From: a phage
Direction: 5' to 3' (one strand)
Length of the DNA stretch: 64,000 bases
NCBI GenBank assembly: GCA_020619395.1
Contig: GCA_020619395.1_4860.1
Positions within the stretch are counted from its first letter, which is position 1; each line of letters starts with the position of its first letter. Under the pieces are notes generated by a model. That model had not been told where the DNA came from and did no database searches. It worked only from the letters and a program-made list of their open reading frames with translations. Below, piece by piece: positions 1 through 64,000 of this stretch. Made by a program: the position numbers and the translations under genes.

Positions 1-392
1 CTACCCAGGCTGGTTTCTGCCTGACTGGTATAACCGGATACGATGTATTGCGTTTCCTGAGTGCGTGTTGCATTCAGAGGTTTAGCAATAAACACCGCCA
101 CGAAGTTAAAGATACCGGTATCACGTGATTCCCATTGGAACTGTACAGGACGATTGTCATCATCGGACACGTTGATGAATGGACGCTCAAAACCATTCTG
201 GGTGCCATCGAAGCCCACGATGGCAGATAATGCTTCTTGATACTGCTGTGTTCCCACAGCTTTTTCCCCGCCCAGTTCAACCGCTGCTGCTAAGTCATCC
301 AGTGCACCCGTCGATGCGTTAAAGCCGATGCGGCGACGAACTTGCTCTGGAACATCGTAGACCGGATACATCAGTAGATTTACAAGCTGCAT
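1..392 (-). CDS. hypothetical protein, N-terminal 130 codons; gene continues beyond the window start
   Basis: ATG at 392-390 preceded by AAGGAG in the conserved leader TTAAGGAGTATTTAAA; hand translation (MQLVNLLMYPVYDVPEQVRRRIGFNASTGALDDLAAAVELGGEK...) runs to position 1 without a stop. Confidence 0.5.
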   Translation of the reverse strand, partial: MQLVNLLMYPVYDVPEQVRRRIGFNASTGALDDLAAAVELGGEKAVGTQQYQEALSAIVGFDGTQNGFERPFINVSDDDNRPVQFQWESRDTGIFNFVAVFIAKPLNATRTQETQYIVSGYTSQAETSLG

Positions 393-404
393 TTTAAATA
401 CTCC

Positions 405-2039
405 TTAAGAATTAAACCATTCAACTTCTTCTAACTTGCGACGTGCATTCAACACCATAAACTCCGCCAGGCTATTGTGCAGTGACAAGTGAGGTATATA
501 GTTTGGCTGATCCGTCTCACACTTCAGCAGCGCAGCTGCTTCTGGTGTAGCCCTGAGATGGAACAGATACGGGTTGATGTGATCCTTGTGTAACAAGGTC
601 AATGATTCCCGTGGTGTAGATTGCGGTTCGAGATTACGCGGGTTGCGATACTCCTGAAGATAATATCTATCTAAATCTGCTTTGAGTTCAGATCGAATTG
701 GGTCGGCTGCATAACCGGCAGACATCTCAGAACGCACCATATTGCAACTTAACAGTTGCGCAACGTCATACATTCCATAATTGAGATAAGTTGCCTGTGC
801 CAACGCCATACCGTAGCGAAACGCTTCTGGTCCACATTCAGTATACGTCTTATAATGCGCGCTACGATGGAGTGCTAATGCGACTAACCATTCGTGCAAC
901 GTATAGACAGGACCGTCATGTGTTGCCAGTTGCGAATCAATCAATAACTTAACATCTGCTGGAGCGGCATTATCCAGACGCATTGTTTTCAAGAAAGAGC
1001 GGTATTCTTTAAATACGTACTCGGTACGGACGTATTCTTTCATCTGTGCAGGAGAACGTGCCTGCACCAAATCCATGGCGTTTATCTTACCCTTTTCGCC
1101 ATTGAATACCACACTTTCCGGATGCGCTTTTAACAGCACCGGCTGGTTAGAGATTTTGTTTGCAAAACCTGTTTCAATCTCTTGTTTAACCAGAAAATAC
1201 ATGCCGGTGACGATATTGTTGTTAACCATGATTTCAACCGGTAATTCACCACCGACTTCACGGACAGCCAACAATTTAATAATAGCATACGCCAGGATAT
1301 AATCTTCCATCATATCCGTGCCATAGCCCCGCACCGTAGCCAGTACCGACAAACTGGTGCTGTTCGTACCTTTGTTTGCCAGTTCTTTTTCTACCTTTTC
1401 CATCACTGTCTGTAGGAACCCACGCAGTTTCGGAATAGCAGGTAAAGACATGACTTCCGTGTCTTGAAGCATCTCCAGACAGTATGTCAGATTGTACACC
1501 ATTTTCCGGTGTGTTTCGATTGGCAAGTTCTTACCTATCGGGAACGTCCCCATGGTGAGGAACACCGGAATATACGGTTTAATCATCAGGACCAGTATCA
1601 ACAACTCGTAATAGTCCGGACGAATGTACGTCATCGCTTCCGGATAATTACTGTTCATTTCATCGTGCGTATCTTCCATGTTCTGCGGAATCCACAGCTT
1701 ATCGATGGGATACAGCTTACGATACACTTCGGCCTTGTGGAACTTCGCAATCGTCTGCACAATCTTCGGCATGTGCTTACGCTGCGTTTCCGTCGATTCG
1801 TTTGCCAGCTCGTCCAGCATCAGATACGCCATGAACAGTTCATCTTGTTCGTCTGGCGTTAAATAATCCCACACGCGTTGTAATTCCATGAAGAGAATGT
1901 TGTCGCGTGCAATCTGTTTACCTTTAACAGTGATGTAGTCGGGTGCGTTGTTATCCTTCCGATAACGTAAGCCAATAAATGTGACCTCTTGACCATGATG
2001 CTCGATTGTCATCCGGTCTTTAATCTTCATAATTTTCAT
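405..2039 (-). CDS. hypothetical protein (544 aa)
   Basis: long ORF; GGAG about 8 nt upstream of ATG; promoter-like motif at 2075-2089. Confidence 0.7.
   Translation of the reverse strand: MKIMKIKDRMTIEHHGQEVTFIGLRYRKDNNAPDYITVKGKQIARDNILFMELQRVWDYLTPDEQDELFMAYLMLDELANESTETQRKHMPKIVQTIAKFHKAEVYRKLYPIDKLWIPQNMEDTHDEMNSNYPEAMTYIRPDYYELLILVLMIKPYIPVFLTMGTFPIGKNLPIETHRKMVYNLTYCLEMLQDTEVMSLPAIPKLRGFLQTVMEKVEKELANKGTNSTSLSVLATVRGYGTDMMEDYILAYAIIKLLAVREVGGELPVEIMVNNNIVTGMYFLVKQEIETGFANKISNQPVLLKAHPESVVFNGEKGKINAMDLVQARSPAQMKEYVRTEYVFKEYRSFLKTMRLDNAAPADVKLLIDSQLATHDGPVYTLHEWLVALALHRSAHYKTYTECGPEAFRYGMALAQATYLNYGMYDVAQLLSCNMVRSEMSAGYAADPIRSELKADLDRYYLQEYRNPRNLEPQSTPRESLTLLHKDHINPYLFHLRATPEAAALLKCETDQPNYIPHLSLHNSLAEFMVLNARRKLEEVEWFNS
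657..671. promoter_or_regulatory. copy of recurrent promoter-like motif AGATAATATCTATCT, inside the 3' end of the 405-2039 ORF
   Basis: exact match to the motif found in five intergenic sites; lies 265 bp upstream of the gene starting at 392. Confidence 0.3.
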
Positions 2040-2074
2040 TATAGTTGAACTCCGCGAATAGTCGATTGCACTGA

Positions 2075-2089
2075 GATAATATCTATCTC
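2075..2089. promoter_or_regulatory. promoter-like motif AGATAATATCTATCT
   Basis: intergenic, 36 bp from the start codon at 2039; same 15-mer as at 657. Confidence 0.4.
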
Positions 2090-2174
2090 AATCTTCTTAC
2101 AGTGTGTGTTGCAGGACCACGCATAAGCGTTAATAGCCCAAGGTTTCCCTTGGGCGTATTTTTTATTTTGTTTC

Positions 2175-2834
2175 TTAGAGGAATTCGTCGTAAGAATCAG
2201 TGGTTGCTGGAGGTGCAGATTGTTGCTGCTGTTGATAACCGCCGCCGCTACGCTGACCACCACCCTGGCCACCACCGTATCCACCACGACCGAAGCTACC
2301 ACCACCTTGCTGGAATTCACGCGGCTTATATTTCTCTTCCAGGTTCTGTAAGAACTTCTCGAAGTTAGTGATAAACGCACGTGCGCAGCGCTCGGCAAGT
2401 TCTAAATCAGAAACCTGCTGGCCGTCGCGGAAAATACGGAAACCTTTCGGGTAGGAGAAGTAGAACTTCTTCTGGCGGGCACCAACGCCCTGGATTTCAC
2501 CGGCAATAGCGATGAACGGTAACAGGTTGTCTTCACGGCCAACAATCAGACTAACGGGCGGTTTGTTGCCGTTTTCGTTAGTAAACTTCAGCATACTCTT
2601 TTCGCTCTTACGCAGACAATCCTGCAGAGCTTCGATAATGGTACGGCAAACCGTAATCGGCGCAGAGAAATAGAGACCTTCGCCCTTACCAAAGGAGTAG
2701 CTAAACTTCATAGTTTCAACATCACCGTTGAAATCATTCGGTTCGATGTTGAGTTTACGCGTACGGTTTTGCTGATCCGGTTCGGTCTGCGGGTAAAGCC
2801 ATTTGTCTTTGAAAATTTCTTGGTTAATCATCAT
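2175..2834 (-). CDS. putative single-stranded DNA-binding protein-like (Gly/Gln-rich linker and acidic C-terminal tip)
   Basis: C-terminus GGGSFGRGGYGGGQGGGQRSGGGYQQQQQSAPPATTDSYDEFL resembles the SSB flexible linker plus acidic tail; start moved to the ATGATG at 2834 preceded by AAGGA. Confidence 0.4.
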   Translation of the reverse strand: MMINQEIFKDKWLYPQTEPDQQNRTRKLNIEPNDFNGDVETMKFSYSFGKGEGLYFSAPITVCRTIIEALQDCLRKSEKSMLKFTNENGNKPPVSLIVGREDNLLPFIAIAGEIQGVGARQKKFYFSYPKGFRIFRDGQQVSDLELAERCARAFITNFEKFLQNLEEKYKPREFQQGGGSFGRGGYGGGQGGGQRSGGGYQQQQQSAPPATTDSYDEFL

Positions 2835-2899
2835 TTCATCCTTTTCGGAAAAGCAGTCTAGTGGTTCACACATGATGTCCCACTAACGTAAATTTTAAC

Positions 2900-3736
2900 T
2901 TACTTCATAAGCCTGCGGAGCAGTTCAATTACAAATGGCTCATTCACCAGTTTTAGACAGTTATAAATACGGTCCATTGTGGTATCCTGTTTCCAGCTGT
3001 ACTTCTCTGCGGTTTTTAACACCACCCCACGCGTTTTGCGATCGAGGGGTGAAAACATTATCCCGTCGCCAAACAACGTCAGGAACGCTTTGTTAAACGG
3101 AATATGTTGGGGTTTCCCGTTAAGTTTGGTGTACCACTCCAGTTGTGTTTTCACTTTACCGGTGTGCGATTCCAACAAACCCAGTTTAGGGAAATCTTTA
3201 CGTGCCAGGAGATCAGCTGGCATGTGGGTCAGTAACAGTGTGTCGCGGCTACCCTCTGGGAAAACATCGAATTGACGGAAGTCATTTTCGTGTTTCTCAC
3301 CGTACATTTTTAAGGTGTCGTGTTCCAGTGCATTATAGTGCAGCTGGTTTGGCGTCATCTTATCCTGACCGCCTGCAATGTTTTTGAACGAGGCTTCGGG
3401 AAACACTTTGTTAGCGCTACGATAGCTACAAAGGTACGGAACGCATAACACCGAAGGGGCTACCGCTCTCGCGGTAGCCGTAAGATTATTAATATCTTCT
3501 TCAATCGATGTTAGCATCACGTCGGGTGTTAACCGTTCTCTATTCTCTTCAAACGCATAGAAGGCGTTACGGAACAATGTCCGGAGATTCAGGTATATTT
3601 CCTGATAGGAATGGATAGGCAATTCGCCTTTCCAGTCGGCGTATTCGCCGGTATGCAGCAGACCTTCAAACGCCAGCGAACTGGCGATTGACACTGAATA
3701 GAACCCGAAAGTGCGATCAACACTGATTGGATTCAT
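2900..3736 (-). CDS. hypothetical protein (278 aa)
   Basis: long ORF with AGGAAA upstream; start overlaps the stop of the upstream gene by 4 nt. Confidence 0.65.
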   Translation of the reverse strand: MNPISVDRTFGFYSVSIASSLAFEGLLHTGEYADWKGELPIHSYQEIYLNLRTLFRNAFYAFEENRERLTPDVMLTSIEEDINNLTATARAVAPSVLCVPYLCSYRSANKVFPEASFKNIAGGQDKMTPNQLHYNALEHDTLKMYGEKHENDFRQFDVFPEGSRDTLLLTHMPADLLARKDFPKLGLLESHTGKVKTQLEWYTKLNGKPQHIPFNKAFLTLFGDGIMFSPLDRKTRGVVLKTAEKYSWKQDTTMDRIYNCLKLVNEPFVIELLRRLMK

Positions 3737-4884
3737 TCTATTTTCCTAATGATTGCAGTAACAACATCAGGGTCGTACTTCACTGATGTTAGCTCTTCGA
3801 GAACCAACCGTTCGAAGTTCTCAGGAGTAGGTTTTTCGTACACTGGGGCTTCGTTCGAAAAACTCTTTACTAACAACTCCTCTTCTTCAGAGGAGCGCAC
3901 ACGTTCTCCAGATATGTGGAACGTGTATTCTTTTTTCCACCGACTGACGTATTCGGCCATCGGTGAACCTGCGTAATACTCGACTTCAAATCGTCCAATA
4001 GCGGACGAAGGATGATTGTCGATGTATTCTAATGCAGAAAGACAAGCTGCTAACTGCGCATCAAAGTCTTCCTGTGCCCGAATCTTTTTCTGCGGGCACG
4101 CGCGTGGGTTAACCAGGAAATAATCCCTGGCAACCGTATCGGTGAAATCGACAAGAGCTACGCCTTTGTCCTCCTCTTCACCTTGAGATAGCCGCTCAGG
4201 ACTACCTACAACTCTTATCTTGTCTAATTCTTTAGGTCGATGGTCGTGCCCGATAAATATCAGGTGCTTGACTCTCGGCAACCAGAACTCCTCGTGGAAA
4301 GAACGAGGGGACTCGACAGGGAGTTGAAACTGGAAGCAGCCGTGCATGAAGATAAAGTCTAACTTCTCCAAGCCTCGTGTCGCCATCAGTTCTGCCATTT
4401 CTGCCTCAGTGGCAGCAGCATTAATTTCATCGACGCCAGCAGCTTTATATTCGTCCTGCACCCAACCTACCATCGCATCGAGAGCCGGATCGTAAAATAT
4501 CCCGATCCCTGCCAAATACAAACAGTCTGCGCCTATACTGATGTTCAGCGACTCAACTATTTTGGACTGGCCATGGTCATGGGACGGTGTTCCCTCAACG
4601 ATGCGAACTGCGGTATTAGTGGCCTTAGACCACTGGAGCAACCACGTCAAGAAGCCCACAGCTTCTTGAGAATCTTCCTGGCGAAGATGTCGGGAATCAT
4701 CAAATAAATCCCCTGCTATATAAAAGGCATCAAGCGTATTTTCGCAGCTAATGAGTACCTCACGTATCACATCCACGATGTGCCAAGTAGGCACACGTTT
4801 ATGCAACAAATGGATATCGTTAGTGTTCAAAAGGCGCTTAACGCCTTCTGGTTTCTTAGGAGGTTTAGTAATCTTCTCCATCAC
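3733..4884 (-). CDS. SbcD/Mre11-like metallophosphoesterase nuclease
   Basis: calcineurin-like phosphoesterase motifs in order: NDIHL, IAGDLFDD, GTPSHDHG, FIFMHG, IGHDHRP. Confidence 0.65.
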   Translation of the reverse strand: MMEKITKPPKKPEGVKRLLNTNDIHLLHKRVPTWHIVDVIREVLISCENTLDAFYIAGDLFDDSRHLRQEDSQEAVGFLTWLLQWSKATNTAVRIVEGTPSHDHGQSKIVESLNISIGADCLYLAGIGIFYDPALDAMVGWVQDEYKAAGVDEINAAATEAEMAELMATRGLEKLDFIFMHGCFQFQLPVESPRSFHEEFWLPRVKHLIFIGHDHRPKELDKIRVVGSPERLSQGEEEDKGVALVDFTDTVARDYFLVNPRACPQKKIRAQEDFDAQLAACLSALEYIDNHPSSAIGRFEVEYYAGSPMAEYVSRWKKEYTFHISGERVRSSEEEELLVKSFSNEAPVYEKPTPENFERLVLEELTSVKYDPDVVTAIIRKIE

Positions 4885-5539
4885 CGATCCCTACGATTGG
4901 CTGCGTTTGAGCTGGGGCTTGCACCGAGGTCTCTGCAGCTGTCGCCGTGTTTTTACCGCCGGTAATTTTATCGACGTATTCAACCAACCCTTCCGGATAT
5001 GGCAATTGACCACCCACACCGTAGCGTCGGAAAATCCAGTTCAGCAAGTCAATAATGTACTTCGCACGAACTGAATTTTCAGCCAGTGACATATTTTCGA
5101 TCCCGGTTAGGGTGTAATCGATCATCTTGTACATCTGGGTTTCACCGACGGTTGCAATCACATCAACCTGACGACGGATGTACTCAGTCTCATCGGAGAG
5201 TGAAGGTTCGCCGTCAACGGTGATTAATGAGCGGCCGGTGTTCAACAGAGCAGGGATGGTAAATAGCAGTTTGCTGTTATCAGCATCGTCCACAATCTGC
5301 AGGGGTACAAATGGACTTCCTACGTAAGCCGTCCAGGTCTCTTCGTTAAAAGTACCATCAAGCATACCGGACAACAGTGGTAAGCCCTGGCGACGGAACT
5401 GTGCTTCGGTGAACACACTGCAAACGTTCTGGCTTTCCGCCAAATCGTTTTCAATCTCTTTGAGTTTGTTATACTCAAAGCGCATCTGCTCATTCATCTG
5501 ACTTAACGGTACACCGTTAAATGTAGGTTCCTGGCTCAT
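4865..5539 (-). CDS. hypothetical protein (224 aa)
   Basis: ORF in the minus-strand gene series. Confidence 0.6.
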   Translation of the reverse strand: MSQEPTFNGVPLSQMNEQMRFEYNKLKEIENDLAESQNVCSVFTEAQFRRQGLPLLSGMLDGTFNEETWTAYVGSPFVPLQIVDDADNSKLLFTIPALLNTGRSLITVDGEPSLSDETEYIRRQVDVIATVGETQMYKMIDYTLTGIENMSLAENSVRAKYIIDLLNWIFRRYGVGGQLPYPEGLVEYVDKITGGKNTATAAETSVQAPAQTQPIVGIGDGEDY

Positions 5540-5925
5540 TACATATCCTCAATCGCACTCGACTCGGTATCCACGTACCGCTCAACATCGTACCATTCAC
5601 CGTCTACAACTTCTTGCACACGGACACTAATGAAGATGCGGTAGCGCACATCTGAATCTTTTAAAAACTCCCAGCTGGTTTCAACTTCAACGCCAGCAGG
5701 AAATACGTTCCCGTAGAGGTTCTCCAAATCCATTTTAATCTGGGCAACCATCCCGTCGGGATCTTGTGCAAACACAGCTTGCGTATACGCAAGTGATTTA
5801 ATGTTCCCACGATAAACCACCGATTGGCTATAGCCAGACTCGGTGTAATGGTTCATCAGCTCACGCGCCTTTTCCTGGGGTGTACGTGCCCAGCCACGTG
5901 TGGATAAGGTTCCTACCGCAATCAT
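5539..5925 (-). CDS. hypothetical protein (about 128 aa; start moved to internal ATG)
   Basis: internal ATG at 5925 has AGGAG 5 nt upstream; the listed longer ORF would read through a terminator hairpin. Confidence 0.5.
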   Translation of the reverse strand: MIAVGTLSTRGWARTPQEKARELMNHYTESGYSQSVVYRGNIKSLAYTQAVFAQDPDGMVAQIKMDLENLYGNVFPAGVEVETSWEFLKDSDVRYRIFISVRVQEVVDGEWYDVERYVDTESSAIEDM

Positions 5926-5970
5926 GTTAGCTCCTGTCAAATTCAAGGTAGGATGCTGCATACAGCCCCC

Positions 5971-6010
5971 AGTGAAGAAAAAAAGAGGGGCCGAAGCCCC
6001 ATCTTTTTTA
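5971..6010 (-). terminator. intrinsic terminator (A-run, GGGGC-CGAA-GCCCC hairpin, T-run; could act in both directions)
   Basis: hairpin 5987-6000 flanked by A-tract and T-tract, just downstream of the gene ending at 6008. Confidence 0.55.
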
Positions 6011-6589
6011 ACACGTCGCGCCAAGTTCCGAACAGGGATCACCATCTTCCCAGTCGAAAGCTGACATGCGTGCCCAGTTAAGTTGAATATCCACTTTATC
6101 GATTCGACTCAGTCGTACTGCACGATCTTCATTGGTAGCCCATTGCCAAATCTTATCTTCGTCGTACTTCGTCGAAATGCCCGATGTTGCTTCGCGGAAG
6201 TGGTCATCGGTACGCATATACGCATTGCCTTTGAACACATCCAACCGCGAAAAGCCGTTCTCATAACCAGTCGCCATACCGTCATTATACAACTTACGAT
6301 ATTCCGGCATGGCAACGAGGAATGGCTGTAAAGCAGCATTGGCGAACTGGAATTCACCCAACTCTTCGATCTGTCTTACCATCTCTACCGCATCGCTATA
6401 ACGTAATTTACGTGCGGTACTGAATGTTTCACGGAAACGCTCCAGTGAGATTAAGTCCTGACAATGTTCTTTTACACGGTCAACGAGATCGGGTGCCAGG
6501 CTAGACAGCGAAAACGATTCTTTGAATACGCTGAGTGCCCCGCTACCTTCGGTCTGTTTCGTCCACACCGTGCTACCTTGTAGCCACAT
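6008..6589 (-). CDS. hypothetical protein (193 aa)
   Basis: ORF followed by a terminator hairpin. Confidence 0.6.
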   Translation of the reverse strand: MWLQGSTVWTKQTEGSGALSVFKESFSLSSLAPDLVDRVKEHCQDLISLERFRETFSTARKLRYSDAVEMVRQIEELGEFQFANAALQPFLVAMPEYRKLYNDGMATGYENGFSRLDVFKGNAYMRTDDHFREATSGISTKYDEDKIWQWATNEDRAVRLSRIDKVDIQLNWARMSAFDWEDGDPCSELGATC

Positions 6590-6602
6590 TACAATACTCC
6601 TA

Positions 6603-8198
6603 TTAGCCCATCACCGCTTCCAACGGAATGCCTTCTTCATCATCCTCATCTGCTTCAATAAGGAACTGGTTCTGCATACTGATTAGCTCGTTATGTAAAA
6701 CCATGCCGTGTTCTACGCGGTCCACATCAGTAGAAGACATAAAGCCGTTATCTGGACGGAATTGGAGTGCCAACTTCATCTCAGTTTCATCGACTGGCAA
6801 ACGTACCTGGAACTGGTCGCCATCGAAATCTCCATTTGCCATCTTGATCACACGGTCAGAGATACGCAGCGAACACTGGTTAACATCGGTAACAACTTCA
6901 TCGATGTACAGCGTTTGAATAGACAACTGTACCAGCGTTGGGTTACGTAACGGTATGACCATGATCCCAAGACCGCCTGGGGATTCACGAATCAGTTCTT
7001 TAAAGATTTCATCTACAAGCGGGTCATACTGCATTGCCGCTTTCGCAACGATACGTTCACACTGCCGTGACGAATAACCGCGTCGTAGCAGTTTGTTCTC
7101 GATGTGGGTCGACATCAACCCAACCATCCAACGCCATGGTGCTTTTAACTTCCAGGCATCATGTGGTTCTGAGATAGGTGAGATGGTTGCACGACCACCG
7201 AACGGGATATGGGTAGAACCCAATTTCGCACGATAGTCACCCGGTTTACCTTCCATAGACTCACGACGGAAGTCCATGTGGAAGTACGTTAACTGACGGT
7301 TCGCCTTCAAAGCGCGACTAATCAGAAAACGTGGTTCGATCGCTTTACGCCGCGTATAGAGCAACGCGATATTTTTCACCGCATCAATAGCACCCGTGAA
7401 CACTGGGTCTACCATGACACCACGACGACCTTCCTCAGTAACGATAAGTTTAGAGGAGATTAGCGGTAAGTGTCTTGGGAAGAATGCGTGACGTTGCGTT
7501 TCGAATAGCTCCTTCCATTGTAAACGTAAGCGTTCACCTTCAGCGGCGTTATGCCGATTAGGTGCGAAGATTTCCTTCCAGGCTTCTGGCGTGGTAAGGA
7601 TGTTAAAGATACTAACGTGGTTATCAACCAGATTGCGCAAGCCACGAACGAAACCGTGTTCTTCCAATACACGTTTCACAGCATGTGCGCGTTTACCGTC
7701 TGGTTCTTCTATACGGTAATACGGGTCAATCATCCACATCATCAAGTCATTACCGCGTTCGATAGTGACCTTGTTACGTTCAAACTTCTTCAACTTGCTA
7801 TTAAAGAAAGCATTGAACATTGCCCAGAATCGTGGGTTGACGAAGTTACCCATTTCATCAGGTGCACGTAACCAGACATCGGATTCAATTCGATGTTCAG
7901 TTACAACATAGCCACACGTCGGACACTTACAACCGAGATTGTAACGATGCGCGATCGGTGCCGGACAATCCAAACTACAAATCGGTGCAGAGTTCAGTTC
8001 TTCGTCAACGATTCTGTTCTGTACCATGCGATCGATAAGTTCAGCAACTTCGATCGCATCCCCGTTAACGGCGACATCGTTAATAATAGTGGGTGGTTTA
8101 ATACCTTTGGCTGCAGCTTCTATTTGCAAATCGGACAAATAGTTATCCTGACTAACCAACCGGCCGGATATTCCGTAGAATTTTGGTACCTTTCTCAC
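6603..8198 (-). CDS. multisubunit RNA polymerase beta-prime N-terminal-like subunit (probable non-virion RNAP)
   Basis: Cys4 cluster CSLDCPAPIAHRYNLGCKCPTCG near the N-terminus; RNPTLVQLSIQ...MANGDFDGDQFQVRLP matches the bacterial beta-prime RQPTLHRLGIQ...NADFDGDQMAVHVP catalytic segment; GTG start with GAGG upstream. Confidence 0.7.
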   Translation of the reverse strand: MRKVPKFYGISGRLVSQDNYLSDLQIEAAAKGIKPPTIINDVAVNGDAIEVAELIDRMVQNRIVDEELNSAPICSLDCPAPIAHRYNLGCKCPTCGYVVTEHRIESDVWLRAPDEMGNFVNPRFWAMFNAFFNSKLKKFERNKVTIERGNDLMMWMIDPYYRIEEPDGKRAHAVKRVLEEHGFVRGLRNLVDNHVSIFNILTTPEAWKEIFAPNRHNAAEGERLRLQWKELFETQRHAFFPRHLPLISSKLIVTEEGRRGVMVDPVFTGAIDAVKNIALLYTRRKAIEPRFLISRALKANRQLTYFHMDFRRESMEGKPGDYRAKLGSTHIPFGGRATISPISEPHDAWKLKAPWRWMVGLMSTHIENKLLRRGYSSRQCERIVAKAAMQYDPLVDEIFKELIRESPGGLGIMVIPLRNPTLVQLSIQTLYIDEVVTDVNQCSLRISDRVIKMANGDFDGDQFQVRLPVDETEMKLALQFRPDNGFMSSTDVDRVEHGMVLHNELISMQNQFLIEADEDDEEGIPLEAVMG

Positions 8199-8212
8199 TC
8201 TGTCAACCTCAA

Positions 8213-8252
8213 CAAAAAAAGAGGGAAGGACGGAGGCGTTAGCCCCCGTCCG
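8213..8252 (-). terminator. intrinsic terminator
   Basis: GGACGG...CCGTCC hairpin followed on the minus strand by a 7-nt T-run, downstream of the gene ending at 8281. Confidence 0.55.
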
Positions 8253-8280
8253 TTTCCTAACTACTCAGTAACCGATTCGA

Positions 8281-10134
8281 TTACAGTTTGAAGTTGCTCA
8301 GAGACACGCCCAGACCGAAATCGGAACCGCTTGCAGACAGGCCGTTGCCAGACAGCGTGAAGTCTTCCCCACCGTTGTTGAAGAACAGAGAGGTCGCCAT
8401 CGTGTTGTAGGCATTTACACCAGTCATAGACCAGGTGCAGTTGTTACGGACGAAGTCCAGCAGGCATTTACCGAAGATCGGGTTGATAGCCATATCCAGA
8501 GATTCACCGGTAGCTTGCGGTGCTTTGGATGCGAACAGAGAAGCGGCCAGTTTCAGCATGTAGATACGCTGTTGACGCTCGTTCAGTTCACGGTGGCTGT
8601 AGGACTGTGCGTTCAGGTAGCTATAGACGTCGTTCGCGTTATCACCCAGTTTGGTAACAACGGAAATCAGGTCCATATCCTGGAAGCTACGTTTCTGTGC
8701 AGTACCGGTGTAAACACCGGAAACAGTCGGTACGGCTGCTTTCACGATGTGGCTGCAATGGATGGTACCATTGAAGGCATCGCCCAGCTGTGCTTTCAGT
8801 GCAGAAGCAAATACTGCAGTGAAGCTGGTCGCTGCAACAACTTCGCCGTTCTGATCACGCGGGGACATGGAATTCAGAATAGCGAGCAGCTGTTTCAGAG
8901 AGTTGTCGTAACCGACCGCAATTTCAGACAGCATAGTAGACAGACCACCCAGACCGTTACCGGCACGATGGCTAACTACCAGTGCTGCTTCACGCGGTGC
9001 GAACATATCCAGGCAACCTTCGATAGCTTCACGGCTACCGTCGATTTTGGATACATCAGGACGAGCGTCAGCACCCCAGGACAGGTATTCTGCCACACGG
9101 GAGAACTTGCGATCTTGTTTGTTCAGACGTTTCACAAACAGGTCACGCCAGCCACCGATTGCCGCGATTTCTGCAAATGCAGCCAGCAGCAGCAGTTGAC
9201 GTTCATACGGTGCCATTGCACCTTCAGTTTGAGAATCGACCAGACTTACTACGATTTCAGCCTGCAGCTGTTTCAGGTCGTAGACGCCGTTAACGACAGG
9301 CTTCTGACCGGTGAAACGCATGTTGACGAAACCAGTACCGGATACACGCGGATACACCTGTACCTGATTGGTGTCCAGCAGAGTCGGAGTGGCGTCGGAT
9401 ACGTTGCTTGGGCTGTGCTCAACGGTGATTGCGAAATCAGCACGTTGTGCGTGGCCGTTAGCATCCACAACCGCACCATCTTCCAGCGGCATTACTGCAG
9501 CCTGATAACGGTCATGCTTACGCAGGTTCAGCGTACCCAGGTAGCCTGCGATACGACCGAAGATGCCCATCATCATCTGACCCATCAGAGTACGTGCCCA
9601 CTCAGCATCCAGAACTTTACCCAGGTCTGGTACGGAGTTGATGATCATGAAGTTCGCATTGGTCAGACCATGCGCTTCCATGATGTTTTTCTGTACTACT
9701 GCCAGCACGTCTTTGTTGAACAGTTCAGTGATGGTGTAGTAGTCTTCCTGGCCGTTGTTGGTAGTTTCTTTCAGACGCAGAGACTGACCGCGTTCAAAGA
9801 AGATAATACCGTACAGCCAGTGGCCCTGCCATTGGCCTGCGACATACGCCGCGGAACCCATTTCGTTACCCACGCCGGCGATGGTGCCCCAGCGGAACGC
9901 GTTGAGGTATTCGTTGCTTTTCTTCAGCTCGTCCAGGAGGTTGACGAAGTGCATTGCATAGGTGCTGATGTTGCGGATGCCAAATGCGTTATCGAATTGG
10001 CTGACAGTAGAAGTACCCGGCACAGCAGTTTGCACTTTTACAGTCTCGTTGCCCAGACCGCCCAGTGGTGCGGTGTCTTGAGTCTGAGTGTTGTTCTGCT
10101 GAGCGTTGTTGTTAGAGTCAACGATTTTTACCAT
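8281..10134 (-). CDS. abundant early or structural protein (617 aa); candidate phage-nucleus shell protein (chimallin), alternatively a capsid protein
   Basis: stand-alone unit with its own promoter-like motif, conserved leader TTAAGGAATATTTAAA-ATG and terminator; adjacent to the beta-prime-like gene as in the phiKZ gp54/gp55 arrangement recalled from memory; no sequence motif confirmed. Confidence 0.35.
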   Translation of the reverse strand: MVKIVDSNNNAQQNNTQTQDTAPLGGLGNETVKVQTAVPGTSTVSQFDNAFGIRNISTYAMHFVNLLDELKKSNEYLNAFRWGTIAGVGNEMGSAAYVAGQWQGHWLYGIIFFERGQSLRLKETTNNGQEDYYTITELFNKDVLAVVQKNIMEAHGLTNANFMIINSVPDLGKVLDAEWARTLMGQMMMGIFGRIAGYLGTLNLRKHDRYQAAVMPLEDGAVVDANGHAQRADFAITVEHSPSNVSDATPTLLDTNQVQVYPRVSGTGFVNMRFTGQKPVVNGVYDLKQLQAEIVVSLVDSQTEGAMAPYERQLLLLAAFAEIAAIGGWRDLFVKRLNKQDRKFSRVAEYLSWGADARPDVSKIDGSREAIEGCLDMFAPREAALVVSHRAGNGLGGLSTMLSEIAVGYDNSLKQLLAILNSMSPRDQNGEVVAATSFTAVFASALKAQLGDAFNGTIHCSHIVKAAVPTVSGVYTGTAQKRSFQDMDLISVVTKLGDNANDVYSYLNAQSYSHRELNERQQRIYMLKLAASLFASKAPQATGESLDMAINPIFGKCLLDFVRNNCTWSMTGVNAYNTMATSLFFNNGGEDFTLSGNGLSASGSDFGLGVSLSNFKL

Positions 10135-10180
10135 TTTAAATATTCCTTAATAGTGATTGCAATCATAGTTCGGTTCGCAG

Positions 10181-10195
10181 AGATAATATCTGCCT
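10181..10195. promoter_or_regulatory. promoter-like motif AGATAATATCTGCCT, 47 bp upstream of the minus-strand start at 10134
   Basis: member of the recurrent AGATAATATC family in a divergent intergenic region. Confidence 0.4.
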
Positions 10196-10273
10196 GTAAT
10201 TTCATGGAATGCAAGTACGCCGTCGCTTACTTACAAGGCACATAGTCCAGACATTTCTCAGGAACTGTCACAT

Positions 10274-10288
10274 AGATAATATCAATCT
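10274..10288. promoter_or_regulatory. promoter-like motif AGATAATATCAATCT, upstream of the plus-strand gene at 10341
   Basis: second copy in the same divergent intergenic region. Confidence 0.4.
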
Positions 10289-10340
10289 GAGATATTTTTG
10301 ACTGTGACTGACTTCCTATGTGGAATCTAAGGAGTCTGCC

Positions 10341-11408
10341 ATGTTCAGCCAAGCCGAGTTAAACCAAGTGGCCATAAAGGGTCACAGCACGGACCCCTCC
10401 GCTATAACATTAGCGGCTCACGTAAAAAACAACAGCCAGCGTATACGCAACTACTACGAACAGCTTAATCGCAGTGCTGGTAATGGCCATTTGTTGCAAC
10501 AGGTGTTGTCTGCCATCGGCTATGCCGGTGAACCAGAGTACGAAGACATCGAATGGGCTTGCCGTCGCAAGCTTGTTCAGATTGGTAACGCCTTACGCTT
10601 GACGTCTGTTGGTGAGTACGGTCAAATCTTTAATAGCAAGTTTATCCAGGGCCAAGATGAGGTAATCTCTCTCGTAGCCCGCCCAGTAAATCCAGACCTT
10701 TCGTTCCGCGACTACACCCCCGCCCGTTACCTCTACCATGAGTATACCAACCTCAATTGGAAGTTCGGTGACGGACGGCCCCGAGGTGTTACGGTGATCG
10801 AAATCAACCTGGTTGCTTTGCTTTGGCAATATGTCAAAGGTCAGCAACACTACAGTCGCGGTACCGAACCTATTGCCACACCTGTGTATCTCCAACGACA
10901 TGTGATCTCTCGCATGTTGCCGAGCTACATGGATATCGCCTTTGTAAATATACATCGTGCGATAGCCTTCGGGAAAGAGATTGAACCGGATGAAACATTA
11001 CGTGTCATTCCTGTTCCACCGCTTCAAGCTTTAGCTGTGAAGCACGCAAAAGGCATCCGTAGTAAACTACTGGCTGCCAACCCGTTACCGGGACAAGTCT
11101 TAAACAACATCCCATTGTTCTTCCAACACCCTGATGAAGAAGGCCACACAGCACTGGAACTGATTGTCTTTCGAGAACCAGGTCAAACACTGCAGAACAC
11201 CTGGCACCAGAACATGGTGAACTGGTACTGGGCACTGTTTTGTCTTCAATACAACCAGGGGAATATGGAAAAGCATAAACGTACGATGTTGGTTGATTTG
11301 GCGCGTTATGTGGACTCTAAAGTCCTCACACGTCTGACCAAATCCTTCTATAACTTTATCCAACGGGATTTGATTATCCCGTTGACGACAGAGCTAGAAG
11401 AAAAATAA
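10341..11408 (+). CDS. hypothetical protein (about 355 aa)
   Basis: ATG at 10341 preceded by AAGGAG; the listed ORF begins at an upstream GTG; followed by a UUCG-loop terminator. Confidence 0.6.
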   Translation: MFSQAELNQVAIKGHSTDPSAITLAAHVKNNSQRIRNYYEQLNRSAGNGHLLQQVLSAIGYAGEPEYEDIEWACRRKLVQIGNALRLTSVGEYGQIFNSKFIQGQDEVISLVARPVNPDLSFRDYTPARYLYHEYTNLNWKFGDGRPRGVTVIEINLVALLWQYVKGQQHYSRGTEPIATPVYLQRHVISRMLPSYMDIAFVNIHRAIAFGKEIEPDETLRVIPVPPLQALAVKHAKGIRSKLLAANPLPGQVLNNIPLFFQHPDEEGHTALELIVFREPGQTLQNTWHQNMVNWYWALFCLQYNQGNMEKHKRTMLVDLARYVDSKVLTRLTKSFYNFIQRDLIIPLTTELEEK

Positions 11409-11458
11409 GACTTACTCTCTCCTCGCGAACACTCTTTCGAGTATTCATACTATATACA

Positions 11459-11500
11459 AAAACTACACACTTCGGTGTGTAGTTCTTTTTTTTATTTTTT
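11459..11500 (+). terminator. intrinsic terminator (ACTACACAC-TTCG-GTGTGTAGT hairpin plus T-run)
   Basis: perfect 9-bp stem with UUCG loop followed by a long T-tract. Confidence 0.65.
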
Positions 11501-11506
11501 GTCTGT

Positions 11507-11707
11507 CTAGTATTTTATCGTCTCCGTGAAGTCACTTGCGTATGGTTTACCCCACACAGTGATACTACGTTTCCGTTTGGCATCCAATGCCGTGATATGC
11601 ACCGTTTCGCCTGCCTGATGTAACTCAATATCCACGCAACCCCGTTCTTCGAGGTCGCGACGGATTGCGGTTATCATCTCTGTGGACTTCCCACTATTTC
11701 GATACAT
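11507..11707 (-). CDS. small hypothetical protein (66 aa)
   Basis: short ORF only. Confidence 0.3.
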   Translation of the reverse strand: MYRNSGKSTEMITAIRRDLEERGCVDIELHQAGETVHITALDAKRKRSITVWGKPYASDFTETIKY

Positions 11708-11763
11708 ACCCTTCCACCCCCGTAACGGTTATTGTTTGTGGTACACACGATCGTGACTTATTC

Positions 11764-14043
11764 TTACTCCTCCGCTTCTTCCCCATCCTCTTCCTCTCCA
11801 TCACGTTCAGATTTCTTAACGTACTCGCCGCTACCTAATTCTTCCTTGACCGAGTCTACGGACTCGCCGTAGTAATCCGAAAGCAGACGAGTTCTGTTCT
11901 TGTCCATCATGAAGACACCCAGACATTCCAGGATGTGATAGTAAGGTTCTACTGTGGAGAATGCGCTTCGACGTGTGTCTGCAGCATCAATCAGCTCCGG
12001 AGGAATACCGAAGTTTTCCACCAAGAACTCTGGCAGTATCAGAGTACGATAGGTGCGATAGTTGTTCTCTTCGAACCACCGTGTTGCAGTGGTCTTAATC
12101 ATCGGGTCTTTAATGTTTTCCAGCCACTCTTTAACGGCTGTTTTGTTCTCCAGGTTTACCGGAAGTTTCACGGCGTCATAAGGCGGTTCGTCCAGGTAGC
12201 CGTACTTCGGTCCAAAGATGGCGTTGTACATGCGGTGATAGTGGTAGCTCTTTTCATCATCTTCAGAGTACGCACTACGGTCTTTGACGTTGGTTGTTTT
12301 CAGGTAGCCTGCTTTACCAGCGCGAATAGAATCCACCACAACGTGCTCAATTGCAGCAACCTTTTCCAGCAGAGGCAGAATCTTAATCTTGTCACCACGT
12401 GCCACGATCTCACAGAGTTCTTTAATCGTGCGTTTGAACTCTTTCATGACCACCGGAGGAATGTTCGACGTACGTAAAGACACGCCCTTAACTTCTAACT
12501 CAGGGTCAGACTTCAACTGCCCTTCCTGGCCAGTGATGATGGAGAAATAGTGTTTTGCTTTCGTGGTTAACGCAAAGGAGTCGAACTTAAATTCGTTCTT
12601 CATTGCGTACAAAAACAGACGCTCTTTCGCCACACCGATATTCGCCGACATACTCGCCATCAGATGACGTAAGTGCTGGGTTGCGATATAAATCATCGCA
12701 TCCGATACGCGCGTAGCTTCACGACCGTAATGTTGGCCGGTATACCACTGCGCCCACCACTGTGCAGTCATCATCGTGGAGTCGGTATCAGACACCACGC
12801 CGACACGACGAACCACGTCGGGCATCCTGGCAATGTTGATTGGCAGGTTTTTGGTGGTCAGGATATTACGAATCAAGCACGCGTACTTACCGATGGTTTT
12901 CTGCAGATACACAGCTGAGCGAATCAGCTCTTTGTATTTTTCCTGCTTATCCCACGGTTCCGCTTTGTTCGTGTTTTCGTCTTTGAGTTTAACGTCAGAG
13001 AACGACTTACCTAACGGCACGATATCAGTACGGAACTGCGAGATAATGATCTGCATGTCACCGTCGATAGAGCGCTCAGCGGCATCCCAATCAGTGATCT
13101 CGTCTTCCATCTCCTCGGCAATCAGCGCGCCGATAAATCCGCGCATGAATTCATCGTTGTATTTCGCCAGGTGGTAGAAGTCACCCATGTAGACAAACGC
13201 TGCACGTACCAGCGGGCTACAATTACCGACGTAGTGACGAATGAACTCCAGCCCTTCGTCGTTACGGAAGTAAAACTCTGCAGAGTACATAACCACTTCC
13301 ATAACCTCGTCCACTGTTGGGTAGTGGAGGTTATAGAGTTCCATACACTTCTTGAACTCCGCAAAGTTAGTCAGTGTACCGATAGAAAGTAGGTGGTCGA
13401 TAACACGGGACGGCGTGTCGTAGTGACGATTACCGCCCAGTAGACGTTCGTTGCCCGCGTTACCGAACGATGTAGCCGTACGGCAGGTTGACGTCAATAC
13501 AGAGTGCGAGGACTGGTTAAAGATTACCGTGTACGGTGATGAGAATGCACCCGACATTCCGTTGTTCAACGTCTTAACAGCGTTCTGTTCGTTCTTTTTG
13601 TTAATACGCAGAACTTCATTACCCGCAGCACCTGCTGCGTACATCTCTTTCTTAACGACCGCACGCTTACGCACGTTCTCTGCGGTAAATTCAGCAAGCT
13701 TAGAGCGCTTGACGTGCTCAGGCAGATAAAAGGTCAGCGACGGTGCAGAAATAATCTGCTTATCAATCACTGTACGGAACAGTTTATCTACCGTGGTGTA
13801 TTTTTCTTCGCGATCGCCGGTCTTTTGATTGCGCACCCACATCTTACACACGGGGAATTCGTGTACTAACTCACCACCAGGTTGGAACATTTCTTCGACC
13901 TGCTGTCGACAGAACTCCAAAGAATATTTCCCGTTGGTGACGGTATGAATGTAGAGCGCCAGTTGTTCGTAGTACGCATCGATAACGTCAATGTCGCGAT
14001 GATACTCGTCTTGACTAAGACGAAATGGTGAATTGTAGTCCAC
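11764..14043 (-). CDS. large hypothetical protein (759 aa), acidic C-terminus; function unassigned
   Basis: long ORF; has VVSDTDS and KTLNNGMSG segments but no coherent polymerase motif set. Confidence 0.6.
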   Translation of the reverse strand: MDYNSPFRLSQDEYHRDIDVIDAYYEQLALYIHTVTNGKYSLEFCRQQVEEMFQPGGELVHEFPVCKMWVRNQKTGDREEKYTTVDKLFRTVIDKQIISAPSLTFYLPEHVKRSKLAEFTAENVRKRAVVKKEMYAAGAAGNEVLRINKKNEQNAVKTLNNGMSGAFSSPYTVIFNQSSHSVLTSTCRTATSFGNAGNERLLGGNRHYDTPSRVIDHLLSIGTLTNFAEFKKCMELYNLHYPTVDEVMEVVMYSAEFYFRNDEGLEFIRHYVGNCSPLVRAAFVYMGDFYHLAKYNDEFMRGFIGALIAEEMEDEITDWDAAERSIDGDMQIIISQFRTDIVPLGKSFSDVKLKDENTNKAEPWDKQEKYKELIRSAVYLQKTIGKYACLIRNILTTKNLPINIARMPDVVRRVGVVSDTDSTMMTAQWWAQWYTGQHYGREATRVSDAMIYIATQHLRHLMASMSANIGVAKERLFLYAMKNEFKFDSFALTTKAKHYFSIITGQEGQLKSDPELEVKGVSLRTSNIPPVVMKEFKRTIKELCEIVARGDKIKILPLLEKVAAIEHVVVDSIRAGKAGYLKTTNVKDRSAYSEDDEKSYHYHRMYNAIFGPKYGYLDEPPYDAVKLPVNLENKTAVKEWLENIKDPMIKTTATRWFEENNYRTYRTLILPEFLVENFGIPPELIDAADTRRSAFSTVEPYYHILECLGVFMMDKNRTRLLSDYYGESVDSVKEELGSGEYVKKSERDGEEEDGEEAEE

Positions 14044-14092
14044 GTCTGGCCCCTTGGTTTTTTACTCAGCTATAAGACTTGCGGGATACGTG

Positions 14093-14128
14093 AAAAAAGA
14101 AAAAAAATAACCCACTCCGAAGAGTGGG
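14093..14128 (-). terminator. intrinsic terminator (CCCACTC-CGAA-GAGTGGG on plus, UUCG loop on minus, then T-run)
   Basis: hairpin 14111-14128 with adjacent A-tract, downstream of the gene ending at 14135. Confidence 0.55.
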
Positions 14129-14134
14129 CTTACT

Positions 14135-14545
14135 TTAACCGGCAATACTCTCAACGATTTCAAAATCGACGTCATTGAAACCATTGGCAGCCAGGGCACG
14201 TTTAAGGTCGTCAATCTCCTGTTTGTTATCCAGGGTGACGGTGAAGCGCACCTTCGTGTTTTCGATAATCTGAACATCACGAATCCAGGCATCGGCAGCG
14301 ACTTTTGGTTTGCCGTCAACACCTTTGAAAATCAGATACGTGTATTTGTTCACATTATCTTCTGGCTGGGAAACAATGGAAGAGTAGATATTCTTCTGCT
14401 CCGCCATCACATCCATATAACTTTTGGCCATCTCGTAGCCAACGCCGGTTGCCAGAATAATTACACGCGTCTCTTGCCCTTTCAAAGGGGTGTCGTAAAC
14501 AATGTTAACTTTTTGCCCAGCGACCAGTGTGCGTAAATCGAACAT
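14135..14545 (-). CDS. hypothetical protein (136 aa)
   Basis: ORF in a tightly packed minus-strand block. Confidence 0.55.
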   Translation of the reverse strand: MFDLRTLVAGQKVNIVYDTPLKGQETRVIILATGVGYEMAKSYMDVMAEQKNIYSSIVSQPEDNVNKYTYLIFKGVDGKPKVAADAWIRDVQIIENTKVRFTVTLDNKQEIDDLKRALAANGFNDVDFEIVESIAG

Positions 14546-15144
14546 TATTCCTCCTCAGGAACATCAATAAGCAGCCTCATATCCAAAGCATTGGTCACTG
14601 GTGTTTTCGGGAAGTCCACCTTGAGAACCAACGTACGGATAGCGCCATTATGCGCCTCTAAGAACATCTTCACCGGCTCAACATAATGCGCCATAACTGC
14701 CTCCGTTACGGCGGTCGCCATTAGATCCAACGTGTAGTGCTTGAGCGTGGCCCAGTGTGAGCTGTCTTGCTCTTTGTACATCAACGCTAAATCTAACAAT
14801 GGTGTCAGCCCGTTAAAATGTGACTCGGTGCTGGCTTCCATTGCAACATTAAACTTCCACCGACGGTACTCGTCAGTCAGTAACGTAAAGAAGTCGTGCA
14901 AGAACGTAAGGTCGGTGCGAGGCAACATGCAACGAAACTCGTACGTATAGCTAGTCAGTGTTTCACGTATAAGTTCGTGTATCTCGTCCTGGTCCAATTC
15001 TTTTACGGGTATCTCCACGGTGATACGCGGCAGGCGGACTACGGTGTCAACCACCAAATCCAAAAACCGCATACCGTCCGGAAGATACCCCACGACCCCC
15101 AAGTCCACATTAATCAAGTGGTTGGCGATCACCTTGTAGATCAT
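14545..15144 (-). CDS. hypothetical protein (199 aa)
   Basis: ORF; stop/start overlap with neighbour. Confidence 0.55.
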   Translation of the reverse strand: MIYKVIANHLINVDLGVVGYLPDGMRFLDLVVDTVVRLPRITVEIPVKELDQDEIHELIRETLTSYTYEFRCMLPRTDLTFLHDFFTLLTDEYRRWKFNVAMEASTESHFNGLTPLLDLALMYKEQDSSHWATLKHYTLDLMATAVTEAVMAHYVEPVKMFLEAHNGAIRTLVLKVDFPKTPVTNALDMRLLIDVPEEE

Positions 15145-15153
15145 TCGTACTCC

Positions 15154-15585
15154 TTAACATTCAACACAGATGAGTGCGTTGCCAATTTCATTCATAAGGA
15201 GTGAAACCTTTGTCTTTTTTGCTCCGTCTTCTGGAGTCAAGCCAGCCATGCCCCACACACGTTCTATCACGGAAAGGATTTCATAGAACCGAACATCATC
15301 CTTAATCCCACTGCTCATGCTGTAGCAGTTTAGAGGCAGCACCTTTTCAGTACCCCACATCCCGCGCAACTGTTCCAGTATCAACGCAGGGTCTGGGGGA
15401 ATAAAAGTAAGAAAGTTCTTACCCTTACCTAGCCCATTAACAATAGAACGAACCGTTAATTCGGCGTAACTGGCCAGAAACAAATAAGCGACAGCGGGCT
15501 CGATCTCGCTAGTATCAGCAATCTCGGCCCGTGCCAACAACGACTCATATTTGAAGACTTCGCCTATGGTCATGTACAGTTTCAT
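15154..15585 (-). CDS. hypothetical protein (143 aa)
   Basis: ORF in series. Confidence 0.55.
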   Translation of the reverse strand: MKLYMTIGEVFKYESLLARAEIADTSEIEPAVAYLFLASYAELTVRSIVNGLGKGKNFLTFIPPDPALILEQLRGMWGTEKVLPLNCYSMSSGIKDDVRFYEILSVIERVWGMAGLTPEDGAKKTKVSLLMNEIGNALICVEC

Positions 15586-16070
15586 TCGCAGATTAACACC
15601 ACATCGTTAAAACTATCACCTACATACGTTTGATATCGACCCGGATACAGCGACTCTATCAATCCAGCGAAACCAGTTAAGTTTGTTAACTCTTCGACCA
15701 ACAAACTTACCGCAGCGCCGAAGGCAGCTTGATGTTGTTCGGGCGAACCTTGTGCTGCCAGAAACGTCGTATCGACAGACATTTCTTTAGCGAACTGGTC
15801 AACGGACAGACCATCGGTCACCAACTCCCAATTGCCCAGAGGTTCAAGCGTGTCTTCCTGTAACAAATCAACCATTGTCGATGGGTCACGAGTTTTCACA
15901 CCGATGATATACGCAAACGCAAAACGTTGATAAAAATCACGTATCTGCGTTTCATCAATCTCCAGGTTACTGGCTTCCAATACACGCAATGCTGCTTCGC
16001 GAACGTGCTCGTAAAACCGAGTCGCGCTATATTGGTTCGCAATATCCGCCACATCAAACAGAACGCTCAT
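15582..16070 (-). CDS. hypothetical protein (162 aa)
   Basis: ORF; 4-nt overlap with neighbours. Confidence 0.55.
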   Translation of the reverse strand: MSVLFDVADIANQYSATRFYEHVREAALRVLEASNLEIDETQIRDFYQRFAFAYIIGVKTRDPSTMVDLLQEDTLEPLGNWELVTDGLSVDQFAKEMSVDTTFLAAQGSPEQHQAAFGAAVSLLVEELTNLTGFAGLIESLYPGRYQTYVGDSFNDVVLICE

Positions 16071-16576
16071 ACACGACCTCCGAGATTACCGATAAGCAAA
16101 TCGATAACAGGCAGAAGTTGTGGGGTGATTCGCTCGTACGCTTCCTGGCTGGCAAACTGTGGGAATTTATCACCACCGTTATAGTCTAATAAGAATTCGA
16201 CATCCGCCGGATTGCGCGTTGTGTATTGTGCACCGACCCAACGACCGTAGTGAGTAAACCAATAAGGAGACTGCGATACGGCGGTCATATACGCACGACC
16301 GATGTTTTGAATTGCGGTGCCGTAAGTGATTACTTGCTCATTTTCCAACACAACGCCGTGCGCATTCAGTGTACGAGAAACAAACCCAAAGGTATTGTTC
16401 ATCATAAACTTTAACTCACTACCAATGGTTCCACGTTCCACGAAGCTCATGGCGGTATTGATTATCGAGTTCAAATCGTCATTCACTTCGCGGAGCACAT
16501 CGTTTGGCGAAAACTCCGTTAACGGCCCAGCCAATAACTGATAGCCGGGGATATAAAAATGAGATCGCTCAATCAT
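16067..16576 (-). CDS. hypothetical protein (169 aa)
   Basis: ORF in series. Confidence 0.55.
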   Translation of the reverse strand: MIERSHFYIPGYQLLAGPLTEFSPNDVLREVNDDLNSIINTAMSFVERGTIGSELKFMMNNTFGFVSRTLNAHGVVLENEQVITYGTAIQNIGRAYMTAVSQSPYWFTHYGRWVGAQYTTRNPADVEFLLDYNGGDKFPQFASQEAYERITPQLLPVIDLLIGNLGGRV

Positions 16577-16976
16577 TGTAAGTAACCCCTGTAGTTAACA
16601 TTTTCCAGACACCGTCTCCTACATGCCAGAGGAGAAAGTCGGATTGTGGTAAATAAGTCATGTCCTCGTCGATTGCTTGCCAGATGCAATCGGTGTCCCG
16701 TATCAACAACTCAAATCGACAAAGAGCCCAGTATTTTGCCGACGTGGTTGGAGTAATGATTGGGTTATCGTGAACATACTCCATAAAGAACTGGCGTATC
16801 ATGCTATCGATAACGCCATATTTTTTCCGCAGAACATGCAACCGAACAATTTGCTCGATATAGTCGTCAAGCTCTACCGCAGCATCCTGGTAATCGATGC
16901 CGAGATTCTCTTTGACGAGTGCGGTGAGTCGGCAAGTCAATCGCACGAACTCAGTATAAACCGTCATCATAGACAT
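16569..16976 (-). CDS. hypothetical protein (about 135 aa)
   Basis: ORF in series. Confidence 0.5.
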   Translation of the reverse strand: MSMMTVYTEFVRLTCRLTALVKENLGIDYQDAAVELDDYIEQIVRLHVLRKKYGVIDSMIRQFFMEYVHDNPIITPTTSAKYWALCRFELLIRDTDCIWQAIDEDMTYLPQSDFLLWHVGDGVWKMLTTGVTYND

Positions 16977-17262
16977 CTGTTACCTTACGTGGAATGAAAC
17001 GGAGAATTCTGTCTGCTTGATTATAATGATACCGATACCCTTTCGGAGGAATGCCCATTTCCTCACAGATAGCACGATGAACGTGTGACGCGATGGTGTG
17101 GATTTCCCGCGAATGACTTCTGGGACGATAACACCTAACAATCAGTGAGACTGTTTCTGTGTCCCACGCACCGTGTTCTGTAAATGTCGGAATCATGTAT
17201 TCGAGCATACAGAGAATGATATGCTTCAACCCCGTGTTAACATCATACATGCTGAACATGAT
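16951..17262 (-). CDS. hypothetical protein (start moved to internal ATG, about 104 aa)
   Basis: the listed ORF overlaps its upstream neighbour by 146 nt; internal Met removes the overlap. Confidence 0.4.
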   Translation of the reverse strand: MMFSMYDVNTGLKHIILCMLEYMIPTFTEHGAWDTETVSLIVRCYRPRSHSREIHTIASHVHRAICEEMGIPPKGYRYHYNQADRILRFIPRKVTDVYDDGLY

Positions 17263-17272
17263 GTCGCTGGGG

Positions 17273-17836
17273 TCATTCAATATCCTGACGTATGCCGTCG
17301 AGGCAATGTGATCGATCAGTACCAGACGGACGATATCGTTTGTTTGGGAAGCATTGGCGGTAGTGGATGAATCTGATGTCTTCTCCAATTTGTAACTCCA
17401 GAGATTGCACCTGCCCACGACGGGTTATGTGTGGTTCCAGTTTAATCGTCGCATAACGATTAAACGGGTGTTTGGCGGCTTTCACAGCATTCTCCACAAG
17501 CGCATGGATACTGTCCAGGAAACTGTTGTAACAGTCTTCGAATGCTAATCCGATAAGATATTCGGTAGAACGTAAAATCGCTACGGTCTCTTTCGTCTTA
17601 TTAACCGGAGTACCCAAACCGCCACTGGAAACGTGTGTACGTTCCACAGGAACTGTTTTCGGTGGAAGTATGATCTGGTCAGCCACCAACATCATCGTGA
17701 GATTAAAAGCGTCAGTATAAGGTTCCAGCAAAGGTTCCATACGTGCATTAGGCATTTCCGGAACGGAGTAAAAGATATCTTCGAGCGCAGTGTGTAACAG
17801 TTGTACAGTTAACATCTCGCGTTCTTTTTGGCTCAT
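17273..17836 (-). CDS. hypothetical protein (start moved to internal ATG, about 187 aa)
   Basis: internal Met abuts the stop of the upstream gene. Confidence 0.4.
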   Translation of the reverse strand: MSQKEREMLTVQLLHTALEDIFYSVPEMPNARMEPLLEPYTDAFNLTMMLVADQIILPPKTVPVERTHVSSGGLGTPVNKTKETVAILRSTEYLIGLAFEDCYNSFLDSIHALVENAVKAAKHPFNRYATIKLEPHITRRGQVQSLELQIGEDIRFIHYRQCFPNKRYRPSGTDRSHCLDGIRQDIE

Positions 17837-18153
17837 CCGCAGAGCGGTAGCGTACTGGGAAGCATCGACAGGCCCCCAGAAGCTAGAATGAACCGCAGCT
17901 GGTTCGAGGTATATTCTGACCACGTTTGCACAACTCCATTTTTGTAATGAAAGGGATAGCTATGGTTTCGGCCCAACGCCGAAATAACAAACCACGCTTC
18001 CGTGCCAAAATAACTTTCGGCAATGCGTGTCCACTCGCGTGGAAACTCATGCGTGCCGGGATAAATGACTTCTTGTATCGCGCACAGTAACATGTCCGCA
18101 GGCACAATCTGTTCATTTGTCCCTGGAGAGAAATTAAAGAACATGCGCGTCAT
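17833..18153 (-). CDS. hypothetical protein (106 aa)
   Basis: conserved leader CTTAAGGAGCATTTC before the ATG; promoter-like motif 30 bp upstream. Confidence 0.55.
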   Translation of the reverse strand: MTRMFFNFSPGTNEQIVPADMLLCAIQEVIYPGTHEFPREWTRIAESYFGTEAWFVISALGRNHSYPFHYKNGVVQTWSEYTSNQLRFILASGGLSMLPSTLPLCG

Positions 18154-18183
18154 CGAGAAATGCTCCTTAAGGATAATTCACGA

Positions 18184-18198
18184 AGATAATATCTATGC
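18184..18198. promoter_or_regulatory. promoter-like motif AGATAATATCTATGC in a divergent intergenic region
   Basis: same motif family; sits between the minus start at 18153 and the plus start at 18317. Confidence 0.4.
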
Positions 18199-18316
18199 AA
18201 AATTTCTTCGAGTATGGTGCGCACATAAAGGTCGTAAAACGTATTTTAATGTCAGGCAATGGGATAGCATTACCCGATGGTATGAGTTGTCCTACGAGCT
18301 TCATAGGAGCCTTAGA

Positions 18317-19129
18317 ATGAATGTTATCGACTACTGTCTGCGTAAAATCAGACAGCATATTCCTGCCCCGATTCTACAGGCGGCTTTTGTTCCAGAAAAC
18401 CTCAAGTTACTGGGAATTGCAAGCTCTGTAGATAACGAAATCCAACAACGTGTTATTCGTGAGATTCTGGTCCCTGAAATCTCCAGAATGGGGCAGTATC
18501 AAGAAGTAGATTTGCAAGGTGTCCCTTGGGATAACGACACGCAAGATTATTTCAGTCGCGTGTATTATCTCGACGACATCAAAACAGGCGGTCGTCCTAT
18601 TCTGGATGCCCACATTTCTGTAACACCCGTTGCCGGACAGGCGTACACCATGCCTCCCGCAGGTTCATATCTGGACGGTGCCACCTCTGGCGTATTAGCA
18701 TCCACCCAGCAAGTGGTTGATAGTCAGTCGGCGATGCCACGTATCGCCTCACCAGAGGTCGAGGTACTCGGCCCGAATACCATCCGTATCAAAGACCCAG
18801 GCATGTTCGTTTACTCTACCAAACTCGTGGTGAAGTACGAACTATCCCAGGAGATGAACGAAATCAAACCAGCATTCTATCCGGTTGTAGGTGAGCTGGC
18901 AGTCATGGCTGTTAAGCAATATATTTACAACACCATGATCTTCGACATGGATTCCGGTAAACTGGAAAATGGTATGGAGTTCGGTGCCTTCAGAAACGTT
19001 ATTGAAGGTTACTCGGACGCGGGTCAAATGTTCGAAGACACCTTACCGAAAATGCAACGTTGTCTGGTCCACAACGACAACATCGGAAACCGTTGGAACT
19101 ACATGAACGGTGGACGCTTCAAGTCGTAA
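18317..19129 (+). CDS. hypothetical protein (about 270 aa)
   Basis: ATG at 18317 preceded by AGGAG; the listed ORF extends upstream across the promoter region. Confidence 0.55.
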   Translation: MNVIDYCLRKIRQHIPAPILQAAFVPENLKLLGIASSVDNEIQQRVIREILVPEISRMGQYQEVDLQGVPWDNDTQDYFSRVYYLDDIKTGGRPILDAHISVTPVAGQAYTMPPAGSYLDGATSGVLASTQQVVDSQSAMPRIASPEVEVLGPNTIRIKDPGMFVYSTKLVVKYELSQEMNEIKPAFYPVVGELAVMAVKQYIYNTMIFDMDSGKLENGMEFGAFRNVIEGYSDAGQMFEDTLPKMQRCLVHNDNIGNRWNYMNGGRFKS

Positions 19130-19183
19130 CAAAAAAAGAAAGATTCCGTACCTCTACGCGAGTAGAGGTACTTCTTCTTTTTT
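19130..19183. terminator. bidirectional intrinsic terminator (A-run, GTACCTCTAC-GCGA-GTAGAGGTAC, T-run)
   Basis: perfect 10-bp stem with GNRA loop between convergent genes ending at 19129 (+) and 19182 (-). Confidence 0.7.
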
Positions 19184-19571
19184 AACCGGCAACACCCAAC
19201 ACATCCTTAAGATGGTGGGTAATGCCTGACGTCCACGCCTCACCTTCACGCACGATTTCTGGTTGAGCGTTAACCAGTCGGCGGAGAGAAATTGTGTGTT
19301 CCGCTAAACCCGCTACTGGGAACACAGGCGGAACGGTGGCTTGTTTAACATAATCGACGACATCATCAAAGCCTTCGTTAGAAGACCAATCGATTTCTAC
19401 GCCGTCGCAGACATCTAATTGACGCGTGTTGTTCTCTTCATCGGGGTGGAAAGTAAAACCCCATTGAATAGTATCCAGGAGACCACGGTCAAGTTCGTTG
19501 ACCACTTTAATTTTCTTGAGGGTATCCGGATGCGCCATAATCACGTCCAGCGGACGCAGTTTGTTTTTCAT
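19182..19571 (-). CDS. hypothetical protein (129 aa)
   Basis: ORF followed by the bidirectional terminator. Confidence 0.55.
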   Translation of the reverse strand: MKNKLRPLDVIMAHPDTLKKIKVVNELDRGLLDTIQWGFTFHPDEENNTRQLDVCDGVEIDWSSNEGFDDVVDYVKQATVPPVFPVAGLAEHTISLRRLVNAQPEIVREGEAWTSGITHHLKDVLGVAG

Positions 19572-19638
19572 CGAGCATCTCCTTTGGAATCTATTACAGC
19601 ACAGACTCCCTACAAGATAGGTGCCTGCCGTAAAAAAG

Positions 19639-20055
19639 TCAGTGTAAGGTTCCGAGGGTTTTATAGTGTTTATAATTCATTGCGTGGATGCTGTCTAACA
19701 CAATGGCGAATACTTCCTCATAAGGTAGTCGTTTCTGCATAACTGCAGCGCACATCGAATCGAATAAAGAAGGCATTAGCTGCGGCATTTCATTTATCGC
19801 CGACGATTCGCTACGGGATAAACACTCGCTTGTATTTATTGTTGGTGTGTCTGACCCAGTGTAGATAGCCACAACATCTACCACATCTAGCGAGTCGAGC
19901 CACGGTTGGAATTGAGGCAACTGCATTAGCACCGGAAAGACCTCACTTGCAAGCATTCTTGAATAACTGCACTGCGGTCTTAAAGTCGTGGGTAGCTTAT
20001 TTTCTTCCAATGCTTTAAATAAATCTTGCGTCTGGTAATAGCACTGCGTAATCAT
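19639..20055 (-). CDS. hypothetical protein (138 aa)
   Basis: ORF in series. Confidence 0.55.
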   Translation of the reverse strand: MITQCYYQTQDLFKALEENKLPTTLRPQCSYSRMLASEVFPVLMQLPQFQPWLDSLDVVDVVAIYTGSDTPTINTSECLSRSESSAINEMPQLMPSLFDSMCAAVMQKRLPYEEVFAIVLDSIHAMNYKHYKTLGTLH

Positions 20056-20090
20056 GGTAACTTCCTCCTATAAGATTCTGAGGCAGTCGT

Positions 20091-20128
20091 GAAAAAAGAA
20101 AAAAAAAAGAGGGAACCGAAGTTCCCTC
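20091..20128 (-). terminator. intrinsic terminator (GAGGGAAC-CGAA-GTTCCCTC on plus, UUCG loop on minus, then T-run)
   Basis: hairpin with an 18-nt A-tract on the plus strand, downstream of the gene ending at 20143. Confidence 0.6.
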
Positions 20129-20142
20129 AAAAGCATCGACTA

Positions 20143-21090
20143 CTAACCAAACTGATTTTCATACGCACGGAGCCATTGCTCATGCGGGAATAAATTATAG
20201 ACCTCTTCGGGAACGTGTAACATCAGCCACCTCACGCCAATACTGCTCGCGTACCACGAAGCGTATGGATAGATTGAATCCTTCGGTGGTGCTAACGGTG
20301 ATGGTAACTGTTGAACATCGGTGACAGGGTTACCGATAACTTCACCGCCGGGTAGTACAGCCGCTAGCATCCAGGTCGTTGGGTAGTAATTACCGCTATC
20401 TGTTTTAGCCAGATAACGTAAGTCTAAGTTTTCTGGCTCGAGCTGTTTGCGTAACGTTAAGAACAGGCACAACTCAAACGGTGCGATGTTCAATCTGGTG
20501 TTCGGGAGACTGTGTCCTTTATACCAGTTTGCATAGCCTGCCTGGAGAGCGTGGATTGCCAGAATCGGTCTATCCACATCCACAGGTAACTGGAGCGGTG
20601 TAATGTTCAAATCAGCTACAGTTGGAAACATTACCGGTTCAGGATTGATAAGCTGGTTATACGCTTCCCGTAAACGATTCATCTTGATGCGCAATGCACC
20701 GTTCGTTAACATCAGCCTACGTCCGTGGTTTTCATCTGTAGCCCGTTCCGTAAAGAGTGCATCGCCGAAATGGCGAACGAATTCGATACTTAAGAACCTG
20801 GTGTGGTACGTAGGTGAGGTATACTCAATAAACTCGTTCTGTTGGAATCCGAAGTAGTGGAGCAATTCGCCGTTACCCCATTTGAACACAAATCGGAATT
20901 CGAAGTTCTTGTACTGTAGTGCATCTTTTACAGCACGTATCGCTTCCCAAGCGTCGAAATTCGTTCTGTATAACGAACCGAAAGGGAAGAATCTGCGAGG
21001 TAAGAAAGGTCGAATGCGGGTTGCTTCTGCGAGGCTGAAGCCATCCTGGTTTAATCCTTCAATAGCACTAGGATTACTTGGTCTGTACAT
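20143..21090 (-). CDS. hypothetical protein (315 aa)
   Basis: ORF with promoter-like motif upstream. Confidence 0.6.
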   Translation of the reverse strand: MYRPSNPSAIEGLNQDGFSLAEATRIRPFLPRRFFPFGSLYRTNFDAWEAIRAVKDALQYKNFEFRFVFKWGNGELLHYFGFQQNEFIEYTSPTYHTRFLSIEFVRHFGDALFTERATDENHGRRLMLTNGALRIKMNRLREAYNQLINPEPVMFPTVADLNITPLQLPVDVDRPILAIHALQAGYANWYKGHSLPNTRLNIAPFELCLFLTLRKQLEPENLDLRYLAKTDSGNYYPTTWMLAAVLPGGEVIGNPVTDVQQLPSPLAPPKDSIYPYASWYASSIGVRWLMLHVPEEVYNLFPHEQWLRAYENQFG

Positions 21091-21150
21091 GATGCTTACC
21101 TTTTATAGTCGAGTTGGGGGAATTCAGATGAGGCTTTCTCATCTCACTTA

Positions 21151-21165
21151 GGTAATATCTATCTG
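21151..21165. promoter_or_regulatory. promoter-like motif GGTAATATCTATCTG (variant)
   Basis: shares the core TAATATCTATCT; about 60 bp upstream of the start at 21090. Confidence 0.35.
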
Positions 21166-21181
21166 TGAATATTTGGAATAC

Positions 21182-21225
21182 AAAAAAAAAATAAAAGAGT
21201 TGTCCTCACTCCGAAGAGTGAGGAC
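21182..21225 (-). terminator. intrinsic terminator (GTCCTCACTC-CGAA-GAGTGAGGAC on plus, UUCG loop on minus, then T-run)
   Basis: perfect 10-bp stem preceded on plus by a 14-nt A-tract, downstream of the gene ending at 21316. Confidence 0.65.
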
Positions 21226-21315
21226 TTCCCTGGTGTTGGCATGTAAATCTACAAGGTCTTACAAGGTCAGACGAGGGCTAATCGTCAGGAACATAGCTAC
21301 TGGGCGTTAGCTAAT

Positions 21316-22137
21316 TCAGCGAAGGACGTCGGTAGTCTTACCGTGAGAGTTAACCACGTAGACTTCGTCGCCTTTATAAAACAGTTCGTACAACGCACCG
21401 GTACTGATCTGGTTATCAGGATCGTATCCAGATTCTTCTTCGATGCACATTGCGCCAATCAGTTCATCGACTGACCGGTCGCCAGGGCGAGCGCCTTTTA
21501 AAACAGTAACAACAGACTCACCGTTAATCCACTGCGACTGCTCCTGGACACCAGTGAACTCGATAGATGGACCAGGCTCTAATTCGACTTGTTGCAGTTC
21601 TTCCTGAGTGTAGACAATGATCGCCATGTCGCTATCAGGAGATGGTTTGTACCAGCCTAATTTCTCTGGGGGAGTACCGAAACCAACGAGTTCGCCGCAG
21701 ATACTATCCATGGCTTCTGGTTCACATAAATTTGTCGCCAGTACCAAGATAGCATTGCCCTTATTATCTAGCACGTAGCTAATAAACTCGCGTGCGTTGC
21801 AGTTAAACACCTCGACCGTTTCCAAATCGGGGATAATAAGGTTGGGGAAAAGCTGCCGCAAATACGTGTGTGCATAAACCTGACTTTTATATAATCTGTG
21901 CGACCAGCTGCAGTAGTCAGACAAATGCATGGTGTTCGGATCAGGCACATCAGGGGCAACGCGTTTTAACCCCGGATTAAGGGCTAACTTTTCATCATCG
22001 ACAACAATGTCGAAGCGCTCGTTCTCGAGCATCTTTAACGCCTCGCGGAATACACGAGACTTACGGTCACCGATACGAACTTTTTCATGTTCGGTAATAA
22101 TGCGGTCACCATCAATTACACGTTTAACTGTAAACAT
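21316..22137 (-). CDS. hypothetical protein (273 aa)
   Basis: ORF with GGAAG upstream. Confidence 0.6.
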   Translation of the reverse strand: MFTVKRVIDGDRIITEHEKVRIGDRKSRVFREALKMLENERFDIVVDDEKLALNPGLKRVAPDVPDPNTMHLSDYCSWSHRLYKSQVYAHTYLRQLFPNLIIPDLETVEVFNCNAREFISYVLDNKGNAILVLATNLCEPEAMDSICGELVGFGTPPEKLGWYKPSPDSDMAIIVYTQEELQQVELEPGPSIEFTGVQEQSQWINGESVVTVLKGARPGDRSVDELIGAMCIEEESGYDPDNQISTGALYELFYKGDEVYVVNSHGKTTDVLR

Positions 22138-22511
22138 GTTGCTTCCTTCTTACTACTATTGCTGCTTCTATTGGTAGTCCACGACATATCCCTCGTGGGT
22201 GGGTTCGGTGTGTAACCGAATAAGTTTTTCTGTTCCCAGGGCAACGCACCAGGCTTAATTGATTTAGTTGGCAAACCAGGAACAGAAAAGGGGTATACAG
22301 ACTAGGGCGCGAGGTGGCTCTGGATGGATGCGTAAGAAAAACCCAAACGGCCCTGGCCTGTAAGTTGGCCCGAAGTCACCGTGTCGGAGGACAGCCCATG
22401 CAGGTAGGCGGCAATGGACACGGTGACCGCGGAAGTGGTTCGTGTTACCCTTGACCCGTGTGTGGATACGCGTCTTAATTCGAATGCCTTCGGGATAAGG
22501 GTAACACAAAT

Positions 22512-22592
22512 GGGGCGAGCAAACGGACGGATTCGAACCGTCGAAATATCCGATTATGAGTCGGGTGTTAATTCCTCTAACTTCGCTGCTCT
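22512..22592 (-). tRNA. tRNA-like sequence, anticodon CAU (Met or Ile2); non-canonical acceptor stem
   Basis: minus-strand T-arm GACGG-TTCGAAT-CCGTC, anticodon stem-loop CCGA-CTCATAA-TCGG and D-arm GTTA-GAGGAAT-TAAC found by hand; acceptor pairing imperfect. Confidence 0.35.
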
Positions 22593-22661
22593 TGCTTTGA
22601 CCGGACTCGAACCGGCGACCTTCCTCGAAGAGGTTGCTCTACCTACCTGAGCTACAAAGCC
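22592..22661 (-). tRNA. tRNA-like sequence; anticodon loop TTCGAGG (possible CGA) with a very short variable region
   Basis: minus-strand acceptor GGCTTTG/CAAAGC, D-arm GCTC...GAGC, T-arm GCCGG-TTCGAGT-CCGGT; isotype not resolved. Confidence 0.35.
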
Positions 22662-23706
22662 ATTGTTCATGGCATCATGATAGTTACACTCAACGTACCA
22701 CACCCCTACTGGTTTCCGTTTCGGGGGACTTAACCAGACACCATACGTCCAAGGTCGACGCTTAGGTGTGTTATCAGTTGCCTGACTGGAAATCTCTTAC
22801 GAGACGTCTACGTTGAACCGGCAAGCCGGCCATGATGTGAAGATGGGGGAACGCCCAGGCTTCCGCCCAGTCGAGTGAGGTACGAATCCTTCACTCCTGT
22901 CATCACTGATGGTGACAGCGCTCCCATTGTAAGGTGCCGGTGCATCCCGGCGTGTGTTAGTGCACTCAGCTCCCTCGGGCTTATCTGCGGCAACACGTTG
23001 CCCGGAGCACCGACATATACCACAGTAACCTCGTAAAGTCACTCTGGTATTGTTCGTTGCATACTACTAAGTTATCACGTAAACGATTTCATCACTTCCA
23101 TAAATAATAATTAACCTAAATTCATTTCTGAATGCGGGTGATGGACTTCTTCTTCTGAGCCTGGCCGCAAGGTCAGGTCTTAGCGCCTCCAAGCACCACC
23201 CGCTATCACGTACATTCGTGGCGTACCGGCCGTATGAGGTACCGCGCCTACGGTGACACACAGTCACCCTAACACTGGGAACTCAATCCCATTCGGTTAT
23301 CAGATTGTGGATTTACAGGCGTAGCGTAGCGGCTTAATGGGCCGGTGCTTGCCTGTCCCCTAGGGACGGTTGTCGTGGAGACGCCAGTCTGTAAGTGGGG
23401 CCCTTGCGGGAAAACCCATCGCCTGTAAACCAAACATGATTGAATACCCAGAACCGGACGTTGGAAATCAACATCCTGATGTACTGGAGTATTTCATGCA
23501 TAAACGTGTCTCGTATCGAATGAGGTTATGACCGGTCAGATACCCAGCATCCTGTACAAGCGACCTGGTGCTTTGTGTACCTGGCTGCTACGGATTTATT
23601 GGTCTACCGTAGGTCTGAGCTGCTACCGGCTCATGCGGGACATCAACCCGCACAATCTGAGTAAGTATCATGGCTCGAATAGGGTTAGTGGGCCGAAGCC
23701 CACTGT

Positions 23707-23961
23707 TTAGCCAGCATTGAACGATTCATGAACGACGGTCCCAGCAGGATAGTGCGTAGTGCCGATAAGAGTAACGGTCAGGGTAAGCCCTTCATCCCAG
23801 CGCTCTTTCGGTAACCAGCGGCAGTCCATCCAATGACCACAGTCGGGAGGAATTGCACACGCAGCTTGCTCCGTAGGAGCCGCCACGATTATGGAATCAA
23901 ATTCATCATACCCGATATCGTCAGTTCGTTCTAGCAAGTACAAATTCATGTTGTTCTCCAA
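23707..23961 (-). CDS. small hypothetical protein (84 aa), shares an N-terminal motif with the 191 aa protein at 24671-25246
   Basis: GGAGA 5 nt upstream of ATG; MNLYLL...IIVAAPTEQAACA...W resembles MNLYRV...VLVVLAENEEQAKSFW. Confidence 0.5.
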   Translation of the reverse strand: MENNMNLYLLERTDDIGYDEFDSIIVAAPTEQAACAIPPDCGHWMDCRWLPKERWDEGLTLTVTLIGTTHYPAGTVVHESFNAG

Positions 23962-24013
23962 CAGTTGACAAATCTGTGTCTTCTGTGTTGAACCTGAATT
24001 CGTTGGCTAAATG

Positions 24014-24089
24014 TGGCGGGGGCACGAGGTTTCGAACCTCGAACCTTCGGTTTTGGAGACCGGTGCGCTACCAATTGCGCCATACCCCC
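24014..24089 (-). tRNA. tRNA-Trp (anticodon CCA), 76 nt with encoded CCA end
   Basis: hand fold: acceptor GGGGGTA/TGCCCCC, D-arm GCGC-AATTGGTA-GCGC, anticodon loop CTCCAAA, T-arm CGAGG-TTCGAAA-CCTCG; anticodon arm identical to E. coli tRNA-Trp except one base. Confidence 0.8.
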
Positions 24090-24182
24090 AGAATTCTTTA
24101 AACGTGTTTATACGGATGCGCTACCCCGTTATCGCAGGCGATTGATGGGGTCAAGCTTGCGTGCTTCTGACTCCCGCATGAT

Positions 24183-24674
24183 TCACCTCCGTAATTCGTA
24201 AGTGCTAATCTCACCACCGGTGTAGATATCGCATTCAGACGCAATCTCAATAGCACGAACCGCACTCGCGCCCATCTTCATCGCACCCAACGCATACTCG
24301 TAACCGCTTCCGGTTGCCAGAGGTGGTGTGGCTTCACTCCACCACAACGTCACGTCGTCTTCACGTTTTCCGCCGACTATCGCTTTTCCTGAGGCCAAAA
24401 GCATCAGGAAAGTAAAATCCATCTTCGCAGGTAACTGCGAGCTTTGTGTTAACCCCTTGTAGCCGGGTCTCAAGCGGACCGTTTCCAGCAGGGCCAACTG
24501 TCCTGTGATGTCACCGCTTACTCCGAACGCCACAATCCGTTCACCAGTAATCCACCACTCCTCGTCAGGAGGACAGACGAATAACTTCTGGGTATTCAGG
24601 TTGCAGATATTCGACCCACGGGTTAACTGGCCGTCAGCAGCTAAGACTTTTCCATCGAACGCTATCGTCGTCAT
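24183..24674 (-). CDS. HslV/proteasome beta-subunit-like N-terminal nucleophile peptidase
   Basis: start at internal Met gives MTTIAFDGKVLAADGQLTRG, matching the HslV N-terminus [24 protein letters not shown]; also GSGYEYALGA and CDIYTGGE segments. Confidence 0.65.
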   Translation of the reverse strand: MTTIAFDGKVLAADGQLTRGSNICNLNTQKLFVCPPDEEWWITGERIVAFGVSGDITGQLALLETVRLRPGYKGLTQSSQLPAKMDFTFLMLLASGKAIVGGKREDDVTLWWSEATPPLATGSGYEYALGAMKMGASAVRAIEIASECDIYTGGEISTYELRR

Positions 24675-25246
24675 TGGGCCACCTTCCTCGGTGTGTACTC
24701 GAATGTCGTTTCCGTCAGGTAATCCTGGCGCATCCAAGTCAGCTCCTGGCCTTGCTCACACTTGATGTTCGTAACCAAACCGGCTTCAAGTGGTAGCTCA
24801 CAGACCGAAACGATTCCGGGTTTATCACCGTCCCAATGTGCGAATGCCGCCTCGGGGGTTGTTGCCCCGACGATGATTCCGGCGTCGACATAGTCTTCGG
24901 TAGCGACGTCGCTGTAAACCAGGTACAGCTTGATGATCGACGGTTGCTTGGCTTGGTAGCCGAAGTACACTCTGGTTTTACCCGTGGTAAGATTCCAGGT
25001 GTGTCTGGCGGATTCGGAAACAAATTCCAAACCGGGATGGGAATAATCATCCCAACGGCCTTGCTTCAGAACCACCCCAGGCGTAACCATCGGGGTAGAC
25101 ACAGCGCCGTCGTAGCAGCACGCAACCGCTGGACGCTCTGCGCTAACCGGCCAGAAGGATTTGGCCTGCTCCTCGTTTTCGGCTAAGACAACCAAAACCG
25201 ATTCAGGCATCTCGTTTCGGTAAAACCCGACGCGATACAAGTTCAT
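24671..25246 (-). CDS. hypothetical protein (191 aa) with an internal two-fold repeat; translationally coupled to the HslV-like gene
   Basis: GGAGA upstream; ATGA overlap with the downstream gene; repeat VLVVLAENEEQAKSFW / AGIIVGATTPEAAFAHW. Confidence 0.55.
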   Translation of the reverse strand: MNLYRVGFYRNEMPESVLVVLAENEEQAKSFWPVSAERPAVACCYDGAVSTPMVTPGVVLKQGRWDDYSHPGLEFVSESARHTWNLTTGKTRVYFGYQAKQPSIIKLYLVYSDVATEDYVDAGIIVGATTPEAAFAHWDGDKPGIVSVCELPLEAGLVTNIKCEQGQELTWMRQDYLTETTFEYTPRKVAQ

Positions 25247-26189
25247 GGTTTAATTCTCCGTTTGGTTTATCATACCTCACGCAGAATCTGTAAATTTTAA
25301 TCAGCCAGGTACCGTCGTTTCTCAACGGGAGTACCCACCCCTCTCGTCTATTCCGAGCCGTCAAGATCCGATCACCCCACTTTGGAGTTATCCCCCAAGT
25401 CTGCGGTTCTACACGCAGACCCCTTTTCGACGCAACGCCGAATTCGAATCAGTTTTGGCCCGACGCCAGAGCGGAATCAGCGATAACTATCGGAGGTAAG
25501 TTCAACGACGTCTCTCCGCTGCCCAGTCCTCTGGCGCTGCCACGGTCAACTCGGATTTTGTCATGGGTGCGCAGTCGACTTTCTCGACACTCTCGCAAAC
25601 CGAACTACGCCCGACGTAGCACCGTCGGCAGGTCGGTTATTTACCGAGTACCTGAATGGGTGGTGATTGTCGGAATCCCCGCCGACGCTCACCGGTTCTG
25701 TTCCACGGCGAAAGTTTTCCAGAACATAATAAATCACGCAGTGTTAGATTGCGCTTTGTCGAAGACACCACGGTAGGTATTTTCGAAAAAGCGTCCTGGG
25801 TATCAGTCCCAGGACTTGGAGCCCTAGCGTGCAGGGTTTAAAAGTGATTGGACCATTGGCGCGGTCAATCGCTATTCGCATATAACAACAAACTCACGTA
25901 ATCAAAAAATTACCGGCTCGAGGCGTAGGCGTCCAGGAGCCGGTGAGTCACACAGCAGTGAGTCCCTCTGCGGGGATTTTCGTGGAGCTTGTCGTTGGAA
26001 TAAAAATCCGTCCCCGGACGGGTTGGTGTTGTGGGTCGACTTGTCAGAGTCTACCGACCAGGGAGGCGACCACCGAAGCTATGGGTTTTGGACATCGAGT
26101 GGTGGTCTGAACACACGATAGGGAAACCACGTAAAAAATACACAGGGTACCCAAACTAGGACTTCCGTCCGATCACGATCTCTTAATAA

Positions 26190-26400
26190 GGATCACGCGC
26201 GCGCCTGCACGCGTTTTAAGATCTTAATATATTAATATATTTATTTATATAAATAATTATAATAATTAAATATAATACCTAAAGGTATTATTATATTTAA
26301 TATTATTATATATCTTTTAAAAGATCCTGGAGGATACGGGTGTGCGCACGCGCACGCGTATAAGGAAAGGGTCTTCGACCCGATCCACAGGATCAATCTA
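26190..26400. other. candidate replication origin / DNA-unwinding element: about 115 bp of nearly pure AT with palindromes, flanked by alternating CG tracts, GATC sites and a DnaA-box-like ATCCACA
   Basis: CACGCGCGCGCCTGCACGCG at the left; perfect 12-bp palindromes TTAAGATCTTAA and TCTTTTAAAAGA; central AATACCTAAAGGTATT; GTGCGCACGCGCACGCG at the right; GATCCACAGGATC at 26380. Confidence 0.4.
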
Positions 26401-26959
26401 AAAAACAATCTAAGTGATTGTTTTAAAAAGAAATTTTGAGAATTAGATTAAATTATCCCCTAAGGGGGATTTTAGAGCGAGTTAAACAACCCAAAGAACT
26501 CGTAAGTAACCGACAGTGTGTGTCGGTTACAGAACGATCCAGTTTTCACCCAGACATGGCACGAAGTGCTACCCAACGTGTGATCGTCGTCGCCGGCCGC
26601 GACCGTCGTCCCGGAACCGAAACGGGAATGGCACTCTCGCGCTCTCAGCGGCCCGCTGGCGCGATTTTCCGGTATGGGGAACCCAAGTGTACTGGGTCTG
26701 AGTTAAATCTCGTTCTAGCGCTTTCTAGAGCGTTTTTAATAACTGGTTAAAAAACATACAATCCTGAATCCCCATTCCCTGAATTTCCTCGCCCCGACAA
26801 AAATAAATTCTCTGTCTCGATACATAACCCCCTCTAAAACGCACGTAACCGACCCTAGAAAACGATAAACTGCCAAAAACGAGCTACCCTACGTCGATAC
26901 CACCTAATCGTTTTCTGATGCTTCCCAGACCCCTTTAACCGGTTGGTTAAAAAGTAACC

Positions 26960-27009
26960 AAAAAAATAAAAAAAAATAAGATTGGCGTACTCCCCGAAGA
27001 GAGTACGCC
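26960..27009 (-). terminator. intrinsic terminator (GGCGTACTC...GAGTACGCC hairpin with long A-run on plus)
   Basis: hairpin immediately downstream of the gene ending at 27017. Confidence 0.55.
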
Positions 27010-27016
27010 TAGTGAC

Positions 27017-27526
27017 TTAACACTTGATGGTGTAGCCATCAAGGCCAAGGTGTACTGGTTTTATCCATAACCCTGGCTCCCCGAAAATATTCAGGTCGTA
27101 AGTTTGGTAATGCATGATCTTTGCAGGAACATGCACACCCATGCGTTGCAGAAATTCCCAGACGGCGACGTAGCGTTCACGAGTGATGAACATTAGCCCG
27201 GAGTCGAACCCGGAACCGATGTCTAGGAAATTACCAAGAGAACTGTCAAAACTTGACACCCCATCTTGAGTAAGTGCGACCAACCCTTTAGTTAAATCTC
27301 TGTGGTTGTCAATGAAGTTACAGAGATCTACGATGGTTATTTGACCGTAAATACGACGGAGGACGGCAGCAACAGCCAAAATCTCGCTGGTATTTCCGTA
27401 GTCACCTAAAGGGTTATGGTCCATCATCGCAGTAATTATGCTTGTGTCGCAGAGGTCGATTAACCGCTGGTCATGTACCACCAGGTTAAGACCTTGCCCC
27501 ACCTGCACGGTTGGCGCAGTAAACAT
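27017..27526 (-). CDS. hypothetical protein (about 169 aa; start at internal ATG)
   Basis: AAGGAG 7 nt upstream of the ATG at 27526. Confidence 0.55.
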   Translation of the reverse strand: MFTAPTVQVGQGLNLVVHDQRLIDLCDTSIITAMMDHNPLGDYGNTSEILAVAAVLRRIYGQITIVDLCNFIDNHRDLTKGLVALTQDGVSSFDSSLGNFLDIGSGFDSGLMFITRERYVAVWEFLQRMGVHVPAKIMHYQTYDLNIFGEPGLWIKPVHLGLDGYTIKC

Positions 27527-27536
27527 AGGAGGCTCC

Positions 27537-28670
27537 TTACGTTTTGACTGACTGTGAAGGTACTCTGGCATCGTACATTAAAAAGATTTCCAGCAGGCTC
27601 ATACCCGTCGCGTAAAAGATTTGGTCTGTGATGACACTCACTAACGCATCTGGGTCAATCGCATCTACTGCAAAATCGCTGTCGAACTGCCAGAACTCGA
27701 CATCATCCCCCTTTTCAAACGTCGCGGCATACAATCCAGGTTTCACACCACGCCGGAACGAAAAGAGTTTTGCGTCAGACTCAGTGTCCTTACCATAAAT
27801 TTCCCCGTCGGTCCGTGTGATCGCTGCGCGTTTACACCGAGTTACCGTAAGGAGCGCACGGTTTGCAGATGCTTGCGATTTAAACGGATAGGGGCCATCG
27901 TATGTCGGGACATTCTGGTCGCCTAAGGCATCAAGTGCCTTACTCCGATAGACTACCGGAGACTTAAAATTACACAGTCGATTCCCTTCGGTAAACATTG
28001 TGTATTCGACCTTAACGTCGGTACCGACGAGGTCAGCAGGGGACACTTTGTAGTGTGCTAACTGTCCCTGCACGCGGCGAGAGAGCATCGATGCCAGGAA
28101 GGTATGGTTGCCCTGTGTACGCAAGACATAACCGAACTCTGTGCAGTCGACGATACGAGCGTCCATACGTCGTACAGGCTCTAGCCGGTAAGTCACATCA
28201 TTCGCTTCGATAAGAAACTGACTGATGCTAACATCGCGAGATCGATGTTTGATTGCTTCAAACACTTCACCCGCTTCCAGAATAGCTGGTTCAATTACAT
28301 TGACCTGGAATGGGAGGGGTTTCGTCGGCCGTTGACCCATTGTTGTCACTGTCATCGAACGTAGCCACGGATCGTCCTCGCTAGGGTCATTGGAAAGCCA
28401 ATGTGTTAACCAGCGAGAAAGGTTCTGAGGAATCGTTGCGGTTGAATATAAAATCACGGTACCCATTATACCTGCATCAGCTAGCAAGCGCGCGAGTACC
28501 GTGTTCATCGAATCGTATTTGCCATTTCGAAGAATAGGTAATCCCCCGACCTGGACCATTTCGCAGATGACGCCGTGCGGCAGCACCCACATCTTCACTT
28601 GTTGAGCAGAATGTATCTGCCCAGTGCGCAGCTTTTCTTGCCACGCGTGCTTACGTTCATAGTTCATCAT
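27537..28670 (-). CDS. hypothetical protein (377 aa)
   Basis: long ORF. Confidence 0.6.
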   Translation of the reverse strand: MMNYERKHAWQEKLRTGQIHSAQQVKMWVLPHGVICEMVQVGGLPILRNGKYDSMNTVLARLLADAGIMGTVILYSTATIPQNLSRWLTHWLSNDPSEDDPWLRSMTVTTMGQRPTKPLPFQVNVIEPAILEAGEVFEAIKHRSRDVSISQFLIEANDVTYRLEPVRRMDARIVDCTEFGYVLRTQGNHTFLASMLSRRVQGQLAHYKVSPADLVGTDVKVEYTMFTEGNRLCNFKSPVVYRSKALDALGDQNVPTYDGPYPFKSQASANRALLTVTRCKRAAITRTDGEIYGKDTESDAKLFSFRRGVKPGLYAATFEKGDDVEFWQFDSDFAVDAIDPDALVSVITDQIFYATGMSLLEIFLMYDARVPSQSVKT

Positions 28671-28742
28671 TGGGTAAAATCTCCTTCAGGTATACTCTCA
28701 GTATGATAACATATATCCGTAAATTTTTAGAGGTTTAGTGCC

Positions 28743-30119
28743 ATGTCTGAACTGGTTTATGATTTCAGTACCGGTTGTTATCGCGATACCGGAGTGAAGG
28801 TTGCCGTCGAATCATTCGGACGTGACCCATTCTTCGACGATGACACGTATTCTACGGGCTTGTATTACGACTATGGTTTTGGCGGCTACGTCCCGATGGG
28901 TTTGGTGGTTGCTGCAGAAGCCATGAAGAATGACCGATTACGTAAAGTGTTTGACGAATGTTTTAAACATGTCGTCATCGATCGTCGTTTTGCAAAGCAA
29001 ATTCAGCTTCACGTGGATAACATTCTTAAACGTGAAGGCAATGTGGAGTGGTTAGGGTCTAATCTATTAGGCGTCCACACCATTCGTTTCTACGATTCTG
29101 ACCGTAACCGCTTTTTTGAAGATGTCTTGAAAGTCGACGAAGACTATCTGTTCGAGATGATTAAAGAATCGGGCACGATTAACACCGACTGGGCAGTGGC
29201 GGGCGATCCGTATAACCTTTCCACGGTCTATACGCTACATCGGATGATGTCGAAGTTCGCCGATCGTGAAATTCATGCCGCGGCAGTGTCGTTGGTAACG
29301 TTGCTGCAATTCAAATTCTACTCCAGTATATATTACCACTTCTTCCCCAAGCCGGTCGACATGGCCGCCGCCGACGCCGCATACTCGATGTTGTCGTTAA
29401 AGTTCGATATCCGTCGTTTAGGCAACTGGGGCCTGCACATGCAGGAGCGTTCAGAATACTTCTGTTCTCCGGAGTACCCAAACTACGACGCGGTTAAACG
29501 TTTTGATACGCCAGACCTGGTATTGCGTTTTATCACCGACCTGAACACCCGTACCAAACAAACTGTGAAGGACTATTACGCGGTATTGGACAAAGTGCGT
29601 CGTGATAACAGTCGTGTAATTACGCAGTCAACCCGAATTGAGTTAGACGGTGAATCGATTATCCGTGACAAAGTGGGTGCGCTGGATATCGCTAAGCAGA
29701 ATTTGTTCGATGCGTCTTACGACATCAACAATCTCTACAAAGAGCAATTGGCAAAAGTGGTATTGGAGCTAGTACCCAAAGCATCTCCCGCGGCACTGAA
29801 AACTTTGCTGGCGTATATTGCAAGTCTACCGCTTGGCAAAAAGCGTGATGAGATTAACGCTATCATGGAGGACACGCTATCGCACGCGTTCGATGAGATT
29901 GTTACCTCTCGTCTGAACTTTAACGATGCGAGTACGGTTCTACTGCGTATGCGTTCGTTGTACCAGGCTTCGAAGTCCCCTAACCCATACGTGTTATCGT
30001 TGCGTGAACGGATTGAGAAACTGGCCGCACGGGAAACACACATCCGTCATGAAGCCGCTCTGGCTGCCTTACGTAATGCGTTACTGTTGTACTTCTTGAT
30101 CCGCTCTTTGCAGAAATGA
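28743..30119 (+). CDS. hypothetical protein (458 aa)
   Basis: AGAGG upstream; followed by a terminator hairpin. Confidence 0.6.
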   Translation: MSELVYDFSTGCYRDTGVKVAVESFGRDPFFDDDTYSTGLYYDYGFGGYVPMGLVVAAEAMKNDRLRKVFDECFKHVVIDRRFAKQIQLHVDNILKREGNVEWLGSNLLGVHTIRFYDSDRNRFFEDVLKVDEDYLFEMIKESGTINTDWAVAGDPYNLSTVYTLHRMMSKFADREIHAAAVSLVTLLQFKFYSSIYYHFFPKPVDMAAADAAYSMLSLKFDIRRLGNWGLHMQERSEYFCSPEYPNYDAVKRFDTPDLVLRFITDLNTRTKQTVKDYYAVLDKVRRDNSRVITQSTRIELDGESIIRDKVGALDIAKQNLFDASYDINNLYKEQLAKVVLELVPKASPAALKTLLAYIASLPLGKKRDEINAIMEDTLSHAFDEIVTSRLNFNDASTVLLRMRSLYQASKSPNPYVLSLRERIEKLAARETHIRHEAALAALRNALLLYFLIRSLQK

Positions 30120-30128
30120 AATAAAATG

Positions 30129-30170
30129 CCACCTCTCCAGTTTCGGAGAGGTGGCTACGTCGTATTTTTT
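30129..30170 (+). terminator. intrinsic terminator (CCACCTCTCC...GGAGAGGTGG hairpin, T-run)
   Basis: 10-bp stem followed by TTTTTT. Confidence 0.6.
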
Positions 30171-30185
30171 CGAGTTAAAGTTGAT

Positions 30186-30428
30186 TCAGGCGAGTGCTCC
30201 CGATACGGCAACTTGATGTAGGGTATACACAACGTGTAGCCCCGCGGTCGATAGTCCACCGATAAGCAATACGCCAAAGCTACAGATAATCTGACCGAGC
30301 CGCATTGTGCGTGTGCAGACATCGTGGCTTTGTGCGTGTATGCGTATTACTTCGATGGTGTGGCGTAAGCCAAAGTATAGGCAAATCCACATTACCAGCA
30401 CGATTGCGTAGTAGAGTTGAGTCATCAC
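30186..30428 (-). CDS. small membrane protein (80 aa, two hydrophobic helices); holin-like candidate
   Basis: hydrophobic segments YYAIVLVMWICLYFGL and ICSFGVLLIGGLSTAGLHVVY; 4-nt overlap with the terminase gene. Confidence 0.45.
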   Translation of the reverse strand: MMTQLYYAIVLVMWICLYFGLRHTIEVIRIHAQSHDVCTRTMRLGQIICSFGVLLIGGLSTAGLHVVYTLHQVAVSGALA

Positions 30429-32536
30429 TTCATCCTCTGTCGTTGGATTAGCTCTTTCAAGCTTTCCATCGATGCGACGTTACGAACGTCAGTGTTGAGT
30501 TGAGAGACGAGCGCTTGAATACGATTCTTGTACATGAGCTGTTGTACCGGGTCGGCTACAACTTGACTCTGCCTAATCATCGTTTCAATTTGCCCCATCA
30601 GTTGTTGTTGCTTTTCTTCTTCCTCGACTGCAGCCTCTTCATCGAATTCACCTGCCATGCCCCCGAGCATATTGCGGTTGCGCATCATCAGTCGGCTGTT
30701 ACTTATACCGTAGTGGCCTAAGTTGTTGCCGAACAGAAGTAACCACATTGCCAGGAGCCAGGATATTACCAGGTCATCGTGACCGGATGCACGGTGGTCT
30801 ATGCGCCCGTTTCGTTCGACGAGACCGAGGATTTGGTCGATCAATTCGCCTGACCGCAGTAAGTCCGCAGAAAGACGCAACGCCGTGGTAAATACTTCAC
30901 CATACAACTTACGGCGTTTATCCTGGTCGGTTGAGAAACCGATGTATTTACGGAATTTGTCCCAGAAGCGCTCTGGACTGCCCACAGGGCCACGATGGAA
31001 CTCTTTGTAAAGTTCATCGTTCCTTGAGTAATCCTGGGTCACTTTCACGTACAAACGACGATGCAAATCGCGAACCTTAGATTGCAGCTGCAGTATGATG
31101 GCATCTGCTACCGAGGAGCCGGTAGACCGTCGTTCCAGAATGAGTACCGTGTTCGGATATTCGATCATGAAGTCTGCTAAGTGAATCGCAAACCCGATGA
31201 CGTTTGTTTCGTTCACGGTGAGCTTGCCGGCATATTCGGCAGTGACAGAGTTGACGATTGACATGGCAATGGCGTCCCGCCCCACGGCTTCGGAAGTATC
31301 CAAACCGATGATGTGGCGGTCTTGCATTTTAACCAGCATCTGTTCTTCGGTGTAATACCAATCCGTTACGTAGTTGGAAGCAGAGATAATTTTCTGTGCT
31401 GCCCGAATACGCGAGGCGTTCATACGTCTTGCATCATCGCCTGAGAACGGTTTGTTGTAACCACCGGTTGTCCATTCACCACCGAAGTCACGGCGGATTT
31501 GGTCTGGTGTACCTGGGGCGTTCGCAATCATATCTGCGAGTTCTTCGTCCGTGGTACCGAGTTGGCGGTGGTTGTATTTCACGTAGAACATGATACGTGG
31601 AATCTTCGCAGTAGAGCCTTTGCGAATCATGTCAATCAGTTGTGCACGAGTCGGAATGTCGATATACCGTTCATCCCACGAAATCCCCGACGTCATCAGG
31701 CTGTACATGTACTCGCCTTCTTCTGTCGCCAAATCCCCAGGCGTTGTTGCGAAGACGTTGCCGTATGGAACACCTTCGGCTTCGTTAATACGACGCGCCG
31801 CGGTACCCGATGCTAGTGCAGCAGGGAGGATATGGTGGATGTTGTTGGTAAACGGTCCTTCATCCGAGAACAGGCGTCCGGCTGTGAGTCCACGGCCTAC
31901 CCCGTTCGCAGCTTCCTTATCGTTTTGACCGATGCCGGTGATAAGTTTGTTACCCTGCGCTAGACATGCAAATGTCTCACGGTTATCAGGATCGTCCGGG
32001 TGATGTGGCCAGAGATAATCCGGTAACGCGTTACGCAGTTGTTTCATTTTGTTGATAGTTTCTTCACGCAGGGCAGGACCCTTCGTGATAAGAATCGTAC
32101 GTGAGTTCTCCAGGAAGCGCATCAGCCACAATAGCAATGCGGACATCCCGACAGTTTTACCATGCTGACGGAGAAACTCGATAGCGGCGTCGATGTTGTT
32201 GAAGAAAATCCAATACATCGAAAAGTTACCGCGGTCTAGACGAAACGGCATCCCGTTCTTTACACCATCCGCAGGGACCCGGACACACTCACGGAAGAAG
32301 TACCATGGGTTTTCCGCACACTCCGTAACAATCATCGCTTTTTGTTCGAGTGTTAAATCCGGGCTAAACGGATCAACACCACGGAGTTCGGGATTGTGTA
32401 ATGCCAGGTGGACGTACCAATGCTGGACACCTAATCCTTGTAGTGTTGTGGCGAATTGAAGGAAGTGCACGTTTGGTGTGACATCGTCAACAATCGCCCC
32501 CGGATAGTGTCGCCAATCGTTTTTTCGCAGTATCAT
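30425..32536 (-). CDS. terminase large subunit (T4 gp17-like)
   Basis: Walker A-like LRQHGKT near the N-terminus, resembling the T4 gp17 P-loop; size 703 aa. Confidence 0.6.
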   Translation of the reverse strand: MILRKNDWRHYPGAIVDDVTPNVHFLQFATTLQGLGVQHWYVHLALHNPELRGVDPFSPDLTLEQKAMIVTECAENPWYFFRECVRVPADGVKNGMPFRLDRGNFSMYWIFFNNIDAAIEFLRQHGKTVGMSALLLWLMRFLENSRTILITKGPALREETINKMKQLRNALPDYLWPHHPDDPDNRETFACLAQGNKLITGIGQNDKEAANGVGRGLTAGRLFSDEGPFTNNIHHILPAALASGTAARRINEAEGVPYGNVFATTPGDLATEEGEYMYSLMTSGISWDERYIDIPTRAQLIDMIRKGSTAKIPRIMFYVKYNHRQLGTTDEELADMIANAPGTPDQIRRDFGGEWTTGGYNKPFSGDDARRMNASRIRAAQKIISASNYVTDWYYTEEQMLVKMQDRHIIGLDTSEAVGRDAIAMSIVNSVTAEYAGKLTVNETNVIGFAIHLADFMIEYPNTVLILERRSTGSSVADAIILQLQSKVRDLHRRLYVKVTQDYSRNDELYKEFHRGPVGSPERFWDKFRKYIGFSTDQDKRRKLYGEVFTTALRLSADLLRSGELIDQILGLVERNGRIDHRASGHDDLVISWLLAMWLLLFGNNLGHYGISNSRLMMRNRNMLGGMAGEFDEEAAVEEEEKQQQLMGQIETMIRQSQVVADPVQQLMYKNRIQALVSQLNTDVRNVASMESLKELIQRQRMK

Positions 32537-32548
32537 ACAATCTCCATA

Positions 32549-32572
32549 CCTCCACCCCCGAAGGGGTGGAGG
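32549..32572 (-). promoter_or_regulatory. stable GC-rich hairpin (10-bp stem, UUCG loop on minus) in the 5' leader of the terminase gene
   Basis: CCTCCACCCC-CGAA-GGGGTGGAGG between the upstream stop at 32581 and the terminase ATG at 32536; no long T-run. Confidence 0.45.
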
Positions 32573-32580
32573 AAGGTTTG

Positions 32581-34224
32581 TTACTCGATGTGGTGCGCCA
32601 GCATTGGCGTAGCCGCGAGGTTAAGCGTATCCGTAGGAGTGCGACGAATCCAGCGAATAACTAACGAATCGTCCAGAGCGATACGATAATCTACCGTTTG
32701 CTCATTTAACCACTCATCGATGCTGTGGGTGTAAACCTTACCACCGACATGCACCTCAAAGTGTGTAGGCTCGGGAGCCTCAGATTCATTACGACGATCG
32801 TAGAGCGGATAAATCGGCTCGTACAACGCTTTAAGCCACTCGGCTTTAGAGGCACAACCACAACGAAGGTTCAGCGTGGAGTAGTTGACGTTAGAGTATT
32901 TGAACTCCGCCCAAATTTCATTACCGTAGACCAGCCCATCAGGCAGGTATTCGATAAGGAAGTTGGTATTCAACTCGTTACCTGGGTTCACTAACGTGAT
33001 GGCGAAAGACTGCGCCTGGATGAATGCGCGGAATTGTGGATTTACTTTGCTGATATCCACCTGCACATTCAGACGCTGTTTCACACCCATCAACAGTGGG
33101 TCGAATGTAGTCCCTGTGGTGTACTGGATGTTTGCGGTCGCGTCGTAGACTTGGCCGCGTGTCAGGTTGTACAGCAGGAACGACAGACGATAACCACGGT
33201 TCGCATCCAACCAACGCGGAACCACAAACAGCTTCATGGAATAAGCACCATCGACTGTTTCGGTTACAGCGGTGTAGTCTTTGACAATTGTATCTTTAAC
33301 AATGTCAGTACCACCGTAGGTTTCACCGCGAGCCAACTGATAGCTTAACTGGCAAGGTAACTCATTACCGGCGTTTGAAGCGATGTAAAACGTGTCATGT
33401 GCACCAGAGTTACGCAGACCGTTAAACTTCACACGCGAACCATCGATAGGTAGGCGTTTGGTTCCGTCGCTGTACTGGATGTCACACCACAGAGGAATAG
33501 ATTCCAGCGGGATGTTAATCGGCAGCGTCAGCGTAGTACCATTGTCGTCTACCAGGAACGGTGAAACCAGTTTAATACCTAGCACAGTGCGAGACGGAGT
33601 CTCTTGCGCCATCACCAGATTGGTCTTGATGATGTGACCGTGGGCGATCTGAACAACGTTACCGGTGTCGGAGTAAACCAGGAAAGTACACTCTTCACCG
33701 TTACTGACTTCAGCCAGACAGCTCCCAGGAATCGCTTGTTTCACCACAGTTTCTGCGTCAGCCGCACTGATAGTCTGCACCGGCAGATAGTTCTTTTTCA
33801 GAACCCCGTCTTTGTAATAACCAGACAGGATTTCCGCATCATCGTTTACAGATGACCCACGCAGGATACGCACACCGTCGATATCGGGACCGTTGAAAGT
33901 GACGGCATCATCGATAACCATCGTCGGTGGAAGTTTGGTGCTGTCCACGTAGACGCGATATCTGTCAGAGCGTAGTGGGTAGTGACCATTAAGACGCCCG
34001 TCTTGGTTTGCCACACCAACGCCACCGAACGGTTCTGTTTCCCACGACGGTACCGAATAGTTTACGCTAACCACGCGGTCAAAACCGGAGGTCATGTCGT
34101 TCACGATAAGGTCACGTGGGTTAGGTACGTAACCTGTTGGTTTGTTTGGTTCGTACAATTCACTCGGGTCCCAGACTTCGAACCCGCGATCCTTGTCGAT
34201 TAATTTGGACGCAATCTTCGCCAT
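32581..34224 (-). CDS. hypothetical virion-module protein (547 aa)
   Basis: long ORF between the terminase and the tail genes. Confidence 0.55.
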   Translation of the reverse strand: MAKIASKLIDKDRGFEVWDPSELYEPNKPTGYVPNPRDLIVNDMTSGFDRVVSVNYSVPSWETEPFGGVGVANQDGRLNGHYPLRSDRYRVYVDSTKLPPTMVIDDAVTFNGPDIDGVRILRGSSVNDDAEILSGYYKDGVLKKNYLPVQTISAADAETVVKQAIPGSCLAEVSNGEECTFLVYSDTGNVVQIAHGHIIKTNLVMAQETPSRTVLGIKLVSPFLVDDNGTTLTLPINIPLESIPLWCDIQYSDGTKRLPIDGSRVKFNGLRNSGAHDTFYIASNAGNELPCQLSYQLARGETYGGTDIVKDTIVKDYTAVTETVDGAYSMKLFVVPRWLDANRGYRLSFLLYNLTRGQVYDATANIQYTTGTTFDPLLMGVKQRLNVQVDISKVNPQFRAFIQAQSFAITLVNPGNELNTNFLIEYLPDGLVYGNEIWAEFKYSNVNYSTLNLRCGCASKAEWLKALYEPIYPLYDRRNESEAPEPTHFEVHVGGKVYTHSIDEWLNEQTVDYRIALDDSLVIRWIRRTPTDTLNLAATPMLAHHIE

Positions 34225-34226
34225 GA

Positions 34227-36740
34227 TTAACCCTTGATTATCAGATACTGATTAAGCTGCACTTCGCCATTCAGATAACGTTCATTGACGCGGTCTAAGA
34301 AGGCAAAGCCAAGTTCGTTGATTTCTACCGTTTCGTACTTCACATGCGGATGCAGTTTCACAAACGCTTTATCGTAACCGATATAGGCCGGGTCAAACGG
34401 CAGGAGGTCTTTATAACGCTCCATGATGTCATCCAGCTGTGACGTCGAGATACGATACTCCGGATCGTCTTCCCGCAGAATCAGAATACCTTGCAAGTAG
34501 TCCCACAAGATTTTGTTCAGGGTTGGCGAATAGAGGTGATACAGATACGGCAACGGTACCGGGTTAACCGGCGGAGGTGTCGGGAACCAGTTAGACAGGT
34601 AAGCCTCGACGCGTGTGTCCAAATCACGGGCAGTGTCGCGCAAGTCGTACGTATCGCCGCTTATCAGCGTCCGTAACGGAATAGTCGGATCGTCGACCGA
34701 GTATGGGAACCCGTCTTGCACGATGTCAACACCTACAGTGTTGTCTTCACGGAACACGACTTCGTCACGCAATAGCAGTGAACCGCCACCCACGACACGA
34801 ATCACTTTGTCGTCACGGCAATCAAACTGGCTGTTATTAGACAGCAGTCCGCTTGACACGAAACCGTGTTTAGGAATACGGAGTTCACCGGTCACGCCAC
34901 GACAACGCACTGAGACTTTATTTGTATCCCCGTCCGCCATCCACGCTTTACAAACCACCACAATTTCCGGCCAGCGGGTGTGGTAATCGATACCGTGCAC
35001 CAGTGGGTGGTTGTTCAACCACACTTCAACCGTTTCCATCGGTAGCCACAGCGTGCGCTGCTGCCCGTCTTGGTTGCGTGCTACAATCGGAATACGTATC
35101 TGACCTTCCGACACCTTAACATCCACTTCGAAGAACAGATGGAAGTCGTCGTAAATCACTGTCGGGTGACGTCGTGTCCGATCTACGGTCCAGGTGATTT
35201 TATTTCCGTCGCGAGTATAATCCGTTCCTTCCTCGGCTTTGTAGTAGTCGTTGGTTGGAACTTCCCCGATGACCATTCGAATCCACAGCCCAACGTTTGA
35301 ACCTGGCTCAATTTCAAAGTCTGGAGCGTTGTCAACAATCTTCACCGCATCCGAGACTTCACCCGCAATAGCCTCGATGATTCGTGCTTCTGGATTGCGA
35401 GGGATGTAAACATCGTAGCCTGCATTACGGTGATGTTCTAACAGCAACCCATCGGCATCGTACTCGTATACAGTTGACAGCGTTGCCAGTAAGTCGGGCA
35501 GAGTACCGCGATAGCCACCGGATGTAAGTTCCAGACGCTGTGGAGTGTCGGCACTGTAACGTGCGGCGGCATTGTAGCCGTACGCATCAGTGCAGAGATC
35601 GCGTGTGATGTTCCGGAGTTTGGCTGCCGCTAACCGATTCGCTGCCGATTCCTCGAGCGCTGCTGCGGTCCACTCTGGTACGTTGGAGTTTGCCCCCACC
35701 ATCGCACCGATGATCTGCTCGTCACTAAGACGATAGAGGTCATGTGTGTGGGTGGAGTTATACAGCGGCTTCAGGTCAAGGAAATCGTCACGTATCAATA
35801 AACGAATCGTTAGTTCGTCGATATCATTCATTGGGTTAGTGAAAGCGGTGCGGTATTTCGAAATCCGCATCGACGGAATCGATATATCGTTCCACGTCAA
35901 TTGACGCACGGCCTGATGACGGTGGCGGTGGTAGTAACGCCCTTCGCCTTTCCACAACAACTGAATTTCACAGTCGTTGTTGAAAATCCAAATGCCATCC
36001 CCTTTTGGAATGTGCAGCAGGTATTTTCGTGTTTGGTCAAGCGTTGAGTAGAACGTTTGCAAATCCCCACAACGGTATTCAATTACACGACGAATGCGGC
36101 CGTCGACACGAATTTCAACATCATCCCATGCTTTGATATCCGCGGGCTTAGGATCAGCAATCATCTTTCCGTTTACCCAGAAATCGACATAGCCGATTTT
36201 CTGGCCTTTCAACAGATTATAACGGTCTAAGACGATCTGGATCTGTTGTGGGTTCGGCGGATTATACGGTTCGATGAACGTCGGTTTAACAACAGGAGCG
36301 TTTTCGCCGCCATCATTACCAGCATAAATGCGTAGATAACACGGCGCGTCGTCTAACCACTTGTAGCGTTCCGTTTGCGGAATCGCCATGTAAATCTGAC
36401 CAGAGAGTGTCCGCCAGAAATACACAGAGTTCGACGGGATAATTGTCCCATCTTCGTTGTACACCTGCATCCACGCATGGAAGTTATTTACACACGTAGT
36501 AAGTTTCTTCCAGCGCTCAGGAGGGATACTCAAGTTGCCGTAGTTGAGGTGGAGCTTGTCAATTACAAACGCGTGCCACCACCCCTCGCCCGGTAAAGGA
36601 ATCGGATTACGCCCGTGCTTGAAAAACCCGATCGCTCCGGTCTTTTCAGTTAATCGAAAAGGCGCAATGTTCAACACCCCATCGAGGTACGGACGCTGCC
36701 ACGCATTTTTAACGGCGTGAGCGACCAGCCAGTTCTCCAT
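34227..36740 (-). CDS. hypothetical virion-module protein (837 aa)
   Basis: long ORF in the same block. Confidence 0.55.
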   Translation of the reverse strand: MENWLVAHAVKNAWQRPYLDGVLNIAPFRLTEKTGAIGFFKHGRNPIPLPGEGWWHAFVIDKLHLNYGNLSIPPERWKKLTTCVNNFHAWMQVYNEDGTIIPSNSVYFWRTLSGQIYMAIPQTERYKWLDDAPCYLRIYAGNDGGENAPVVKPTFIEPYNPPNPQQIQIVLDRYNLLKGQKIGYVDFWVNGKMIADPKPADIKAWDDVEIRVDGRIRRVIEYRCGDLQTFYSTLDQTRKYLLHIPKGDGIWIFNNDCEIQLLWKGEGRYYHRHRHQAVRQLTWNDISIPSMRISKYRTAFTNPMNDIDELTIRLLIRDDFLDLKPLYNSTHTHDLYRLSDEQIIGAMVGANSNVPEWTAAALEESAANRLAAAKLRNITRDLCTDAYGYNAAARYSADTPQRLELTSGGYRGTLPDLLATLSTVYEYDADGLLLEHHRNAGYDVYIPRNPEARIIEAIAGEVSDAVKIVDNAPDFEIEPGSNVGLWIRMVIGEVPTNDYYKAEEGTDYTRDGNKITWTVDRTRRHPTVIYDDFHLFFEVDVKVSEGQIRIPIVARNQDGQQRTLWLPMETVEVWLNNHPLVHGIDYHTRWPEIVVVCKAWMADGDTNKVSVRCRGVTGELRIPKHGFVSSGLLSNNSQFDCRDDKVIRVVGGGSLLLRDEVVFREDNTVGVDIVQDGFPYSVDDPTIPLRTLISGDTYDLRDTARDLDTRVEAYLSNWFPTPPPVNPVPLPYLYHLYSPTLNKILWDYLQGILILREDDPEYRISTSQLDDIMERYKDLLPFDPAYIGYDKAFVKLHPHVKYETVEINELGFAFLDRVNERYLNGEVQLNQYLIIKG

Positions 36741-36750
36741 AGTGGGCCTC

Positions 36751-37656
36751 TTACTTGATGTTCAGTGGTTTGGTGTTTTGATTCATCAGAAGGTTGTAGG
36801 TGAATTCAAACTTATCGCGTTTCTTAGCGGTGTCTGACTTCTTCACAATCCCACCTAACCGACTGCGGTTAAACATGTTATTATCCAGACAAGCCTTAAT
36901 CATAACGAAGAGACTAGGCGGATATTCGATGGCGCTAGTAGCGAGTTGTTTTTCATAACTCACCCCGAAGAAGCTGGTATTCAACATCTGCTGCAGAGAC
37001 AGAATGCTCAGGTCACGCACCCGCGGAGTGATATCTGCAGCCTGCACCATTTCGACGAATTCTGCGATATTACGCGGGAAAAGATATTCTGTGTGGCCTG
37101 TCACTGATTCAAACAGTTCCGCAGGTAAGCCTAATTGTTGCTCCAGCATCTGCTGCAAACGTAAAGCTTTCACATCATCTTCGACGTGATTATAGAACTG
37201 TCCCACAGAGAACAATGCAGCCAACGCTTTGATTTGCCCACTTTGATATGGAGCAAGTGCAAACGTGTGGGTAATCGCATCCGACACCCATTTGCTGAAA
37301 ATCTCATGGTGGTAGGGCATCTGTGCCATCAGTGCAGCAAGCTTACCATTACTCCGTTTCCACACCAATTCCCAGCGAGCCTGGTCGAGACGCAATGCGT
37401 GTTCGACTGGGTTTCGTATTTTTAGCTCGTTGGTCTTATCCAGCGTGGTAAACGTGGCTGCGTATACATAAACGTCGTCGCCGATAACAATCGGCAAAGG
37501 AAACGGTTTTACATCAGCGGTCTCAACAACGTAATGAACTTCATCGGACTGTGCGACAGTTTGGTTAAGTTTACGGGCTAATTCCAGGTCTGCCTTGGTG
37601 CGAGTAAGGTCAAGTGCATTAAAGGGATTACCGCTGTAAGCGTTTTCGAGTGCCAT
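36751..37656 (-). CDS. hypothetical protein (about 301 aa; start at internal ATG)
   Basis: AAGGAT upstream of the ATG at 37656; the listed longer ORF overlaps the divergent sheath gene. Confidence 0.5.
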   Translation of the reverse strand: MALENAYSGNPFNALDLTRTKADLELARKLNQTVAQSDEVHYVVETADVKPFPLPIVIGDDVYVYAATFTTLDKTNELKIRNPVEHALRLDQARWELVWKRSNGKLAALMAQMPYHHEIFSKWVSDAITHTFALAPYQSGQIKALAALFSVGQFYNHVEDDVKALRLQQMLEQQLGLPAELFESVTGHTEYLFPRNIAEFVEMVQAADITPRVRDLSILSLQQMLNTSFFGVSYEKQLATSAIEYPPSLFVMIKACLDNNMFNRSRLGGIVKKSDTAKKRDKFEFTYNLLMNQNTKPLNIK

Positions 37657-37713
37657 GAGTATGATCCTTAGTATGACCATCAGGTCTTTAAGACGAATAT
37701 ATGGAGACGTTCC

Positions 37714-39759
37714 ATGACTTTTATTCCACGAAACGGCGCGCCGTTGAATAACAAGCAAGGTTGGCAGGATAACTCTGTCCCCGAGCTTGTGCGTACCCCT
37801 ACGGGTGACGCAATTCATAAGCCGCTGATCTTCACCTTTGCCGCGCGCGGGGTAGACAACGAGGCGTTCCCGTTAACCGGGGATAATGCACTGTCTCTGC
37901 TTGGTCGCAATGTCTTTGACTTGCGAGGCCCCTACGCGACGTTCAACACGCCCTATCAGGCGATGTTCAACGCTAACGCAAACGAGTGTATGTATCAGCG
38001 CTTGATCCCTGAAGATGCGAAAACCGCAAGTGTTCGCGTATTCGCCGACGTACTCGAAACGAAAGTTCCGTCCTACGAACGCGACAGCAACGGGATCGTT
38101 CAGTACGACAACTCGGGCAAGCCCAAGATCGAAGAACAAGTTGACGGTTTGGTAATCGTCTTCCGTTCTGTCGTAATCGACGAAACTACCCCGGCCATCG
38201 GCGCAGGTGTGGTTATCGAGGGGACGATGACTGGCGAAGGCGGCACGAAATCGAAGCTGTATCCGTTGTTCGATATCGCAGGCCCGTATGCGGGTGCTGA
38301 CGTCAACGGTTTCGGTTTCAAACTGATCCCACTCAGCGAGAAATCCAGCCCGGCTCTGACCTCCTCCTATCAAAATGAAGTCGGTGGTCGTGTTTACACC
38401 CTGCAATGGTTCGAAACCCTGGCAGGCGTGACTTCTCCGGTAGTGTGGAAAACTCTTACTGGCATGAGTAGCATCAATTTTAGCTTTAAGCCCGATGCAT
38501 ACTATCAGCCGATGAGAACGCAACTCGACTTCGAAGTTGTTGTTGCGGATGCATATCGTCAGACGATGCCTGACATTGGCGAGCTGCCAGATTATGGTCC
38601 TTTCGAGCAGTTCTATCTGTATCGCGAGAACCTGGAAACTGTACTGGGCTTGGCTCAGGCCGCTATCACAACTGATGCGCCTGCTGACCCGTATATGGTT
38701 GACATCTTTGGCGGCTATGATTTACTGGGCCAGCCTTACGATGGTCTTCAGGTAAACCCGGCTACTGAAACCGGTAAAGTTGTGTTCTCCGCATCCAACA
38801 TCCACTACCTGCAAGGTGGTAGCGATGGTACCATGAACAACGACGTTTACGACGAACTCGTTCGCCGTGAAATGCTGCTGTTCCCGGATGGCGGTAAAGT
38901 CCGTTACGACAACGAGCTGAAATACTCGCTGGGTTGTTTCTGGGACTCTGGCTTTAGCTTCGATACTAAAGCTGCGCTCGTGAACTTCATCGGTCGTTCA
39001 CGTAACACCTTCTTGACGCTGGCGACTCACGTTCACAACCAAGGTCGTAACGATGAGCAGACAGAAGAAAGTGCAAAAATCGCCCTGATCGAATTGATCA
39101 CTGCGGTACCGGAATCTGCCTATTACGGTACTCCGGCTGCACGTGGTATGGTCACTGGCCAATCGGCGTTCATCAAGAACTCTTCCTACAAGAAGCCTGT
39201 TCCGATGAACTATTCCCTGGCGAACTTCTTCTCGAAGTACCTGGGTGCTGCTGAAGGTCGTGCAAAACCGGCTTATCGTTTCAGCCGTGGCGAACTGACG
39301 ATTATCGAAGATCTGACTGACCTGAGTATGCCGTGGAAAGGCAACGAAGTGTATGCATCTGACTGGGATGTGTCGCTGATCACTGCCCGTTCCTACGACT
39401 ACTATCGCTTGTTCATTCCGGCGATTCAGTCAATCTACAGCGAAGATCGTTCTGTACTGAACAACGCCCTGTTCAACTTCATGATGACCTACGTCTATCG
39501 TGTTTCCGACCGTGTATGGGCGGACATGTCTGGCGAAGCGGCCATGACGGATGATGAACGTGCGAAGATGATTGAGAACAAAATTATCGAACGTCTGGAA
39601 GGCCGTCTCGATAACGTTGCTGTCGTCACTCCGAAGGCGTACTTCACTGCAGACGATAAATCCAATGGTTACTCTGTGACGCTGGACCTGATCGCTGAAG
39701 GCGGTGTGCTGCTCACCCAGTTCAACACCACTATCAAAGTTTACCGTCGGGAGAGCTAA
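37714..39759 (+). CDS. tail sheath protein candidate (681 aa)
   Basis: size and position directly upstream of a 291 aa gene, like a myovirus sheath-tube pair; GGAG RBS; shared terminator after the pair. Confidence 0.45.
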   Translation: MTFIPRNGAPLNNKQGWQDNSVPELVRTPTGDAIHKPLIFTFAARGVDNEAFPLTGDNALSLLGRNVFDLRGPYATFNTPYQAMFNANANECMYQRLIPEDAKTASVRVFADVLETKVPSYERDSNGIVQYDNSGKPKIEEQVDGLVIVFRSVVIDETTPAIGAGVVIEGTMTGEGGTKSKLYPLFDIAGPYAGADVNGFGFKLIPLSEKSSPALTSSYQNEVGGRVYTLQWFETLAGVTSPVVWKTLTGMSSINFSFKPDAYYQPMRTQLDFEVVVADAYRQTMPDIGELPDYGPFEQFYLYRENLETVLGLAQAAITTDAPADPYMVDIFGGYDLLGQPYDGLQVNPATETGKVVFSASNIHYLQGGSDGTMNNDVYDELVRREMLLFPDGGKVRYDNELKYSLGCFWDSGFSFDTKAALVNFIGRSRNTFLTLATHVHNQGRNDEQTEESAKIALIELITAVPESAYYGTPAARGMVTGQSAFIKNSSYKKPVPMNYSLANFFSKYLGAAEGRAKPAYRFSRGELTIIEDLTDLSMPWKGNEVYASDWDVSLITARSYDYYRLFIPAIQSIYSEDRSVLNNALFNFMMTYVYRVSDRVWADMSGEAAMTDDERAKMIENKIIERLEGRLDNVAVVTPKAYFTADDKSNGYSVTLDLIAEGGVLLTQFNTTIKVYRRES

Positions 39760-39762
39760 TAG

Positions 39763-40638
39763 ATGGCAATCAAAGATCGTCTCATTTTGCCTGATCAGGG
39801 TCTGCACGTCGACGGCGGCCAGTACGATATGGTCAACGCGTTCTCCTCGGGCCAAAACGGCCCGGTTGGACAGGTTGGCAAGTTCGTTACTAACGCCTCT
39901 CGTCTGCGTCGTAACGTCATTGCGCGTGTCATGGAATTCCCTCGTTGGGTGGATTACATGCCGAACCCGCAAATGTGGCGTCAGGCTATCAAGTCCTTTA
40001 TCGAGGTTCACTCCGAGATTACTGGTCTGGATAAAACCCTGAGCCATGCGGCAGTTGAAACTCAACAGGGCCGTAACAACCGCACCCAGTATGAAGCTGG
40101 TCTGGTAACGGAAGCACTGTCCTCTGTTACCTTCACCACCCCGGATAAACTCGGGAAGGTGTACCAGAACATGCTGTGGGCGTGGCTGGTTTACGGTGTT
40201 TGCGATCCCCAGACTGGTCACCCAGGCCTGGCCGCAATCAACCCGAACGTTCCTGACCACCTGCCGGATATGTACAGCATGACCGTGCTGTTCATCGAAC
40301 CGGATGCATATCAGCGTAAACCGCAGAATGCGTGGTGGTTAACGAACATGATTCCGGAAACCGCCGGCCAGGATATCGGTGAGCGTGAAACCAACACCGG
40401 TCCGCAGATTAACGAACTGTCAATCGCCTTTACCTCCCAGCAATGGACAGGTTGGGGTCCGATGCAGGCTGCTGCGAAAGAGCTGGAGCGTATGAAGCTG
40501 TACGGTCTGCGTCCTTACGAGCGCAAACTGTGGCTTACTCCGTCTCAGCAGACCGATGGTATCAACCCGGACGTCAACGCAACCCCAGGTGGCTACAACT
40601 CTGTCTCCGACGAGCAGATGGCCAACCAGATGCGCTAA
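39763..40638 (+). CDS. tail tube protein candidate (291 aa)
   Basis: follows the 681 aa gene after a 3-nt gap; bidirectional terminator directly downstream. Confidence 0.4.
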   Translation: MAIKDRLILPDQGLHVDGGQYDMVNAFSSGQNGPVGQVGKFVTNASRLRRNVIARVMEFPRWVDYMPNPQMWRQAIKSFIEVHSEITGLDKTLSHAAVETQQGRNNRTQYEAGLVTEALSSVTFTTPDKLGKVYQNMLWAWLVYGVCDPQTGHPGLAAINPNVPDHLPDMYSMTVLFIEPDAYQRKPQNAWWLTNMIPETAGQDIGERETNTGPQINELSIAFTSQQWTGWGPMQAAAKELERMKLYGLRPYERKLWLTPSQQTDGINPDVNATPGGYNSVSDEQMANQMR

Positions 40639-40640
40639 GA

Positions 40641-40696
40641 CAAAAAAAAACAAGCGTTACCTCTCTCCATTTGGAGAGAGGTACGTTTTATTTTTT
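40641..40696. terminator. bidirectional intrinsic terminator (A-run, TACCTCTCTCC...GGAGAGAGGTA, T-run)
   Basis: 11-bp stem between convergent genes. Confidence 0.7.
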
Positions 40697-41230
40697 CGGT
40701 TGGCCAGCATCAATTTCACGCTGCGCATTGGCACGAATCAGCAAGTTCTTGATTTGCAGCAATAACAGATAGGTTACGAGCACATCGAATTCAGACGGTG
40801 GTTGAACATCACCCAAGTCAGGGTGGGCAATCTTCCAGAGAGACATCCCGTCTTTATAACCTTGCCCTGATTCTGCCGCGAGAATGTCGTTGGCGGACAT
40901 GCTAATGAGTTCGTGTTCCAGCCGACGGAGTACATCGTCACCCAATTCTACCTGCAACAGACATTTAAAGCGAATGATAAAACCCGCGATAATACGACCG
41001 CTACTACCTTTGGTGATCGTGTCGAGAAAACGTTGGTAGCCGTTGATGGTGTGCGGGATGATTTCAACCGGATATTCGGCAATGGTTTCGAAAGCATCTT
41101 CCAGTATAGCTTTCATGGACAACGTAAACACGTCACCGATCTGATTGATGTGGCGAATAATGTCTTCACGTTTCATATCAGATGGAATCGGTTTGATATC
41201 ATCCTGACCGAGAGTATTAAGTTGCTTCAT
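40688..41230 (-). CDS. hypothetical protein (about 180 aa; start at internal ATG)
   Basis: GGAG 5 nt upstream of the ATG at 41230. Confidence 0.5.
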   Translation of the reverse strand: MKQLNTLGQDDIKPIPSDMKREDIIRHINQIGDVFTLSMKAILEDAFETIAEYPVEIIPHTINGYQRFLDTITKGSSGRIIAGFIIRFKCLLQVELGDDVLRRLEHELISMSANDILAAESGQGYKDGMSLWKIAHPDLGDVQPPSEFDVLVTYLLLLQIKNLLIRANAQREIDAGQPKK

Positions 41231-41285
41231 TGTAGCTCCAAAATCAAAAAAAAATAGGGCAGTCATAAGACCACCCCATTGTTTA

Positions 41286-41489
41286 CTACTTCCGACCGTA
41301 TAGCGAAGCAAGCCCTTCTAACTGCAGCGGCTTCGGCATAGGTTTAGGGAAGGTGACGGTGAGACCGATTTCCTCGTGTGACGCAATGGTGCCATCCCAA
41401 CGTAACCCAGTAGCAGGATTCACATTAGGATGACATTCCACTTTAGCCCCGAGTAGCTCAGCGAGTTCCTTTGGGCTGGACGGAATCAT
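41286..41489 (-). CDS. small hypothetical protein (67 aa)
   Basis: short ORF abutting the upstream gene. Confidence 0.4.
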   Translation of the reverse strand: MIPSSPKELAELLGAKVECHPNVNPATGLRWDGTIASHEEIGLTVTFPKPMPKPLQLEGLASLYGRK

Positions 41490-41977
41490 TATTCGTCGTC
41501 TTCGTCTTCTTCATCGGTTGCCATCATGGACTTGGCAAACTCTTTACGCAGCTTGCCTTCCAACGCTTTAGACTTTGGAGAACCGAAACCGTAAGAGATG
41601 GACGCTGCCCATTCTTTCTGAGTTGGGTTTTCAGTAACCGGGCGAGAGAACACGGTAGAGAATGCTGCGTTACCGATATCCAGCGTTAAGTCCAGTGCAC
41701 CGATATCGCTATCCGCTTTCGCACGGTCAGCAATCAGACCACCGGCAACGCCACCGAACAGTTCAGTGAAGTTTGCGTCGTGCTGTCGCAGAGCGTCCGC
41801 GTCTTCCAGTGTGAAGCGATAGTCCACATCCCCAACTTTCGTTACGGGGAGTGTTTCTTCGTAAATCTTAACCAGCGGGTCGGCGTTCAGCGCCAGGTCT
41901 TCGGACAGGGTTGCTGCCGGCGTGTCCAGTTCAGCGATCAGTTTGTGCAGTGCTTTCATTGAAGTTACTTCAGCCAT
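41489..41977 (-). CDS. hypothetical acidic protein (162 aa)
   Basis: conserved leader CTTAAGGAATATTAAG-ATG; poly-acidic C-terminus. Confidence 0.6.
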   Translation of the reverse strand: MAEVTSMKALHKLIAELDTPAATLSEDLALNADPLVKIYEETLPVTKVGDVDYRFTLEDADALRQHDANFTELFGGVAGGLIADRAKADSDIGALDLTLDIGNAAFSTVFSRPVTENPTQKEWAASISYGFGSPKSKALEGKLRKEFAKSMMATDEEDEDDE

Positions 41978-42003
41978 CTTAATATTCCTTAAGGTCAGTG
42001 TGA

Positions 42004-42675
42004 TTAATCGTGTGAAAGACGAGCTTCGAGGTCGTCGATAATGGTATCTGTGAAATAGCTAATATCTAGCTGCTCCACGAAATCCCTGCGTTCCAGAATG
42101 CGCTCTGCGAAGAGCGTACCGTACCAACTAGGGACATTACTAACACCGTTGCGTCCGAACTTCTGTTGGACGTGACCAACGGCATGGAATTTTGCATCGC
42201 CTTTACTTTTACCCTGTTCACGGGCAAACAGATAAGAACGGTGCATGTAATTGCTCACGTCATCTACAGACGGTATACCACGGTCAGCTGCGGCAACTAT
42301 CTCAGAGACAATCCCGTTGTAGTTCCCTTTGTGAGAACTGCGGTGTTCTAAGACTGCATGGGCAATCGTCAAACATTCATCATCGGTAAGTTTATACTTA
42401 CGTTTGAGCACTGGCTTGTTATCCAGTATCCAGCTATACCCTTTGATGTGGTGCGACGCACGGTCTTCTTTGGTAGAGAAGATATCGTGAGCTGCCACCG
42501 CAATCAGTATCAGCTTCAGGTGTTCGGTTTGCCCAAGCATATACGCGATACGAATCGCATTTGATTTAACTGAGTTGATGTGATCCATGCGATGCGCACT
42601 ATCGGTATAACGATAGAAGTCGCGGAATTGACGAACCAGTTTTTCCCAAAGTTTGTTGAGTTCAGTGCCCTGCAT
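42004..42675 (-). CDS. HD-domain metal-dependent phosphohydrolase
   Basis: H...HD...H...H pattern: AHRMDH, AAHDIF, HAVLEHRSSH; conserved leader GTAAGGAATATTTAC-ATG. Confidence 0.5.
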   Translation of the reverse strand: MQGTELNKLWEKLVRQFRDFYRYTDSAHRMDHINSVKSNAIRIAYMLGQTEHLKLILIAVAAHDIFSTKEDRASHHIKGYSWILDNKPVLKRKYKLTDDECLTIAHAVLEHRSSHKGNYNGIVSEIVAAADRGIPSVDDVSNYMHRSYLFAREQGKSKGDAKFHAVGHVQQKFGRNGVSNVPSWYGTLFAERILERRDFVEQLDISYFTDTIIDDLEARLSHD

Positions 42676-42709
42676 GTAAATATTCCTTACGATAATGGTC
42701 GATTAACTA

Positions 42710-43099
42710 CTACGAGAATGTGTGATAGCAACGTGTCAGTGTAACCTTCACGTTATCAGAATGGTCTTCGTTGGTATACACCACCGGCCAGATAATGTTA
42801 TCAGACGAAAGCGCCTTTGATAACCCTTCAATCAATTCCTTCATTGAGGTTCCCTTCAGCCGATGGGTCGTACGCCACCTGTGTGACGTCATACGGCTAT
42901 AAACCACCATATCTGGTGTAAGGGTACTACTTTCCTCTTTAATCTCCTCTAAACGCTTCTCCTCGCTTTCTACGAAGCTTAGTAAAGCATCCGGATTTCG
43001 AACAAACTCACCGAAACGATCGTCTCGGCGCAAGCCACAAAGAACCCATAGCGTGAATGGGTCTCTGCACGCATCTACTAACCCCTCTGCGATTTTCAT
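42710..43099 (-). CDS. hypothetical protein (129 aa), possible paralog of the next gene
   Basis: N-terminal RDPFTLWVLCG resembles QDPFVAMMLCA of the gene at 43154-43552. Confidence 0.5.
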   Translation of the reverse strand: MKIAEGLVDACRDPFTLWVLCGLRRDDRFGEFVRNPDALLSFVESEEKRLEEIKEESSTLTPDMVVYSRMTSHRWRTTHRLKGTSMKELIEGLSKALSSDNIIWPVVYTNEDHSDNVKVTLTRCYHTFS

Positions 43100-43153
43100 T
43101 TTATTCCTTCCTACACAGTCAAAGGATTTGTACGATTCGTGATTTTTGAGAGA

Positions 43154-43552
43154 TCAGATTAGCTGCTCAGCGCGCAAACGTCTCAAAGTGTTCGTTGCTG
43201 TAACAAGAACATCTTGCAATTCTTGCATTGCTTTACCATCAAAGAACGGTTTAAGATGCAGGTCGCTAGTGATGAGTCCGCCGTATTTGTACGGTAGGTC
43301 TGTAATATCACAGACGATGGGATTTTTTGCTCGCCACTCTTCATCAGCAACGAGAATAAGAAACTTCCAGGCGTCTTGATTGCCGAGCGATTCACCGGTT
43401 TCTGGCTTGTAGAGTTCTTTTAAACGTTTATCGCGCTCGGAGATAAGGTATTCGTCATCAGTCAACAGACGAATTAAATCGGCTTCGTTGCTCTCGGCTT
43501 TAGCACAAAGCATCATGGCAACAAACGGGTCTTGGCGTAGTTGGTTAGTCAT
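43154..43552 (-). CDS. hypothetical protein (132 aa)
   Basis: conserved leader AGAAGGAGTATTTACA-ATG. Confidence 0.55.
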   Translation of the reverse strand: MTNQLRQDPFVAMMLCAKAESNEADLIRLLTDDEYLISERDKRLKELYKPETGESLGNQDAWKFLILVADEEWRAKNPIVCDITDLPYKYGGLITSDLHLKPFFDGKAMQELQDVLVTATNTLRRLRAEQLI

Positions 43553-43698
43553 TGTAAATACTCCTTCTGGGTAATAGTCGATTAAAGCGTTAACGTGTAA
43601 CGCTCACCTAAGTAATATATATCTCAGTTCTTTTTGAATGCAATTAATAAAATAAAAAGACTCACCCGTATCCGAAGATAGGATGAGCCTAGTGGAGC

Positions 43699-44247
43699 TT
43701 AGACTTGCAGTAGTGTCCCCGAGTGACTAATCGGGTCATTGTAGAACGCTTCACACTGGAGGCAAATGCCATCAATGTTCGGTTCTTCAGTTCGCGACCA
43801 TATTGCCGCGCCACCTTGCAAAATCCATTCTCGACAGTTACGACCATAATCGTCGACAAGCAAATTACCTCGCGAGGCGTAAGCTTTCTTCTGCCCTGAA
43901 CTTTCGGTGACGATGACTTTGTCAGCTGGTACCCCAAAGTGCTTCATGAACCACCGTTGTTTTGAATCCACAACCAATTGGTGGTCGTAGTGATCTTCTG
44001 ACCCAGAGGTGAGTATTGCCCAACTGTCGCAAAGTCTATCTACCGTTTCCAGGATTCGCTCTACACCCTCAATTGGTTCGAGTTTGTAAAACAAGTCAGG
44101 ATCGTTCTGATACATCGAACGAACCAAACTACGACGACGGAGTTCAGGTAATGCGTTAAACTCTTTAATCGTCATTCCGGGAAAATGTGTGGATAAAACG
44201 TATTTACGCCAGCGTGCAAAAACGCCATCGCTATCCAGATAAAACAT
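43699..44247 (-). CDS. HAD-superfamily 5'(3')-deoxyribonucleotidase-like phosphatase
   Basis: start at internal ATG with TAAGGA upstream gives MFYLDSDGVFA, the DxDGV nucleophile motif; later LLVDDYGRN. Confidence 0.5.
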   Translation of the reverse strand: MFYLDSDGVFARWRKYVLSTHFPGMTIKEFNALPELRRRSLVRSMYQNDPDLFYKLEPIEGVERILETVDRLCDSWAILTSGSEDHYDHQLVVDSKQRWFMKHFGVPADKVIVTESSGQKKAYASRGNLLVDDYGRNCREWILQGGAAIWSRTEEPNIDGICLQCEAFYNDPISHSGTLLQV

Positions 44248-44300
44248 TTTCTTGTCCTTATTTTGTTCCCCAACACATGAAACCAACGTCATGTAAAAAA

Positions 44301-44600
44301 TTACATCTGCTTTATTGCCATATTCGAACGATACGGCTCAGTGAGTAGAAAGTAAGTACGGCGATAGTCGATTGTCACTCCGGCCTCTTTAATGTCGCAA
44401 TAGAGCGCCATGATATCTAGCGACGCGATTCCGGAGATAATGTTATTAACCTTGCGTTTTGTATCAAAACGTTCCGATAAGATTTCGGCAAGCACTTCCT
44501 TACCAGCCTTTCCTTGGATGGCGTAGATCGCTAACGCTTTCAGTTCTTCCGGCGTCAAACAACGAAGGGTCGGAGGTATTGCGATGTTAACGACCTTCAT
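44301..44600 (-). CDS. hypothetical protein (about 99 aa)
   Basis: the listed ORF begins at GTG; the internal ATG at 44600 is the more likely start. Confidence 0.4.
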   Translation of the reverse strand: MKVVNIAIPPTLRCLTPEELKALAIYAIQGKAGKEVLAEILSERFDTKRKVNNIISGIASLDIMALYCDIKEAGVTIDYRRTYFLLTEPYRSNMAIKQM

Positions 44601-44655
44601 GCGTCCCCCTACTGTAGTGGTTTTTAGTTGTGATTTGCAGACCACGAACTAGGCA

Positions 44656-45285
44656 CTACGGTGAAACGACGTATTCGTTCAGTGCGTTATCAAAAGCAGT
44701 ACGCGTAGTGGCGACCGCCTCCGAGACCTTAACTTCACTGCGCTCCCAGTTGACGCTGATAACCAGTCGATAAAATTCGCCGGCTTTCAACAGTTGACTG
44801 GTAGACAGGCGCACGTCTTGTCCGAAACTTAAGTGATAGACAAAAACATGGCCACCGTTGCGAAGTTCTGACAACCGCATCTCGCCCAGGTAAATCGGTT
44901 TGATATCCCAGTTCGACATGCGGTGCGGTACAATCCATACTTCACCCGCCCGATTCGGTTCCTGCGTCAGGTTGACCGAAGGCTGCGCTACATCACGTTC
45001 ATCAAAACCGTAAAGATACAATCGTGTGGGTATTTCGATTGCAGAGAAGTTGTGACGTGCACCCTTAATCGCTCGCTCTAAATCGACCGAGCAGCAAATC
45101 CGGGGTACGGTCTTGTCTTCATCTGGCGCGCACGAAAGTGGGATACGCGGCGAAAACGTCGGTATCTTACACTTGCTTAAATGCAGCGGCTGTTCAGTCA
45201 GTTTACGCAACGTCAACTTTTTGGCGACGTGCGGCATCTGGCGTTCACACCACCGCTCTAATGACGGGTCGATATGTTCTGCCAT
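44656..45285 (-). CDS. hypothetical protein (209 aa)
   Basis: AGGAG upstream of ATG. Confidence 0.6.
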   Translation of the reverse strand: MAEHIDPSLERWCERQMPHVAKKLTLRKLTEQPLHLSKCKIPTFSPRIPLSCAPDEDKTVPRICCSVDLERAIKGARHNFSAIEIPTRLYLYGFDERDVAQPSVNLTQEPNRAGEVWIVPHRMSNWDIKPIYLGEMRLSELRNGGHVFVYHLSFGQDVRLSTSQLLKAGEFYRLVISVNWERSEVKVSEAVATTRTAFDNALNEYVVSP

Positions 45286-45288
45286 TTT

Positions 45289-46092
45289 TTACCAGCTCCT
45301 TACACCCATGCCCATTACCCGCAGATTGGACACTTTCGGAGCCAGCTGCAGGTATTCCTGCGCGAGTTGCTGGAGAGCACCACGACGGGACTCAGTGGCA
45401 ACAGCGCTGGTCGTTGTCGGATTGTACAGAATGTCTTCCAACACTTGACGACTGATAGGGCGGTCGACGTAAGTGCGAGTAGATTCCTGTGCCACTTTAC
45501 TACCGCGTTGAATCGCAGAGTATTTGTTACAGATTTGCAGGCCATCTTCAATAACCCAGTCAAAGGTGACCAGTTTATCGATGCGGCGTACGATTGTCGT
45601 ACCCAGACGACCTTCACGAACGATAGCACGCAGTGAGAAACACACGTTCTGATGTGGGTTCTCTAGTGCTTCCGCCAGAAGCGGACCACGTTCACGGTTA
45701 GGTTTAATCCAACCCCAGATTTCCATCACCGGCAGACCGTTACACATCTGGTCGGTCGGCTTCACTTCTACTTCGCGAATGTGCATACACACGTTACGCG
45801 TTTCGATCCATTCGTTACGTTCGATCCACTGGGCTTCGCTCATGCCTTGTTCGTATTGCGGATGGTCTTCTTCACCGAAGAGATTCCCCGCTAAAACTTT
45901 ACGCATGAAAACGTTAGAGCGCTCGAAGACATGTTTTGACTCGTTATAGGCGTAGTAAATATTCTCAGAGTTGAAAATATTCAGTGCACCTAACAGGACG
46001 TAGTAATATCCGTCCGCATCTTTCTTTAGCGTTGCCCCTTTATTGACCCCAGCGAGTGCCACGCAGTTATAACGTAGTGACAAGTTTTCCAT
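45289..46092 (-). CDS. hypothetical protein (267 aa)
   Basis: ORF in the virion-gene block. Confidence 0.55.
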   Translation of the reverse strand: MENLSLRYNCVALAGVNKGATLKKDADGYYYVLLGALNIFNSENIYYAYNESKHVFERSNVFMRKVLAGNLFGEEDHPQYEQGMSEAQWIERNEWIETRNVCMHIREVEVKPTDQMCNGLPVMEIWGWIKPNRERGPLLAEALENPHQNVCFSLRAIVREGRLGTTIVRRIDKLVTFDWVIEDGLQICNKYSAIQRGSKVAQESTRTYVDRPISRQVLEDILYNPTTTSAVATESRRGALQQLAQEYLQLAPKVSNLRVMGMGVRSW

Positions 46093-46154
46093 TGGTTTCC
46101 CCAGTTGTTATTACCGAAGCGGGTTATTGGGGACGTACAATAACCCTACCTCAG

Positions 46155-46883
46155 TTACCTCATATACAAATCCTCGAGTGGCTCTGCACGTACCGGATCG
46201 ACCTGGAGTGCAGAACGGATACCCTGTTTCAGTTCCACATCTGCAATCTTGGCCAACCGGGAAGTTTTGTTCAATGAACCTGAACGCAGCGGAATAAACT
46301 GCACCCGATTCATCAAATCGCTGTCTTTTTTCAGGGTGTAGCGGAAATACGTCCGCGGGTCGCCAACCTTACGCTGTGTGTGGGCAGCATAACAGTCAGC
46401 GGTGATCTGGTCGTTAAAGACCGTAAAGCCGTTCCACGTCTTAGTGTCAGACAATAGCTCAGCGTCATCTACTGCGGTGTACCAGAAAGGCCGGTTTCCG
46501 AAGTCGTAGATGTACGAAGCGATGTTGTAGACTGGCGAGGAGAGCACTTGCAGCATTCGGTTGGGGAACACCACCGTGCCGGGGTCAAAACGGAACTCGT
46601 AATACGGCACACCCTGAACATCAATTTCCTCAAACGCCGACGGGGTAATTTCAATGAACGTCGTGACGTTCGATACCCCGTAGGTTTTGCGGTCAGTGGA
46701 GATAGCGAAAATGCCGACGATTTCGACTTGCGAAGAAATTACCGCCAGCTCTTTAGCCACGAAGCCAACAGGGATGTAAATGTAACATCCCCCTTTGGTG
46801 ATGGTGGCCGTGCCTTGGTCCACTAAATCTGCATGAATTTTCGTCGCGTCACGACGTGCTGTTTCAATGGCGCTCACGACCAC
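46155..46883 (-). CDS. hypothetical protein (242 aa)
   Basis: ORF in series. Confidence 0.55.
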   Translation of the reverse strand: MVVSAIETARRDATKIHADLVDQGTATITKGGCYIYIPVGFVAKELAVISSQVEIVGIFAISTDRKTYGVSNVTTFIEITPSAFEEIDVQGVPYYEFRFDPGTVVFPNRMLQVLSSPVYNIASYIYDFGNRPFWYTAVDDAELLSDTKTWNGFTVFNDQITADCYAAHTQRKVGDPRTYFRYTLKKDSDLMNRVQFIPLRSGSLNKTSRLAKIADVELKQGIRSALQVDPVRAEPLEDLYMR

Positions 46884-46892
46884 CTCTCTTTA

Positions 46893-48368
46893 TTAAACTT
46901 TGCTCGGTACAGAAATAACCACACCGCCACAAATCCAATCCAGGACGTAGTTAATCATCCAGTCGGTTGCCACCTCGTCAGGTTGACGGTTAGCAATCAT
47001 ACCACGATGAATATCCAGCATCAGCTTGGACAGTTCGTATTCACCGAAGACCTCAGTCGCGGAGACCTTGATAACGAACTCAGTGATGTCTGTGGTGTCG
47101 GTTGTGAAGAACGAATCGATGAAGCTTGCCGTTGATTTCTTAACGAACTCCGGCGTTGCTACCTGACCGTCCTGTCCACGCCAGAACAGTTCAGGATCGG
47201 TCGCATCGATAGCCACGTTAAACGCTTGTTTCAGTGACTGGCGATTGCGTGTTACCCAACTGCTGTCGAGCTTAGCACGCTGAATCGCAGAACGGTGGCC
47301 CCAGGCAGCGATGTAGTCTTTCTGTTTTTCCAACAGTGAAGCTACACGCGTGGAGACATTGGTGTCACCTTCGTCCAGCTGGTAAATAGCACCCAGTAAC
47401 GCTTCAACGCTACCGCCTTTTTCCAGATAGTCGTCCATCACTTCCTGACAGATATACACTTTCTTCTCAACGTTGTCGTATCCGAAGACAATGTTACCGG
47501 TCTTGATGCGGGTAACGATGTTCTGGGTGTAGGCGTAAACCCAACCGATATAGCTGTAATGCAATGGCAGCATCTGTGCTTTCCACTGCCCGCTATTCAG
47601 ACCAGAGTCTTTCCACGGCATTTCCAGGTAGTAGCCAGAAAGCAGCATAAACAGAATGTTGCGTTTCAGGTTGTGTGGTGCCTGGTCGCTTACCGGAGAG
47701 AGCATGTTCCCTTCGAGCATGTTGCGAACGGCTTCGTTGATATTCCAACCCAGCGCATTCAACAGTTCTTTAACCAGATCGTCGTATGCTTTGCTGCCGG
47801 TTTCTGGCAGTTCGATATCGGCAGGGACGTTGGCTTTAACTGCAGGGTGCGTAGTACCATTGCCCAGCGGGTTTTCTACCGAATCAATTAATGCCTGTAC
47901 CACCGGGGAGTTCAACGCCGGGTCCATACCTGCAGGCACAAGTGCCCATTCTTCGCTAACTGCCTGGTTTTCAATACCCTGGTTGTTTTGGATAACCAGT
48001 TGAACAAACGGCTGAATAACGTTACGGGCAAAGTCAAGCATACCCTGACAACGCTGGATAGCCATACGCTTCAGTTCAAACAGCGTTGGTTCGTGGTCTT
48101 CGACGTTCAGCGTTTCTGGACCCGCTGCCGTGTCCGCGATTACGGACGCTTCGCCTGTACCGGCCTGCGGCGTTTTCAGTGCAGTGATATCCGGCAGAGA
48201 CTGGAAGAACTCTTCGTCGGTTATCTGCGTATCGAAAACGCTCTGCTGCGTAGTCGCTTTTGTCAGTAGACCAACAGGACTGTCAACGTCAGCTTCCAAA
48301 CGAACCTGGTGTTGTTTCGCCAGTTTCATTGCGTTGGTGACAGCATTAAGTGAATATAAGTTGATCAT
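46893..48368 (-). CDS. hypothetical protein (491 aa)
   Basis: long ORF. Confidence 0.55.
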   Translation of the reverse strand: MINLYSLNAVTNAMKLAKQHQVRLEADVDSPVGLLTKATTQQSVFDTQITDEEFFQSLPDITALKTPQAGTGEASVIADTAAGPETLNVEDHEPTLFELKRMAIQRCQGMLDFARNVIQPFVQLVIQNNQGIENQAVSEEWALVPAGMDPALNSPVVQALIDSVENPLGNGTTHPAVKANVPADIELPETGSKAYDDLVKELLNALGWNINEAVRNMLEGNMLSPVSDQAPHNLKRNILFMLLSGYYLEMPWKDSGLNSGQWKAQMLPLHYSYIGWVYAYTQNIVTRIKTGNIVFGYDNVEKKVYICQEVMDDYLEKGGSVEALLGAIYQLDEGDTNVSTRVASLLEKQKDYIAAWGHRSAIQRAKLDSSWVTRNRQSLKQAFNVAIDATDPELFWRGQDGQVATPEFVKKSTASFIDSFFTTDTTDITEFVIKVSATEVFGEYELSKLMLDIHRGMIANRQPDEVATDWMINYVLDWICGGVVISVPSKV

Positions 48369-48658
48369 GCCTGACCCCCGTTTTTGGTGCTGATGGAATC
48401 CTGGATGCGACCAGTAATACGCGCACCCACCATATCAGCGATGTCTCGTTTCAGCAAACGCTGATCGCCCATGCGGTCAGACAGGCCATTGCTGCCCTTC
48501 AGCAGTCCGTGAATAATTTCGGTGGCCAATTCAACCGCATTGCCCAGAACAACAAAGTTCATGCGTTGCTGTGGGGAATAACCTTCCGTTTCCGGATTCG
48601 TGCTATTACGGCCCACCGGAATCCCATGCTGCTGCTTGAGCGTATCTAAAATTCCCAT
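48365..48658 (-). CDS. hypothetical protein (97 aa)
   Basis: 4-nt overlap with the downstream gene. Confidence 0.45.
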   Translation of the reverse strand: MGILDTLKQQHGIPVGRNSTNPETEGYSPQQRMNFVVLGNAVELATEIIHGLLKGSNGLSDRMGDQRLLKRDIADMVGARITGRIQDSISTKNGGQA

Positions 48659-48705
48659 TATTAACTCCGGAGTTTATTTACCGGGCGGGAGCGACCCGCC
48701 CTACA

Positions 48706-51700
48706 TTAGTTGATTTTAGCCGGCAAGGCTGGGACGTCTTCACCATCTAAGATGCGTCCGATATTCTCCCCACCACGATACCCGACAGCGTTGGTGGTTC
48801 CGATGCGCATGATAGAACCTACGATACGTGCGTCGACGGAATCACGACCAAAGATAATGTCGAGTTCCTGCCCGTCTTCCGTTTTGTTGGTTCCATACAT
48901 CACTTCCTGAACCGTCGTTTTCAGCTGGTTAGCAATAACCATCTTATCCGCTGCTGCCATCTCTACCCGGTGTGTGATGTAGAATCGGACACACAGGCTA
49001 TTGTACGCTAACGGCACCCCCTCAACACGAAAATCACCGTTGACTCGACCGTCCTTCGGCTCGTCACGTTTGAGAGCCAGCGCAGTCTTCCGACGTATAC
49101 GGTCGTATTTACGAACCATCTCCGCCAAAGACGGGGTCATATCTTCCACCTCGCCGTGGTAAACCACTTCGATTTTGTCGATAAACCCACGAACACCAGA
49201 GCGTGGTGCAAAGGAGCTTAACTCACGCAGCGTTTCCGCTGCTTCTTTACTGAACCCGCTCATATCGCCGGTCAGGTTGTCGGTGAAGGTGCATAGAATT
49301 GAATCCACGTCTACGTGGTCCCCTTCTTTTACCATCTCCAACAGGTTCTGGGTAAACGTCATTGTGACTTCTTTGAGTTTGGTAACATCGGCTTCAGCCT
49401 TAGCAGCGAACCGCTCACTAATGGCGTTGGAGTCCTCAATTACTTCTTCCCCTTCAATCAAAGCGACAGTTGCCAGTATCCCGTTTTTAAAACTGACCTG
49501 CGTTGGATCGTAGATGTCTGGTTCAAAGTGTTGTTCGTTGTACGTGATAACGGCACCGGCAGGGAGTTTATCTCCGCGCTTCCATTTCGTTACCAGGGTG
49601 TGTGGGTAGTAAGTCCCTTCGTGCGGACCGAACCAACGGCCCAGTGGGAAAGCTTCTTCCTCTCCGTCGTCGTATTTGATTTTAACGTGGTCGTTAAGAA
49701 CCTCCACAATCTTGCCAGGTTTATCGATTACGCGTGCGTGCTTCACAGAAGTACGGTGTGCCACGAACTTTTCTTGCTCGGTACGATACGGTGTGGTGGT
49801 TGCGCCAACACAACTGGTCGCAGAACCGAATTGAATCCCAACGAAGTTCTGACGCTTAGCATCGTCCATCAGGGTATCCGGCACCAAGCCATCAATAAAT
49901 GACAGTGCCTCACCTGGCTTCAGTTTATCGAGGTCCTTTTTAAAGGTCGTGCCGTCCACGGTGTCGTAACGCGGATTGTTTGTTGCAAAGGCGGTGATAC
50001 CTACATCGCCGTTATCGACCGTGTTACCGGAGACAATCCCCAGGTCGCTCGGTTGGAATTCACGGGTACTGTAGACCATGGTCTTGCGGTTACGACCACC
50101 TGTACCGCCCATGGTAACAACATCTTTTTCTTTGATGTTCTGTACCGGGTTTGCGCCAGGTGCCAGCAGAACAGACGGGTCGGAGTTAATTGCACCCCAC
50201 ACCATGTCCTGCGTCAACTCAAACTTACGATTCGAGTTAGGCGCGTTGTTGTAGTTACGCATCGCCCGCACCATCGCGGTGTAGATGTGATACGAAATAC
50301 GTTGGTTCCCGATGAACATCATTTCGTCACCGTTAATTTCCGGTAACGTGTGGTCCGTCTGCAGCAGTTCGTTAGAACGCTCCAGTAAGCCGATAAAGGT
50401 TTCCGGCTCGCCCATTTTCCTGAGGATACGCGCGTGCATGTCATCAACAAATGCGGTCCGCATCAGTTTCAGCTCTTTGATGTAGCGTGGTGTTAGCCCA
50501 TCTGCATCGCGTAACAGGTTCAGGTAAATGTCTTCCCGGTCAACTTCCGACTCGGTATACGTGGTAAAGTGTTTGATGTAACGGTCTAAGCCGTTGACAA
50601 TCATCCTCTGTTGATCGTTCTCGCAGACAATTGCAATCTTCGCATCCTGGAGACGAATAATGGAGTCGAACTGACCTTTATCGATACGTTGTCCGACAGA
50701 GAGAACCTCGTAACTGATACCAAAGTGTTTCAACATCCCGGTTAACCCGAGATAGTACGAAAACACAAAGCCCAGCGAGATTGATTTGCCCATCAGTGAC
50801 AGTTCGGTCATTTCTCGTGGAGCCTTAGAGGTGTCCACGCCAAAGACCTCGGCGAGTGTACCCAGTGGTTCGGTCTTATCCTTATCCACTCGATAAAGCT
50901 GGGAGTTTTTATCCATACCGACGATGACATGACTCCGCGGTTTCTTCGCCACAGGTACCAGCTCGACACGGTCCGCGTCTGCCAGTTGCCCTTCGTTAAA
51001 GAATGCCGCTTTCTGTTTAATGTCAAAGTTCCATTGGTACCCAATTGCGTTGAACGCTGCTACACGACGTGCCACCTCGGTGTACTGACGCGGCAGTTTA
51101 GACAGCGGATCGAACACATTCGCCAGTTTTGCATCAGTGATTTCGGTGTTCTTTGGATCGACCGCGCGAGTAATAATCGCGTTAGTGAGCCAACGTCCGT
51201 AATCATTGACGACTTTATCACTGCGACGGACAAAGTTCTTCCCGTAGGCAGTGGTTAACGCTACAGTATCGTGGGACACTTTACGGATAGGAAGATCAAC
51301 GCGCTGACGACGCATTGTATATTCTACACCATTCGCAACCCAAGTACCGTCTTCGGTTAATGCAGGAATTGAGAAACGTACCGTGGTTGGTTCTCCGCCA
51401 ATCGGCTGAATACGCAACGTGTGGTGTTCGATATTCCCGGTAACGGAAATCTCTTTCTCGACAGTGTGATTGTGAATCGCCAAACCGAGACGCTGAGATG
51501 ACGCCACTGCGCCCAGAACATCTTTCGGGAAGATTTCCTGGTTGTACTGACGAATGATTTGGTCGGTGGTATTTTCCGCCCAGGCTTCATCCGTAACTAA
51601 GCGTTCAATCTTCTTAGGCTCGGCTTTAACTTCGAGTTTCTTCGGATCGATGGTCAGACCTTCGCCGTACGTCTCTTTAGGATTGTACGGGTTGGGTAAG

Positions 51701-52911
51701 TTTACGAAACGTTTAGAAGATTCGTTCAGGAACTGATACGCTTTGGCGGTGACGCGGCCCGCTTCTGCCAGGCGCTCAACTTCCTGTTTAATCACAGCAT
51801 CGTGTGGGATGGTGCGTTCTACGACGATGGTGGTTGGTTTGACATCTTCTTTCGGCGCTTCGATGACCAGATCTTCTTTCTCATCGAACTCATGATCGTT
51901 CAATGTATCGTCAACGTTGTCGCTTTGTGTTGCTTCATCGTCGACGATATCGAGGCTTTCTTCCGGTTTACTGGCAACGGTTTCAACGGCATCGTCGTCC
52001 TCTCCCAGATGTACGCGTTCATCCCCTTCCGGTGTAACGAACTCGTCATCTTCGTAGTCGGTAGACGGCGGTGTGGTCATCACCGTAGTCAGTGTACGGT
52101 AGAACATTCTGCCCATCTGCACGTCAGTCAAACGACCACCGGCAGACTTACGCATTCTTTCAATTACACCCATGTTCATGGATGTAAAACCACCGTTGTG
52201 TGTGAAGATAAAGTTCACACGTGACAGCTGGTTCATGTCCATACCGTCAAACAGTGTTGCTTGCTGATCGCCGTACACCCAACCGAACAACTCCAGTAAC
52301 CACAGCAGGTTAAAGTCTTTAAAGCGCTCCAGTTTGGTTTTAACACGATCGTTATACGTCATTTTAAAACGATCGAAAGAAGGCAGTACGTTACCCAGTT
52401 CGATGATGTAGTAGTTCTGACGCATGTACTCACGTGAGTCAGTTTTCATCTGGTTAGTTATCAGCAGCTGAATGTTGTGCAGACGTTCGTACCAGGACAT
52501 CAGAGTATCAGGGTAAAAATAATGCGGCAGCATCGGGGTGTAGTTTTCGATGAGCAGCACTTTCGGATCGGAACGTACCACGCCGTCTTCAATCATGCGA
52601 CGAATACGACGATTGTTACGATGGTACTGGAAGATTTGACGTTCTTGGCCAACAACCGGTTTCTTACGCGGATGGCCAATAATGCCGTCTTCAGGCAGCT
52701 GGAAGTGGTGGCGAATCATCGCCGGTTTTTCCAGCTGGCCAAAACATGGTGTAGTTAACGGTGGCGCTAAAACCACCTGGTCTAAATCGATGGTGTGGTA
52801 GATAGAACCACGTGGGAGCTGGAGCTTCTCCAGCGGGATAATACGCGGACGACCGAACTCATCGGTCTTGCGCACGGTAAAGCGCTGGTTAAACTGTTTC
52901 AGAAAAATCAT
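48706..52911 (-). CDS. multisubunit RNA polymerase beta-like subunit (1401 aa), probable virion RNAP
   Basis: EDGTWVANGVEYTMRRQ resembles the conserved beta N-terminal DNGTFVINGTERVIVSQ; C-terminal EDGQELDIIFGRDSVDARIVGSIM resembles the beta [25 protein letters not shown] region; lies next to a beta-prime-like gene. Confidence 0.5.
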   Translation of the reverse strand: MIFLKQFNQRFTVRKTDEFGRPRIIPLEKLQLPRGSIYHTIDLDQVVLAPPLTTPCFGQLEKPAMIRHHFQLPEDGIIGHPRKKPVVGQERQIFQYHRNNRRIRRMIEDGVVRSDPKVLLIENYTPMLPHYFYPDTLMSWYERLHNIQLLITNQMKTDSREYMRQNYYIIELGNVLPSFDRFKMTYNDRVKTKLERFKDFNLLWLLELFGWVYGDQQATLFDGMDMNQLSRVNFIFTHNGGFTSMNMGVIERMRKSAGGRLTDVQMGRMFYRTLTTVMTTPPSTDYEDDEFVTPEGDERVHLGEDDDAVETVASKPEESLDIVDDEATQSDNVDDTLNDHEFDEKEDLVIEAPKEDVKPTTIVVERTIPHDAVIKQEVERLAEAGRVTAKAYQFLNESSKRFVNLPNPYNPKETYGEGLTIDPKKLEVKAEPKKIERLVTDEAWAENTTDQIIRQYNQEIFPKDVLGAVASSQRLGLAIHNHTVEKEISVTGNIEHHTLRIQPIGGEPTTVRFSIPALTEDGTWVANGVEYTMRRQRVDLPIRKVSHDTVALTTAYGKNFVRRSDKVVNDYGRWLTNAIITRAVDPKNTEITDAKLANVFDPLSKLPRQYTEVARRVAAFNAIGYQWNFDIKQKAAFFNEGQLADADRVELVPVAKKPRSHVIVGMDKNSQLYRVDKDKTEPLGTLAEVFGVDTSKAPREMTELSLMGKSISLGFVFSYYLGLTGMLKHFGISYEVLSVGQRIDKGQFDSIIRLQDAKIAIVCENDQQRMIVNGLDRYIKHFTTYTESEVDREDIYLNLLRDADGLTPRYIKELKLMRTAFVDDMHARILRKMGEPETFIGLLERSNELLQTDHTLPEINGDEMMFIGNQRISYHIYTAMVRAMRNYNNAPNSNRKFELTQDMVWGAINSDPSVLLAPGANPVQNIKEKDVVTMGGTGGRNRKTMVYSTREFQPSDLGIVSGNTVDNGDVGITAFATNNPRYDTVDGTTFKKDLDKLKPGEALSFIDGLVPDTLMDDAKRQNFVGIQFGSATSCVGATTTPYRTEQEKFVAHRTSVKHARVIDKPGKIVEVLNDHVKIKYDDGEEEAFPLGRWFGPHEGTYYPHTLVTKWKRGDKLPAGAVITYNEQHFEPDIYDPTQVSFKNGILATVALIEGEEVIEDSNAISERFAAKAEADVTKLKEVTMTFTQNLLEMVKEGDHVDVDSILCTFTDNLTGDMSGFSKEAAETLRELSSFAPRSGVRGFIDKIEVVYHGEVEDMTPSLAEMVRKYDRIRRKTALALKRDEPKDGRVNGDFRVEGVPLAYNSLCVRFYITHRVEMAAADKMVIANQLKTTVQEVMYGTNKTEDGQELDIIFGRDSVDARIVGSIMRIGTTNAVGYRGGENIGRILDGEDVPALPAKIN

Positions 52912-52929
52912 ACATGTGCCTTATGGGTA

Positions 52930-54543
52930 TCATTTCAACAGCGCAGCAGTCGTTCTTTTAATCACGTTGTTAACCGGATTGATTTTGAAACTGCCGTCTG
53001 TTGCAAACCAGTAGTTTTTCGAACTGACCCACTTCCGATTTTCCTCGAGCGCTTCGGTTGACATCGGGCTGTTTGCTGAGCCGGTGTCACCATCGTAGTC
53101 ACCACCCAAGCCCCCTAATCGGGATGGATGTGGTGCCATGGATTCCACAAAGGTTTTCACGGTACGGTCAGGGAAGCTAATTGCTCCCTTCTCTTTTAAC
53201 GTGACCCAATCGTCTTCCAGTTCATGCAAATAGAGGGAAGAGGTGGTGGTCTCCAATCTTATGGTCGAGGAGTAAGTCGAACCGCGTCCCGTAACCGGAT
53301 AACGCGTGATGAACGAGAAGTAGTCATTCCAAATATCGTAACCTGACAAATAGAGGAGTTCCGCTAAGCTCAGTCCGCGGACAAGCTTACGGTCACGCCC
53401 CTCCGGCAGGTCTTCAATATCGTAAAAGATTTTGAAGCTGCGTTTGTCCTGGTAGATTAATGCCACGTAATGGTCCGGATCAATCATCAGCGGTTTATGT
53501 CGAAGCTCGCGCGCTTCCATTCTGTTGATGAGTGTTTCGATGCCATCGTCGGTAGTGAAAAGGTCATACACCCGCCCGGAGACTTCCAGGAACTCACGCT
53601 TGAGTGTTTTGGTGTTAACGCCGTATAAGTTGCCGTCCCCTGCCCGGATGTTACTGAGGTAACGTTCACGGATGTGGTATTGAGCCACAGGCAGTAATGC
53701 CTTCAGGGTTTGGTACAAACCGATACGGGTATCCGTTGGACGAATCGCATCTTCGCGACCCATGACCTTGGAACCGGTTGAGAATGAAGACAGTACGTTA
53801 CGCGTACCGTTCATTAACTTACGTGACGTCACTTTACGACGTGCAAAACCACCTTTACCATCTTGGATGTTAAAGAAGTACATCCAGATGTCATTAAAGG
53901 TTTGTTGGAGCTTCCAGCGAACCGGGTCAGTCAGTTCCGTTCGCGTACTGCGGTCGGGGATTGCACGTGCCAGAGAAATCAGACGGCGGTAGAGTCCGCC
54001 AATCTCTTCTTCTTGGTCGCGGCCATCCTGACGAATGACCAAATCACGTAATCCCGCAGGCAGAACCAGCACATAGCGGCTGAGACTGACCGGACGGAAC
54101 TTATTGAAGAAATCGACTGTCTCGTCGCGACGCATCGATTCGTTGCGTCCCGGTGTCAGTTGTTCGTAGTAGCGTAGGAAGAAGTTGAAGCCGGTGTCTG
54201 CACCTTTATCACTGGGCAGAGCCGGCTCGAAATCTTTTTCTTTCTCATTCCAGATAGCGAATCGCTTCCCGGAACAGATTTCTTCGTACAGCTGTTTCAG
54301 CTGGAACAATGCCAAACAAACGGTCGGCGAAATGATATCCAGTTTGATATCAATGTACGAGAACGTTGAGTCTCGTGCTTCGCTCCCTGTGAGGCCAAAA
54401 ATTTCGGTTGAATACAGTCCTTCAGGGTGAAAGTTTTTCGTCAGTCCCTGAAAGGTGTCTGTTGTTGTAACTGGTTTTAAATGCGACACCAGGGACTTGT
54501 TGACGTTTAACAAGTAAAAGTCAACCCAGTTTAGCTTTCTCAC
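52930..54543 (-). CDS. multisubunit RNA polymerase beta-prime N-terminal-like subunit, second copy (probable virion RNAP)
   Basis: GGDYDGDTGSANSPMSTEALEENR aligns with the beta-prime [24 protein letters not shown] metal-binding segment; N-terminal FHPEGLYSTEIFG resembles beta-prime FKPERDGLFCARIFGP; GTG start with AGGAG upstream. Confidence 0.6.
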   Translation of the reverse strand: MRKLNWVDFYLLNVNKSLVSHLKPVTTTDTFQGLTKNFHPEGLYSTEIFGLTGSEARDSTFSYIDIKLDIISPTVCLALFQLKQLYEEICSGKRFAIWNEKEKDFEPALPSDKGADTGFNFFLRYYEQLTPGRNESMRRDETVDFFNKFRPVSLSRYVLVLPAGLRDLVIRQDGRDQEEEIGGLYRRLISLARAIPDRSTRTELTDPVRWKLQQTFNDIWMYFFNIQDGKGGFARRKVTSRKLMNGTRNVLSSFSTGSKVMGREDAIRPTDTRIGLYQTLKALLPVAQYHIRERYLSNIRAGDGNLYGVNTKTLKREFLEVSGRVYDLFTTDDGIETLINRMEARELRHKPLMIDPDHYVALIYQDKRSFKIFYDIEDLPEGRDRKLVRGLSLAELLYLSGYDIWNDYFSFITRYPVTGRGSTYSSTIRLETTTSSLYLHELEDDWVTLKEKGAISFPDRTVKTFVESMAPHPSRLGGLGGDYDGDTGSANSPMSTEALEENRKWVSSKNYWFATDGSFKINPVNNVIKRTTAALLK

Positions 54544-54572
54544 TTTTAAGCTCCTGAATTGGAAGAAACATT

Positions 54573-57500
54573 ATGGCAAAAAGAGGCAAAGACGGTTTCG
54601 ATGATATCGATTTAGATAGACTCGACGACTGGGATGATTTCGGTGAACCACCCCGTCCCAAAGACGAGAAAAAACGAAGCCCGATACTCAGTACCCTGAA
54701 TGTTGCCAGGAAGTCGGCGTTGTCAACTATCTGGCCAGAAGGGAAACGCGACCAAGTTATCCTCAAGGGGATGCCTAAGCCGGCAGCTGATACATACGAG
54801 GGCTATCAGTCAGCGGCAGCTGCAGCAAAGGACATTTACGCCCATACGAAAGGGGAGCTTGAGAAGACCGAGCGCACGCTGAAGATGCAAGCGCGTCAAC
54901 TCGGACCGACAATGAAGAAATACTTGCCGGATGCAGTTACTAAACGCTTCGACAAGTGGTCAAAATCTGACCAGTTAGATTACCAGAACTACGATCCGAA
55001 TCAGGCATTGATGGATCGTGAACTGGGCGACGTATTCTCAGGTGTGCCAAAGGACGCCGATGAGCAACGTCAGCTGCAGGATCGCATGGTAGAGGACAAG
55101 CTCCGTGACAGCATCAAAGAGATGCGCGCGGATGCAATGCACCAAACCATGATTGGGATGGCGAAAGATATTAACCTGTTAACCGGGTTAAGCCGTGGGG
55201 TATTCTTAAACATCGAGCGTAAGAAGCTCGAATTGCAATACCGCACCCTGTTCGCCATTCAAGACATCGTGAAGATGAAGCAGTCGGAGTTCGATCGTAA
55301 CACGCCTGCTTTAGAAGCCATCGTGAAGAACACGGCACTGCCGGATTACGCGAAGGAAGATTTCTCAGAAGTCCGTTGGGCGAACGTTAAACGCCAGGCT
55401 GCGGAATGGATGAACCCGTTGCGTTATGCTGACGGGTTTATGGACATGATTCGCGAAAATACCAAGAAGAAAATTTCTGGTATATTTGGCGAAGGTCGTG
55501 GTTTGTTAGAGTCCGTTCTCGGCATGGGTGTTGAAGACGATTTCGGCATGAGCGATAGCTCTTCGTTGACTGCCGAACGTCGCAAAACAAATGCTCGCGA
55601 TAAAGCAACTGCATGGGGTAGCGGATTCCTTGCGAAGAAACTACTCGGCCCACAAATCGAGAAACTCCAGAAATGGACTCGTGAGGAGATGGAGAAAAAT
55701 CCAGAGGTCATGAAACGCCTGCAGAAGGGCGCGTTCACCTTTGGTAATCTTTCCTCTATCTCGAACTCAGCTATCGCAGGCGAAACGCAAGGACCGTTGG
55801 CGGATTTGTTCCGGGTATTGAATGAACTCGGTATTGTCCAACCGTTAAACCGCGAGAAAGCTTTTCTTGATGAGCGTAATGGCGAAACGTTAAGCCGTTC
55901 GGCGAAGTTTGACCGCAAAGCGTATCTTAGCATAGTTGAAGTTATTCCTGCCTGGCTGGCAGAGATTAACAAATCTGTTCGTCGTGGCTATGGCGAACAT
56001 GCCGACCTGGAATATGACATCACCAGCCGTGGTTTCGTAGACCGCAAAGTGGTCGGTAATCGTGTACGAAAAGCGGTTGCAAATGATGAGCAGCGTCTGC
56101 GTCTTCAGAATTCCATTAATAGCACTGTGGATTTTGTTGACCGCGGCAAAACACTCTCGCAGAAGGATCGTCAGCATCTTGCCGACTATATTGAGTCGCG
56201 TGCCTCGCAGGGCCGTGCATTCGACGTAGAAGCAATTTTGAAAGACCCGATGCATCTTCATCGGTATATGCCAGGAAACTCTGCAGAACGCATTAAGGAA
56301 GCGTTACAGGGGCATTCTGATAGCCTGGTCGGTGGTAGCAACGAATTAAGTAACGAACTGGCTCGCAAAATCTCCACAGTGCAGTCATCTATCACCCAAC
56401 GTCAGGCAATTATCGACGAGGCGGTGAATATTTACGGCGAGCGAGCGTTGCGTGATGCGGGTATCTTTAACTACGACGCGAAGAGTGACACCTTCGGCGT
56501 GGATAAAGACCTGTCCGATCCCTATACCTTGTTTAATGACTTGGCGATGGGTAAGACACGCAGCGGGCGTGCATTGACTCGTGACCAGGAGATTCAACGT
56601 AAGCTGCAAAATGGTTCGGCGTTAGGCGACTATCTGCGCCGAATGAACCAAGGGGCAAGTGGTGGTGCCGATGACACGTCGTTACCGCCGGCTTTACGTG
56701 GCGGTGGTAAAGGCCGCGGAATGTCGCCTCGGCAGCTAGCCGCGGTTCTCTACGGTGAAACCTCGACTAACTTTGTTGAATTGTTGAGTCAACGTAACCG
56801 TGGCGAAGAAGCGCCACGGAATAACTTTGACGGTATCATCGAAGCGATTCGGGGTAACAACAACAGTGACACCCTCCAGAAAATTCTGGAACACGTCAGA
56901 AGCATGGACGAAGAAGGGGTTCTCCTGGCTTCGTTAGCAGGGGGTGCTGGTTCTGGCGATGAAGAAATGGGCCCGCCTCGCCCTGGCGGTGGTAGCGGTG
57001 GCGGTAAACGCCGTCGTATTATCATCGGTGAGGATGGGCTTATTCGTCGTTGGGGTGGTGTGTTGTTCGACACCGCAACAGGAATCGGCGGCTTTGCAAA
57101 ACGTGGTGTTAAGGGTGCCTGGAATAAACTGAACCAGTTCGGTGGCTGGGCACGCGGTAAAGTCGCAGGAATGGGTGGCGGAGAAGGTCCTGGTTTCTTA
57201 ACCCGGATGCGTGGCCTTATTAGTGGTAGTGTCCGTGGGGGCTTTGAAGCAGTAAGCTCTTTCGGTAAAGGACTACTGGGTATCCGCGACATTTACGATG
57301 ACCACGGTAATGTTGTTCTGCAGGGCGCACGCCTGGAAGCTGGGGAATACTACCAGGTTATTGATGGTAAGATGGTTCAGTTGAAAACACTGGACGACAT
57401 CAAGCTGGGGAGCGACATTGTTGACTCCGCAGGTAATCTGGTATTAGCGGCCGCTGACTTAGCCGCTGCGGGTAAACTCCGCTACTATAAAGGCGGGAAA

Positions 57501-60500
57501 ATCCAAGCACTGACCCAAGGTCTGGCCAGTAAGATTGGTTTAGGCTTTAATAAGGTGGCTAAGCTACCGAAAAGGTTCCTGGATTTCCTGTCACCAAAAG
57601 CGGGCAGCATCGTTGGTAAGATTAAGGACTGGCTGAACGAGATTCCGGAAGGCGAAGAAAAGACACGTCTCCAGAAAGCGTTCAACCGTGTAACGAGCTT
57701 ACCGGGTAAAGTGCTCGGTTTTGCGAAACGTGGTGTCGATCGTCTGAAAGACATGATTACCGACAACCCACTGACGCGTTGGTGGAAAGGCCGTAAAGAT
57801 GGTGGGGGTGGTGGTTTCAGTCTCTTCTCATCAACCGGCAAGAAAACCAACCACATCCTTATCCGTATCTATAAACTGTTGAACCAACGTTTACCGGGAG
57901 ATCCGGAAGACGAAAGTTGGACAGAGGAAATGGAGAAGGGCGTCGGGGGTGGCGGTAGTACGATCGGTCGTGCAGTACGCGGGGCGTATGATCGTGCGAA
58001 AGCGTCATTGTCTGAACGTTTTGGTGGACGTTGGTCAAGAACAAAAGCGTTCTTTGGTCGTGGACGTGACCGCCTGCGTGGTTGGTTCAGTGGTTTCCGA
58101 GGCCGGGCTGGGGATATGCTCGATGGATATCGTGGAGCACGACACGACATTGCTACACGTTACGAAGTTGAACGTCGGTTGGCTGGACGCGATGATGATG
58201 TTGCTGAGTTTTATCGCAGCCATTTGAACGCGAAAGGTGGCCTTTCTGGCCGTAAAGTCTACGGCGATGCGAAGGAAGACCTTGAGACCGCCCGCGATGC
58301 AGCAGGGAGGGTTATCAACAAAGGGAAGAATGCCGCCAAGTCAGCAGGTGCAAGGTTATTCGAACGCTTGGACCGAATGATTGGCTTGCAAGAGATGTCG
58401 TGGTTTAACACCATGCGCGAATCAGTATCCCGTGCAGGTGGCGACGATGGCATTATTCGTACCATGTTTGCGAAGTTCGGTAAACGTAACAAGCCGCCTG
58501 AAGGTGATGAAAAACGCGACTACTTTAACTTCTTCAAACGTTGGCGTGAGAAACGTAAGGAGAAGAAAGAGAAAGCGCAGGGCTCCAAAGGGAAATCTGG
58601 CGGTCTGTGGGATATGGTGAAAGGCTTACCTATCATCGGTCCCATCGTCAGTATCTTGGGAACTGTGGGTAATATACTCGGTTCTATCACGAAATGGGGT
58701 GTGTTAAAACCCGTAGGTCTTTTAGGTAAGGCTGCGTGGAATGTTGGTAAGTTCGCAGTAACCCGTTTGGCGGCACCCGCGGTGTCCGCTGTGGCAACTG
58801 CGGCATCTGCCGTCGTGACAGCAGTGGGCTGGCCGGCAATTCTTATCGGTGGTGCGATCGCTGCGGCAGGTTACGCCGCGTACAAGATCGCAACGACTAC
58901 CTATACCCAGTACCTGGATAAGATGCGTTTAGCTCAGTACGGTTTCCGTGATTACGATAAGTGGTCGTCGGACGACGGGGCGAAGGCGCGTTACTTAGAA
59001 GACGCATTGCGTGAGTATGTGTCTTACGCGGAAGATGGCCAAGCCAGTCTCCGCGGACTAAGTGGAAAAGACGTTCAGAAGTTAGCTGAAGGGTTCGGTA
59101 TCAACGTTGAGGAAAAAGGCGAGATGTTGGCCTTCCAAGCGTTTATGCTTCAGCGCTTCATTCCGATTTATCTCCGCTGGATTACGGCACTGAAATCGAT
59201 GCCGAACAGTATCCAGTTGGCTGACGTCGGCGATGCGAAGAAAGTATCGAAAGAGGACATGCAGACACTCTTCAACAAAATGAAGATGACTAAGGATGCA
59301 AAAGCGTTCTCTTCGTTAACTGACCCACGCAAAGTCAACCAAGGTTTCTTCTCGAAAGCTTGGGACGTTGTAACCTTTACACCGAAGGAGTTTTTGAGCG
59401 GTGAAGAGGTTATGGAAGTGCAGAATGAAGTTGAGCGTGCAATCAAGTTCAGAATGGACGATAAGAAAGCACGTAAGTACGGAATGGCACCGGCTGTAGA
59501 GGGGATTAAGTCCGCGGGCGTTGATGAAGCTATCAACAAACTTGGACAGTTGGATAACGAACGTAATAAAAATCTGGCGAAGGTAGAGGGTTGGGAAGAC
59601 GGAACAGAGCAGGTTCAGATTCAGGTAGACTGGAATGCGGTGCTCGACCAGAAAGACATGAATGCGATGGAGTCGGTACGTTGGAAGACTTATGGTTTTA
59701 CCACCATCGACAACGCCACACGCACGTTGATTACGGTATTCGAGAAAAACGTCATCAAAGACATTGACGTGAAAACCGCAAGCTACAAAGGTGATTGGAA
59801 GAAAGCAATCGCCTCAATGGTTCCAGACGCTATCGGCACACCGAAAGAAGATCGTTTGAAGCGGTGGTTCTTTGACCGTTTCTTACCGGTATTCATGACG
59901 TACTTGGTTGGGGTGAAACGCTACCTGCCAACAGCTGATCCGCTGAACTTGAAACTGACCGGCGGTTACCTGTACGAAATCAGTTTGATGATGTCAACTG
60001 CCTACAGCTTGAAAGGCGGTATAAGACAGTCGGTGTGGGAAGTGAATATCAACCCATTAGGGGGCGATGCTAACACGAACCCATCGTCTATCAAAGCCGA
60101 GCTGGAAACGCTGAAGCTGTTGTCAAAAGAAGCTGACCTTGCCGTGCGTAACATGATTAAAGCCATTAAAAATAATGGCAAGCGTGCACGCTGGAAGGAT
60201 CGTAACAAGAACCGCAGTTCTCTGGAAGTCACCGGTGAAGATGAAGAAGACTCGAACATCAGTTCGGGAGATTCTTTGTCATCTGACGGTGCTCGCGCCT
60301 CAGGCTACATGCCATCGGGTACGAGTGGTGGTGTGCCGGGTAACTTGGGTCAAGTCGTCGATGCGGTTGGTGGTGTGCGGAACTACGCTGCAATGACCAC
60401 TGGTTCGTCTTCGATTAACCTGAGTGATGTGAAAGACGGTGATTATAAGTCACTGGCTGAAAAATACCCGATAGAAATGTTGGGTAGAAAGGGTGCGTTG

Positions 60501-61694
60501 AACGTTCCGAATATCAAAGCATTGATTACCGATGCAGCGAACATGATGGGCGTGCCACCTGCAGTGGCGTTAGCAATGGCTAAGGCGGAGTCCGGATTTA
60601 ACTACACCGCTAAAAACCCGTATGCTTCGGCGTCTGGGTTGTTCCAGTTTGTTAACGGCACGTGGGACGGGATGATGAAGGGGTATTCGCGGAAGTTTGG
60701 TATTCCGCGTGTTAACCAAATGGACCCGTGGGCGAATGCTATACTGGGTGTACAGTTCATTCGTGACAACATCCAACAAGCACAACGTGACCTGGGTGGT
60801 AAAGCACCACCTCCAGCCGTGGCTTATCTGTACCACTTCCTAGGTGCAGGCGGCGGTAAGAAATTCCTGGAAGCGTGGAAGCGTAATCCGAATATGGCGG
60901 CATCGAGTGCTCCTGGGATTACATCCGCAATATTGAGAGGGAATGCCAACGTCTTCTACAGCAACGGTCGTATACGTAGCGTAGACGGGGTTATTCAGGA
61001 ACTGAACCGCCGCATGGGCGCAATTTCCGCCAACGAAGTCGCTGCCGATCCGAGCAAGACGAAGGATATGGTTGCAGGCTTGTCGCCTAATTCACCAACC
61101 AACCCGGCAGCAGCAATGGGTGCACCGGCCGCTAATGACCCGAGTCTGTCACCGGCAGATAACCTGCCAGCAGATAATGCTAATCGTCGTGATGACGCAT
61201 TGACGCAGAAAGGGGCCATGGCGGCACAAGATGCAATGGCTACCGCCGCAGGTAATGTAGGACCAGCAGCACCTACACCAACCACAGGCGGTACCGGAAC
61301 ATCCGATGCCTCAACAACGGCCGAAACCGTAGCGTCGCAAGCTGCAGCAGAAGGATTGTCTGCGACGGATGTTGCTAAAGTGAAAGCAGGCGCGGAAGCG
61401 CAGGTTAACGCAGCAGCTCGTCCAGTTGCCGCTCCAACTTCTGATGCTACAGCATCGACGCCAACGCTGAATGGTGACCCGATAGATGTTCAGCAGCTCA
61501 AGGTACTGATTCAGTCTCGCGATTACTTGAAAGAGATTCGTGATATTTTGAAATCAAATCCGAGAGCAGCAAACGACACGCGTGGTGGTAGTATCCAGCA
61601 AGCGGCAAATGTTCCTCCTCCGGGCTCAGCTGCACGCAGGCAGGAAATAACCCAACCGACACCGTCGTTAAACGTAAGTCGGAAAGCAAGCTAA
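54573..61694 (+). CDS. giant virion-associated protein (2373 aa) with C-terminal lytic transglycosylase (SLT) domain, central hydrophobic segments and Gly-rich repeats
   Basis: SLT signature ALAMAKAESGFNYTAKNPYASASGLFQFVNGTWDG around 60560-60660; hydrophobic stretch GLPIIGPIVSILG...AILIGGAIAAAGYAAY; repeated FAKRGV and GGGG/GGSGGG segments. Confidence 0.65.
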   Translation: MAKRGKDGFDDIDLDRLDDWDDFGEPPRPKDEKKRSPILSTLNVARKSALSTIWPEGKRDQVILKGMPKPAADTYEGYQSAAAAAKDIYAHTKGELEKTERTLKMQARQLGPTMKKYLPDAVTKRFDKWSKSDQLDYQNYDPNQALMDRELGDVFSGVPKDADEQRQLQDRMVEDKLRDSIKEMRADAMHQTMIGMAKDINLLTGLSRGVFLNIERKKLELQYRTLFAIQDIVKMKQSEFDRNTPALEAIVKNTALPDYAKEDFSEVRWANVKRQAAEWMNPLRYADGFMDMIRENTKKKISGIFGEGRGLLESVLGMGVEDDFGMSDSSSLTAERRKTNARDKATAWGSGFLAKKLLGPQIEKLQKWTREEMEKNPEVMKRLQKGAFTFGNLSSISNSAIAGETQGPLADLFRVLNELGIVQPLNREKAFLDERNGETLSRSAKFDRKAYLSIVEVIPAWLAEINKSVRRGYGEHADLEYDITSRGFVDRKVVGNRVRKAVANDEQRLRLQNSINSTVDFVDRGKTLSQKDRQHLADYIESRASQGRAFDVEAILKDPMHLHRYMPGNSAERIKEALQGHSDSLVGGSNELSNELARKISTVQSSITQRQAIIDEAVNIYGERALRDAGIFNYDAKSDTFGVDKDLSDPYTLFNDLAMGKTRSGRALTRDQEIQRKLQNGSALGDYLRRMNQGASGGADDTSLPPALRGGGKGRGMSPRQLAAVLYGETSTNFVELLSQRNRGEEAPRNNFDGIIEAIRGNNNSDTLQKILEHVRSMDEEGVLLASLAGGAGSGDEEMGPPRPGGGSGGGKRRRIIIGEDGLIRRWGGVLFDTATGIGGFAKRGVKGAWNKLNQFGGWARGKVAGMGGGEGPGFLTRMRGLISGSVRGGFEAVSSFGKGLLGIRDIYDDHGNVVLQGARLEAGEYYQVIDGKMVQLKTLDDIKLGSDIVDSAGNLVLAAADLAAAGKLRYYKGGKIQALTQGLASKIGLGFNKVAKLPKRFLDFLSPKAGSIVGKIKDWLNEIPEGEEKTRLQKAFNRVTSLPGKVLGFAKRGVDRLKDMITDNPLTRWWKGRKDGGGGGFSLFSSTGKKTNHILIRIYKLLNQRLPGDPEDESWTEEMEKGVGGGGSTIGRAVRGAYDRAKASLSERFGGRWSRTKAFFGRGRDRLRGWFSGFRGRAGDMLDGYRGARHDIATRYEVERRLAGRDDDVAEFYRSHLNAKGGLSGRKVYGDAKEDLETARDAAGRVINKGKNAAKSAGARLFERLDRMIGLQEMSWFNTMRESVSRAGGDDGIIRTMFAKFGKRNKPPEGDEKRDYFNFFKRWREKRKEKKEKAQGSKGKSGGLWDMVKGLPIIGPIVSILGTVGNILGSITKWGVLKPVGLLGKAAWNVGKFAVTRLAAPAVSAVATAASAVVTAVGWPAILIGGAIAAAGYAAYKIATTTYTQYLDKMRLAQYGFRDYDKWSSDDGAKARYLEDALREYVSYAEDGQASLRGLSGKDVQKLAEGFGINVEEKGEMLAFQAFMLQRFIPIYLRWITALKSMPNSIQLADVGDAKKVSKEDMQTLFNKMKMTKDAKAFSSLTDPRKVNQGFFSKAWDVVTFTPKEFLSGEEVMEVQNEVERAIKFRMDDKKARKYGMAPAVEGIKSAGVDEAINKLGQLDNERNKNLAKVEGWEDGTEQVQIQVDWNAVLDQKDMNAMESVRWKTYGFTTIDNATRTLITVFEKNVIKDIDVKTASYKGDWKKAIASMVPDAIGTPKEDRLKRWFFDRFLPVFMTYLVGVKRYLPTADPLNLKLTGGYLYEISLMMSTAYSLKGGIRQSVWEVNINPLGGDANTNPSSIKAELETLKLLSKEADLAVRNMIKAIKNNGKRARWKDRNKNRSSLEVTGEDEEDSNISSGDSLSSDGARASGYMPSGTSGGVPGNLGQVVDAVGGVRNYAAMTTGSSSINLSDVKDGDYKSLAEKYPIEMLGRKGALNVPNIKALITDAANMMGVPPAVALAMAKAESGFNYTAKNPYASASGLFQFVNGTWDGMMKGYSRKFGIPRVNQMDPWANAILGVQFIRDNIQQAQRDLGGKAPPPAVAYLYHFLGAGGGKKFLEAWKRNPNMAASSAPGITSAILRGNANVFYSNGRIRSVDGVIQELNRRMGAISANEVAADPSKTKDMVAGLSPNSPTNPAAAMGAPAANDPSLSPADNLPADNANRRDDALTQKGAMAAQDAMATAAGNVGPAAPTPTTGGTGTSDASTTAETVASQAAAEGLSATDVAKVKAGAEAQVNAAARPVAAPTSDATASTPTLNGDPIDVQQLKVLIQSRDYLKEIRDILKSNPRAANDTRGGSIQQAANVPPPGSAARRQEITQPTPSLNVSRKAS

Positions 61695-61703
61695 TCGTAG
61701 GGG

Positions 61704-63965
61704 GTGGCAACACCCCCTAATCATCTTACAGAGAGGTTTTACGTGGAAGCAAGACAACTAAAAGATTCAGGATGGGTAACCGGCCTGTTTGGCGGTACAA
61801 CCGCACAACGCGATGAGCGTTTCCTGGGTTTGCGTCGTTACTCTAACGCGATGCTCTCGTTTGAAGATACCACGATGGGTGGTTCGCAAGCGTTAAATGC
61901 GCCGCCGCAGTTTACGATGTTTGCTGATCCGAGTTCAACAGGTGCCTTTGCACAACCTGATGCGGGTCGTGGCTCGTACTCAAAGTACGTTAAAGGTCAA
62001 GACCAACGTGGTTCCTATCGTCTAGGGACTTTCTATTACGAAGCTATTAACCAAAACAGTTTTTATCTTCATTGTCGTTTCGGTAAACCTCGATATATCG
62101 GGGTCGCTGCATTCTTCGCGAATATGTACGATTCCAACCTAGCGTATCTGGCGCGCACAGGTGACTACCCAGGTATGTTACGTGCGATGGGGACGTATGT
62201 TGCCGCCGCAGCAATATGGGCCGCAGTAGGTACGGTTGCCTTTGCGGTTATTCTGATTACGCCACGTATGTTGAAGATGGTGCTGAACAAGCAGACTTCT
62301 CGCTACTACTACGTGAAACCGACAATGCACTTGTATCTGCGCGCGGTGCAGAATATGGTCAACACCCAGTTAGTTTATCGCCGATTGGTACCAACGGGTG
62401 TGTTAGGGACTTTCCAGCTTGCTAATGCTGTAGATGGGTCTGAGAAAGGCGGTACTGCTAATAAGTACAACGGCGACCGCAAAGAGTGGTACTCCATGCT
62501 GCCAGAAATCTGGACAGCTGATGGTGAGTTCGATATCTATCGAATGATTAACCGCTACCAAACATTAGCCAACTACCAGGCGAAAACCATCGATAAAATT
62601 CGTAAAGAGTCGAGTAACGAAGAGGACATGGCTCGACGTTTGCGAAACTTCTATCTGGAAGCGACGTACTCAACAACCCATTTGGAGAAAGCTGCGCAGT
62701 ACGAGGTTTCTTTACGTAACCTTGAATACGTAGCCAAAGCCGGTAAAGGGTACGATGCCGGTTTTGAAAACGTCGATAACAAAGAAGACGAACTGGTAGC
62801 AGGGATGAACGGAAGCATTCAGGATGCTCAGTCACAAGGAGGTAAAGCTGAAAACTTCGAAAACGAAGGTGATGCGCAACGTAAAGAGCTTGCCGAGCGT
62901 ATGGCACAGGTTGAAAAGAACCAGGCTCAGGTTGCTAAAAGTCAGACCGAAGCAAACTCAATGGATGAGAATAATCTCGACATTGGGAAGATTGAAAACT
63001 GGATGGACCAAGGCCAGAAAGAATCTGTCGGTAGCGTCTTCAAAGACTATATCGATATTTTAGAAGGCGCTATGGATGGGTTAACTTCGAACATCGCTTC
63101 GGAGATACGCAATGGTTCGCAGTGGATTACTTGGCGTGTTGATGGACGTGATACCGTAGGGCGTTCGTTCTCCAACACCACCAAAGAACCTGAAATCTCT
63201 GGCACGGTTAACTCCGCCACACAGAAAGCACGTTCTTTGGAAGTAAACCTCTCTGGTGGTAAGACTGGTTTCGACGCAGTCGATGGTCTCATTACTGGGT
63301 TGAAGTCCGCCTTTACAGGCGCACTCGATTTCTTGCATTTATCAGGGATTATGTCGCTGTACAACTCGTCAGTGATTGACTTCCCGGAAGTGTGGGACTC
63401 CTCAGACACCTCAGGTGACGATATCTCGCTAAGTATTCCCCTTCGCTGTTGGTCGGGTAACGACTTAGATGTGTTTCAGGATCTGATTGTCCCGTTGTCG
63501 TTCTGGTTAGCGGCAGTTTGTCCGTTAGCAACCGGTAAACAATCGTTTACACACCCGTTCTATCTGGAGTGCTATTCTCGCGGTCGTTATTCCATGCGTA
63601 ATGCCATGGTAACTAACCTGAGTCTCCAGTTCGGTACAGGTGGTTTAGGTTGGCGTGCTGACGGTCTGCCGTTGTCGTGTGATATACAGGTAACTATTCG
63701 TGACCTGTCGCGCGTTATGTACATGCCGATTGTAACTGATATTGGTGTGTTTGATGATGATAACAAGTTCAGTGAATTTATGTCTGTGTTGGGCGCTGCC
63801 ACGCTTTACGAGCGTACCAACGGCATCGCGCAGGCTAAAATCAATGCGTCTATCTGGGCGCAGAACTGGGCAAGTGCCTGGTCGCAGGGCAGCATCGTCA
63901 ACGCCGCCTTAGATATCATACCAGCCCGACAAATCGCGAACATTTTCCTACCACAAGCGCGTTAA
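61704..63965 (+). CDS. hypothetical virion-module protein (753 aa) with one hydrophobic segment
   Basis: follows the giant SLT protein after a 9-nt gap; hydrophobic stretch GTYVAAAAIWAAVGTVAFAVILI. Confidence 0.55.
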   Translation: MATPPNHLTERFYVEARQLKDSGWVTGLFGGTTAQRDERFLGLRRYSNAMLSFEDTTMGGSQALNAPPQFTMFADPSSTGAFAQPDAGRGSYSKYVKGQDQRGSYRLGTFYYEAINQNSFYLHCRFGKPRYIGVAAFFANMYDSNLAYLARTGDYPGMLRAMGTYVAAAAIWAAVGTVAFAVILITPRMLKMVLNKQTSRYYYVKPTMHLYLRAVQNMVNTQLVYRRLVPTGVLGTFQLANAVDGSEKGGTANKYNGDRKEWYSMLPEIWTADGEFDIYRMINRYQTLANYQAKTIDKIRKESSNEEDMARRLRNFYLEATYSTTHLEKAAQYEVSLRNLEYVAKAGKGYDAGFENVDNKEDELVAGMNGSIQDAQSQGGKAENFENEGDAQRKELAERMAQVEKNQAQVAKSQTEANSMDENNLDIGKIENWMDQGQKESVGSVFKDYIDILEGAMDGLTSNIASEIRNGSQWITWRVDGRDTVGRSFSNTTKEPEISGTVNSATQKARSLEVNLSGGKTGFDAVDGLITGLKSAFTGALDFLHLSGIMSLYNSSVIDFPEVWDSSDTSGDDISLSIPLRCWSGNDLDVFQDLIVPLSFWLAAVCPLATGKQSFTHPFYLECYSRGRYSMRNAMVTNLSLQFGTGGLGWRADGLPLSCDIQVTIRDLSRVMYMPIVTDIGVFDDDNKFSEFMSVLGAATLYERTNGIAQAKINASIWAQNWASAWSQGSIVNAALDIIPARQIANIFLPQAR

Positions 63966-63987
63966 TATACCATAGAGGTAGTGCGTT

Positions 63988-64000
63988 ATGAGTTTATTTG
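63988..64000 (+). CDS. start of a gene that continues beyond the window end
   Basis: ATG at 63988 preceded by AGAGGTAG; only 4 codons visible. Confidence 0.3.

Follow-up and report, generated by a model that had tools for sequence, protein, structure and literature searches.

The intergenic hairpins of the window, meaning the whole 64,000-nucleotide stretch of DNA analyzed here, are probably factor-independent (intrinsic) transcription terminators of an SPN3US-like jumbo phage, a reading to which we assign a probability of about 85%. All sequence-level and comparative tests that were run (placement, T-runs, loop strand and conservation) supported this reading, which a first-pass annotation of the same DNA had proposed. 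From sequence we infer the ending of transcripts at the hairpins, the polymerase that would respond to them and their possible stabilizing role.

The window belongs to the genus Seoulvirus, whose members are ~240-kb jumbo phages, and represents an SPN3US-like Salmonella phage with an overall identity of ~98% to SPLA1a, SPFM and SaP7. For a 20-kb slice of the window, full-length identities to the Salmonella phages SPLA1a, 1252, SPLA5c and several SPFM isolates were 98.2-98.7%; the same slice was about 95% identical to SaP7 and 67-81% identical to Erwinia jumbo phages. Based on a gene map transferred from the annotation of close relatives, nearly all genes are located on the - strand and are densely packed, with intergenic DNA summing to ~11% of the window. 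Three RNA-polymerase-subunit genes (6603..8198, 48706..52911 and 52930..54543) were all clear by PHROGs, and a Pfam search for RNA polymerase genes in the window returned a sub-threshold Rpb1 match only. DNA polymerase, the large terminase, the tail sheath and one tRNA-Trp are also encoded.

The primary hairpin, at 19148-19171, occupies the 52-nt gap that separates the stop codons of two convergent genes, 18317..19129 (+, phrog_3179) and 19182..19571 (-, phrog_7939). Its perfect 10-bp palindromic stem, GTACCTCTAC/GTAGAGGTAC, is available on both strands and encloses a 4-nt loop that reads GCGA (GNRA) in the + RNA and UCGC in the - RNA. It is flanked by an A-run and, on the opposite side, by a T-run, exactly as claimed. 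The T-run TTCTTCTTTTTT (19172-19183, with 8 T in the first 10 nt) would give the + strand transcript of gene 18317..19129 its U-tract and forms an A-rich 5' flank when read on the - RNA. The + strand A-run CAAAAAAAGAAAGATTCC (19130-19147) would be the U-tract for gene 19182..19571; on the - RNA it reads GGAAUCUUUCUUUUUUUG, and a 5-nt spacer separates the U-run from the stem, a less than optimal arrangement for a canonical terminator. The 54-nt region at 19130-19183 folded with -22.3 kcal/mol on the + strand and -21.3 kcal/mol on the - strand, corresponding to z = -5.8 and -5.1, respectively, relative to shuffles, of which 0/200 were equally stable.

The first-pass annotation had listed ten intergenic hairpins. 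All ten were present in the sequence, and the start coordinates it gave are the outer (far) ends of the T-runs. On the - strand, predicted terminators follow gene 6008..6589 (5975-6000; GGGGC-uucg-GCCCC and TCTTTTTTTCTT), gene 8281..10134 (8213-8251; GGACGGGGGC-uaac-GCCTCCGTCC and TTCCCTCTTTTTTTG), gene 14135..14545 (14093-14130; AGCCCACTC-uucg-GAGTGGGTT and a T-run), gene 20143..21090 (20091-20128; GAGGGAAC-uucg-GTTCCCTC and T10), gene 21316..22137 at a distance of ~90 nt (21182-21225; GTCCTCACTC-uucg-GAGTGAGGAC and AACTCTTTTATTTTTTTTTT), and gene 27017..27526 (26960-27009; GGCGTACTCTC-uucg-GGGAGTACGCC and AATCTTATTTTTTTTTATTTTTTT). The hairpins themselves lie at 5987-6000 (UUCG loop, with an A-run upstream too), at 8228-8251 (UAAC loop) and, each with a UUCG loop, at 14109-14130, 20109-20128, 21202-21225 and 26984-27009. 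An extra canonical member beyond that list, a predicted 12-pair hairpin with G.U followed by TTTTTTTGATTT (41241-41280, - strand; hairpin at 41253-41280), follows ORF 41286..41489. The description of the stems as perfect over 7-11 bp was slightly generous for 5987, which has a 5-bp G+C core and is longer when the A/U extension is counted, and for 8228, whose 10 bp include one G.U pair; the 26984 stem likewise contains one wobble pair (U.G).

Besides 19148, the listed hairpin starting at 40641 had been placed between convergent genes. Both placements were correct, and the total rises to four with 11461 and 30128. The predicted terminator at 11458-11501 (hairpin 11461-11484) lies between genes 10341..11408 (+) and 11507..11707 (-) and consists of AACTACACAC-uucg-GTGTGTAGTT followed by CTTTTTTTTATTTTTT on the + strand, with an A-run upstream. 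The hairpin at 30128-30155 (region 30113-30171, both strands; GCCACCTCTCC...GGAGAGGTGGC, loop AGUUUC / AAAC) lies between genes 28743..30119 (+) and 30186..30428 (-); its T-run is good on the - strand (ATTTTATTTC) and distal on the + strand. The hairpin at 40658-40683 (region 40641-40697, both strands; TACCTCTCTCC-auuu-GGAGAGAGGTA, loop AUUU / AAAU) separates a virion protein gene, 39763..40638 (+), from gene 40688..41230 (-), is bordered on either side by an A-run and a T-run, and gave z = -7.2 and -8.3 relative to shuffles. The combination of a palindrome, a 5' A-run and a 3' T-run was found at 19148, 40658 and 11461, and partly at 30128. It is plausible that several hairpins work in both directions; this applies to 19148 and 40658, for which two-way use had been suggested, and also to 11461 and 30128, which the earlier list had not recognized as such.

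Bare-hairpin folding energies at the ten listed sites ranged from -9.6 to -22.9 kcal/mol, and all sites were intergenic, 4-90 nt past a stop codon. At least 5 T in the first 10 nt were counted at 5987, 8228, 11461, 14109, 19148 (+), 20109, 21202, 26984, 30128 (-), 40658 (+ and -) and 41253, with weaker U-tracts at 19148 (-), owing to the 5-nt spacer, and at 30128 (+), where the tract is distal. The loops, described earlier as UUCG or GNRA, are of these types in seven of the ten hairpins (six UUCG and one GNRA), and the other three are UAAC, AAAC/AGUUUC and AUUU/AAAU. A C(UUCG)G loop was identified at 5987, 11461, 14109, 20109, 21202, 26984, 32549 and 23687, and was not found at 19148 (GCGA), 8228 (UAAC), 30128 or 40658. 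An Rfam scan of the whole window at the gathering threshold gave three tRNA matches only, none of them at the hairpins.

Stem frequency and placement were compared with chance expectations. In a census of perfect stems with loops of 3-8 nt, 15 stems of at least 9 bp were observed, compared with 1.29 ± 1.06 expected from 100 dinucleotide-preserving shuffles, and 8 stems of at least 10 bp, compared with 0.31 expected from dinucleotide shuffles. By count, 11 of the 15 stems of at least 9 bp were located in the intergenic ~11% of the window. As a coding control, 600 random 150-nt sense-strand segments were searched for a hairpin of -12 kcal/mol or lower followed by at least 5 T in 10 nt, and none was found; 0.7% of segments passed when the threshold was set to -9.5 kcal/mol. 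When the best hairpin was scored in every intergenic gap of the window, all four convergent gaps held a hairpin of -13 to -23 kcal/mol, and none of the five divergent gaps held a strong hairpin with a T-run on the transcribed strand (4/4 versus 0/5 at -13 kcal/mol or lower, Fisher p = 1/126). About half of the tandem gaps of at least 40 nt had such a hairpin. This pattern, present in convergent and absent from divergent gaps, is expected of terminators and not of promoters, operators or random palindromes.

The strand on which the loops are read points to a function in RNA rather than in DNA. The hexamer CTTCGG occurs 55 times in the window (26 on the + strand and 29 on the - strand), mostly in coding sequence and without a flanking stem. 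Eight of the 55 cap stems of at least 5 bp; all eight are intergenic, and each gives UUCG rather than CGAA when read in the sense of the gene whose end it directly follows. T-runs sit 3' on the same strand as the sense UUCG loop. Wobble pairs at 8228, 26984 and 14109 are found on the transcribed strand and would become A.C mismatches on the other one. In the four convergent-gap hairpins all core pairs are Watson-Crick, and both strands fold equally. These data bear on the alternative that the palindromes act in double-stranded DNA, as protein-binding sites, cruciforms, or recombination or replication signals. The two-way sites are perfect palindromes that would allow symmetric folding or binding, covariation in a palindrome cannot by itself separate DNA from RNA, and the phage encodes an SbcD-like nuclease subunit. 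However, the UUCG loops keep to the sense strand (8/8), the G.U pairs become mismatches on the other strand, the T-runs are asymmetric, and the stems differ between sites and genera with no common recognition sequence. The substrates of SbcCD-type nucleases are also far longer than the 20-28 bp stems found here. Because the features are strand-specific, a DNA-level palindrome function was rejected and is regarded as very improbable.

A dispersed REP- or MITE-like palindromic element spread through intergenic DNA could likewise generate many look-alike intergenic hairpins, and 14109 and 21202 have 14 nt in common (CACTC-ttcg-GAGTG). Yet the median longest common substring between hairpins was 5 nt, the stems were unrelated apart from their loops, and each site is positionally conserved across four genera, unlike the presence/absence pattern of a mobile element. 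With no shared sequence beyond the loop except in the 14109/21202 pair, a repeat family of this kind was rejected, its probability being close to nil.

To assess conservation of the predicted terminators, syntenic regions from 11 relatives in four genera were compared: SPLA1a, SaP7, pEa_SNUABM_29 and SPAsTU (Seoulvirus), phiEaH2 (Erskinevirus), Huxley, pSal-SNUABM-04, pEa_SNUABM_4, pEa_SNUABM_9 and Caitlin (Machinavirus), and pEa_SNUABM_11 (Wellingtonvirus). In the orthologous 3' gaps a hairpin, usually with a T-run, was found in nearly every relative with a locatable ortholog, where flanking proteins had diverged to 40-70% identity and the stems were often wholly different sequences. At the position of the 8228 site, Machinavirus phages have another stem, GGGGTGGGAGC, and the 40658 site is kept with altered stems in pEa29, phiEaH2 and pEa9. 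After gene 14135..14545, the UUCG loop was present in 12/12 genomes from the four genera on five stem cores (CCCACTC, TCTCCTCGC, CCCCTC, CCCCGC and TGCCTACCGC). At the 5987 site no comparable perfect-stem hairpin was found in Huxley, pSal04 or Caitlin. A separate difference was observed directly downstream of the 5987 terminator, where SPLA1a (L001 5536-5961) and SPAsTU (L003 5863-6288) carry an extra gene of 426 nt that is missing from the window (5926-6007) and from SaP7, indicating an indel at the terminator-gene junction.

For the primary site, the orthologous gaps were located from annotated gene coordinates. Across relatives its stem changes from GTACCTCTAC to GCCCCTACTC, AACCCCTGC and TACCCCCGC. 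In an alignment of 10 phages, 96% of cells paired, compared with 32-50% when the partners were slid, compensatory change was seen in 5 of the 10 pairs, and the covariation score was reached by 0/500 shuffles. Among close relatives the loop varies between GCGA, GUGA and GCAA, each of them GNRA on the + strand, and over all 12 genomes it was GNRA or UUCG in 8 on the + strand and in none on the - strand. The - strand T-run was present in 11/11 relatives. The + strand T-run is kept in Seoulvirus, Erskinevirus and Huxley/pSal04 and lost in the three Machinavirus relatives pEa4, pEa9 and Caitlin; hence, two-way function is not uniform. In the Wellingtonvirus phage pEa_SNUABM_11, an extra gene lies between the convergent pair, and two predicted terminators stand face to face; both are UUCG-capped and have a T-run on the strand that they would terminate. 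This arrangement backs two-way use of the shared hairpin and shows most clearly that a terminator seems to be required for each convergent gene, a need that elsewhere a single palindrome would serve for both.

Hairpins of comparable strength and conservation also occur without a U-run, at 32549-32572, 48683-48701, 61698-61719 and 46121-46146, with energies of -12 to -22 kcal/mol. The first (CCTCCACCCC-uucg-GGGGTGGAGG, - strand) lies 12 nt before the start codon of the terminase large subunit, and in phiEaH2 and pEa9 it keeps a UUCG or GAAA loop with compensatory stem changes. The hairpins at 32549, 48683 and 46121 each precede the start codon of the following gene by no more than ~25 nt, and 61698 is located directly past the stop of a 2373-aa gene, just upstream of a TCTTACAG motif. 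It is possible that the T-run-less hairpins are attenuators, stability elements or processing sites. Their existence means that a hairpin alone is no proof of termination and, because they are equally conserved, some members of the set may chiefly affect RNA stability or processing, or attenuate transcription.

The same hairpins are part of the case for an alternative in which all sites are barriers to processing or trimming: transcription would read through, the RNA would be cut or trimmed, and the hairpins would block 3'-to-5' exonucleases and set segment-specific mRNA half-lives without terminating transcription. Equally strong, conserved hairpins lacking a U-run before the next gene's ribosome-binding site (32549, 48683, 61698 and 46121) would suit such a role, the persistence of the C(UUCG)G loop from genus to genus while the stems change fits selection for stability, and the mapped 3' ends of phiKZ were only partly classed as intrinsic terminators (PMC10914365). 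However, the ten listed sites have U-runs on the transcribed strand that are conserved in relatives, and an exonuclease barrier needs none; moreover, a hairpin in every convergent and no divergent gap is expected if colliding or antisense transcription must stop. We therefore consider protection as the sole function unlikely, and the protective and terminating roles are not mutually exclusive.

In the literature searched on SPN3US, phiEaH2 and related phages there was no map of terminators or transcripts, and the only maps found were for phiKZ, 201phi2-1 and AR9. In phiKZ, long-read ONT-cappable-seq mapped 133 terminators, with 6 bidirectional regions between convergent genes, and in 201phi2-1 there were 132 mapped terminators, of which 15 were bidirectional and 8 were validated in vivo (PMC10914365, PMC11512511). 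RNA-seq of AR9 showed strong termination at predicted terminators (PMC5312081). The termination properties of jumbo-phage RNA polymerases may differ from those of canonical enzymes (PMC7598289). UUCG and GNRA tetraloops nucleate hairpins that fold rapidly and are unusually stable (PMC3972237), and tetraloop hairpins are known in rho-independent terminators and T4 intercistronic regions (Tuerk 1988; d'Aubenton Carafa 1990; both as summarized in PMC3972237).

The hairpins of the window resemble bacterial and phage rho-independent terminators in their G+C-rich stem of 5-12 bp, 4-nt loop and 3' U-run on the transcribed strand, in their position a few to ~90 nt past stops, and in the A-run and T-run flanks at convergent pairs; unlike in those terminators, some U-runs here are interrupted or offset by 5 nt from the stem. 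As with the C(UUCG)G hairpins of T4 and E. coli, the UUCG is closed by C-G, read on the RNA-sense strand and located at gene ends, with eight examples in the 64-kb window. In contrast to T4, the lineage here is an unrelated one, that of phiKZ-like jumbo phages; the loop is kept across four genera while stems turn over, and no description of this was found for the clade. By analogy with the known C(UUCG)G hairpins, it is reasonable that those described here would also stabilize transcript ends. Features in common with phiKZ and 201phi2-1, which belong to a related jumbo-phage group, are the two phage RNA polymerases, two-way regions between convergent genes, a pyrimidine-rich 5' arm, a purine-rich 3' arm and a 4-nt loop, and a frequent TTAT or TTTAT after the stem (here at 11461, 21202, 26984, 30128, 40658 and 2136). 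Unlike the A/U-rich loops of that group, the loops here are mostly UUCG, and the stems are individually different. The conserved terminator motif of phiKZ is BCCYCCCCHWWDGGGRRGGBYTTATKYYGT (Putzeys et al. 2024). A search with CCYCCCCHWWDGGGRRGGBYTTAT gave no matches in the window at up to 3 mismatches; hence, the hairpins are not members of that sequence family and the resemblance is architectural only.

In the mechanism that we propose, RNA polymerase leaving a gene would transcribe the G+C-rich palindrome, the nascent RNA would fold fast in the exit channel into a hairpin that is often capped by the extra-stable C(UUCG)G tetraloop, and the weak rU:dA hybrid of the U-run would release the transcript. 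Between convergent genes, one perfect palindrome with an A-run and a T-run would serve both strands (19148, 11461, 30128 and 40658). The leftover hairpin at the 3' end would probably also slow 3'-to-5' exonucleases. Transcription of phiKZ is independent of the host polymerase. By analogy, the hairpins here, unlike ordinary rho-independent terminators, would probably be read by the phage's own split polymerases and not by the host enzyme; were this phage host-independent like phiKZ, its split beta/beta' RNA polymerases would be the enzymes being terminated.

Features of this kind are ordinary, and what is new is their documentation in this clade and not the kind itself; the terminator reading is well supported and unsurprising; it amounts to good annotation, not discovery, and leaves current understanding unchanged. 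It provides a usable map, validated by comparison with relatives, of where transcription units would end within 64 kb of an SPN3US-like phage. If the phage is host-independent like phiKZ, then its divergent split beta/beta' polymerases would obey the cellular hairpin-plus-U-run rule. The compact two-way and UUCG-capped versions are possible terminator parts for Enterobacteria.

Two of the predicted terminators are followed by a recurrent cassette comprising the T-run, TTT(C/T)AC(G), a spacer of 11-13 nt and T(C)TTATAG, with a ribosome-binding site ~0-25 nt further on. Such promoter-like cassettes were located at 14130..14070 and 20128..20068, both on the - strand. At 14109 the T-run continues into TTTCACG-N11-TCTTATAG ahead of the gene for DNA polymerase, and this copy is kept in all four genera (L002-L012). 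It suggests that DNA polymerase starts at GTG 14043 and not at the annotated 13890. The strict form TCTTAYAG had 5 matches in the window, 4 of them intergenic. The cassette is a candidate phage-specific promoter. A scan of the window for sigma-70 promoters revealed no excess (24, 8 and 10 found, compared with 27.5, 23 and 19 expected), and the lack of an excess of host-type promoters is consistent with phage-specific ones. The T-runs at 14109 and 20109 partly overlap the conserved promoter-like motif, and the overlapping part may have been selected for the motif.

The loop at 14109, found in 12/12 genomes and always in sense orientation, and the loop at 19148, GNRA or UUCG in 8 of 12 genomes on the + strand and in none on the - strand, also raise the idea that the C(UUCG)G cap is a specific signal beyond thermodynamic stability, a code for termination or 3'-end protection. 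We regard this idea as doubtful. The observations would fit such a code if it were matched to the sigma-less split RNA polymerases that the phage encodes, or else to an RNA-binding factor of phage origin; the U-run-less hairpins at 32549, 48683 and 61698 would then represent a second, polymerase-specific or processing class, and the cassettes of hairpin, T-run and TTTCACG-N11-12-TCTTATAG would be coupled terminator-promoter modules.

Several minor observations were made elsewhere in the window. Two - strand genes flank a hairpin at 2136-2155 whose T-run, GTATTTTTTATTTTG, is on the + strand and whose A-run is on the - strand; the arrangement is the same in relatives. Upstream of it on the + strand are the inverted repeat TGAGATAatatcTATCTCA (2072-2090) and TCTTACAG (2095). 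This hairpin might terminate a short transcript from the + strand or an antisense one.

Adjacent tRNA-like Rfam matches were found on the - strand at 22518-22589 and 22592-22661 (30.6 and 40.9 bits), which were not called by ARAGORN and overlap a + strand ORF annotated in SPLA1a. The syntenic region of relatives contains several tRNA genes (Asn, Ile, Tyr and others), and the two matches may be degenerate tRNA genes. The region 25247-27016 comprises 1.8 kb without annotated genes and holds several hairpins, among them very A+T-rich palindromes at 26238-26255 (TATTTATttatATAAATA) and 26272-26291 (ATAATACCtaaaGGTATTAT). By our estimate, the SPN3US reference record starts at ~25.6 kb of the window, within this gene-free region, and other records that match at ~6 kb on the minus strand also begin at an estimated ~25.6 kb. 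Finally, in SaP7 (L008 6286-9114) the RNA polymerase subunit gene corresponding to window 6603-8198 is annotated as two pieces with an ORF, 6860-7726, inserted between them, which is possibly an intron or homing-endonuclease insertion; the window copy of the gene is uninterrupted.

Follow-up and report, generated by a model that had tools for sequence, protein, structure and literature searches.

We wondered what a SPN3US-like jumbo phage might keep in about 1.5 kb of DNA (positions 22140-23700) in which an ORF listing of the window, the whole 64,000-nucleotide stretch analyzed here, finds no reading frame longer than 81 aa. The source, a giant Salmonella phage, is a Seoulvirus with 97-99.7% identity to SPLA1a, the SPFM phages and SPN3US. 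An initial annotation of the region had called it GC-rich and ORF-free. The GC content is indeed mildly raised (0.50-0.55 versus 0.42-0.49 upstream), but coding DNA further downstream (24000-26000) is equally high in GC. Likewise, the term ORF-free holds for frames above 81 aa but is not strictly right, because the stretch contains a conserved 55-codon ORF that is very probably a real gene. The elements described below are read from the minus strand, which we assign as the strand of the structured RNAs because their frequent G·U pairs fit that reading. The sole canonical tRNA of this island, tRNA-Trp(CCA), lies upstream on this strand, outside 22140-23700. A sigma-70 scan and motif analysis gave no assignable promoter or terminator in the island; the single sigma-70-like site (23132-23104) was no better than chance. 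In the window, 14 occurrences (≤1 mismatch) of the motif AATCGTTTAC, which is present in the AT-rich spacer, compare with 4.3 in shuffles; it was rejected as a promoter motif, its sites lying mostly inside genes without a common context. No tmRNA was found in the window by ARAGORN or Rfam.

Table 1. Positions of the island elements and neighboring features in the window, ordered along the minus strand.
Feature	Position	Strand	Basis
tRNA-Trp(CCA)	24014-24089	minus	ARAGORN; Rfam, 65.6 bits
Flanking gene	23707-23961	minus	
E0, 5' structured RNA domain	23509-23657	minus	nhmmer extent; covariation in alignment A5
Small ORF, 55 codons, MHEILQYIRMLISNVRFWVFNHVWFTGDGF...QAPAH	23334-23501	minus	Conserved open frame, 14 lineages
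E2, 3' structured RNA domain, ~245 nt	23125-23369	minus	Alignments A4 and A2
AT-rich spacer	23076-23124	minus	
E4, leader	22932-23075	minus	Comparison A6
E1, 82-nt cloverleaf (four-way junction)	22844-22925	minus	Covariation in A9; covariance model R1
Lineage-specific spacer, ~180 nt	22662-22843	minus	BLAST
tRNA-like 1	22592-22661	minus	Rfam tRNA (RF00005), 40.9 bits
tRNA-like 2	22518-22589	minus	Rfam tRNA (RF00005), 30.6 bits
E3, long hairpin	22438-22510	minus	Repeat search; covariation in A10
E5, hairpin	22374-22428	minus	Repeat search; A10 helix 3
E6, hairpin	22226-22289	minus	Repeat search; A11
Flanking gene	21316-22137	minus	

The stretch corresponds to a reduced tRNA array

At this site, related phages have between 3 and 12 ordinary tRNA genes, on the same strand and between the same flanking genes. 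The source lineage has therefore lost most of its array, and by this comparison the stretch is a reduced tRNA array from which most ordinary tRNAs are gone. SPAsTU has an 877-bp block with five tRNAs inserted between window positions 22930 and 22932, where pEa_SNUABM_29 (pEa29) has 1150 bp with an HNH gene and tRNA-Tyr. Between positions 22510 and 22518, MET_P1_082_240 (97% identical) has a tRNA-Asn, and phage 1252 has an HNH gene at this tRNA-Asn spot. The HNH homing-endonuclease genes of phage 1252 and pEa29 encode HNH_3 proteins of 178-179 aa and lie within the array exactly where tRNA content differs. Compared with phage tRNA regions that harbor free-standing HNH homing endonucleases, the window has no endonuclease gene and shows deletion scars only. 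Most ordinary tRNAs have probably been removed by clean deletions, with break points marked by homing endonucleases and short direct repeats, and the non-tRNA parts of the island have been retained. The initial suggestion of a decayed gene region is apt for the tRNA array but does not extend to the non-tRNA elements, which are conserved.

Two tRNA-like genes with conserved aberrations

The two tRNA-like sequences that had been noticed in the region were recovered by Rfam on the minus strand as weak tRNA matches, both above the RF00005 gathering score of 29 and separated by 2 nt; ARAGORN called neither of them in the window. Their non-canonical stems, also pointed out initially, were confirmed. 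In tRNA-like 1 the D and T arms are normal, the 6-bp acceptor stem contains a G1·A72 mismatch and the anticodon arm consists of a 4-bp stem and a 3-nt loop (UUC). In place of a 7-nt loop with U33 and a readable anticodon it thus has an arm that cannot decode. Alignment A8 revealed that the acceptor, D and T arms are kept in SPN3US, SPAsTU, pSal04 and Machina, whereas the anticodon arm is different and non-standard in every lineage, with arm inserts of ~39-60 nt in SPAsTU, Asesino and Machina. The pSal04 copy displays a CCCGGCG loop and is read by ARAGORN as tRNA-Pro(cgg); pEa29 and pEa4 have a different 5' half.

tRNA-like 2 possesses standard D and T arms and a normal anticodon loop (CUCAUAA, anticodon CAU) but lacks a regular 7-bp acceptor stem. 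One extra nucleotide is bulged in the 3' acceptor strand, visible as a gap in the Rfam alignment and as a bulge in the fold. The acceptor stem covaries (A8); Seoulvirus and Asesino share the bulge, which Machinavirus lacks. The homologue in pEa29 is annotated as tRNA-Ile2(cat), and those in Asesino and pSal04 are called tRNA-Met(cat) by ARAGORN, the pSal04 record giving tRNA-Ile. tRNA-like 2 is a slightly defective homologue of CAU-anticodon tRNAs of the Met or Ile2 type. A 78-aa plus-strand 'hypothetical protein' that SPN3US-type records place over the tRNA-likes is probably spurious.

E1 is a cloverleaf in a tRNA slot

E1 has a tRNA-like outline, with a four-way junction, an NCCA-type tail and a position in a tRNA slot of the array. 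The closing helix of E1 measures 8 bp, and CCA comes after it in the window, SPAsTU and Asesino; pEa29 and Machina lack this CCA. Arm 1 (UGUCACCAUCAGUGAUGACA) does not vary among the five close homologues, arm 2 covaries and has the loop AUUCGUA, and arm 3 is capped by a GGAA tetraloop. On A9, 5 of the 29 pairs have changed on both sides, pairing amounts to 97.2% versus 39-48% when partners are slid, and 0/500 shuffles match. Model R1 identified E1 in diverged form in Machina, Huxley and pSal-SNUABM-04 (44-45 bits, E about 4e-7); in these copies arms 2 and 3 are compensated and arm 1 is reduced to a 4-bp stem. Three further viral contigs found with a loose E1 pattern failed R1 and lacked tRNAs. 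In Asesino, E1 sits between tRNA-Ile and tRNA-His with 7-nt spacers.

E1 lacks a D-loop or T-loop signature, was not called by ARAGORN and gave no Rfam or tRNA match at E≤10 in a 276-nt search. Smith-Waterman comparison of four E1 sequences with 102 tRNAs of related arrays gave scores at shuffle level. We also considered a diverged tRNA-His, as MAFFT had placed arms 1 and 2 against the anticodon and T arms of the Asesino tRNA-His, and rejected it: the scores were those of shuffles and His was not among the best matches. These comparisons indicate that E1 is not a tRNA. As a side observation, the geometry of an 8-bp helix plus CCA is reminiscent of the G-1:C73 feature of tRNA-His. The Machina gp16 call over E1 is probably spurious.

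Upstream of E1 lies the leader E4, which adjoins E1 directly in the window and the first tRNA of the array (tRNA-Tyr) in pEa29. Comparison A6 contains few divergent sequences and shows long identical runs among the window, SPN3US, SPAsTU and pEa29; nhmmer found weak matches (E about 1e-3) directly 5' of tRNA-Tyr in ChrisDB, pEa4 and Caitlin. On the other side of E1, the lineage-specific spacer matched only 26 SPN3US-type genomes in distant-mode BLAST, with no conservation detected outside this subclade. It ends with ACAAUGG, a motif that also precedes E1. The idea that it is a tRNA remnant was dropped for want of Rfam or BLAST support. E1 and tRNA-like 1 are just ~7-25 nt apart in pEa29 and SPAsTU. 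E1 is absent from SPN3US itself, which has a natural deletion of 22667-22923. Both E1 and the ~180-nt spacer, lacking in SPN3US and in about eight other isolates, are therefore dispensable for laboratory growth.

Covarying hairpins follow the tRNA-like genes

A repeat search confirmed the inverted repeat that had been reported at 22433-22505, with cores a few bases off these positions. The arms of E3 (22439-22458 and 22491-22510) are 85% complementary and contain the exact cores GTGTTACCC/GGGTAACAC at 22442-22450 and 22499-22507. E3 forms a 14-17-bp stem around a conserved internal sequence, its fold has a z-score of -3.68, and 0/200 shuffles fold as well. Within A10 (10 sequences, three genera), helix 1 of E3 is 96.4% paired, and 6 of its 17 pairs have changed on both sides. 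ACCA follows E3 in the window and five sequences from Machinavirus. Relatives have E3 directly 3' of tRNA-Asn; Machina, Huxley and pSal04 have a second copy.

Further inverted repeats were found at 22370-22385/22417-22432, 22226-22236/22279-22289 and 23129-23143/23194-23208. E5 consists of a covarying 11-12-bp stem and a conserved loop of ~30 nt (AUUGCCGCCUACCUGCAUGGGCUG). Seven of the eight pairs of A10 helix 3 have changed on both sides; in SPAsTU and Caitlin the sequence of the stem is wholly different and pairing is kept. For E3 and E5 together, 14/28 pairs have changed on both sides. E6 has a perfect 11-bp stem (UUUUCUGUUCC/GGAACAGAAAA) that is replaced by CCGGGAUGG/CCAUCCCGG in pEa29 between the same UUUUC...GAAAA flanks (A11), this being the one divergent comparison available for E6 and one made within Seoulvirus.

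A conserved small ORF lies between two structured RNA domains

E0 comprises three covarying helices, H1 (~23654-23630) with a 7-nt loop YUGRURU, H2 (~23613-23587) and H3 (~23583-23537) with the conserved internal loop ACAAAGCA. Its 3' limit lies just ahead of the AUG of the small ORF. Alifold on A5 (13 lineages) yielded 26 pairs, 19 of them changed on both sides. Pairing reached 95.3% of cells, compared to 73.2% in shuffled alignments and 34-46% with partners slid, and 0/500 shuffles matched. Many of the G·U pairs of E0 are compatible with the minus strand alone.

The small ORF between E0 and E2 is missing from the annotation of SPN3US-type genomes. An ATG-initiated ORF of 55-69 codons with a common UAA end was present in 20/20 sequences checked. 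Across 14 lineages, its frame contains 0 stops, whereas the two alternative forward frames contain 34 and 32. Every lineage has a start codon and a weak GAG/AGGUGA ribosome-binding sequence, and indels come in multiples of three. dN/dS ranges from 0.29 to 0.89 and codon position 2 is least changed. The codon-position bias is weak, position 1 changing nearly as often as position 3, and conservation partly overlaps RNA hairpins such as a CCC-GNRA-GGG over Ser-Arg codons. Comparison of the lineages nonetheless shows that the ORF is under selection to stay open. The encoded protein matches PHROG 26199 weakly (E=1.1e-4, residues 5-33 only), in contrast to Machina gp9 (1e-49). Its conserved position, the common stop codon and the alignment independently support the small ORF as a homologue of Machina gp9 and PHROG 26199. 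A sequence search found no database homologue for the window's own small protein, no entry having enough words in common with it.

E2 starts within the last codons of the ORF. A nested hairpin, AGC-ACCGG...CCG...GCU, encloses the stop codon, the UAA being located in an invariant hairpin loop. Then come the invariant AUGGGAUUNAGUUCCCAG hairpin, two hairpins that are variable and covary, and a long terminal hairpin whose strands GGUGCUUGGAG/GAAGAAGUCCAUC are invariant. On A4 (20 sequences), 41 pairs were obtained, 13 of which changed on both sides, with 98.0% pairing compared to 90.0% in shuffles and 30-44% after sliding; 0/500 shuffles matched. The earlier alignment A2 gave 52 pairs, 17 compensatory. 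E2 is single-copy in the genome of every relative examined and has no Rfam match at E≤10. As possible counterparts of E2, RNase P P4, the SRP domain IV loop, 6S RNA and group I P7 were considered and discarded, given topology misfits and the lack of an Rfam match. The pattern of the terminal hairpin was also found in 16 bacterial and 11 unrelated metagenome contigs, all of them chance matches in coding sequence that the E2 profile rejects. Long-range pairing between E0 and E2 was sought over all column pairs, and only local helices and G·U-rich noise were returned. The E0-ORF-E2 arrangement is confined to one clade of enterobacterial jumbo phages.

Comparative evidence favors a retained RNA-gene island

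The covariation alignments span three genera (Seoulvirus, Erskinevirus and Machinavirus). E0, E1, E2 and E3/E5 exceed 500/500 shuffles in percent paired and in covariation score, and pairing drops to only 30-53% once partners are slid by 1-3 columns. These comparisons establish the elements as real, conserved and base-paired in the way described. They support at least five covarying non-tRNA folded elements, together with E6 within Seoulvirus and the two conserved aberrant tRNA-like genes. The initial expectation of structured RNAs, be it unusual tRNAs or another ncRNA, is thereby borne out by conservation and compensatory changes in related genomes. The non-tRNA elements match no Rfam 15 family. 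The initial annotation had also mentioned a ribozyme-like RNA; nothing points to one, as there was no Rfam hit even at E≤10. We consider it probable that the stretch is a minus-strand RNA-gene island of a SPN3US-like jumbo phage in which tRNAs have been mostly deleted and the non-tRNA parts kept.

Could the region instead be a decaying tRNA array and nothing else, with the tRNA-likes as pseudogenes and the rest as drifting spacer containing chance hairpins? Loss of most tRNAs relative to the rest of the clade, rejection of both tRNA-likes by ARAGORN, deletion polymorphism among near-identical isolates and a 180-nt spacer without homologues outside SPN3US-type genomes would all fit. Covariation, however, already largely refutes pure decay, which we regard as very unlikely. 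The non-tRNA elements are kept across three genera whose neighboring proteins are just about 60% identical, and they include many compensatory pair changes as well as invariant stretches of 11-13 nt. Even the 'defects' of the tRNA-likes are conserved: the anticodon arm is non-decoding in all lineages, and two genera share the acceptor bulge. A disrupted protein-coding gene is less plausible still and has almost nothing to recommend it. Several ORFs of 40-81 aa have Arg-rich translations and gave tblastn 'hits' in several frames, but these hits occur in overlapping frames and on both strands and are therefore expected from nucleotide conservation alone. The site is occupied by tRNA genes rather than a protein gene in relatives, Pfam and PHROGs returned nothing beyond the small-ORF family, and no frameshifted gene spanning the region was found.

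Two other explanations concern the E0-ORF-E2 unit. It might be one ~530-nt non-coding RNA of the GOLLD/ROOL kind, with the 'ORF' as an untranslated variable linker. GOLLD and ROOL are phage RNAs found beside tRNA islands; GOLLD consists of a 3' region that is conserved, a 5' region that is less so, and a linker (PMC12286853). Consistent with this, the E0 and E2 domains are far more conserved than the middle, which contains hairpins with GNRA loops and a compensated stem, and both the weak codon-position bias and the failure to find a database homologue of the window's protein fit a linker. Still, we judge this unlikely. The frame is open in 14/14 lineages, whereas the other two average 2.4 stops each; the indel pattern and the initiation signals of each lineage are those of a coding sequence; and Erskinevirus replaces the codons for F-T-G by L-S-G, which keeps the protein and loses RNA complementarity. 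Moreover, long-range helices between E0 and E2 were not found, and GOLLD and ROOL gave no Rfam match at E≤10. We regard a self-splicing or mobile RNA with a degenerate ORF, a group I intron or another, as highly improbable. It would account for the order of 5' folded part, ORF and 3' folded part, and phage tRNA regions attract homing endonucleases, as the HNH genes in relatives illustrate; the GAAGAAGUCC strand is loosely like group I 'S' elements. Against an intron, there was no Rfam match at E≤10 and the small ORF has no endonuclease domain. Consistent exons are missing, with an 84-aa gene (Seoulvirus) or a solute-receptor gene (Machinavirus) upstream and spacer, a ParB gene or different tRNAs downstream, and the element is fixed at one site, once per genome.

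Discussion

In a retained RNA-gene island, transcription would yield one or few precursors. Host RNase P (at the 5' ends), 3' trimming and CCA addition might then cut these into stable small RNAs, among them E1, tRNA-like 1 and E3 as putative non-decoding tRNA mimics; the conserved leader E4 would be kept in the island. E0 (150 nt), the 55-codon ORF and E2 (245 nt) may together form a heavily folded messenger, in which E0 and E2 could stabilize or regulate the message for the small protein or else act as separate stable RNA. We tentatively raise a broader idea, which we hold as possible but doubtful: the clade may keep undescribed RNA families at its tRNA locus even without ordinary tRNAs. E1 and tRNA-like 1 would serve as non-decoding mimics, either decoys or sponges or non-ribosomal amino-acid acceptors, and E0-ORF-E2 would be an ornate RNA or ribonucleoprotein with its own small protein. 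As decoys, E1 and tRNA-like 1 would target tRNA-directed host nucleases, modification enzymes or processing enzymes.

The closest analogues appear to be phage tRNA operons with tRNA-like stable RNAs, and GOLLD/ROOL beside tRNA islands. The tRNA cluster of phage T4 contains two extra stable RNAs. Like T4-type operons, the island packs tRNA and tRNA-like genes closely on a single strand, a few nt apart; non-tRNA small RNAs with acceptor-like closing helices lie within the array, a CCA is encoded (in the window and two other lineages) and processing by host RNase P would, by analogy, be expected. PMC11143913, citing Moen et al., describes dimeric precursors, spacers of <5 nt and RNase P cleavage for the T4 tRNA operons. 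In contrast to T4-type operons, the island has lost almost all of its ordinary tRNAs and kept the accessory RNAs, which have no sequence or covariance-model similarity to any described family. The SPN3US-like host phage of the island also differs from T4: it is a giant phage related to phiKZ and has RNA polymerases of its own (PMC5105663, PMC7598289).

GOLLD and ROOL are phage-encoded RNAs of several hundred nt with many covarying helices that lie beside tRNA islands (PMC12286853). E0-ORF-E2 resembles them in its layout, a variable middle between a 5' domain and a 3' domain that is better conserved, and the ~400 nt of covarying structure in E0 and E2 head a tRNA array. It differs in its length (~530 nt), in having a conserved ORF as its middle and in showing no long-range domain pairing, and searching 21900-24200 with the GOLLD and ROOL covariance models (E≤10, permissive filters) gave no hit. 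Measured against canonical tRNA (RF00005), tRNA-likes 1 and 2 score above the gathering score and have standard D and T arms, but tRNA-like 1 has no readable anticodon loop and the acceptor of tRNA-like 2 is bulged; E1 shares the cloverleaf outline alone, with no D- or T-loop signature and no Rfam hit.

Phage tRNA islands are increasingly viewed as modules for counter-defence and translation tuning, and the large GOLLD and ROOL RNAs that lie beside them are still without a function. The locus described here is a compact and genetically tractable case, as SPN3US is well established for genetics, and clean single-element deletions already distinguish natural isolates. The conserved 55-codon ORF should be added to SPN3US-type records as an annotation correction. 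The ordinary tRNAs are gone, but at least six folded RNAs, together with a small protein gene that had not been annotated, have been retained across three genera. The locus offers candidates that can be tested, both for tRNA mimics unable to decode and for a small protein coupled to a folded RNA, in giant phages related to phiKZ.

Genomic setting and existing annotation

At 97-99.7% identity the interval 22100-23750 matches about 30 members of the genus Seoulvirus, SPN3US-type jumbo phages of Salmonella, Escherichia and Proteus, and the 12 kb around it follow the same identity pattern. SPN3US itself is a giant phage related to phiKZ (PMC5105663). The SPN3US-type records leave the interval nearly without annotation, apart from calls of 'tRNA-OTHER' in SPN3US, tRNA-Ile and tRNA-Asp in Proteus phage 7 and tRNA-Asn in MET_P1_082_240. 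A 78-aa 'hypothetical protein', annotated in SPN3US (SPN3US_0003) and SPLA1a antisense to both tRNA-likes, almost certainly results from erroneous gene calling. The initial annotation described the island (22140-23700) as GC-rich and ORF-free. GC is raised modestly but not above downstream coding DNA; the composition profile also has a low-GC patch at ~26100-26550 (0.34-0.37 vs 0.45-0.55 background). No ORF exceeds 81 aa, but a conserved small ORF is present.

Features of the island and of the corresponding loci in relatives
Feature	Position	Strand	Remarks
E0, folded element	23657-23509	-	13 sequences aligned
Small ORF	23501-23334	-	55 codons, between E0 and E2
E2, folded element	23369-23125	-	20 distinct sequences aligned (GenBank, IMG/VR, metagenomes)
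E4, leader segment 5' of E1	23075-22932	-	
E1, folded element	22925-22844	-	82-nt four-way junction
tRNA-like 1	22592-22661	-	Rfam tRNA, 40.9 bits
tRNA-like 2	22518-22589	-	Rfam tRNA, 30.6 bits; anticodon CAU
E3, inverted-repeat arms	22439-22458 / 22491-22510	-	fold z = -3.68
78-aa ORF	22414-22650	+	
Terminator-like hairpin, then T-run	22203-22221	+	
HNH endonuclease gene, phage 1252	L003 2919-3458		Pfam HNH_3, PHROG 59
HNH endonuclease gene, pEa_SNUABM_29	L005 3778-4314		Pfam HNH_3, PHROG 59
E3-type hairpin copies, Machina	L011 2112-2189, 919-1061		
E3-type hairpin copies, L008	L008 1888-1964, 601-743		

Folded elements on the minus strand

Comparison with relatives, proposed initially as a check for conservation and covariation, yielded compensated pairs in all of E0, E2, E1, E3, E5 and E6, the folded elements other than the tRNA-likes. 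Each element was aligned separately. E2 has 41 consensus pairs, 13 of them changed on both sides, and 98.0% of its alignment cells pair, compared with 90.0% in shuffles and 30-44% when partners were slid by 1-3 columns; none of 500 shuffles reached the observed values. For E0, both partners have changed in 19 of 26 pairs, and 95.3% of cells pair, compared with 73.2% shuffled and 34-46% slid. The 29 pairs of E1 are 97.2% paired; with just four lineages to compare, five of them show changes on both sides. Searching with R1, a covariance model derived from this alignment, brought up diverged E1 sequences (44-45 bits) in Machina, Huxley and pSal-SNUABM-04; these retain the closing helix and GGAA tetraloop, and their arms 2 and 3 carry compensating changes. 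The Machina gp16 CDS (L011 1468-1764), which covers the homologue found by R1 (L011 1516-1588), is probably spurious. E3 and E5 together have 28 pairs, half of them (14) changed on both sides in 10 sequences from three genera; the stem of E6 is compensated in pEa_SNUABM_29. E4 is near-invariant within Seoulvirus, with few diverged copies. G.U pairs are frequent, consistent with the minus strand only.

The inverted repeat noted initially is real and corresponds to E3; three more long ones lie within the island. The E3-type hairpin is present in two copies in Machina, Huxley and pSal-SNUABM-04, one 3' of tRNA-Asn and the other immediately 5' of tRNA-Asp. The terminator-like hairpin, just upstream (plus sense) of E6, has no nearby plus-strand gene, and such sites occur at chance level.

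E0 and E2 are single-copy in every relative examined and occur nowhere outside this clade; BLAST recognises a 220-nt core (23130-23351) in the genomes of 25 Erwinia phages. When viral, metagenome and bacterial genome collections were scanned for exact patterns, the only matches besides chance ones in coding sequence were phage contigs of 240-250 kb belonging to the clade. E1 is carried by some Seoulvirus phages, by Asesino and by the Machina/Huxley/pSal-SNUABM-04 lineage. The RNA-family match envisaged initially was not obtained for E0 to E6 among the 4227 families of Rfam 15 (E<=10, permissive filters).

A small ORF between E0 and E2

An ORF of 55-69 codons with the same terminal UAA is found in every lineage. 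Its frame is free of stops in 14 lineages, where the other two frames hold 34 and 32; indel lengths are multiples of three, dN/dS values are 0.29-0.89 and codon position 2 is least changed. The ORF appears to belong with Machina gp9 (PHROG 26199). We regard it as a genuine gene absent from SPN3US-type annotation, with the caveats that codon bias is weak and that GNRA-loop RNA hairpins overlap some conserved codons. Its stop codon and last six codons lie within the first helices of E2. Ten nucleotides of the ORF (23420-23429, UUUACAGGCG on the minus strand) are perfectly complementary to the 3' strand of the first E2 helix (23312-23321); the complementarity is found in Seoulvirus and Machinavirus, is not conserved in Erskinevirus and lacks covariation support. 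Such a possible alternative pairing is a hint that E2 folding and translation might be linked.

Two tRNA-likes in a reduced tRNA array

The two tRNA-likes recognised initially both score above the Rfam tRNA gathering threshold of 29. ARAGORN calls neither in the window, nor tRNA-like 2 elsewhere in Seoulvirus, but does call its homologue in Asesino and pSal-SNUABM-04. Both have non-canonical features, as described: tRNA-like 1 has a 3-nt anticodon loop and tRNA-like 2 an additional nucleotide in the 3' acceptor strand, shared by Seoulvirus and Asesino and not found in Machinavirus. Homologues of tRNA-like 2 in three genera have a covarying acceptor stem. In tRNA-like 1 the acceptor, D and T arms are retained by SPN3US, SPAsTU, pSal-SNUABM-04 and Machina, the 5' half differing in pEa_SNUABM_29 and pEa_SNUABM_4. 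No lineage has a standard anticodon arm in tRNA-like 1: there is a CCCGGCG loop in pSal-SNUABM-04 and a 39-60-nt rod in SPAsTU, Asesino and Machina, labelled 'intron-containing tRNA-Ile(aat)' in the Asesino and Machina records. Conservation of these oddities sets both tRNA-likes apart from random wrecks.

In relatives the site, in the same orientation and bordered by the same gene on either side, is occupied by ordinary tRNA genes: six in SPAsTU, 2-3 in pEa_SNUABM_29, about 10 in Asesino and 5-10 in Caitlin, Machina, ChrisDB, pEa_SNUABM_4 and pSal-SNUABM-04. A sensitive BLAST map gave clean break points. Between 22930 and 22932, SPAsTU has an 877-bp block with five tRNAs and pEa_SNUABM_29 has 1150 bp; the tRNA-Asn of relatives, including the 97%-identical MET_P1_082_240, falls between 22510 and 22518. 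The segment 22667-22923 (E1 and adjacent spacer) is missing from SPN3US and from about eight further isolates, and the SPN3US junction sits in a direct repeat, ACAATGG, which precedes E1 and tRNA-like 1. Free-standing HNH genes lie within the arrays of phage 1252 and pEa_SNUABM_29, exactly where tRNA content differs; the window holds no HNH homing-endonuclease gene. Together, the tRNAs of relatives, the clean break points and the HNH genes at them indicate that the island is a tRNA array that shed its ordinary tRNAs.

Proposed processing and overall reading

We propose that the island would be transcribed off the minus strand and cleaved by the host tRNA-processing machinery, as in T4 tRNA operons, where RNase P separates tRNAs less than 5 nt apart (PMC11143913). 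This processing is suggested because the two tRNA-likes are 2 nt apart and E1 occupies a tRNA slot in Asesino; in addition, CCA comes after the 8-bp helix that closes E1 in three of five lineages, as ACCA does after the E3 stem in six of 10 sequences. Given such processing, E1, tRNA-like 1 and perhaps E3 would act as tRNA mimics that are stable but unable to decode. E0 and E2 may work in cis, as domains of the messenger for the small protein, or may themselves form a stable RNA. A scan for island promoters and terminators gave no assignable site, and a literature search found no transcript data covering it.

The initial annotation left the choice between structured RNAs and a decayed gene region. 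Readings of the island as a disrupted protein-coding gene, a group I intron or a tmRNA were tested and rejected. Its nearest analogues are the T4-type tRNA operons, which contain tRNA-like stable RNAs, and two large phage RNAs whose function is unknown and which lie near tRNA islands, GOLLD and ROOL (PMC12286853); E0, E2, E1, E3 and E5 belong to no Rfam family. Structured RNAs are borne out by covariation, and decay in part by the reduced tRNA array. The initial observation is real and more interesting than a mere decayed region: as read from sequence, the island comprises conserved structured RNAs of undescribed kinds, a small gene missed by annotation and two tRNA-like genes of non-canonical form, at a tRNA locus that has lost its ordinary tRNAs.

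Follow-up and report, generated by a model that had tools for sequence, protein, structure and literature searches.

The window, i.e., the whole 64,000-nucleotide stretch of DNA analysed, belongs to an SPN3US-like jumbo phage of the genus Seoulvirus and is 98–99% identical to SPLA5c, phage 1252, and Proteus phage 7. The low coding density between 22 and 27 kb pointed out in a first-pass annotation is real: the gaps at 22138–24182 and 25247–27016 account for 3.8 of 7.1 kb, and thus for over half, of the non-coding DNA in the window. The 22–24 kb part contains a tRNA-Trp gene (24014–24089), which lies 1.2 kb downstream of the RNA described below and on the same strand, together with two weak tRNA-like sequences, so that the term RNA island is fair for the whole interval. 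The present study concerns the other gap, where the same annotation had delimited a GC-rich segment devoid of ORFs at 25250–26190. ORFs are indeed lacking: the longest start-to-stop ORF spans at most 72 aa, and nearly all relatives in GenBank are unannotated at this place. The extent was understated, as the segment is the left part of a gap running from 25247 to 27016 and is bounded at the right by an AT-rich palindrome (26214–26323, 6.6% GC). The GC enrichment goes in the stated direction but is mild: the segment has 52.2% GC where the window averages 49.1%, which places it at the 89th percentile of segments of equal size.

The segment 25250–26190 is not protein-coding. A split or frameshifted gene had been named as the finding that would speak against an RNA-coding or regulatory island; no such gene was found, and conservation is present. 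The plus strand does hold a stop-free frame of 160 codons (25294–25776), whose first start codon comes only at 25558 and which relatives carry in interrupted or shifted form. None of the small ORFs is kept among the homologues, and their longest open frames differ in strand and position. Lengths not divisible by three are found in 16 of 24 and in 24 of 32 indels of the homologue alignments, and substitutions occur evenly over the codon phases. Hence the stretch shows none of the three marks expected of a coding gene or its pseudogene, i.e., a reading frame that is conserved, substitutions phased by codon, and indels in threes.

Alignment with related phages showed that the stretch is conserved in four genera, namely Seoulvirus, Erskinevirus, Machinavirus, and Wellingtonvirus, in all of which the gap keeps its syntenic position and contains no credible genes. 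It is conserved far more than its flanking genes: the flanking 377-aa protein shares 48–60% identity with its counterparts in the other three genera, whereas a 29-nt RNA core is near-invariant. The whole stretch also folds more stably than its dinucleotide shuffles (minus strand, z = −4.2; plus strand, z = −4.5), none of 20 shuffled sequences reaching the native stability, and it carries 10 terminator-like hairpins where 2.7 are expected. Folding of the single sequence does not discriminate between the strands, as these two z values make clear, but the alignments do. G·U outnumbers A·C by 115:23 in the 3′ domain and by 25:4 in the central stem, favouring the minus strand, and the alignment folding energy amounts to −50.7 kcal/mol on the minus strand versus −15.9 kcal/mol on the plus strand. 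The folding strand is the minus strand, as for the flanking genes and tRNAs, and a defined multi-domain fold is maintained on it by compensatory changes. Of the two possibilities raised earlier, a regulatory or an RNA-coding island, the latter is thus strongly supported for 25250–26190 by conservation, compensatory changes, G·U strand bias, and the non-coding signature.

The RNA gene likely extends from 25301 to about 26130 on the minus strand, which corresponds to about 830 nt in this phage; the smallest homologues measure about 440 nt and fold to the same core. Two hairpins singled out in the first-pass annotation (GTCTGCG/CGCAGAC at 25399–25420 and CCGGCTC/GAGCCGG at 25913–25943) both exist, and they are parts of one multi-domain minus-strand fold.

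The best conserved portion is a universal 3′ domain (25301–25546, minus strand), aligned over 15 non-redundant homologues from four genera (alignment A2). In the RNA sense it starts with ACCGUGGCAG and ends with GCUGA. It is closed by a long-range helix (CCGU:ACGG plus GGC:GCC), in which 25542–25545 pair with 25358–25361. Besides four hairpins and a further long one at its end, it comprises the helix GCGCCAGA:UCUGGCGU. The near-invariant core, UCUUGNCGGCUCGGNA(N)AGACGAGAGGGG (25338–25366, minus strand), is the same in 15 of 15 sequences except for two variable bases and one inserted base, and holds an invariant hairpin (CUCG-loop-CGAG) as well as one strand of the closing helix. The internal hairpin GUCUGCG-loop-CGCAGAC (25399–25420, minus strand) has double-sided changes in four of its seven pairs, e.g., from UGCG/CGCA to AGCG/CGCU to CACGG/CCGUG. 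RNAalifold predicted 45 pairs for the domain, 18 of which are changed on both sides, and an extended structure has double changes in 25 of 51 pairs.

The central domain (25547–25792, minus strand; alignment A3, 16 sequences) is built around the stem GCUUUUUCGA...UCGACAAAGC at 25753–25792, in which 8 of 14 pairs show double changes. Conserved single strands, CUAACACU (25740–25747) and CACCCAUUCAGGUA (25649–25662), are accompanied by lineage-specific hairpins. The proportion of paired cells reaches 96.3% for the 3′ domain (36–49% when slid, with 0 of 500 shuffles attaining the observed value), 94.1% for the central stem (37–52% when slid), and 92–94% across the 51-pair structure of the 3′ domain and the central stem (35–52% in slid controls), a measure that is inflated because the structures were derived from the alignments counted, and one that suggests more independent events than there are, because the sequences fall into four clades.

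Directly 5′ of the central stem lies the terminator-like hairpin Ha, GUCCUGGG-loop-CCCAGGAC (25793–25815, minus strand). A hairpin occupies this position in every genus, with unrelated stem sequences. The remaining part (25816–26129, minus strand; alignment A4) consists of the 5′ leader GUGGUUUCCCUAUCGUGUG and a variable expansion domain enclosed by long-range helices. Because the leader base-pairs with the residues that immediately precede the central domain, the variable part amounts to an insertion within the fold. The helices formed by the leader across the expansion covary (GUGUG/CGCGC, GUGAC/GUCAC, CCAGUG/CACUGG), and 25 of the 98 pairs in A4 have double changes among only five sequences from two genera. 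Counted from the UUAC motif at the 5′ edge up to the central domain, this phage has about 346 nt and the pEa10 group about 60 nt; over all homologues, the expansion measures between about 60 and about 365 nt. Nested in it is the terminator-like hairpin CCGGCUC...GAGCCGG, followed by UAAUUUUUU (25904–25943, with the hairpin at 25913–25943; minus strand). Its outer stem is conserved, while the inner stem differs among the SPN3US-like, SPAsTU, pEa29, and Erskinevirus/Machinavirus sequences.

The 5′ edge of the fold coincides with the motif UUUUUUACG (26130–26138, minus strand), a candidate promoter or transcription start whose UUAC(R) all genera share at this position. A second copy of this U-rich-UAC(R)G motif, UUAAAAUUUACAG (25288–25300, minus strand), directly follows the terminal GCUGA, some 40 nt ahead of the following start codon. 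Most lineages have such a copy just 3′ of the RNA; it is missing in the SPAsTU, pEa29, pEa9, and pEa10 groups, where the next ORF starts 20–25 nt after the RNA. Six of the seven T6(N)ACR sites in the window are on the minus strand, and four are located in gaps upstream of minus-strand genes. The AT-rich promoter-like motif of the phage, GATAnATATTAyCT, has no good copy in 25247–27016 and therefore does not explain transcription of the RNA. A sigma-70 scan returned a single weak site, inside the palindrome, and no intrinsic terminator was found after the RNA. Between the palindrome and the RNA there is a conserved box, GATCTCTTAATAAGGATCACGCG (26177–26199), composed of two GATC sites around the 9-bp palindrome CTTAATAAG. 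This box is nearly unchanged in most homologues of all four genera and diverged in three Machinavirus phages (ChrisDB, pEa9, and Caitlin). The AT-rich palindrome itself is flanked by alternating CG tracts and GATC clusters, and GATCTCTTAATAA resembles the E. coli oriC 13-mer.

The ORF directly downstream of the RNA comes from at least four unrelated families. The gene for an HslV-like peptidase is directly next only in SPN3US and phiEaH2, and in some phages other genes are inserted between it and the RNA. Such variation of the immediate neighbour argues against a leader specific to one gene, for which a constant association would be expected. A tRNA-Trp gene lies 1–1.2 kb downstream in three genera, an arrangement seen, besides the window, in SPAsTU, pEa29, phiEaH2, and pEa9, and Kwan has an island of eight tRNAs about 3 kb downstream of the RNA. 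Pfam and PHROGs searches with eight neighbouring proteins gave no functional clue except the HslV-like peptidase.

As judged by a scan with the core pattern, the RNA family occurs solely in jumbo phages of the SPN3US type that infect Salmonella and Erwinia: matches occurred only in the SPN3US-like phage clade and none in bacterial or archaeal genomes. A metagenome match (L025) was attributed to chance, as it shares a 21-nt pattern only and is devoid of the terminal hairpin, GCUGA, and the rest of the fold. Profiles run with nhmmer --max did not detect the RNA in the sister genus Derbicusvirus, which keeps the AT-rich palindromic element at the same locus with no trace of the fold. The stretches scanned beside this locus in Derbicusvirus contained no tRNAs, and the genes after its gap have no homologues among the downstream genes of the window. 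Kwan and its near-identical Wellington copy carry an HNH endonuclease gene within the RNA, while every other collected homologue is without this ORF. In Kwan, the 634-nt insert occupies the loop of a hairpin whose stem is undisturbed, as is the invariant core, a placement that may be counted as a sign of selection on the fold. The RNA locus also marks a site targeted by homing endonucleases.

A covariance-model scan, proposed in the first-pass annotation as a check, was carried out with Rfam 15, and no known family was matched except tRNAs. For the window and six homologue loci, cmscan at the gathering score and at E ≤ 10 returned only tRNAs and noise, and ARAGORN detected no tmRNA. Covariance models and ARAGORN gave no match to RNase P RNA, tmRNA, 6S, or SRP RNA in the window or the homologue loci. 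RNase P RNA had been considered because the string ACAGAACC recalls helix P4; this idea was dropped, as the string is one strand of a local covarying hairpin (GUUCUG/CAGAAC versus GUUCG/CGAAC). In the searchable literature on non-coding or structured RNAs of SPN3US, phiEaH2, jumbo phages, and Chimalliviridae the element was not found, and a fragment of it may stand in the supplement of the catalogue PMC10690425. The RNA family thus has no Rfam 15 counterpart and is apparently undescribed.

By analogy, GOLLD and ROOL RNAs appear to be its closest counterparts. GOLLD (RF01998) is large (>800 nt), elaborately folded, and found in phages and prophages, often beside tRNA islands, and the RNA described here resembles it in size and setting, being located 1–3 kb from phage tRNA genes. 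A universal 3′ domain with a variable 5′ part is common to both, which is a resemblance of layout and not homology. Unlike GOLLD, this RNA has different conserved motifs and gives no covariance-model match even at E ≤ 10 (window and six homologue loci). Its carriers are lytic phiKZ-related jumbo phages of Enterobacterales, and a homo-oligomeric RNA-only cage, a trait associated with GOLLD and ROOL, would be hypothetical here. ROOL (RF03087) is a phage-borne, highly structured RNA of about 0.6 kb, often near tRNA islands, which may be an RNA-only assembly and has no known protein partner (PMC12286853). It differs by unrelated sequence and helix layout, another taxonomic range, and again the absence of a covariance-model match.

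Other systems share single traits. The stable RNAs species 1 and 2 of T4 (rnaC/rnaD) are non-tRNA molecules of unknown function in the tRNA cluster that are cut from a shared precursor. Such excision is also the maturation route we infer here, although the T4 RNAs are small (about 120–140 nt) and simple compared with this large RNA, and no similarity between them is expected. Group I introns carry homing-endonuclease ORFs in peripheral loops, much as the HNH gene of Kwan and Wellington lodges in a hairpin loop; in contrast to group I and II introns, there is neither an intron model match nor flanking exons, and the neighbouring genes are complete and variable. ColE1 RNA II and the R-loop primers of T4 ori(uvsY)/ori(34) are origin-associated transcripts, and here too a structured transcript would adjoin an AT-rich element of the unwinding type. 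However, on its own strand this RNA is placed downstream of that element and points away from it, and in Derbicusvirus the element occurs without the RNA.

Several other readings of the region deserve consideration. The fold might be a cis-acting leader or processing platform, i.e., the long 5′ UTR of a downstream operon (small ORFs, the HslV-like peptidase, tRNAs), controlling read-through, stability, processing, or translation of the downstream transcript. The RNA shares its strand with the downstream genes, no terminator separates them, and the internal elements of hairpin plus U-run could act as regulated terminators. In the SPAsTU, pEa29, pEa9, and pEa10 lineages the next Shine–Dalgarno sequence and ATG follow GCUGA by 20–25 nt, so that the RNA is physically a 5′ leader there. 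Nevertheless, we regard this explanation as unlikely in view of the exchange of the immediate downstream gene and the insertions before HslV, the second copy of the putative promoter motif that separates the RNA from the following gene in most lineages, and a length of 440–830 nt with a universal, near-invariant 3′ domain, by which it greatly exceeds known bacterial leaders in size and elaboration. A somewhat more doubtful proposal is an array of independent small RNAs or terminators, with two or three short transcripts that would end at about 26008, 25906, and 25793 and, after them, a universal RNA of about 490 nt. Three terminator-like minus-strand hairpins within the region (26008–26021, 25793–25815, and 25913–25943, the last followed by a U-run) could indeed delimit several shorter RNAs. 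Moreover, UUACGUG occurs twice, at 26130 and about 25897, and the pEa10 group has no 5′ expansion at all. Yet the 5′ leader is orthologous in all genera and pairs across the expansion with covariation, and the U-run that follows hairpin Ha itself forms one side of the covarying central stem.

The hairpins could alternatively operate at the level of DNA, folding in single-stranded DNA as part of a replication origin or a packaging site, for instance for primosome assembly or initiator binding. The adjoining palindrome with its CG tracts, GATC clusters, and oriC-like GATCTCTTAATAA would suit this role, and many GenBank records start here. These record starts are nonetheless a convention and differ (window coordinates 26229, 26428, and 25250), helices spanning hundreds of nucleotides and a strong single-strand G·U bias are typical of RNA, and the palindromic element without the fold in Derbicusvirus indicates that the two modules are separable, all of which renders a DNA element very improbable. 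Hardly credible is a decayed or frameshifted protein gene, which the 160-codon plus-strand frame and the small hypothetical CDSs called at the locus in some relatives would suggest: there is no start before 25558, the longest frames change strand and position among homologues, the indels are out of step with codons, and conservation tracks base pairs with no codon periodicity.

The preferred explanation, which we consider probable, is one large multi-domain structured non-coding RNA outside the Rfam 15 families. In its predicted architecture, the 5′ leader and the variable expansion inserted after it precede the central stem domain, which is followed by the universal 3′ domain with the long-range closing helix, the long hairpin, and GCUGA. 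Transcription would proceed in the direction of the flanking genes, presumably starting near UUUUUUACG at 26130–26138, with expression and both ends predicted from the DNA. The RNA may be part of the same transcript as the HslV-like gene and the tRNA island or lie just upstream of them, and it would probably be trimmed to a stable species. It could then serve in trans as a scaffold that folds by itself and works with or without a partner protein, as proposed for GOLLD and ROOL, with the invariant junction and loop sequences as putative contact surfaces. Whether it represents a new class of ornate RNA of about 440–830 nt with a near-invariant junction core, serving as a free-standing machine or scaffold tied to the phage tRNA and translation module, is an evenly balanced question that rests on analogy.

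Very large, highly structured RNAs are rare in bacteria and phages, and GOLLD, ROOL, OLE, and raiA mostly have no assigned function, partly because their carriers are hard to manipulate. The new family would offer a tractable system, as SPN3US-like phages infect Salmonella and Erwinia, and mutant collections exist (PMC7411985). Since SPN3US can be grown and mutated, the function of such large RNAs would, if the interpretation is correct, become genetically testable. The RNA reading would also correct the spurious "hypothetical protein" calls in several deposited genomes. Jumbo phages related to phiKZ run their own transcription machinery, and they would appear to devote about 0.8 kb to a conserved RNA beside a tRNA island.

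The segment 25250–26190, which the first-pass annotation had flagged as a GC-rich, ORF-free island of possibly regulatory or RNA-coding nature, corresponds with high confidence to a real, conserved structured RNA gene on the minus strand, whose family is absent from Rfam 15. The RNA would span 25301 to about 26130 (~830 nt in the window), and compensatory pair changes across four genera bear out the RNA-coding reading. No credible ORF was found in the segment (longest ≤72 aa), almost no deposited relative carries an annotated gene there, and both hairpins originally named are present at 25399–25420 and 25913–25943. The GC content does exceed the window mean, but only mildly (52.2% vs 49.1%), and the true gap is wider than the ORF-free segment: it covers 25247–27016 and is divided by an AT-rich palindrome. 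Over half of the non-coding DNA of the window falls in this gap and that at 22138–24182, which agrees with the low coding density described for 22–27 kb. Folding of the 837-nt stretch is about 4 standard deviations more stable than that of shuffles, whichever strand is used, and terminator-like hairpins number 10 against 2.7 expected (8/10 on the minus strand).

Over 24600–27100 the window is 95–99% identical to SPN3US-group Salmonella phages of the genus Seoulvirus, phiKZ-related jumbo phages of roughly 240 kb; its close relatives are SPLA5c, phage 1252, the SPFM phages, SPN3US, and ‘Proteus phage 7’. The host label of the latter (MT679221.1) is unexpected given 99.3% identity to Salmonella SPN3US-like phages over the region. 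Several SPFM records (LR535901, LR535903–LR535908, LR535911–LR535913, LR535917) matched the query only in 8–40 short pieces of 94–99% identity while sister records matched in one piece, a sign that those assemblies may contain numerous small indel errors. The minus-strand gene order in the best-annotated relative is terminase, two conserved hypotheticals (377 and 184 aa), the 1.77-kb gap, a small ORF, an HslV-like peptidase, and tRNA-Trp.

Alignment with related phages, as the annotation had proposed, showed the stretch to be conserved at the same position in four genera. Low-stringency blastn matched it in 54 phage records, with full-length matches in other Seoulviruses (SPAsTU 74%, pEa_SNUABM_29 71%) and partial matches in three further Erwinia jumbo-phage genera, Erskinevirus (phiEaH2, Asesino), Machinavirus (ChrisDB, Caitlin, pEa9, pEa10), and Wellingtonvirus (Kwan, Wellington, pEa11), in which the flanking 377-aa protein is 60%, 52–55%, and 48% identical. 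In all these relatives the gap measures about 1.3–1.7 kb, longer in Kwan owing to an HNH insert, and contains no more than a few short ‘hypothetical’ CDSs, none of them conserved, apart from the mobile HNH gene of Kwan and Wellington. Duplicate removal left 15–17 sequences from the four genera. A 29-nt core (25338–25366) is invariant in the 15-sequence alignment except for two bases and one inserted base; its pattern was recovered in 11 IMG/VR and 6 metagenome contigs, all of the SPN3US-like phage clade, and was absent from the 185,579 bacterial and archaeal genomes scanned. One further match, in a metagenome contig outside this clade, lacked the rest of the element and was taken as chance.

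A split or frameshifted protein gene was not found. Between the window and SPAsTU or pEa29, 16/24 and 24/32 indels are not multiples of three and substitutions are evenly spread over the three codon phases; none of the small ORFs of the region is open in all three relatives compared. A plus-strand stop-free frame of 160 codons (25294–25776) was rejected as a gene, its first start codon occurring only at 25558 and the longest frames of homologues lying on other strands or at other positions. Elsewhere in the window, opposite-strand ORFs of 617 and 576 aa (8281–10134, minus; 8515–10245, plus) overlap almost totally, and likely at most one is real. As for known RNAs, the covariance-model scan that had been advised was run with Rfam 15 but matched the segment to no curated family: only tRNAs reached the gathering score, and relaxing the threshold to E ≤ 10 brought up nothing relevant, either in the window region or in six homologue loci. 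ARAGORN found no tmRNA. A full-text literature search, which did not extend to the supplementary list of one large phage structured-RNA catalogue, returned no description of the RNA.

Both the fold and its strand emerge from the alignments. By inspection of the first alignment, stem mismatches reading A·C on the plus strand are G·U on the minus, and in helices G·U outnumber A·C cells 115:23 in the 3′ domain and 25:4 in the central stem. For the 3′ domain alignment of 15 non-redundant homologues, RNAalifold gave −50.7 kcal/mol on the minus strand versus −15.9 for the same columns read as plus. Here, 18/45 predicted pairs are changed on both sides with pairing kept (4–8 when the 3′ partners are slid by 1–3 columns), 96.3% of cells are paired (36–49% slid), and 0/500 column shuffles reached the covariation score. 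Adding the 25400 hairpin and its neighbour yields 51 pairs, 25 of them double-changed. In the central stem the figures are 8/14 pairs and 94% of cells versus 37–52% slid. Several hairpins, such as that just 5′ of the central stem, keep their position with stem sequences unrelated between genera. Since the structures were derived from the same alignments used for counting and the sequences represent only four clades, the double-change counts and slid controls are the measures to trust.

Read in the RNA sense, the AT-rich palindrome is followed by a box, CGCGUGAUCCUUAUUAMGAGAUC (26199–26177), conserved in most homologues of all four genera, then by a small variable hairpin and the U-rich motif UUUUUUAC(R) at 26138–26130. 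Next come a conserved 5′ leader (...UUUCCCAGU..UGUG), an internal expansion of highly variable length, a central domain (25792–25547), and a universal 3′ domain (25546–25301), closed by CCGU:ACGG and GGC:GCC and ending in a 14-pair hairpin and GCUGA, all on the minus strand. The distance from the UUAC motif to the central domain is about 346 nt in the window; it falls to about 230–240 nt in the ChrisDB type and about 60 nt in the pEa10 group and reaches about 365 nt in Wellingtonvirus. The smallest homologues, about 440 nt from that motif, retain the same core fold. In the Seoulvirus–Erskinevirus alignment the leader is base-paired, with covariation (GUGUG/CGCGC, GUGAC/GUCAC), to the segment immediately preceding the central domain, so that the expansion, which harbors the 25913–25943 hairpin and its following U-run, appears as an insertion inside one fold, albeit from only 5 sequences. 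The corresponding ChrisDB segments, CCAGUG and CACUGG, are complementary when read by eye.

In Kwan and Wellington, a 634-nt insert with an HNH endonuclease gene has taken the place of 21 nt in a hairpin loop, the hairpin lying immediately 5′ of the invariant UCUUGGCGG (region 1186–1850 of the Kwan locus, CDS 1205–1714). The stem (CACC...GGUG) and all sequence 3′ of it are intact, and an otherwise identical contig is free of the insert. Such a pattern would follow from selection on the fold combined with targeting of its most conserved sequence by a homing endonuclease. Just upstream of the HNH ORF (1734–1799, minus) lies a sub-threshold Rfam int-alpA match (31 bits, gathering score 35.8, E = 0.0011).

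The surroundings bear on how the RNA is made. No terminator was found 3′ of it and the next ORF begins 20–25 nt downstream in four lineages, which makes co-transcription with the downstream genes and subsequent processing likely. The same features would suit a role in cis; moderate confidence is nevertheless given to one RNA acting in trans, as opposed to a leader or several smaller RNAs in an array. The gene directly following varies: it is a 191-aa ORF in the window and HslV in SPN3US and phiEaH2, while the other phages have further, unrelated small ORFs. Searches of Pfam and PHROGs returned nothing for the 191-aa ORF (24671–25246, minus), which separates the RNA from the HslV-like gene. This ORF is missing from SPN3US, whose HslV begins at that same ATG position; in SPAsTU and pEa29 another small gene has been inserted, at window ~25297–25301. 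The 3′ flank of the RNA is a hotspot for gene insertion. Further downstream, tRNA-Trp lies 1–1.2 kb away on the same strand in Seoulvirus, Erskinevirus, and Machinavirus, and Kwan has eight tRNAs about 3 kb away. SPAsTU encodes tRNA-Ile, Asp, Glu, and Tyr beyond tRNA-Trp, and the window shows weak tRNA-like sequences at 22518–22589 and 22592–22661 (minus; Rfam 30.6 and 40.9 bits), missed by ARAGORN; the gap at 22.1–23.7 kb may represent a tRNA island in decay.

In all genera a U-rich-UAC(R)G motif marks the 5′ edge of the fold, with a second copy just after GCUGA in most lineages, about 40 nt before the next gene. Judged by sequence, this T6(N)ACR motif is a candidate phage promoter: 6/7 sites in the window lie on the minus strand, and 4 occupy gaps preceding genes of that strand, although the total is not enriched (7 vs 3.9 expected). 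Minus-strand T6(C)ACG/A motifs at 14089–14098, 20088–20097, 19629–19637, 10421–10429, and 44292–44300, two of them directly 3′ of GC hairpins with long U-runs of the form TTTTTTTTCTTTTTTCACG, may constitute a second promoter class abutting terminators. A recurrent GATAnATATTAyCT(n)AGUGAG element stands 50–80 nt upstream of several genes (658–671, 2074–2087, 10274–10287, 18184–18197, 21150–21163, 43610–43623, all minus) and before gene 1 in Derbicusvirus; allowing ≤3 mismatches, there are 37 matches versus 21 expected. No good copy of GATAnATATTAyCT was found in the gap 25247–27016. The motif resembles the AT-rich promoters used early, by the virion RNA polymerase, in phiKZ-related phages (PMC5312081).

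The palindrome itself (26214–26323, 6.6% GC) has a central hairpin, AATACC-TAAA-GGTATT (26274–26289), whose stem is compensatory between genera (ATCCC/GGGAT, AACTC/GAGTT, AACCC/GGGTT), and is flanked by alternating CG/CA tracts (26194–26213, 26340–26359) and by clustered GATC sites. The sequence GATCTCTTAATAA resembles the E. coli oriC 13-mer. Possible roles for 26194–26359 are those of a replication origin, an unwinding element, or a hairpin regulating in both directions. On the palindrome's other side, the gap (26360–27016) has patches conserved across genera (26411–26452, 26564–26698, 26937–26961), minus-strand hairpins (26455–26470, 26506–26530), and the terminator of the upstream operon (26984–27009). 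Its Seoulvirus alignment folds at −101 kcal/mol on the minus versus −80 on the plus strand, and a second structured transcript, reading into the AT-rich element, may be encoded here.

In the sister genus Derbicusvirus (CR5, Phobos, Derbicus), both upstream genes and a palindromic AT-rich element are retained at this locus, the gap measuring just 420–550 nt and giving no match to the nhmmer profiles of the RNA. Its downstream genes are unrelated to those of the window, and the stretches scanned on both sides contain zero tRNA. As the RNA is missing along with the HslV/tRNA module while the AT-rich element stays, the RNA travels with that module, and it and the AT-rich element are separable. Among known RNAs, GOLLD and ROOL come closest; they are likewise large, ornate, and phage-borne, often beside tRNA islands, and GOLLD also combines a conserved 3′ region with a variable 5′ region. 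Recent work showed both to assemble into RNA-only cages, their function being unknown (PMC12286853). Layout and context of the RNA match GOLLD and ROOL whereas the covariance models of both failed to recognize it, and it therefore represents a distinct family of broadly the same type.
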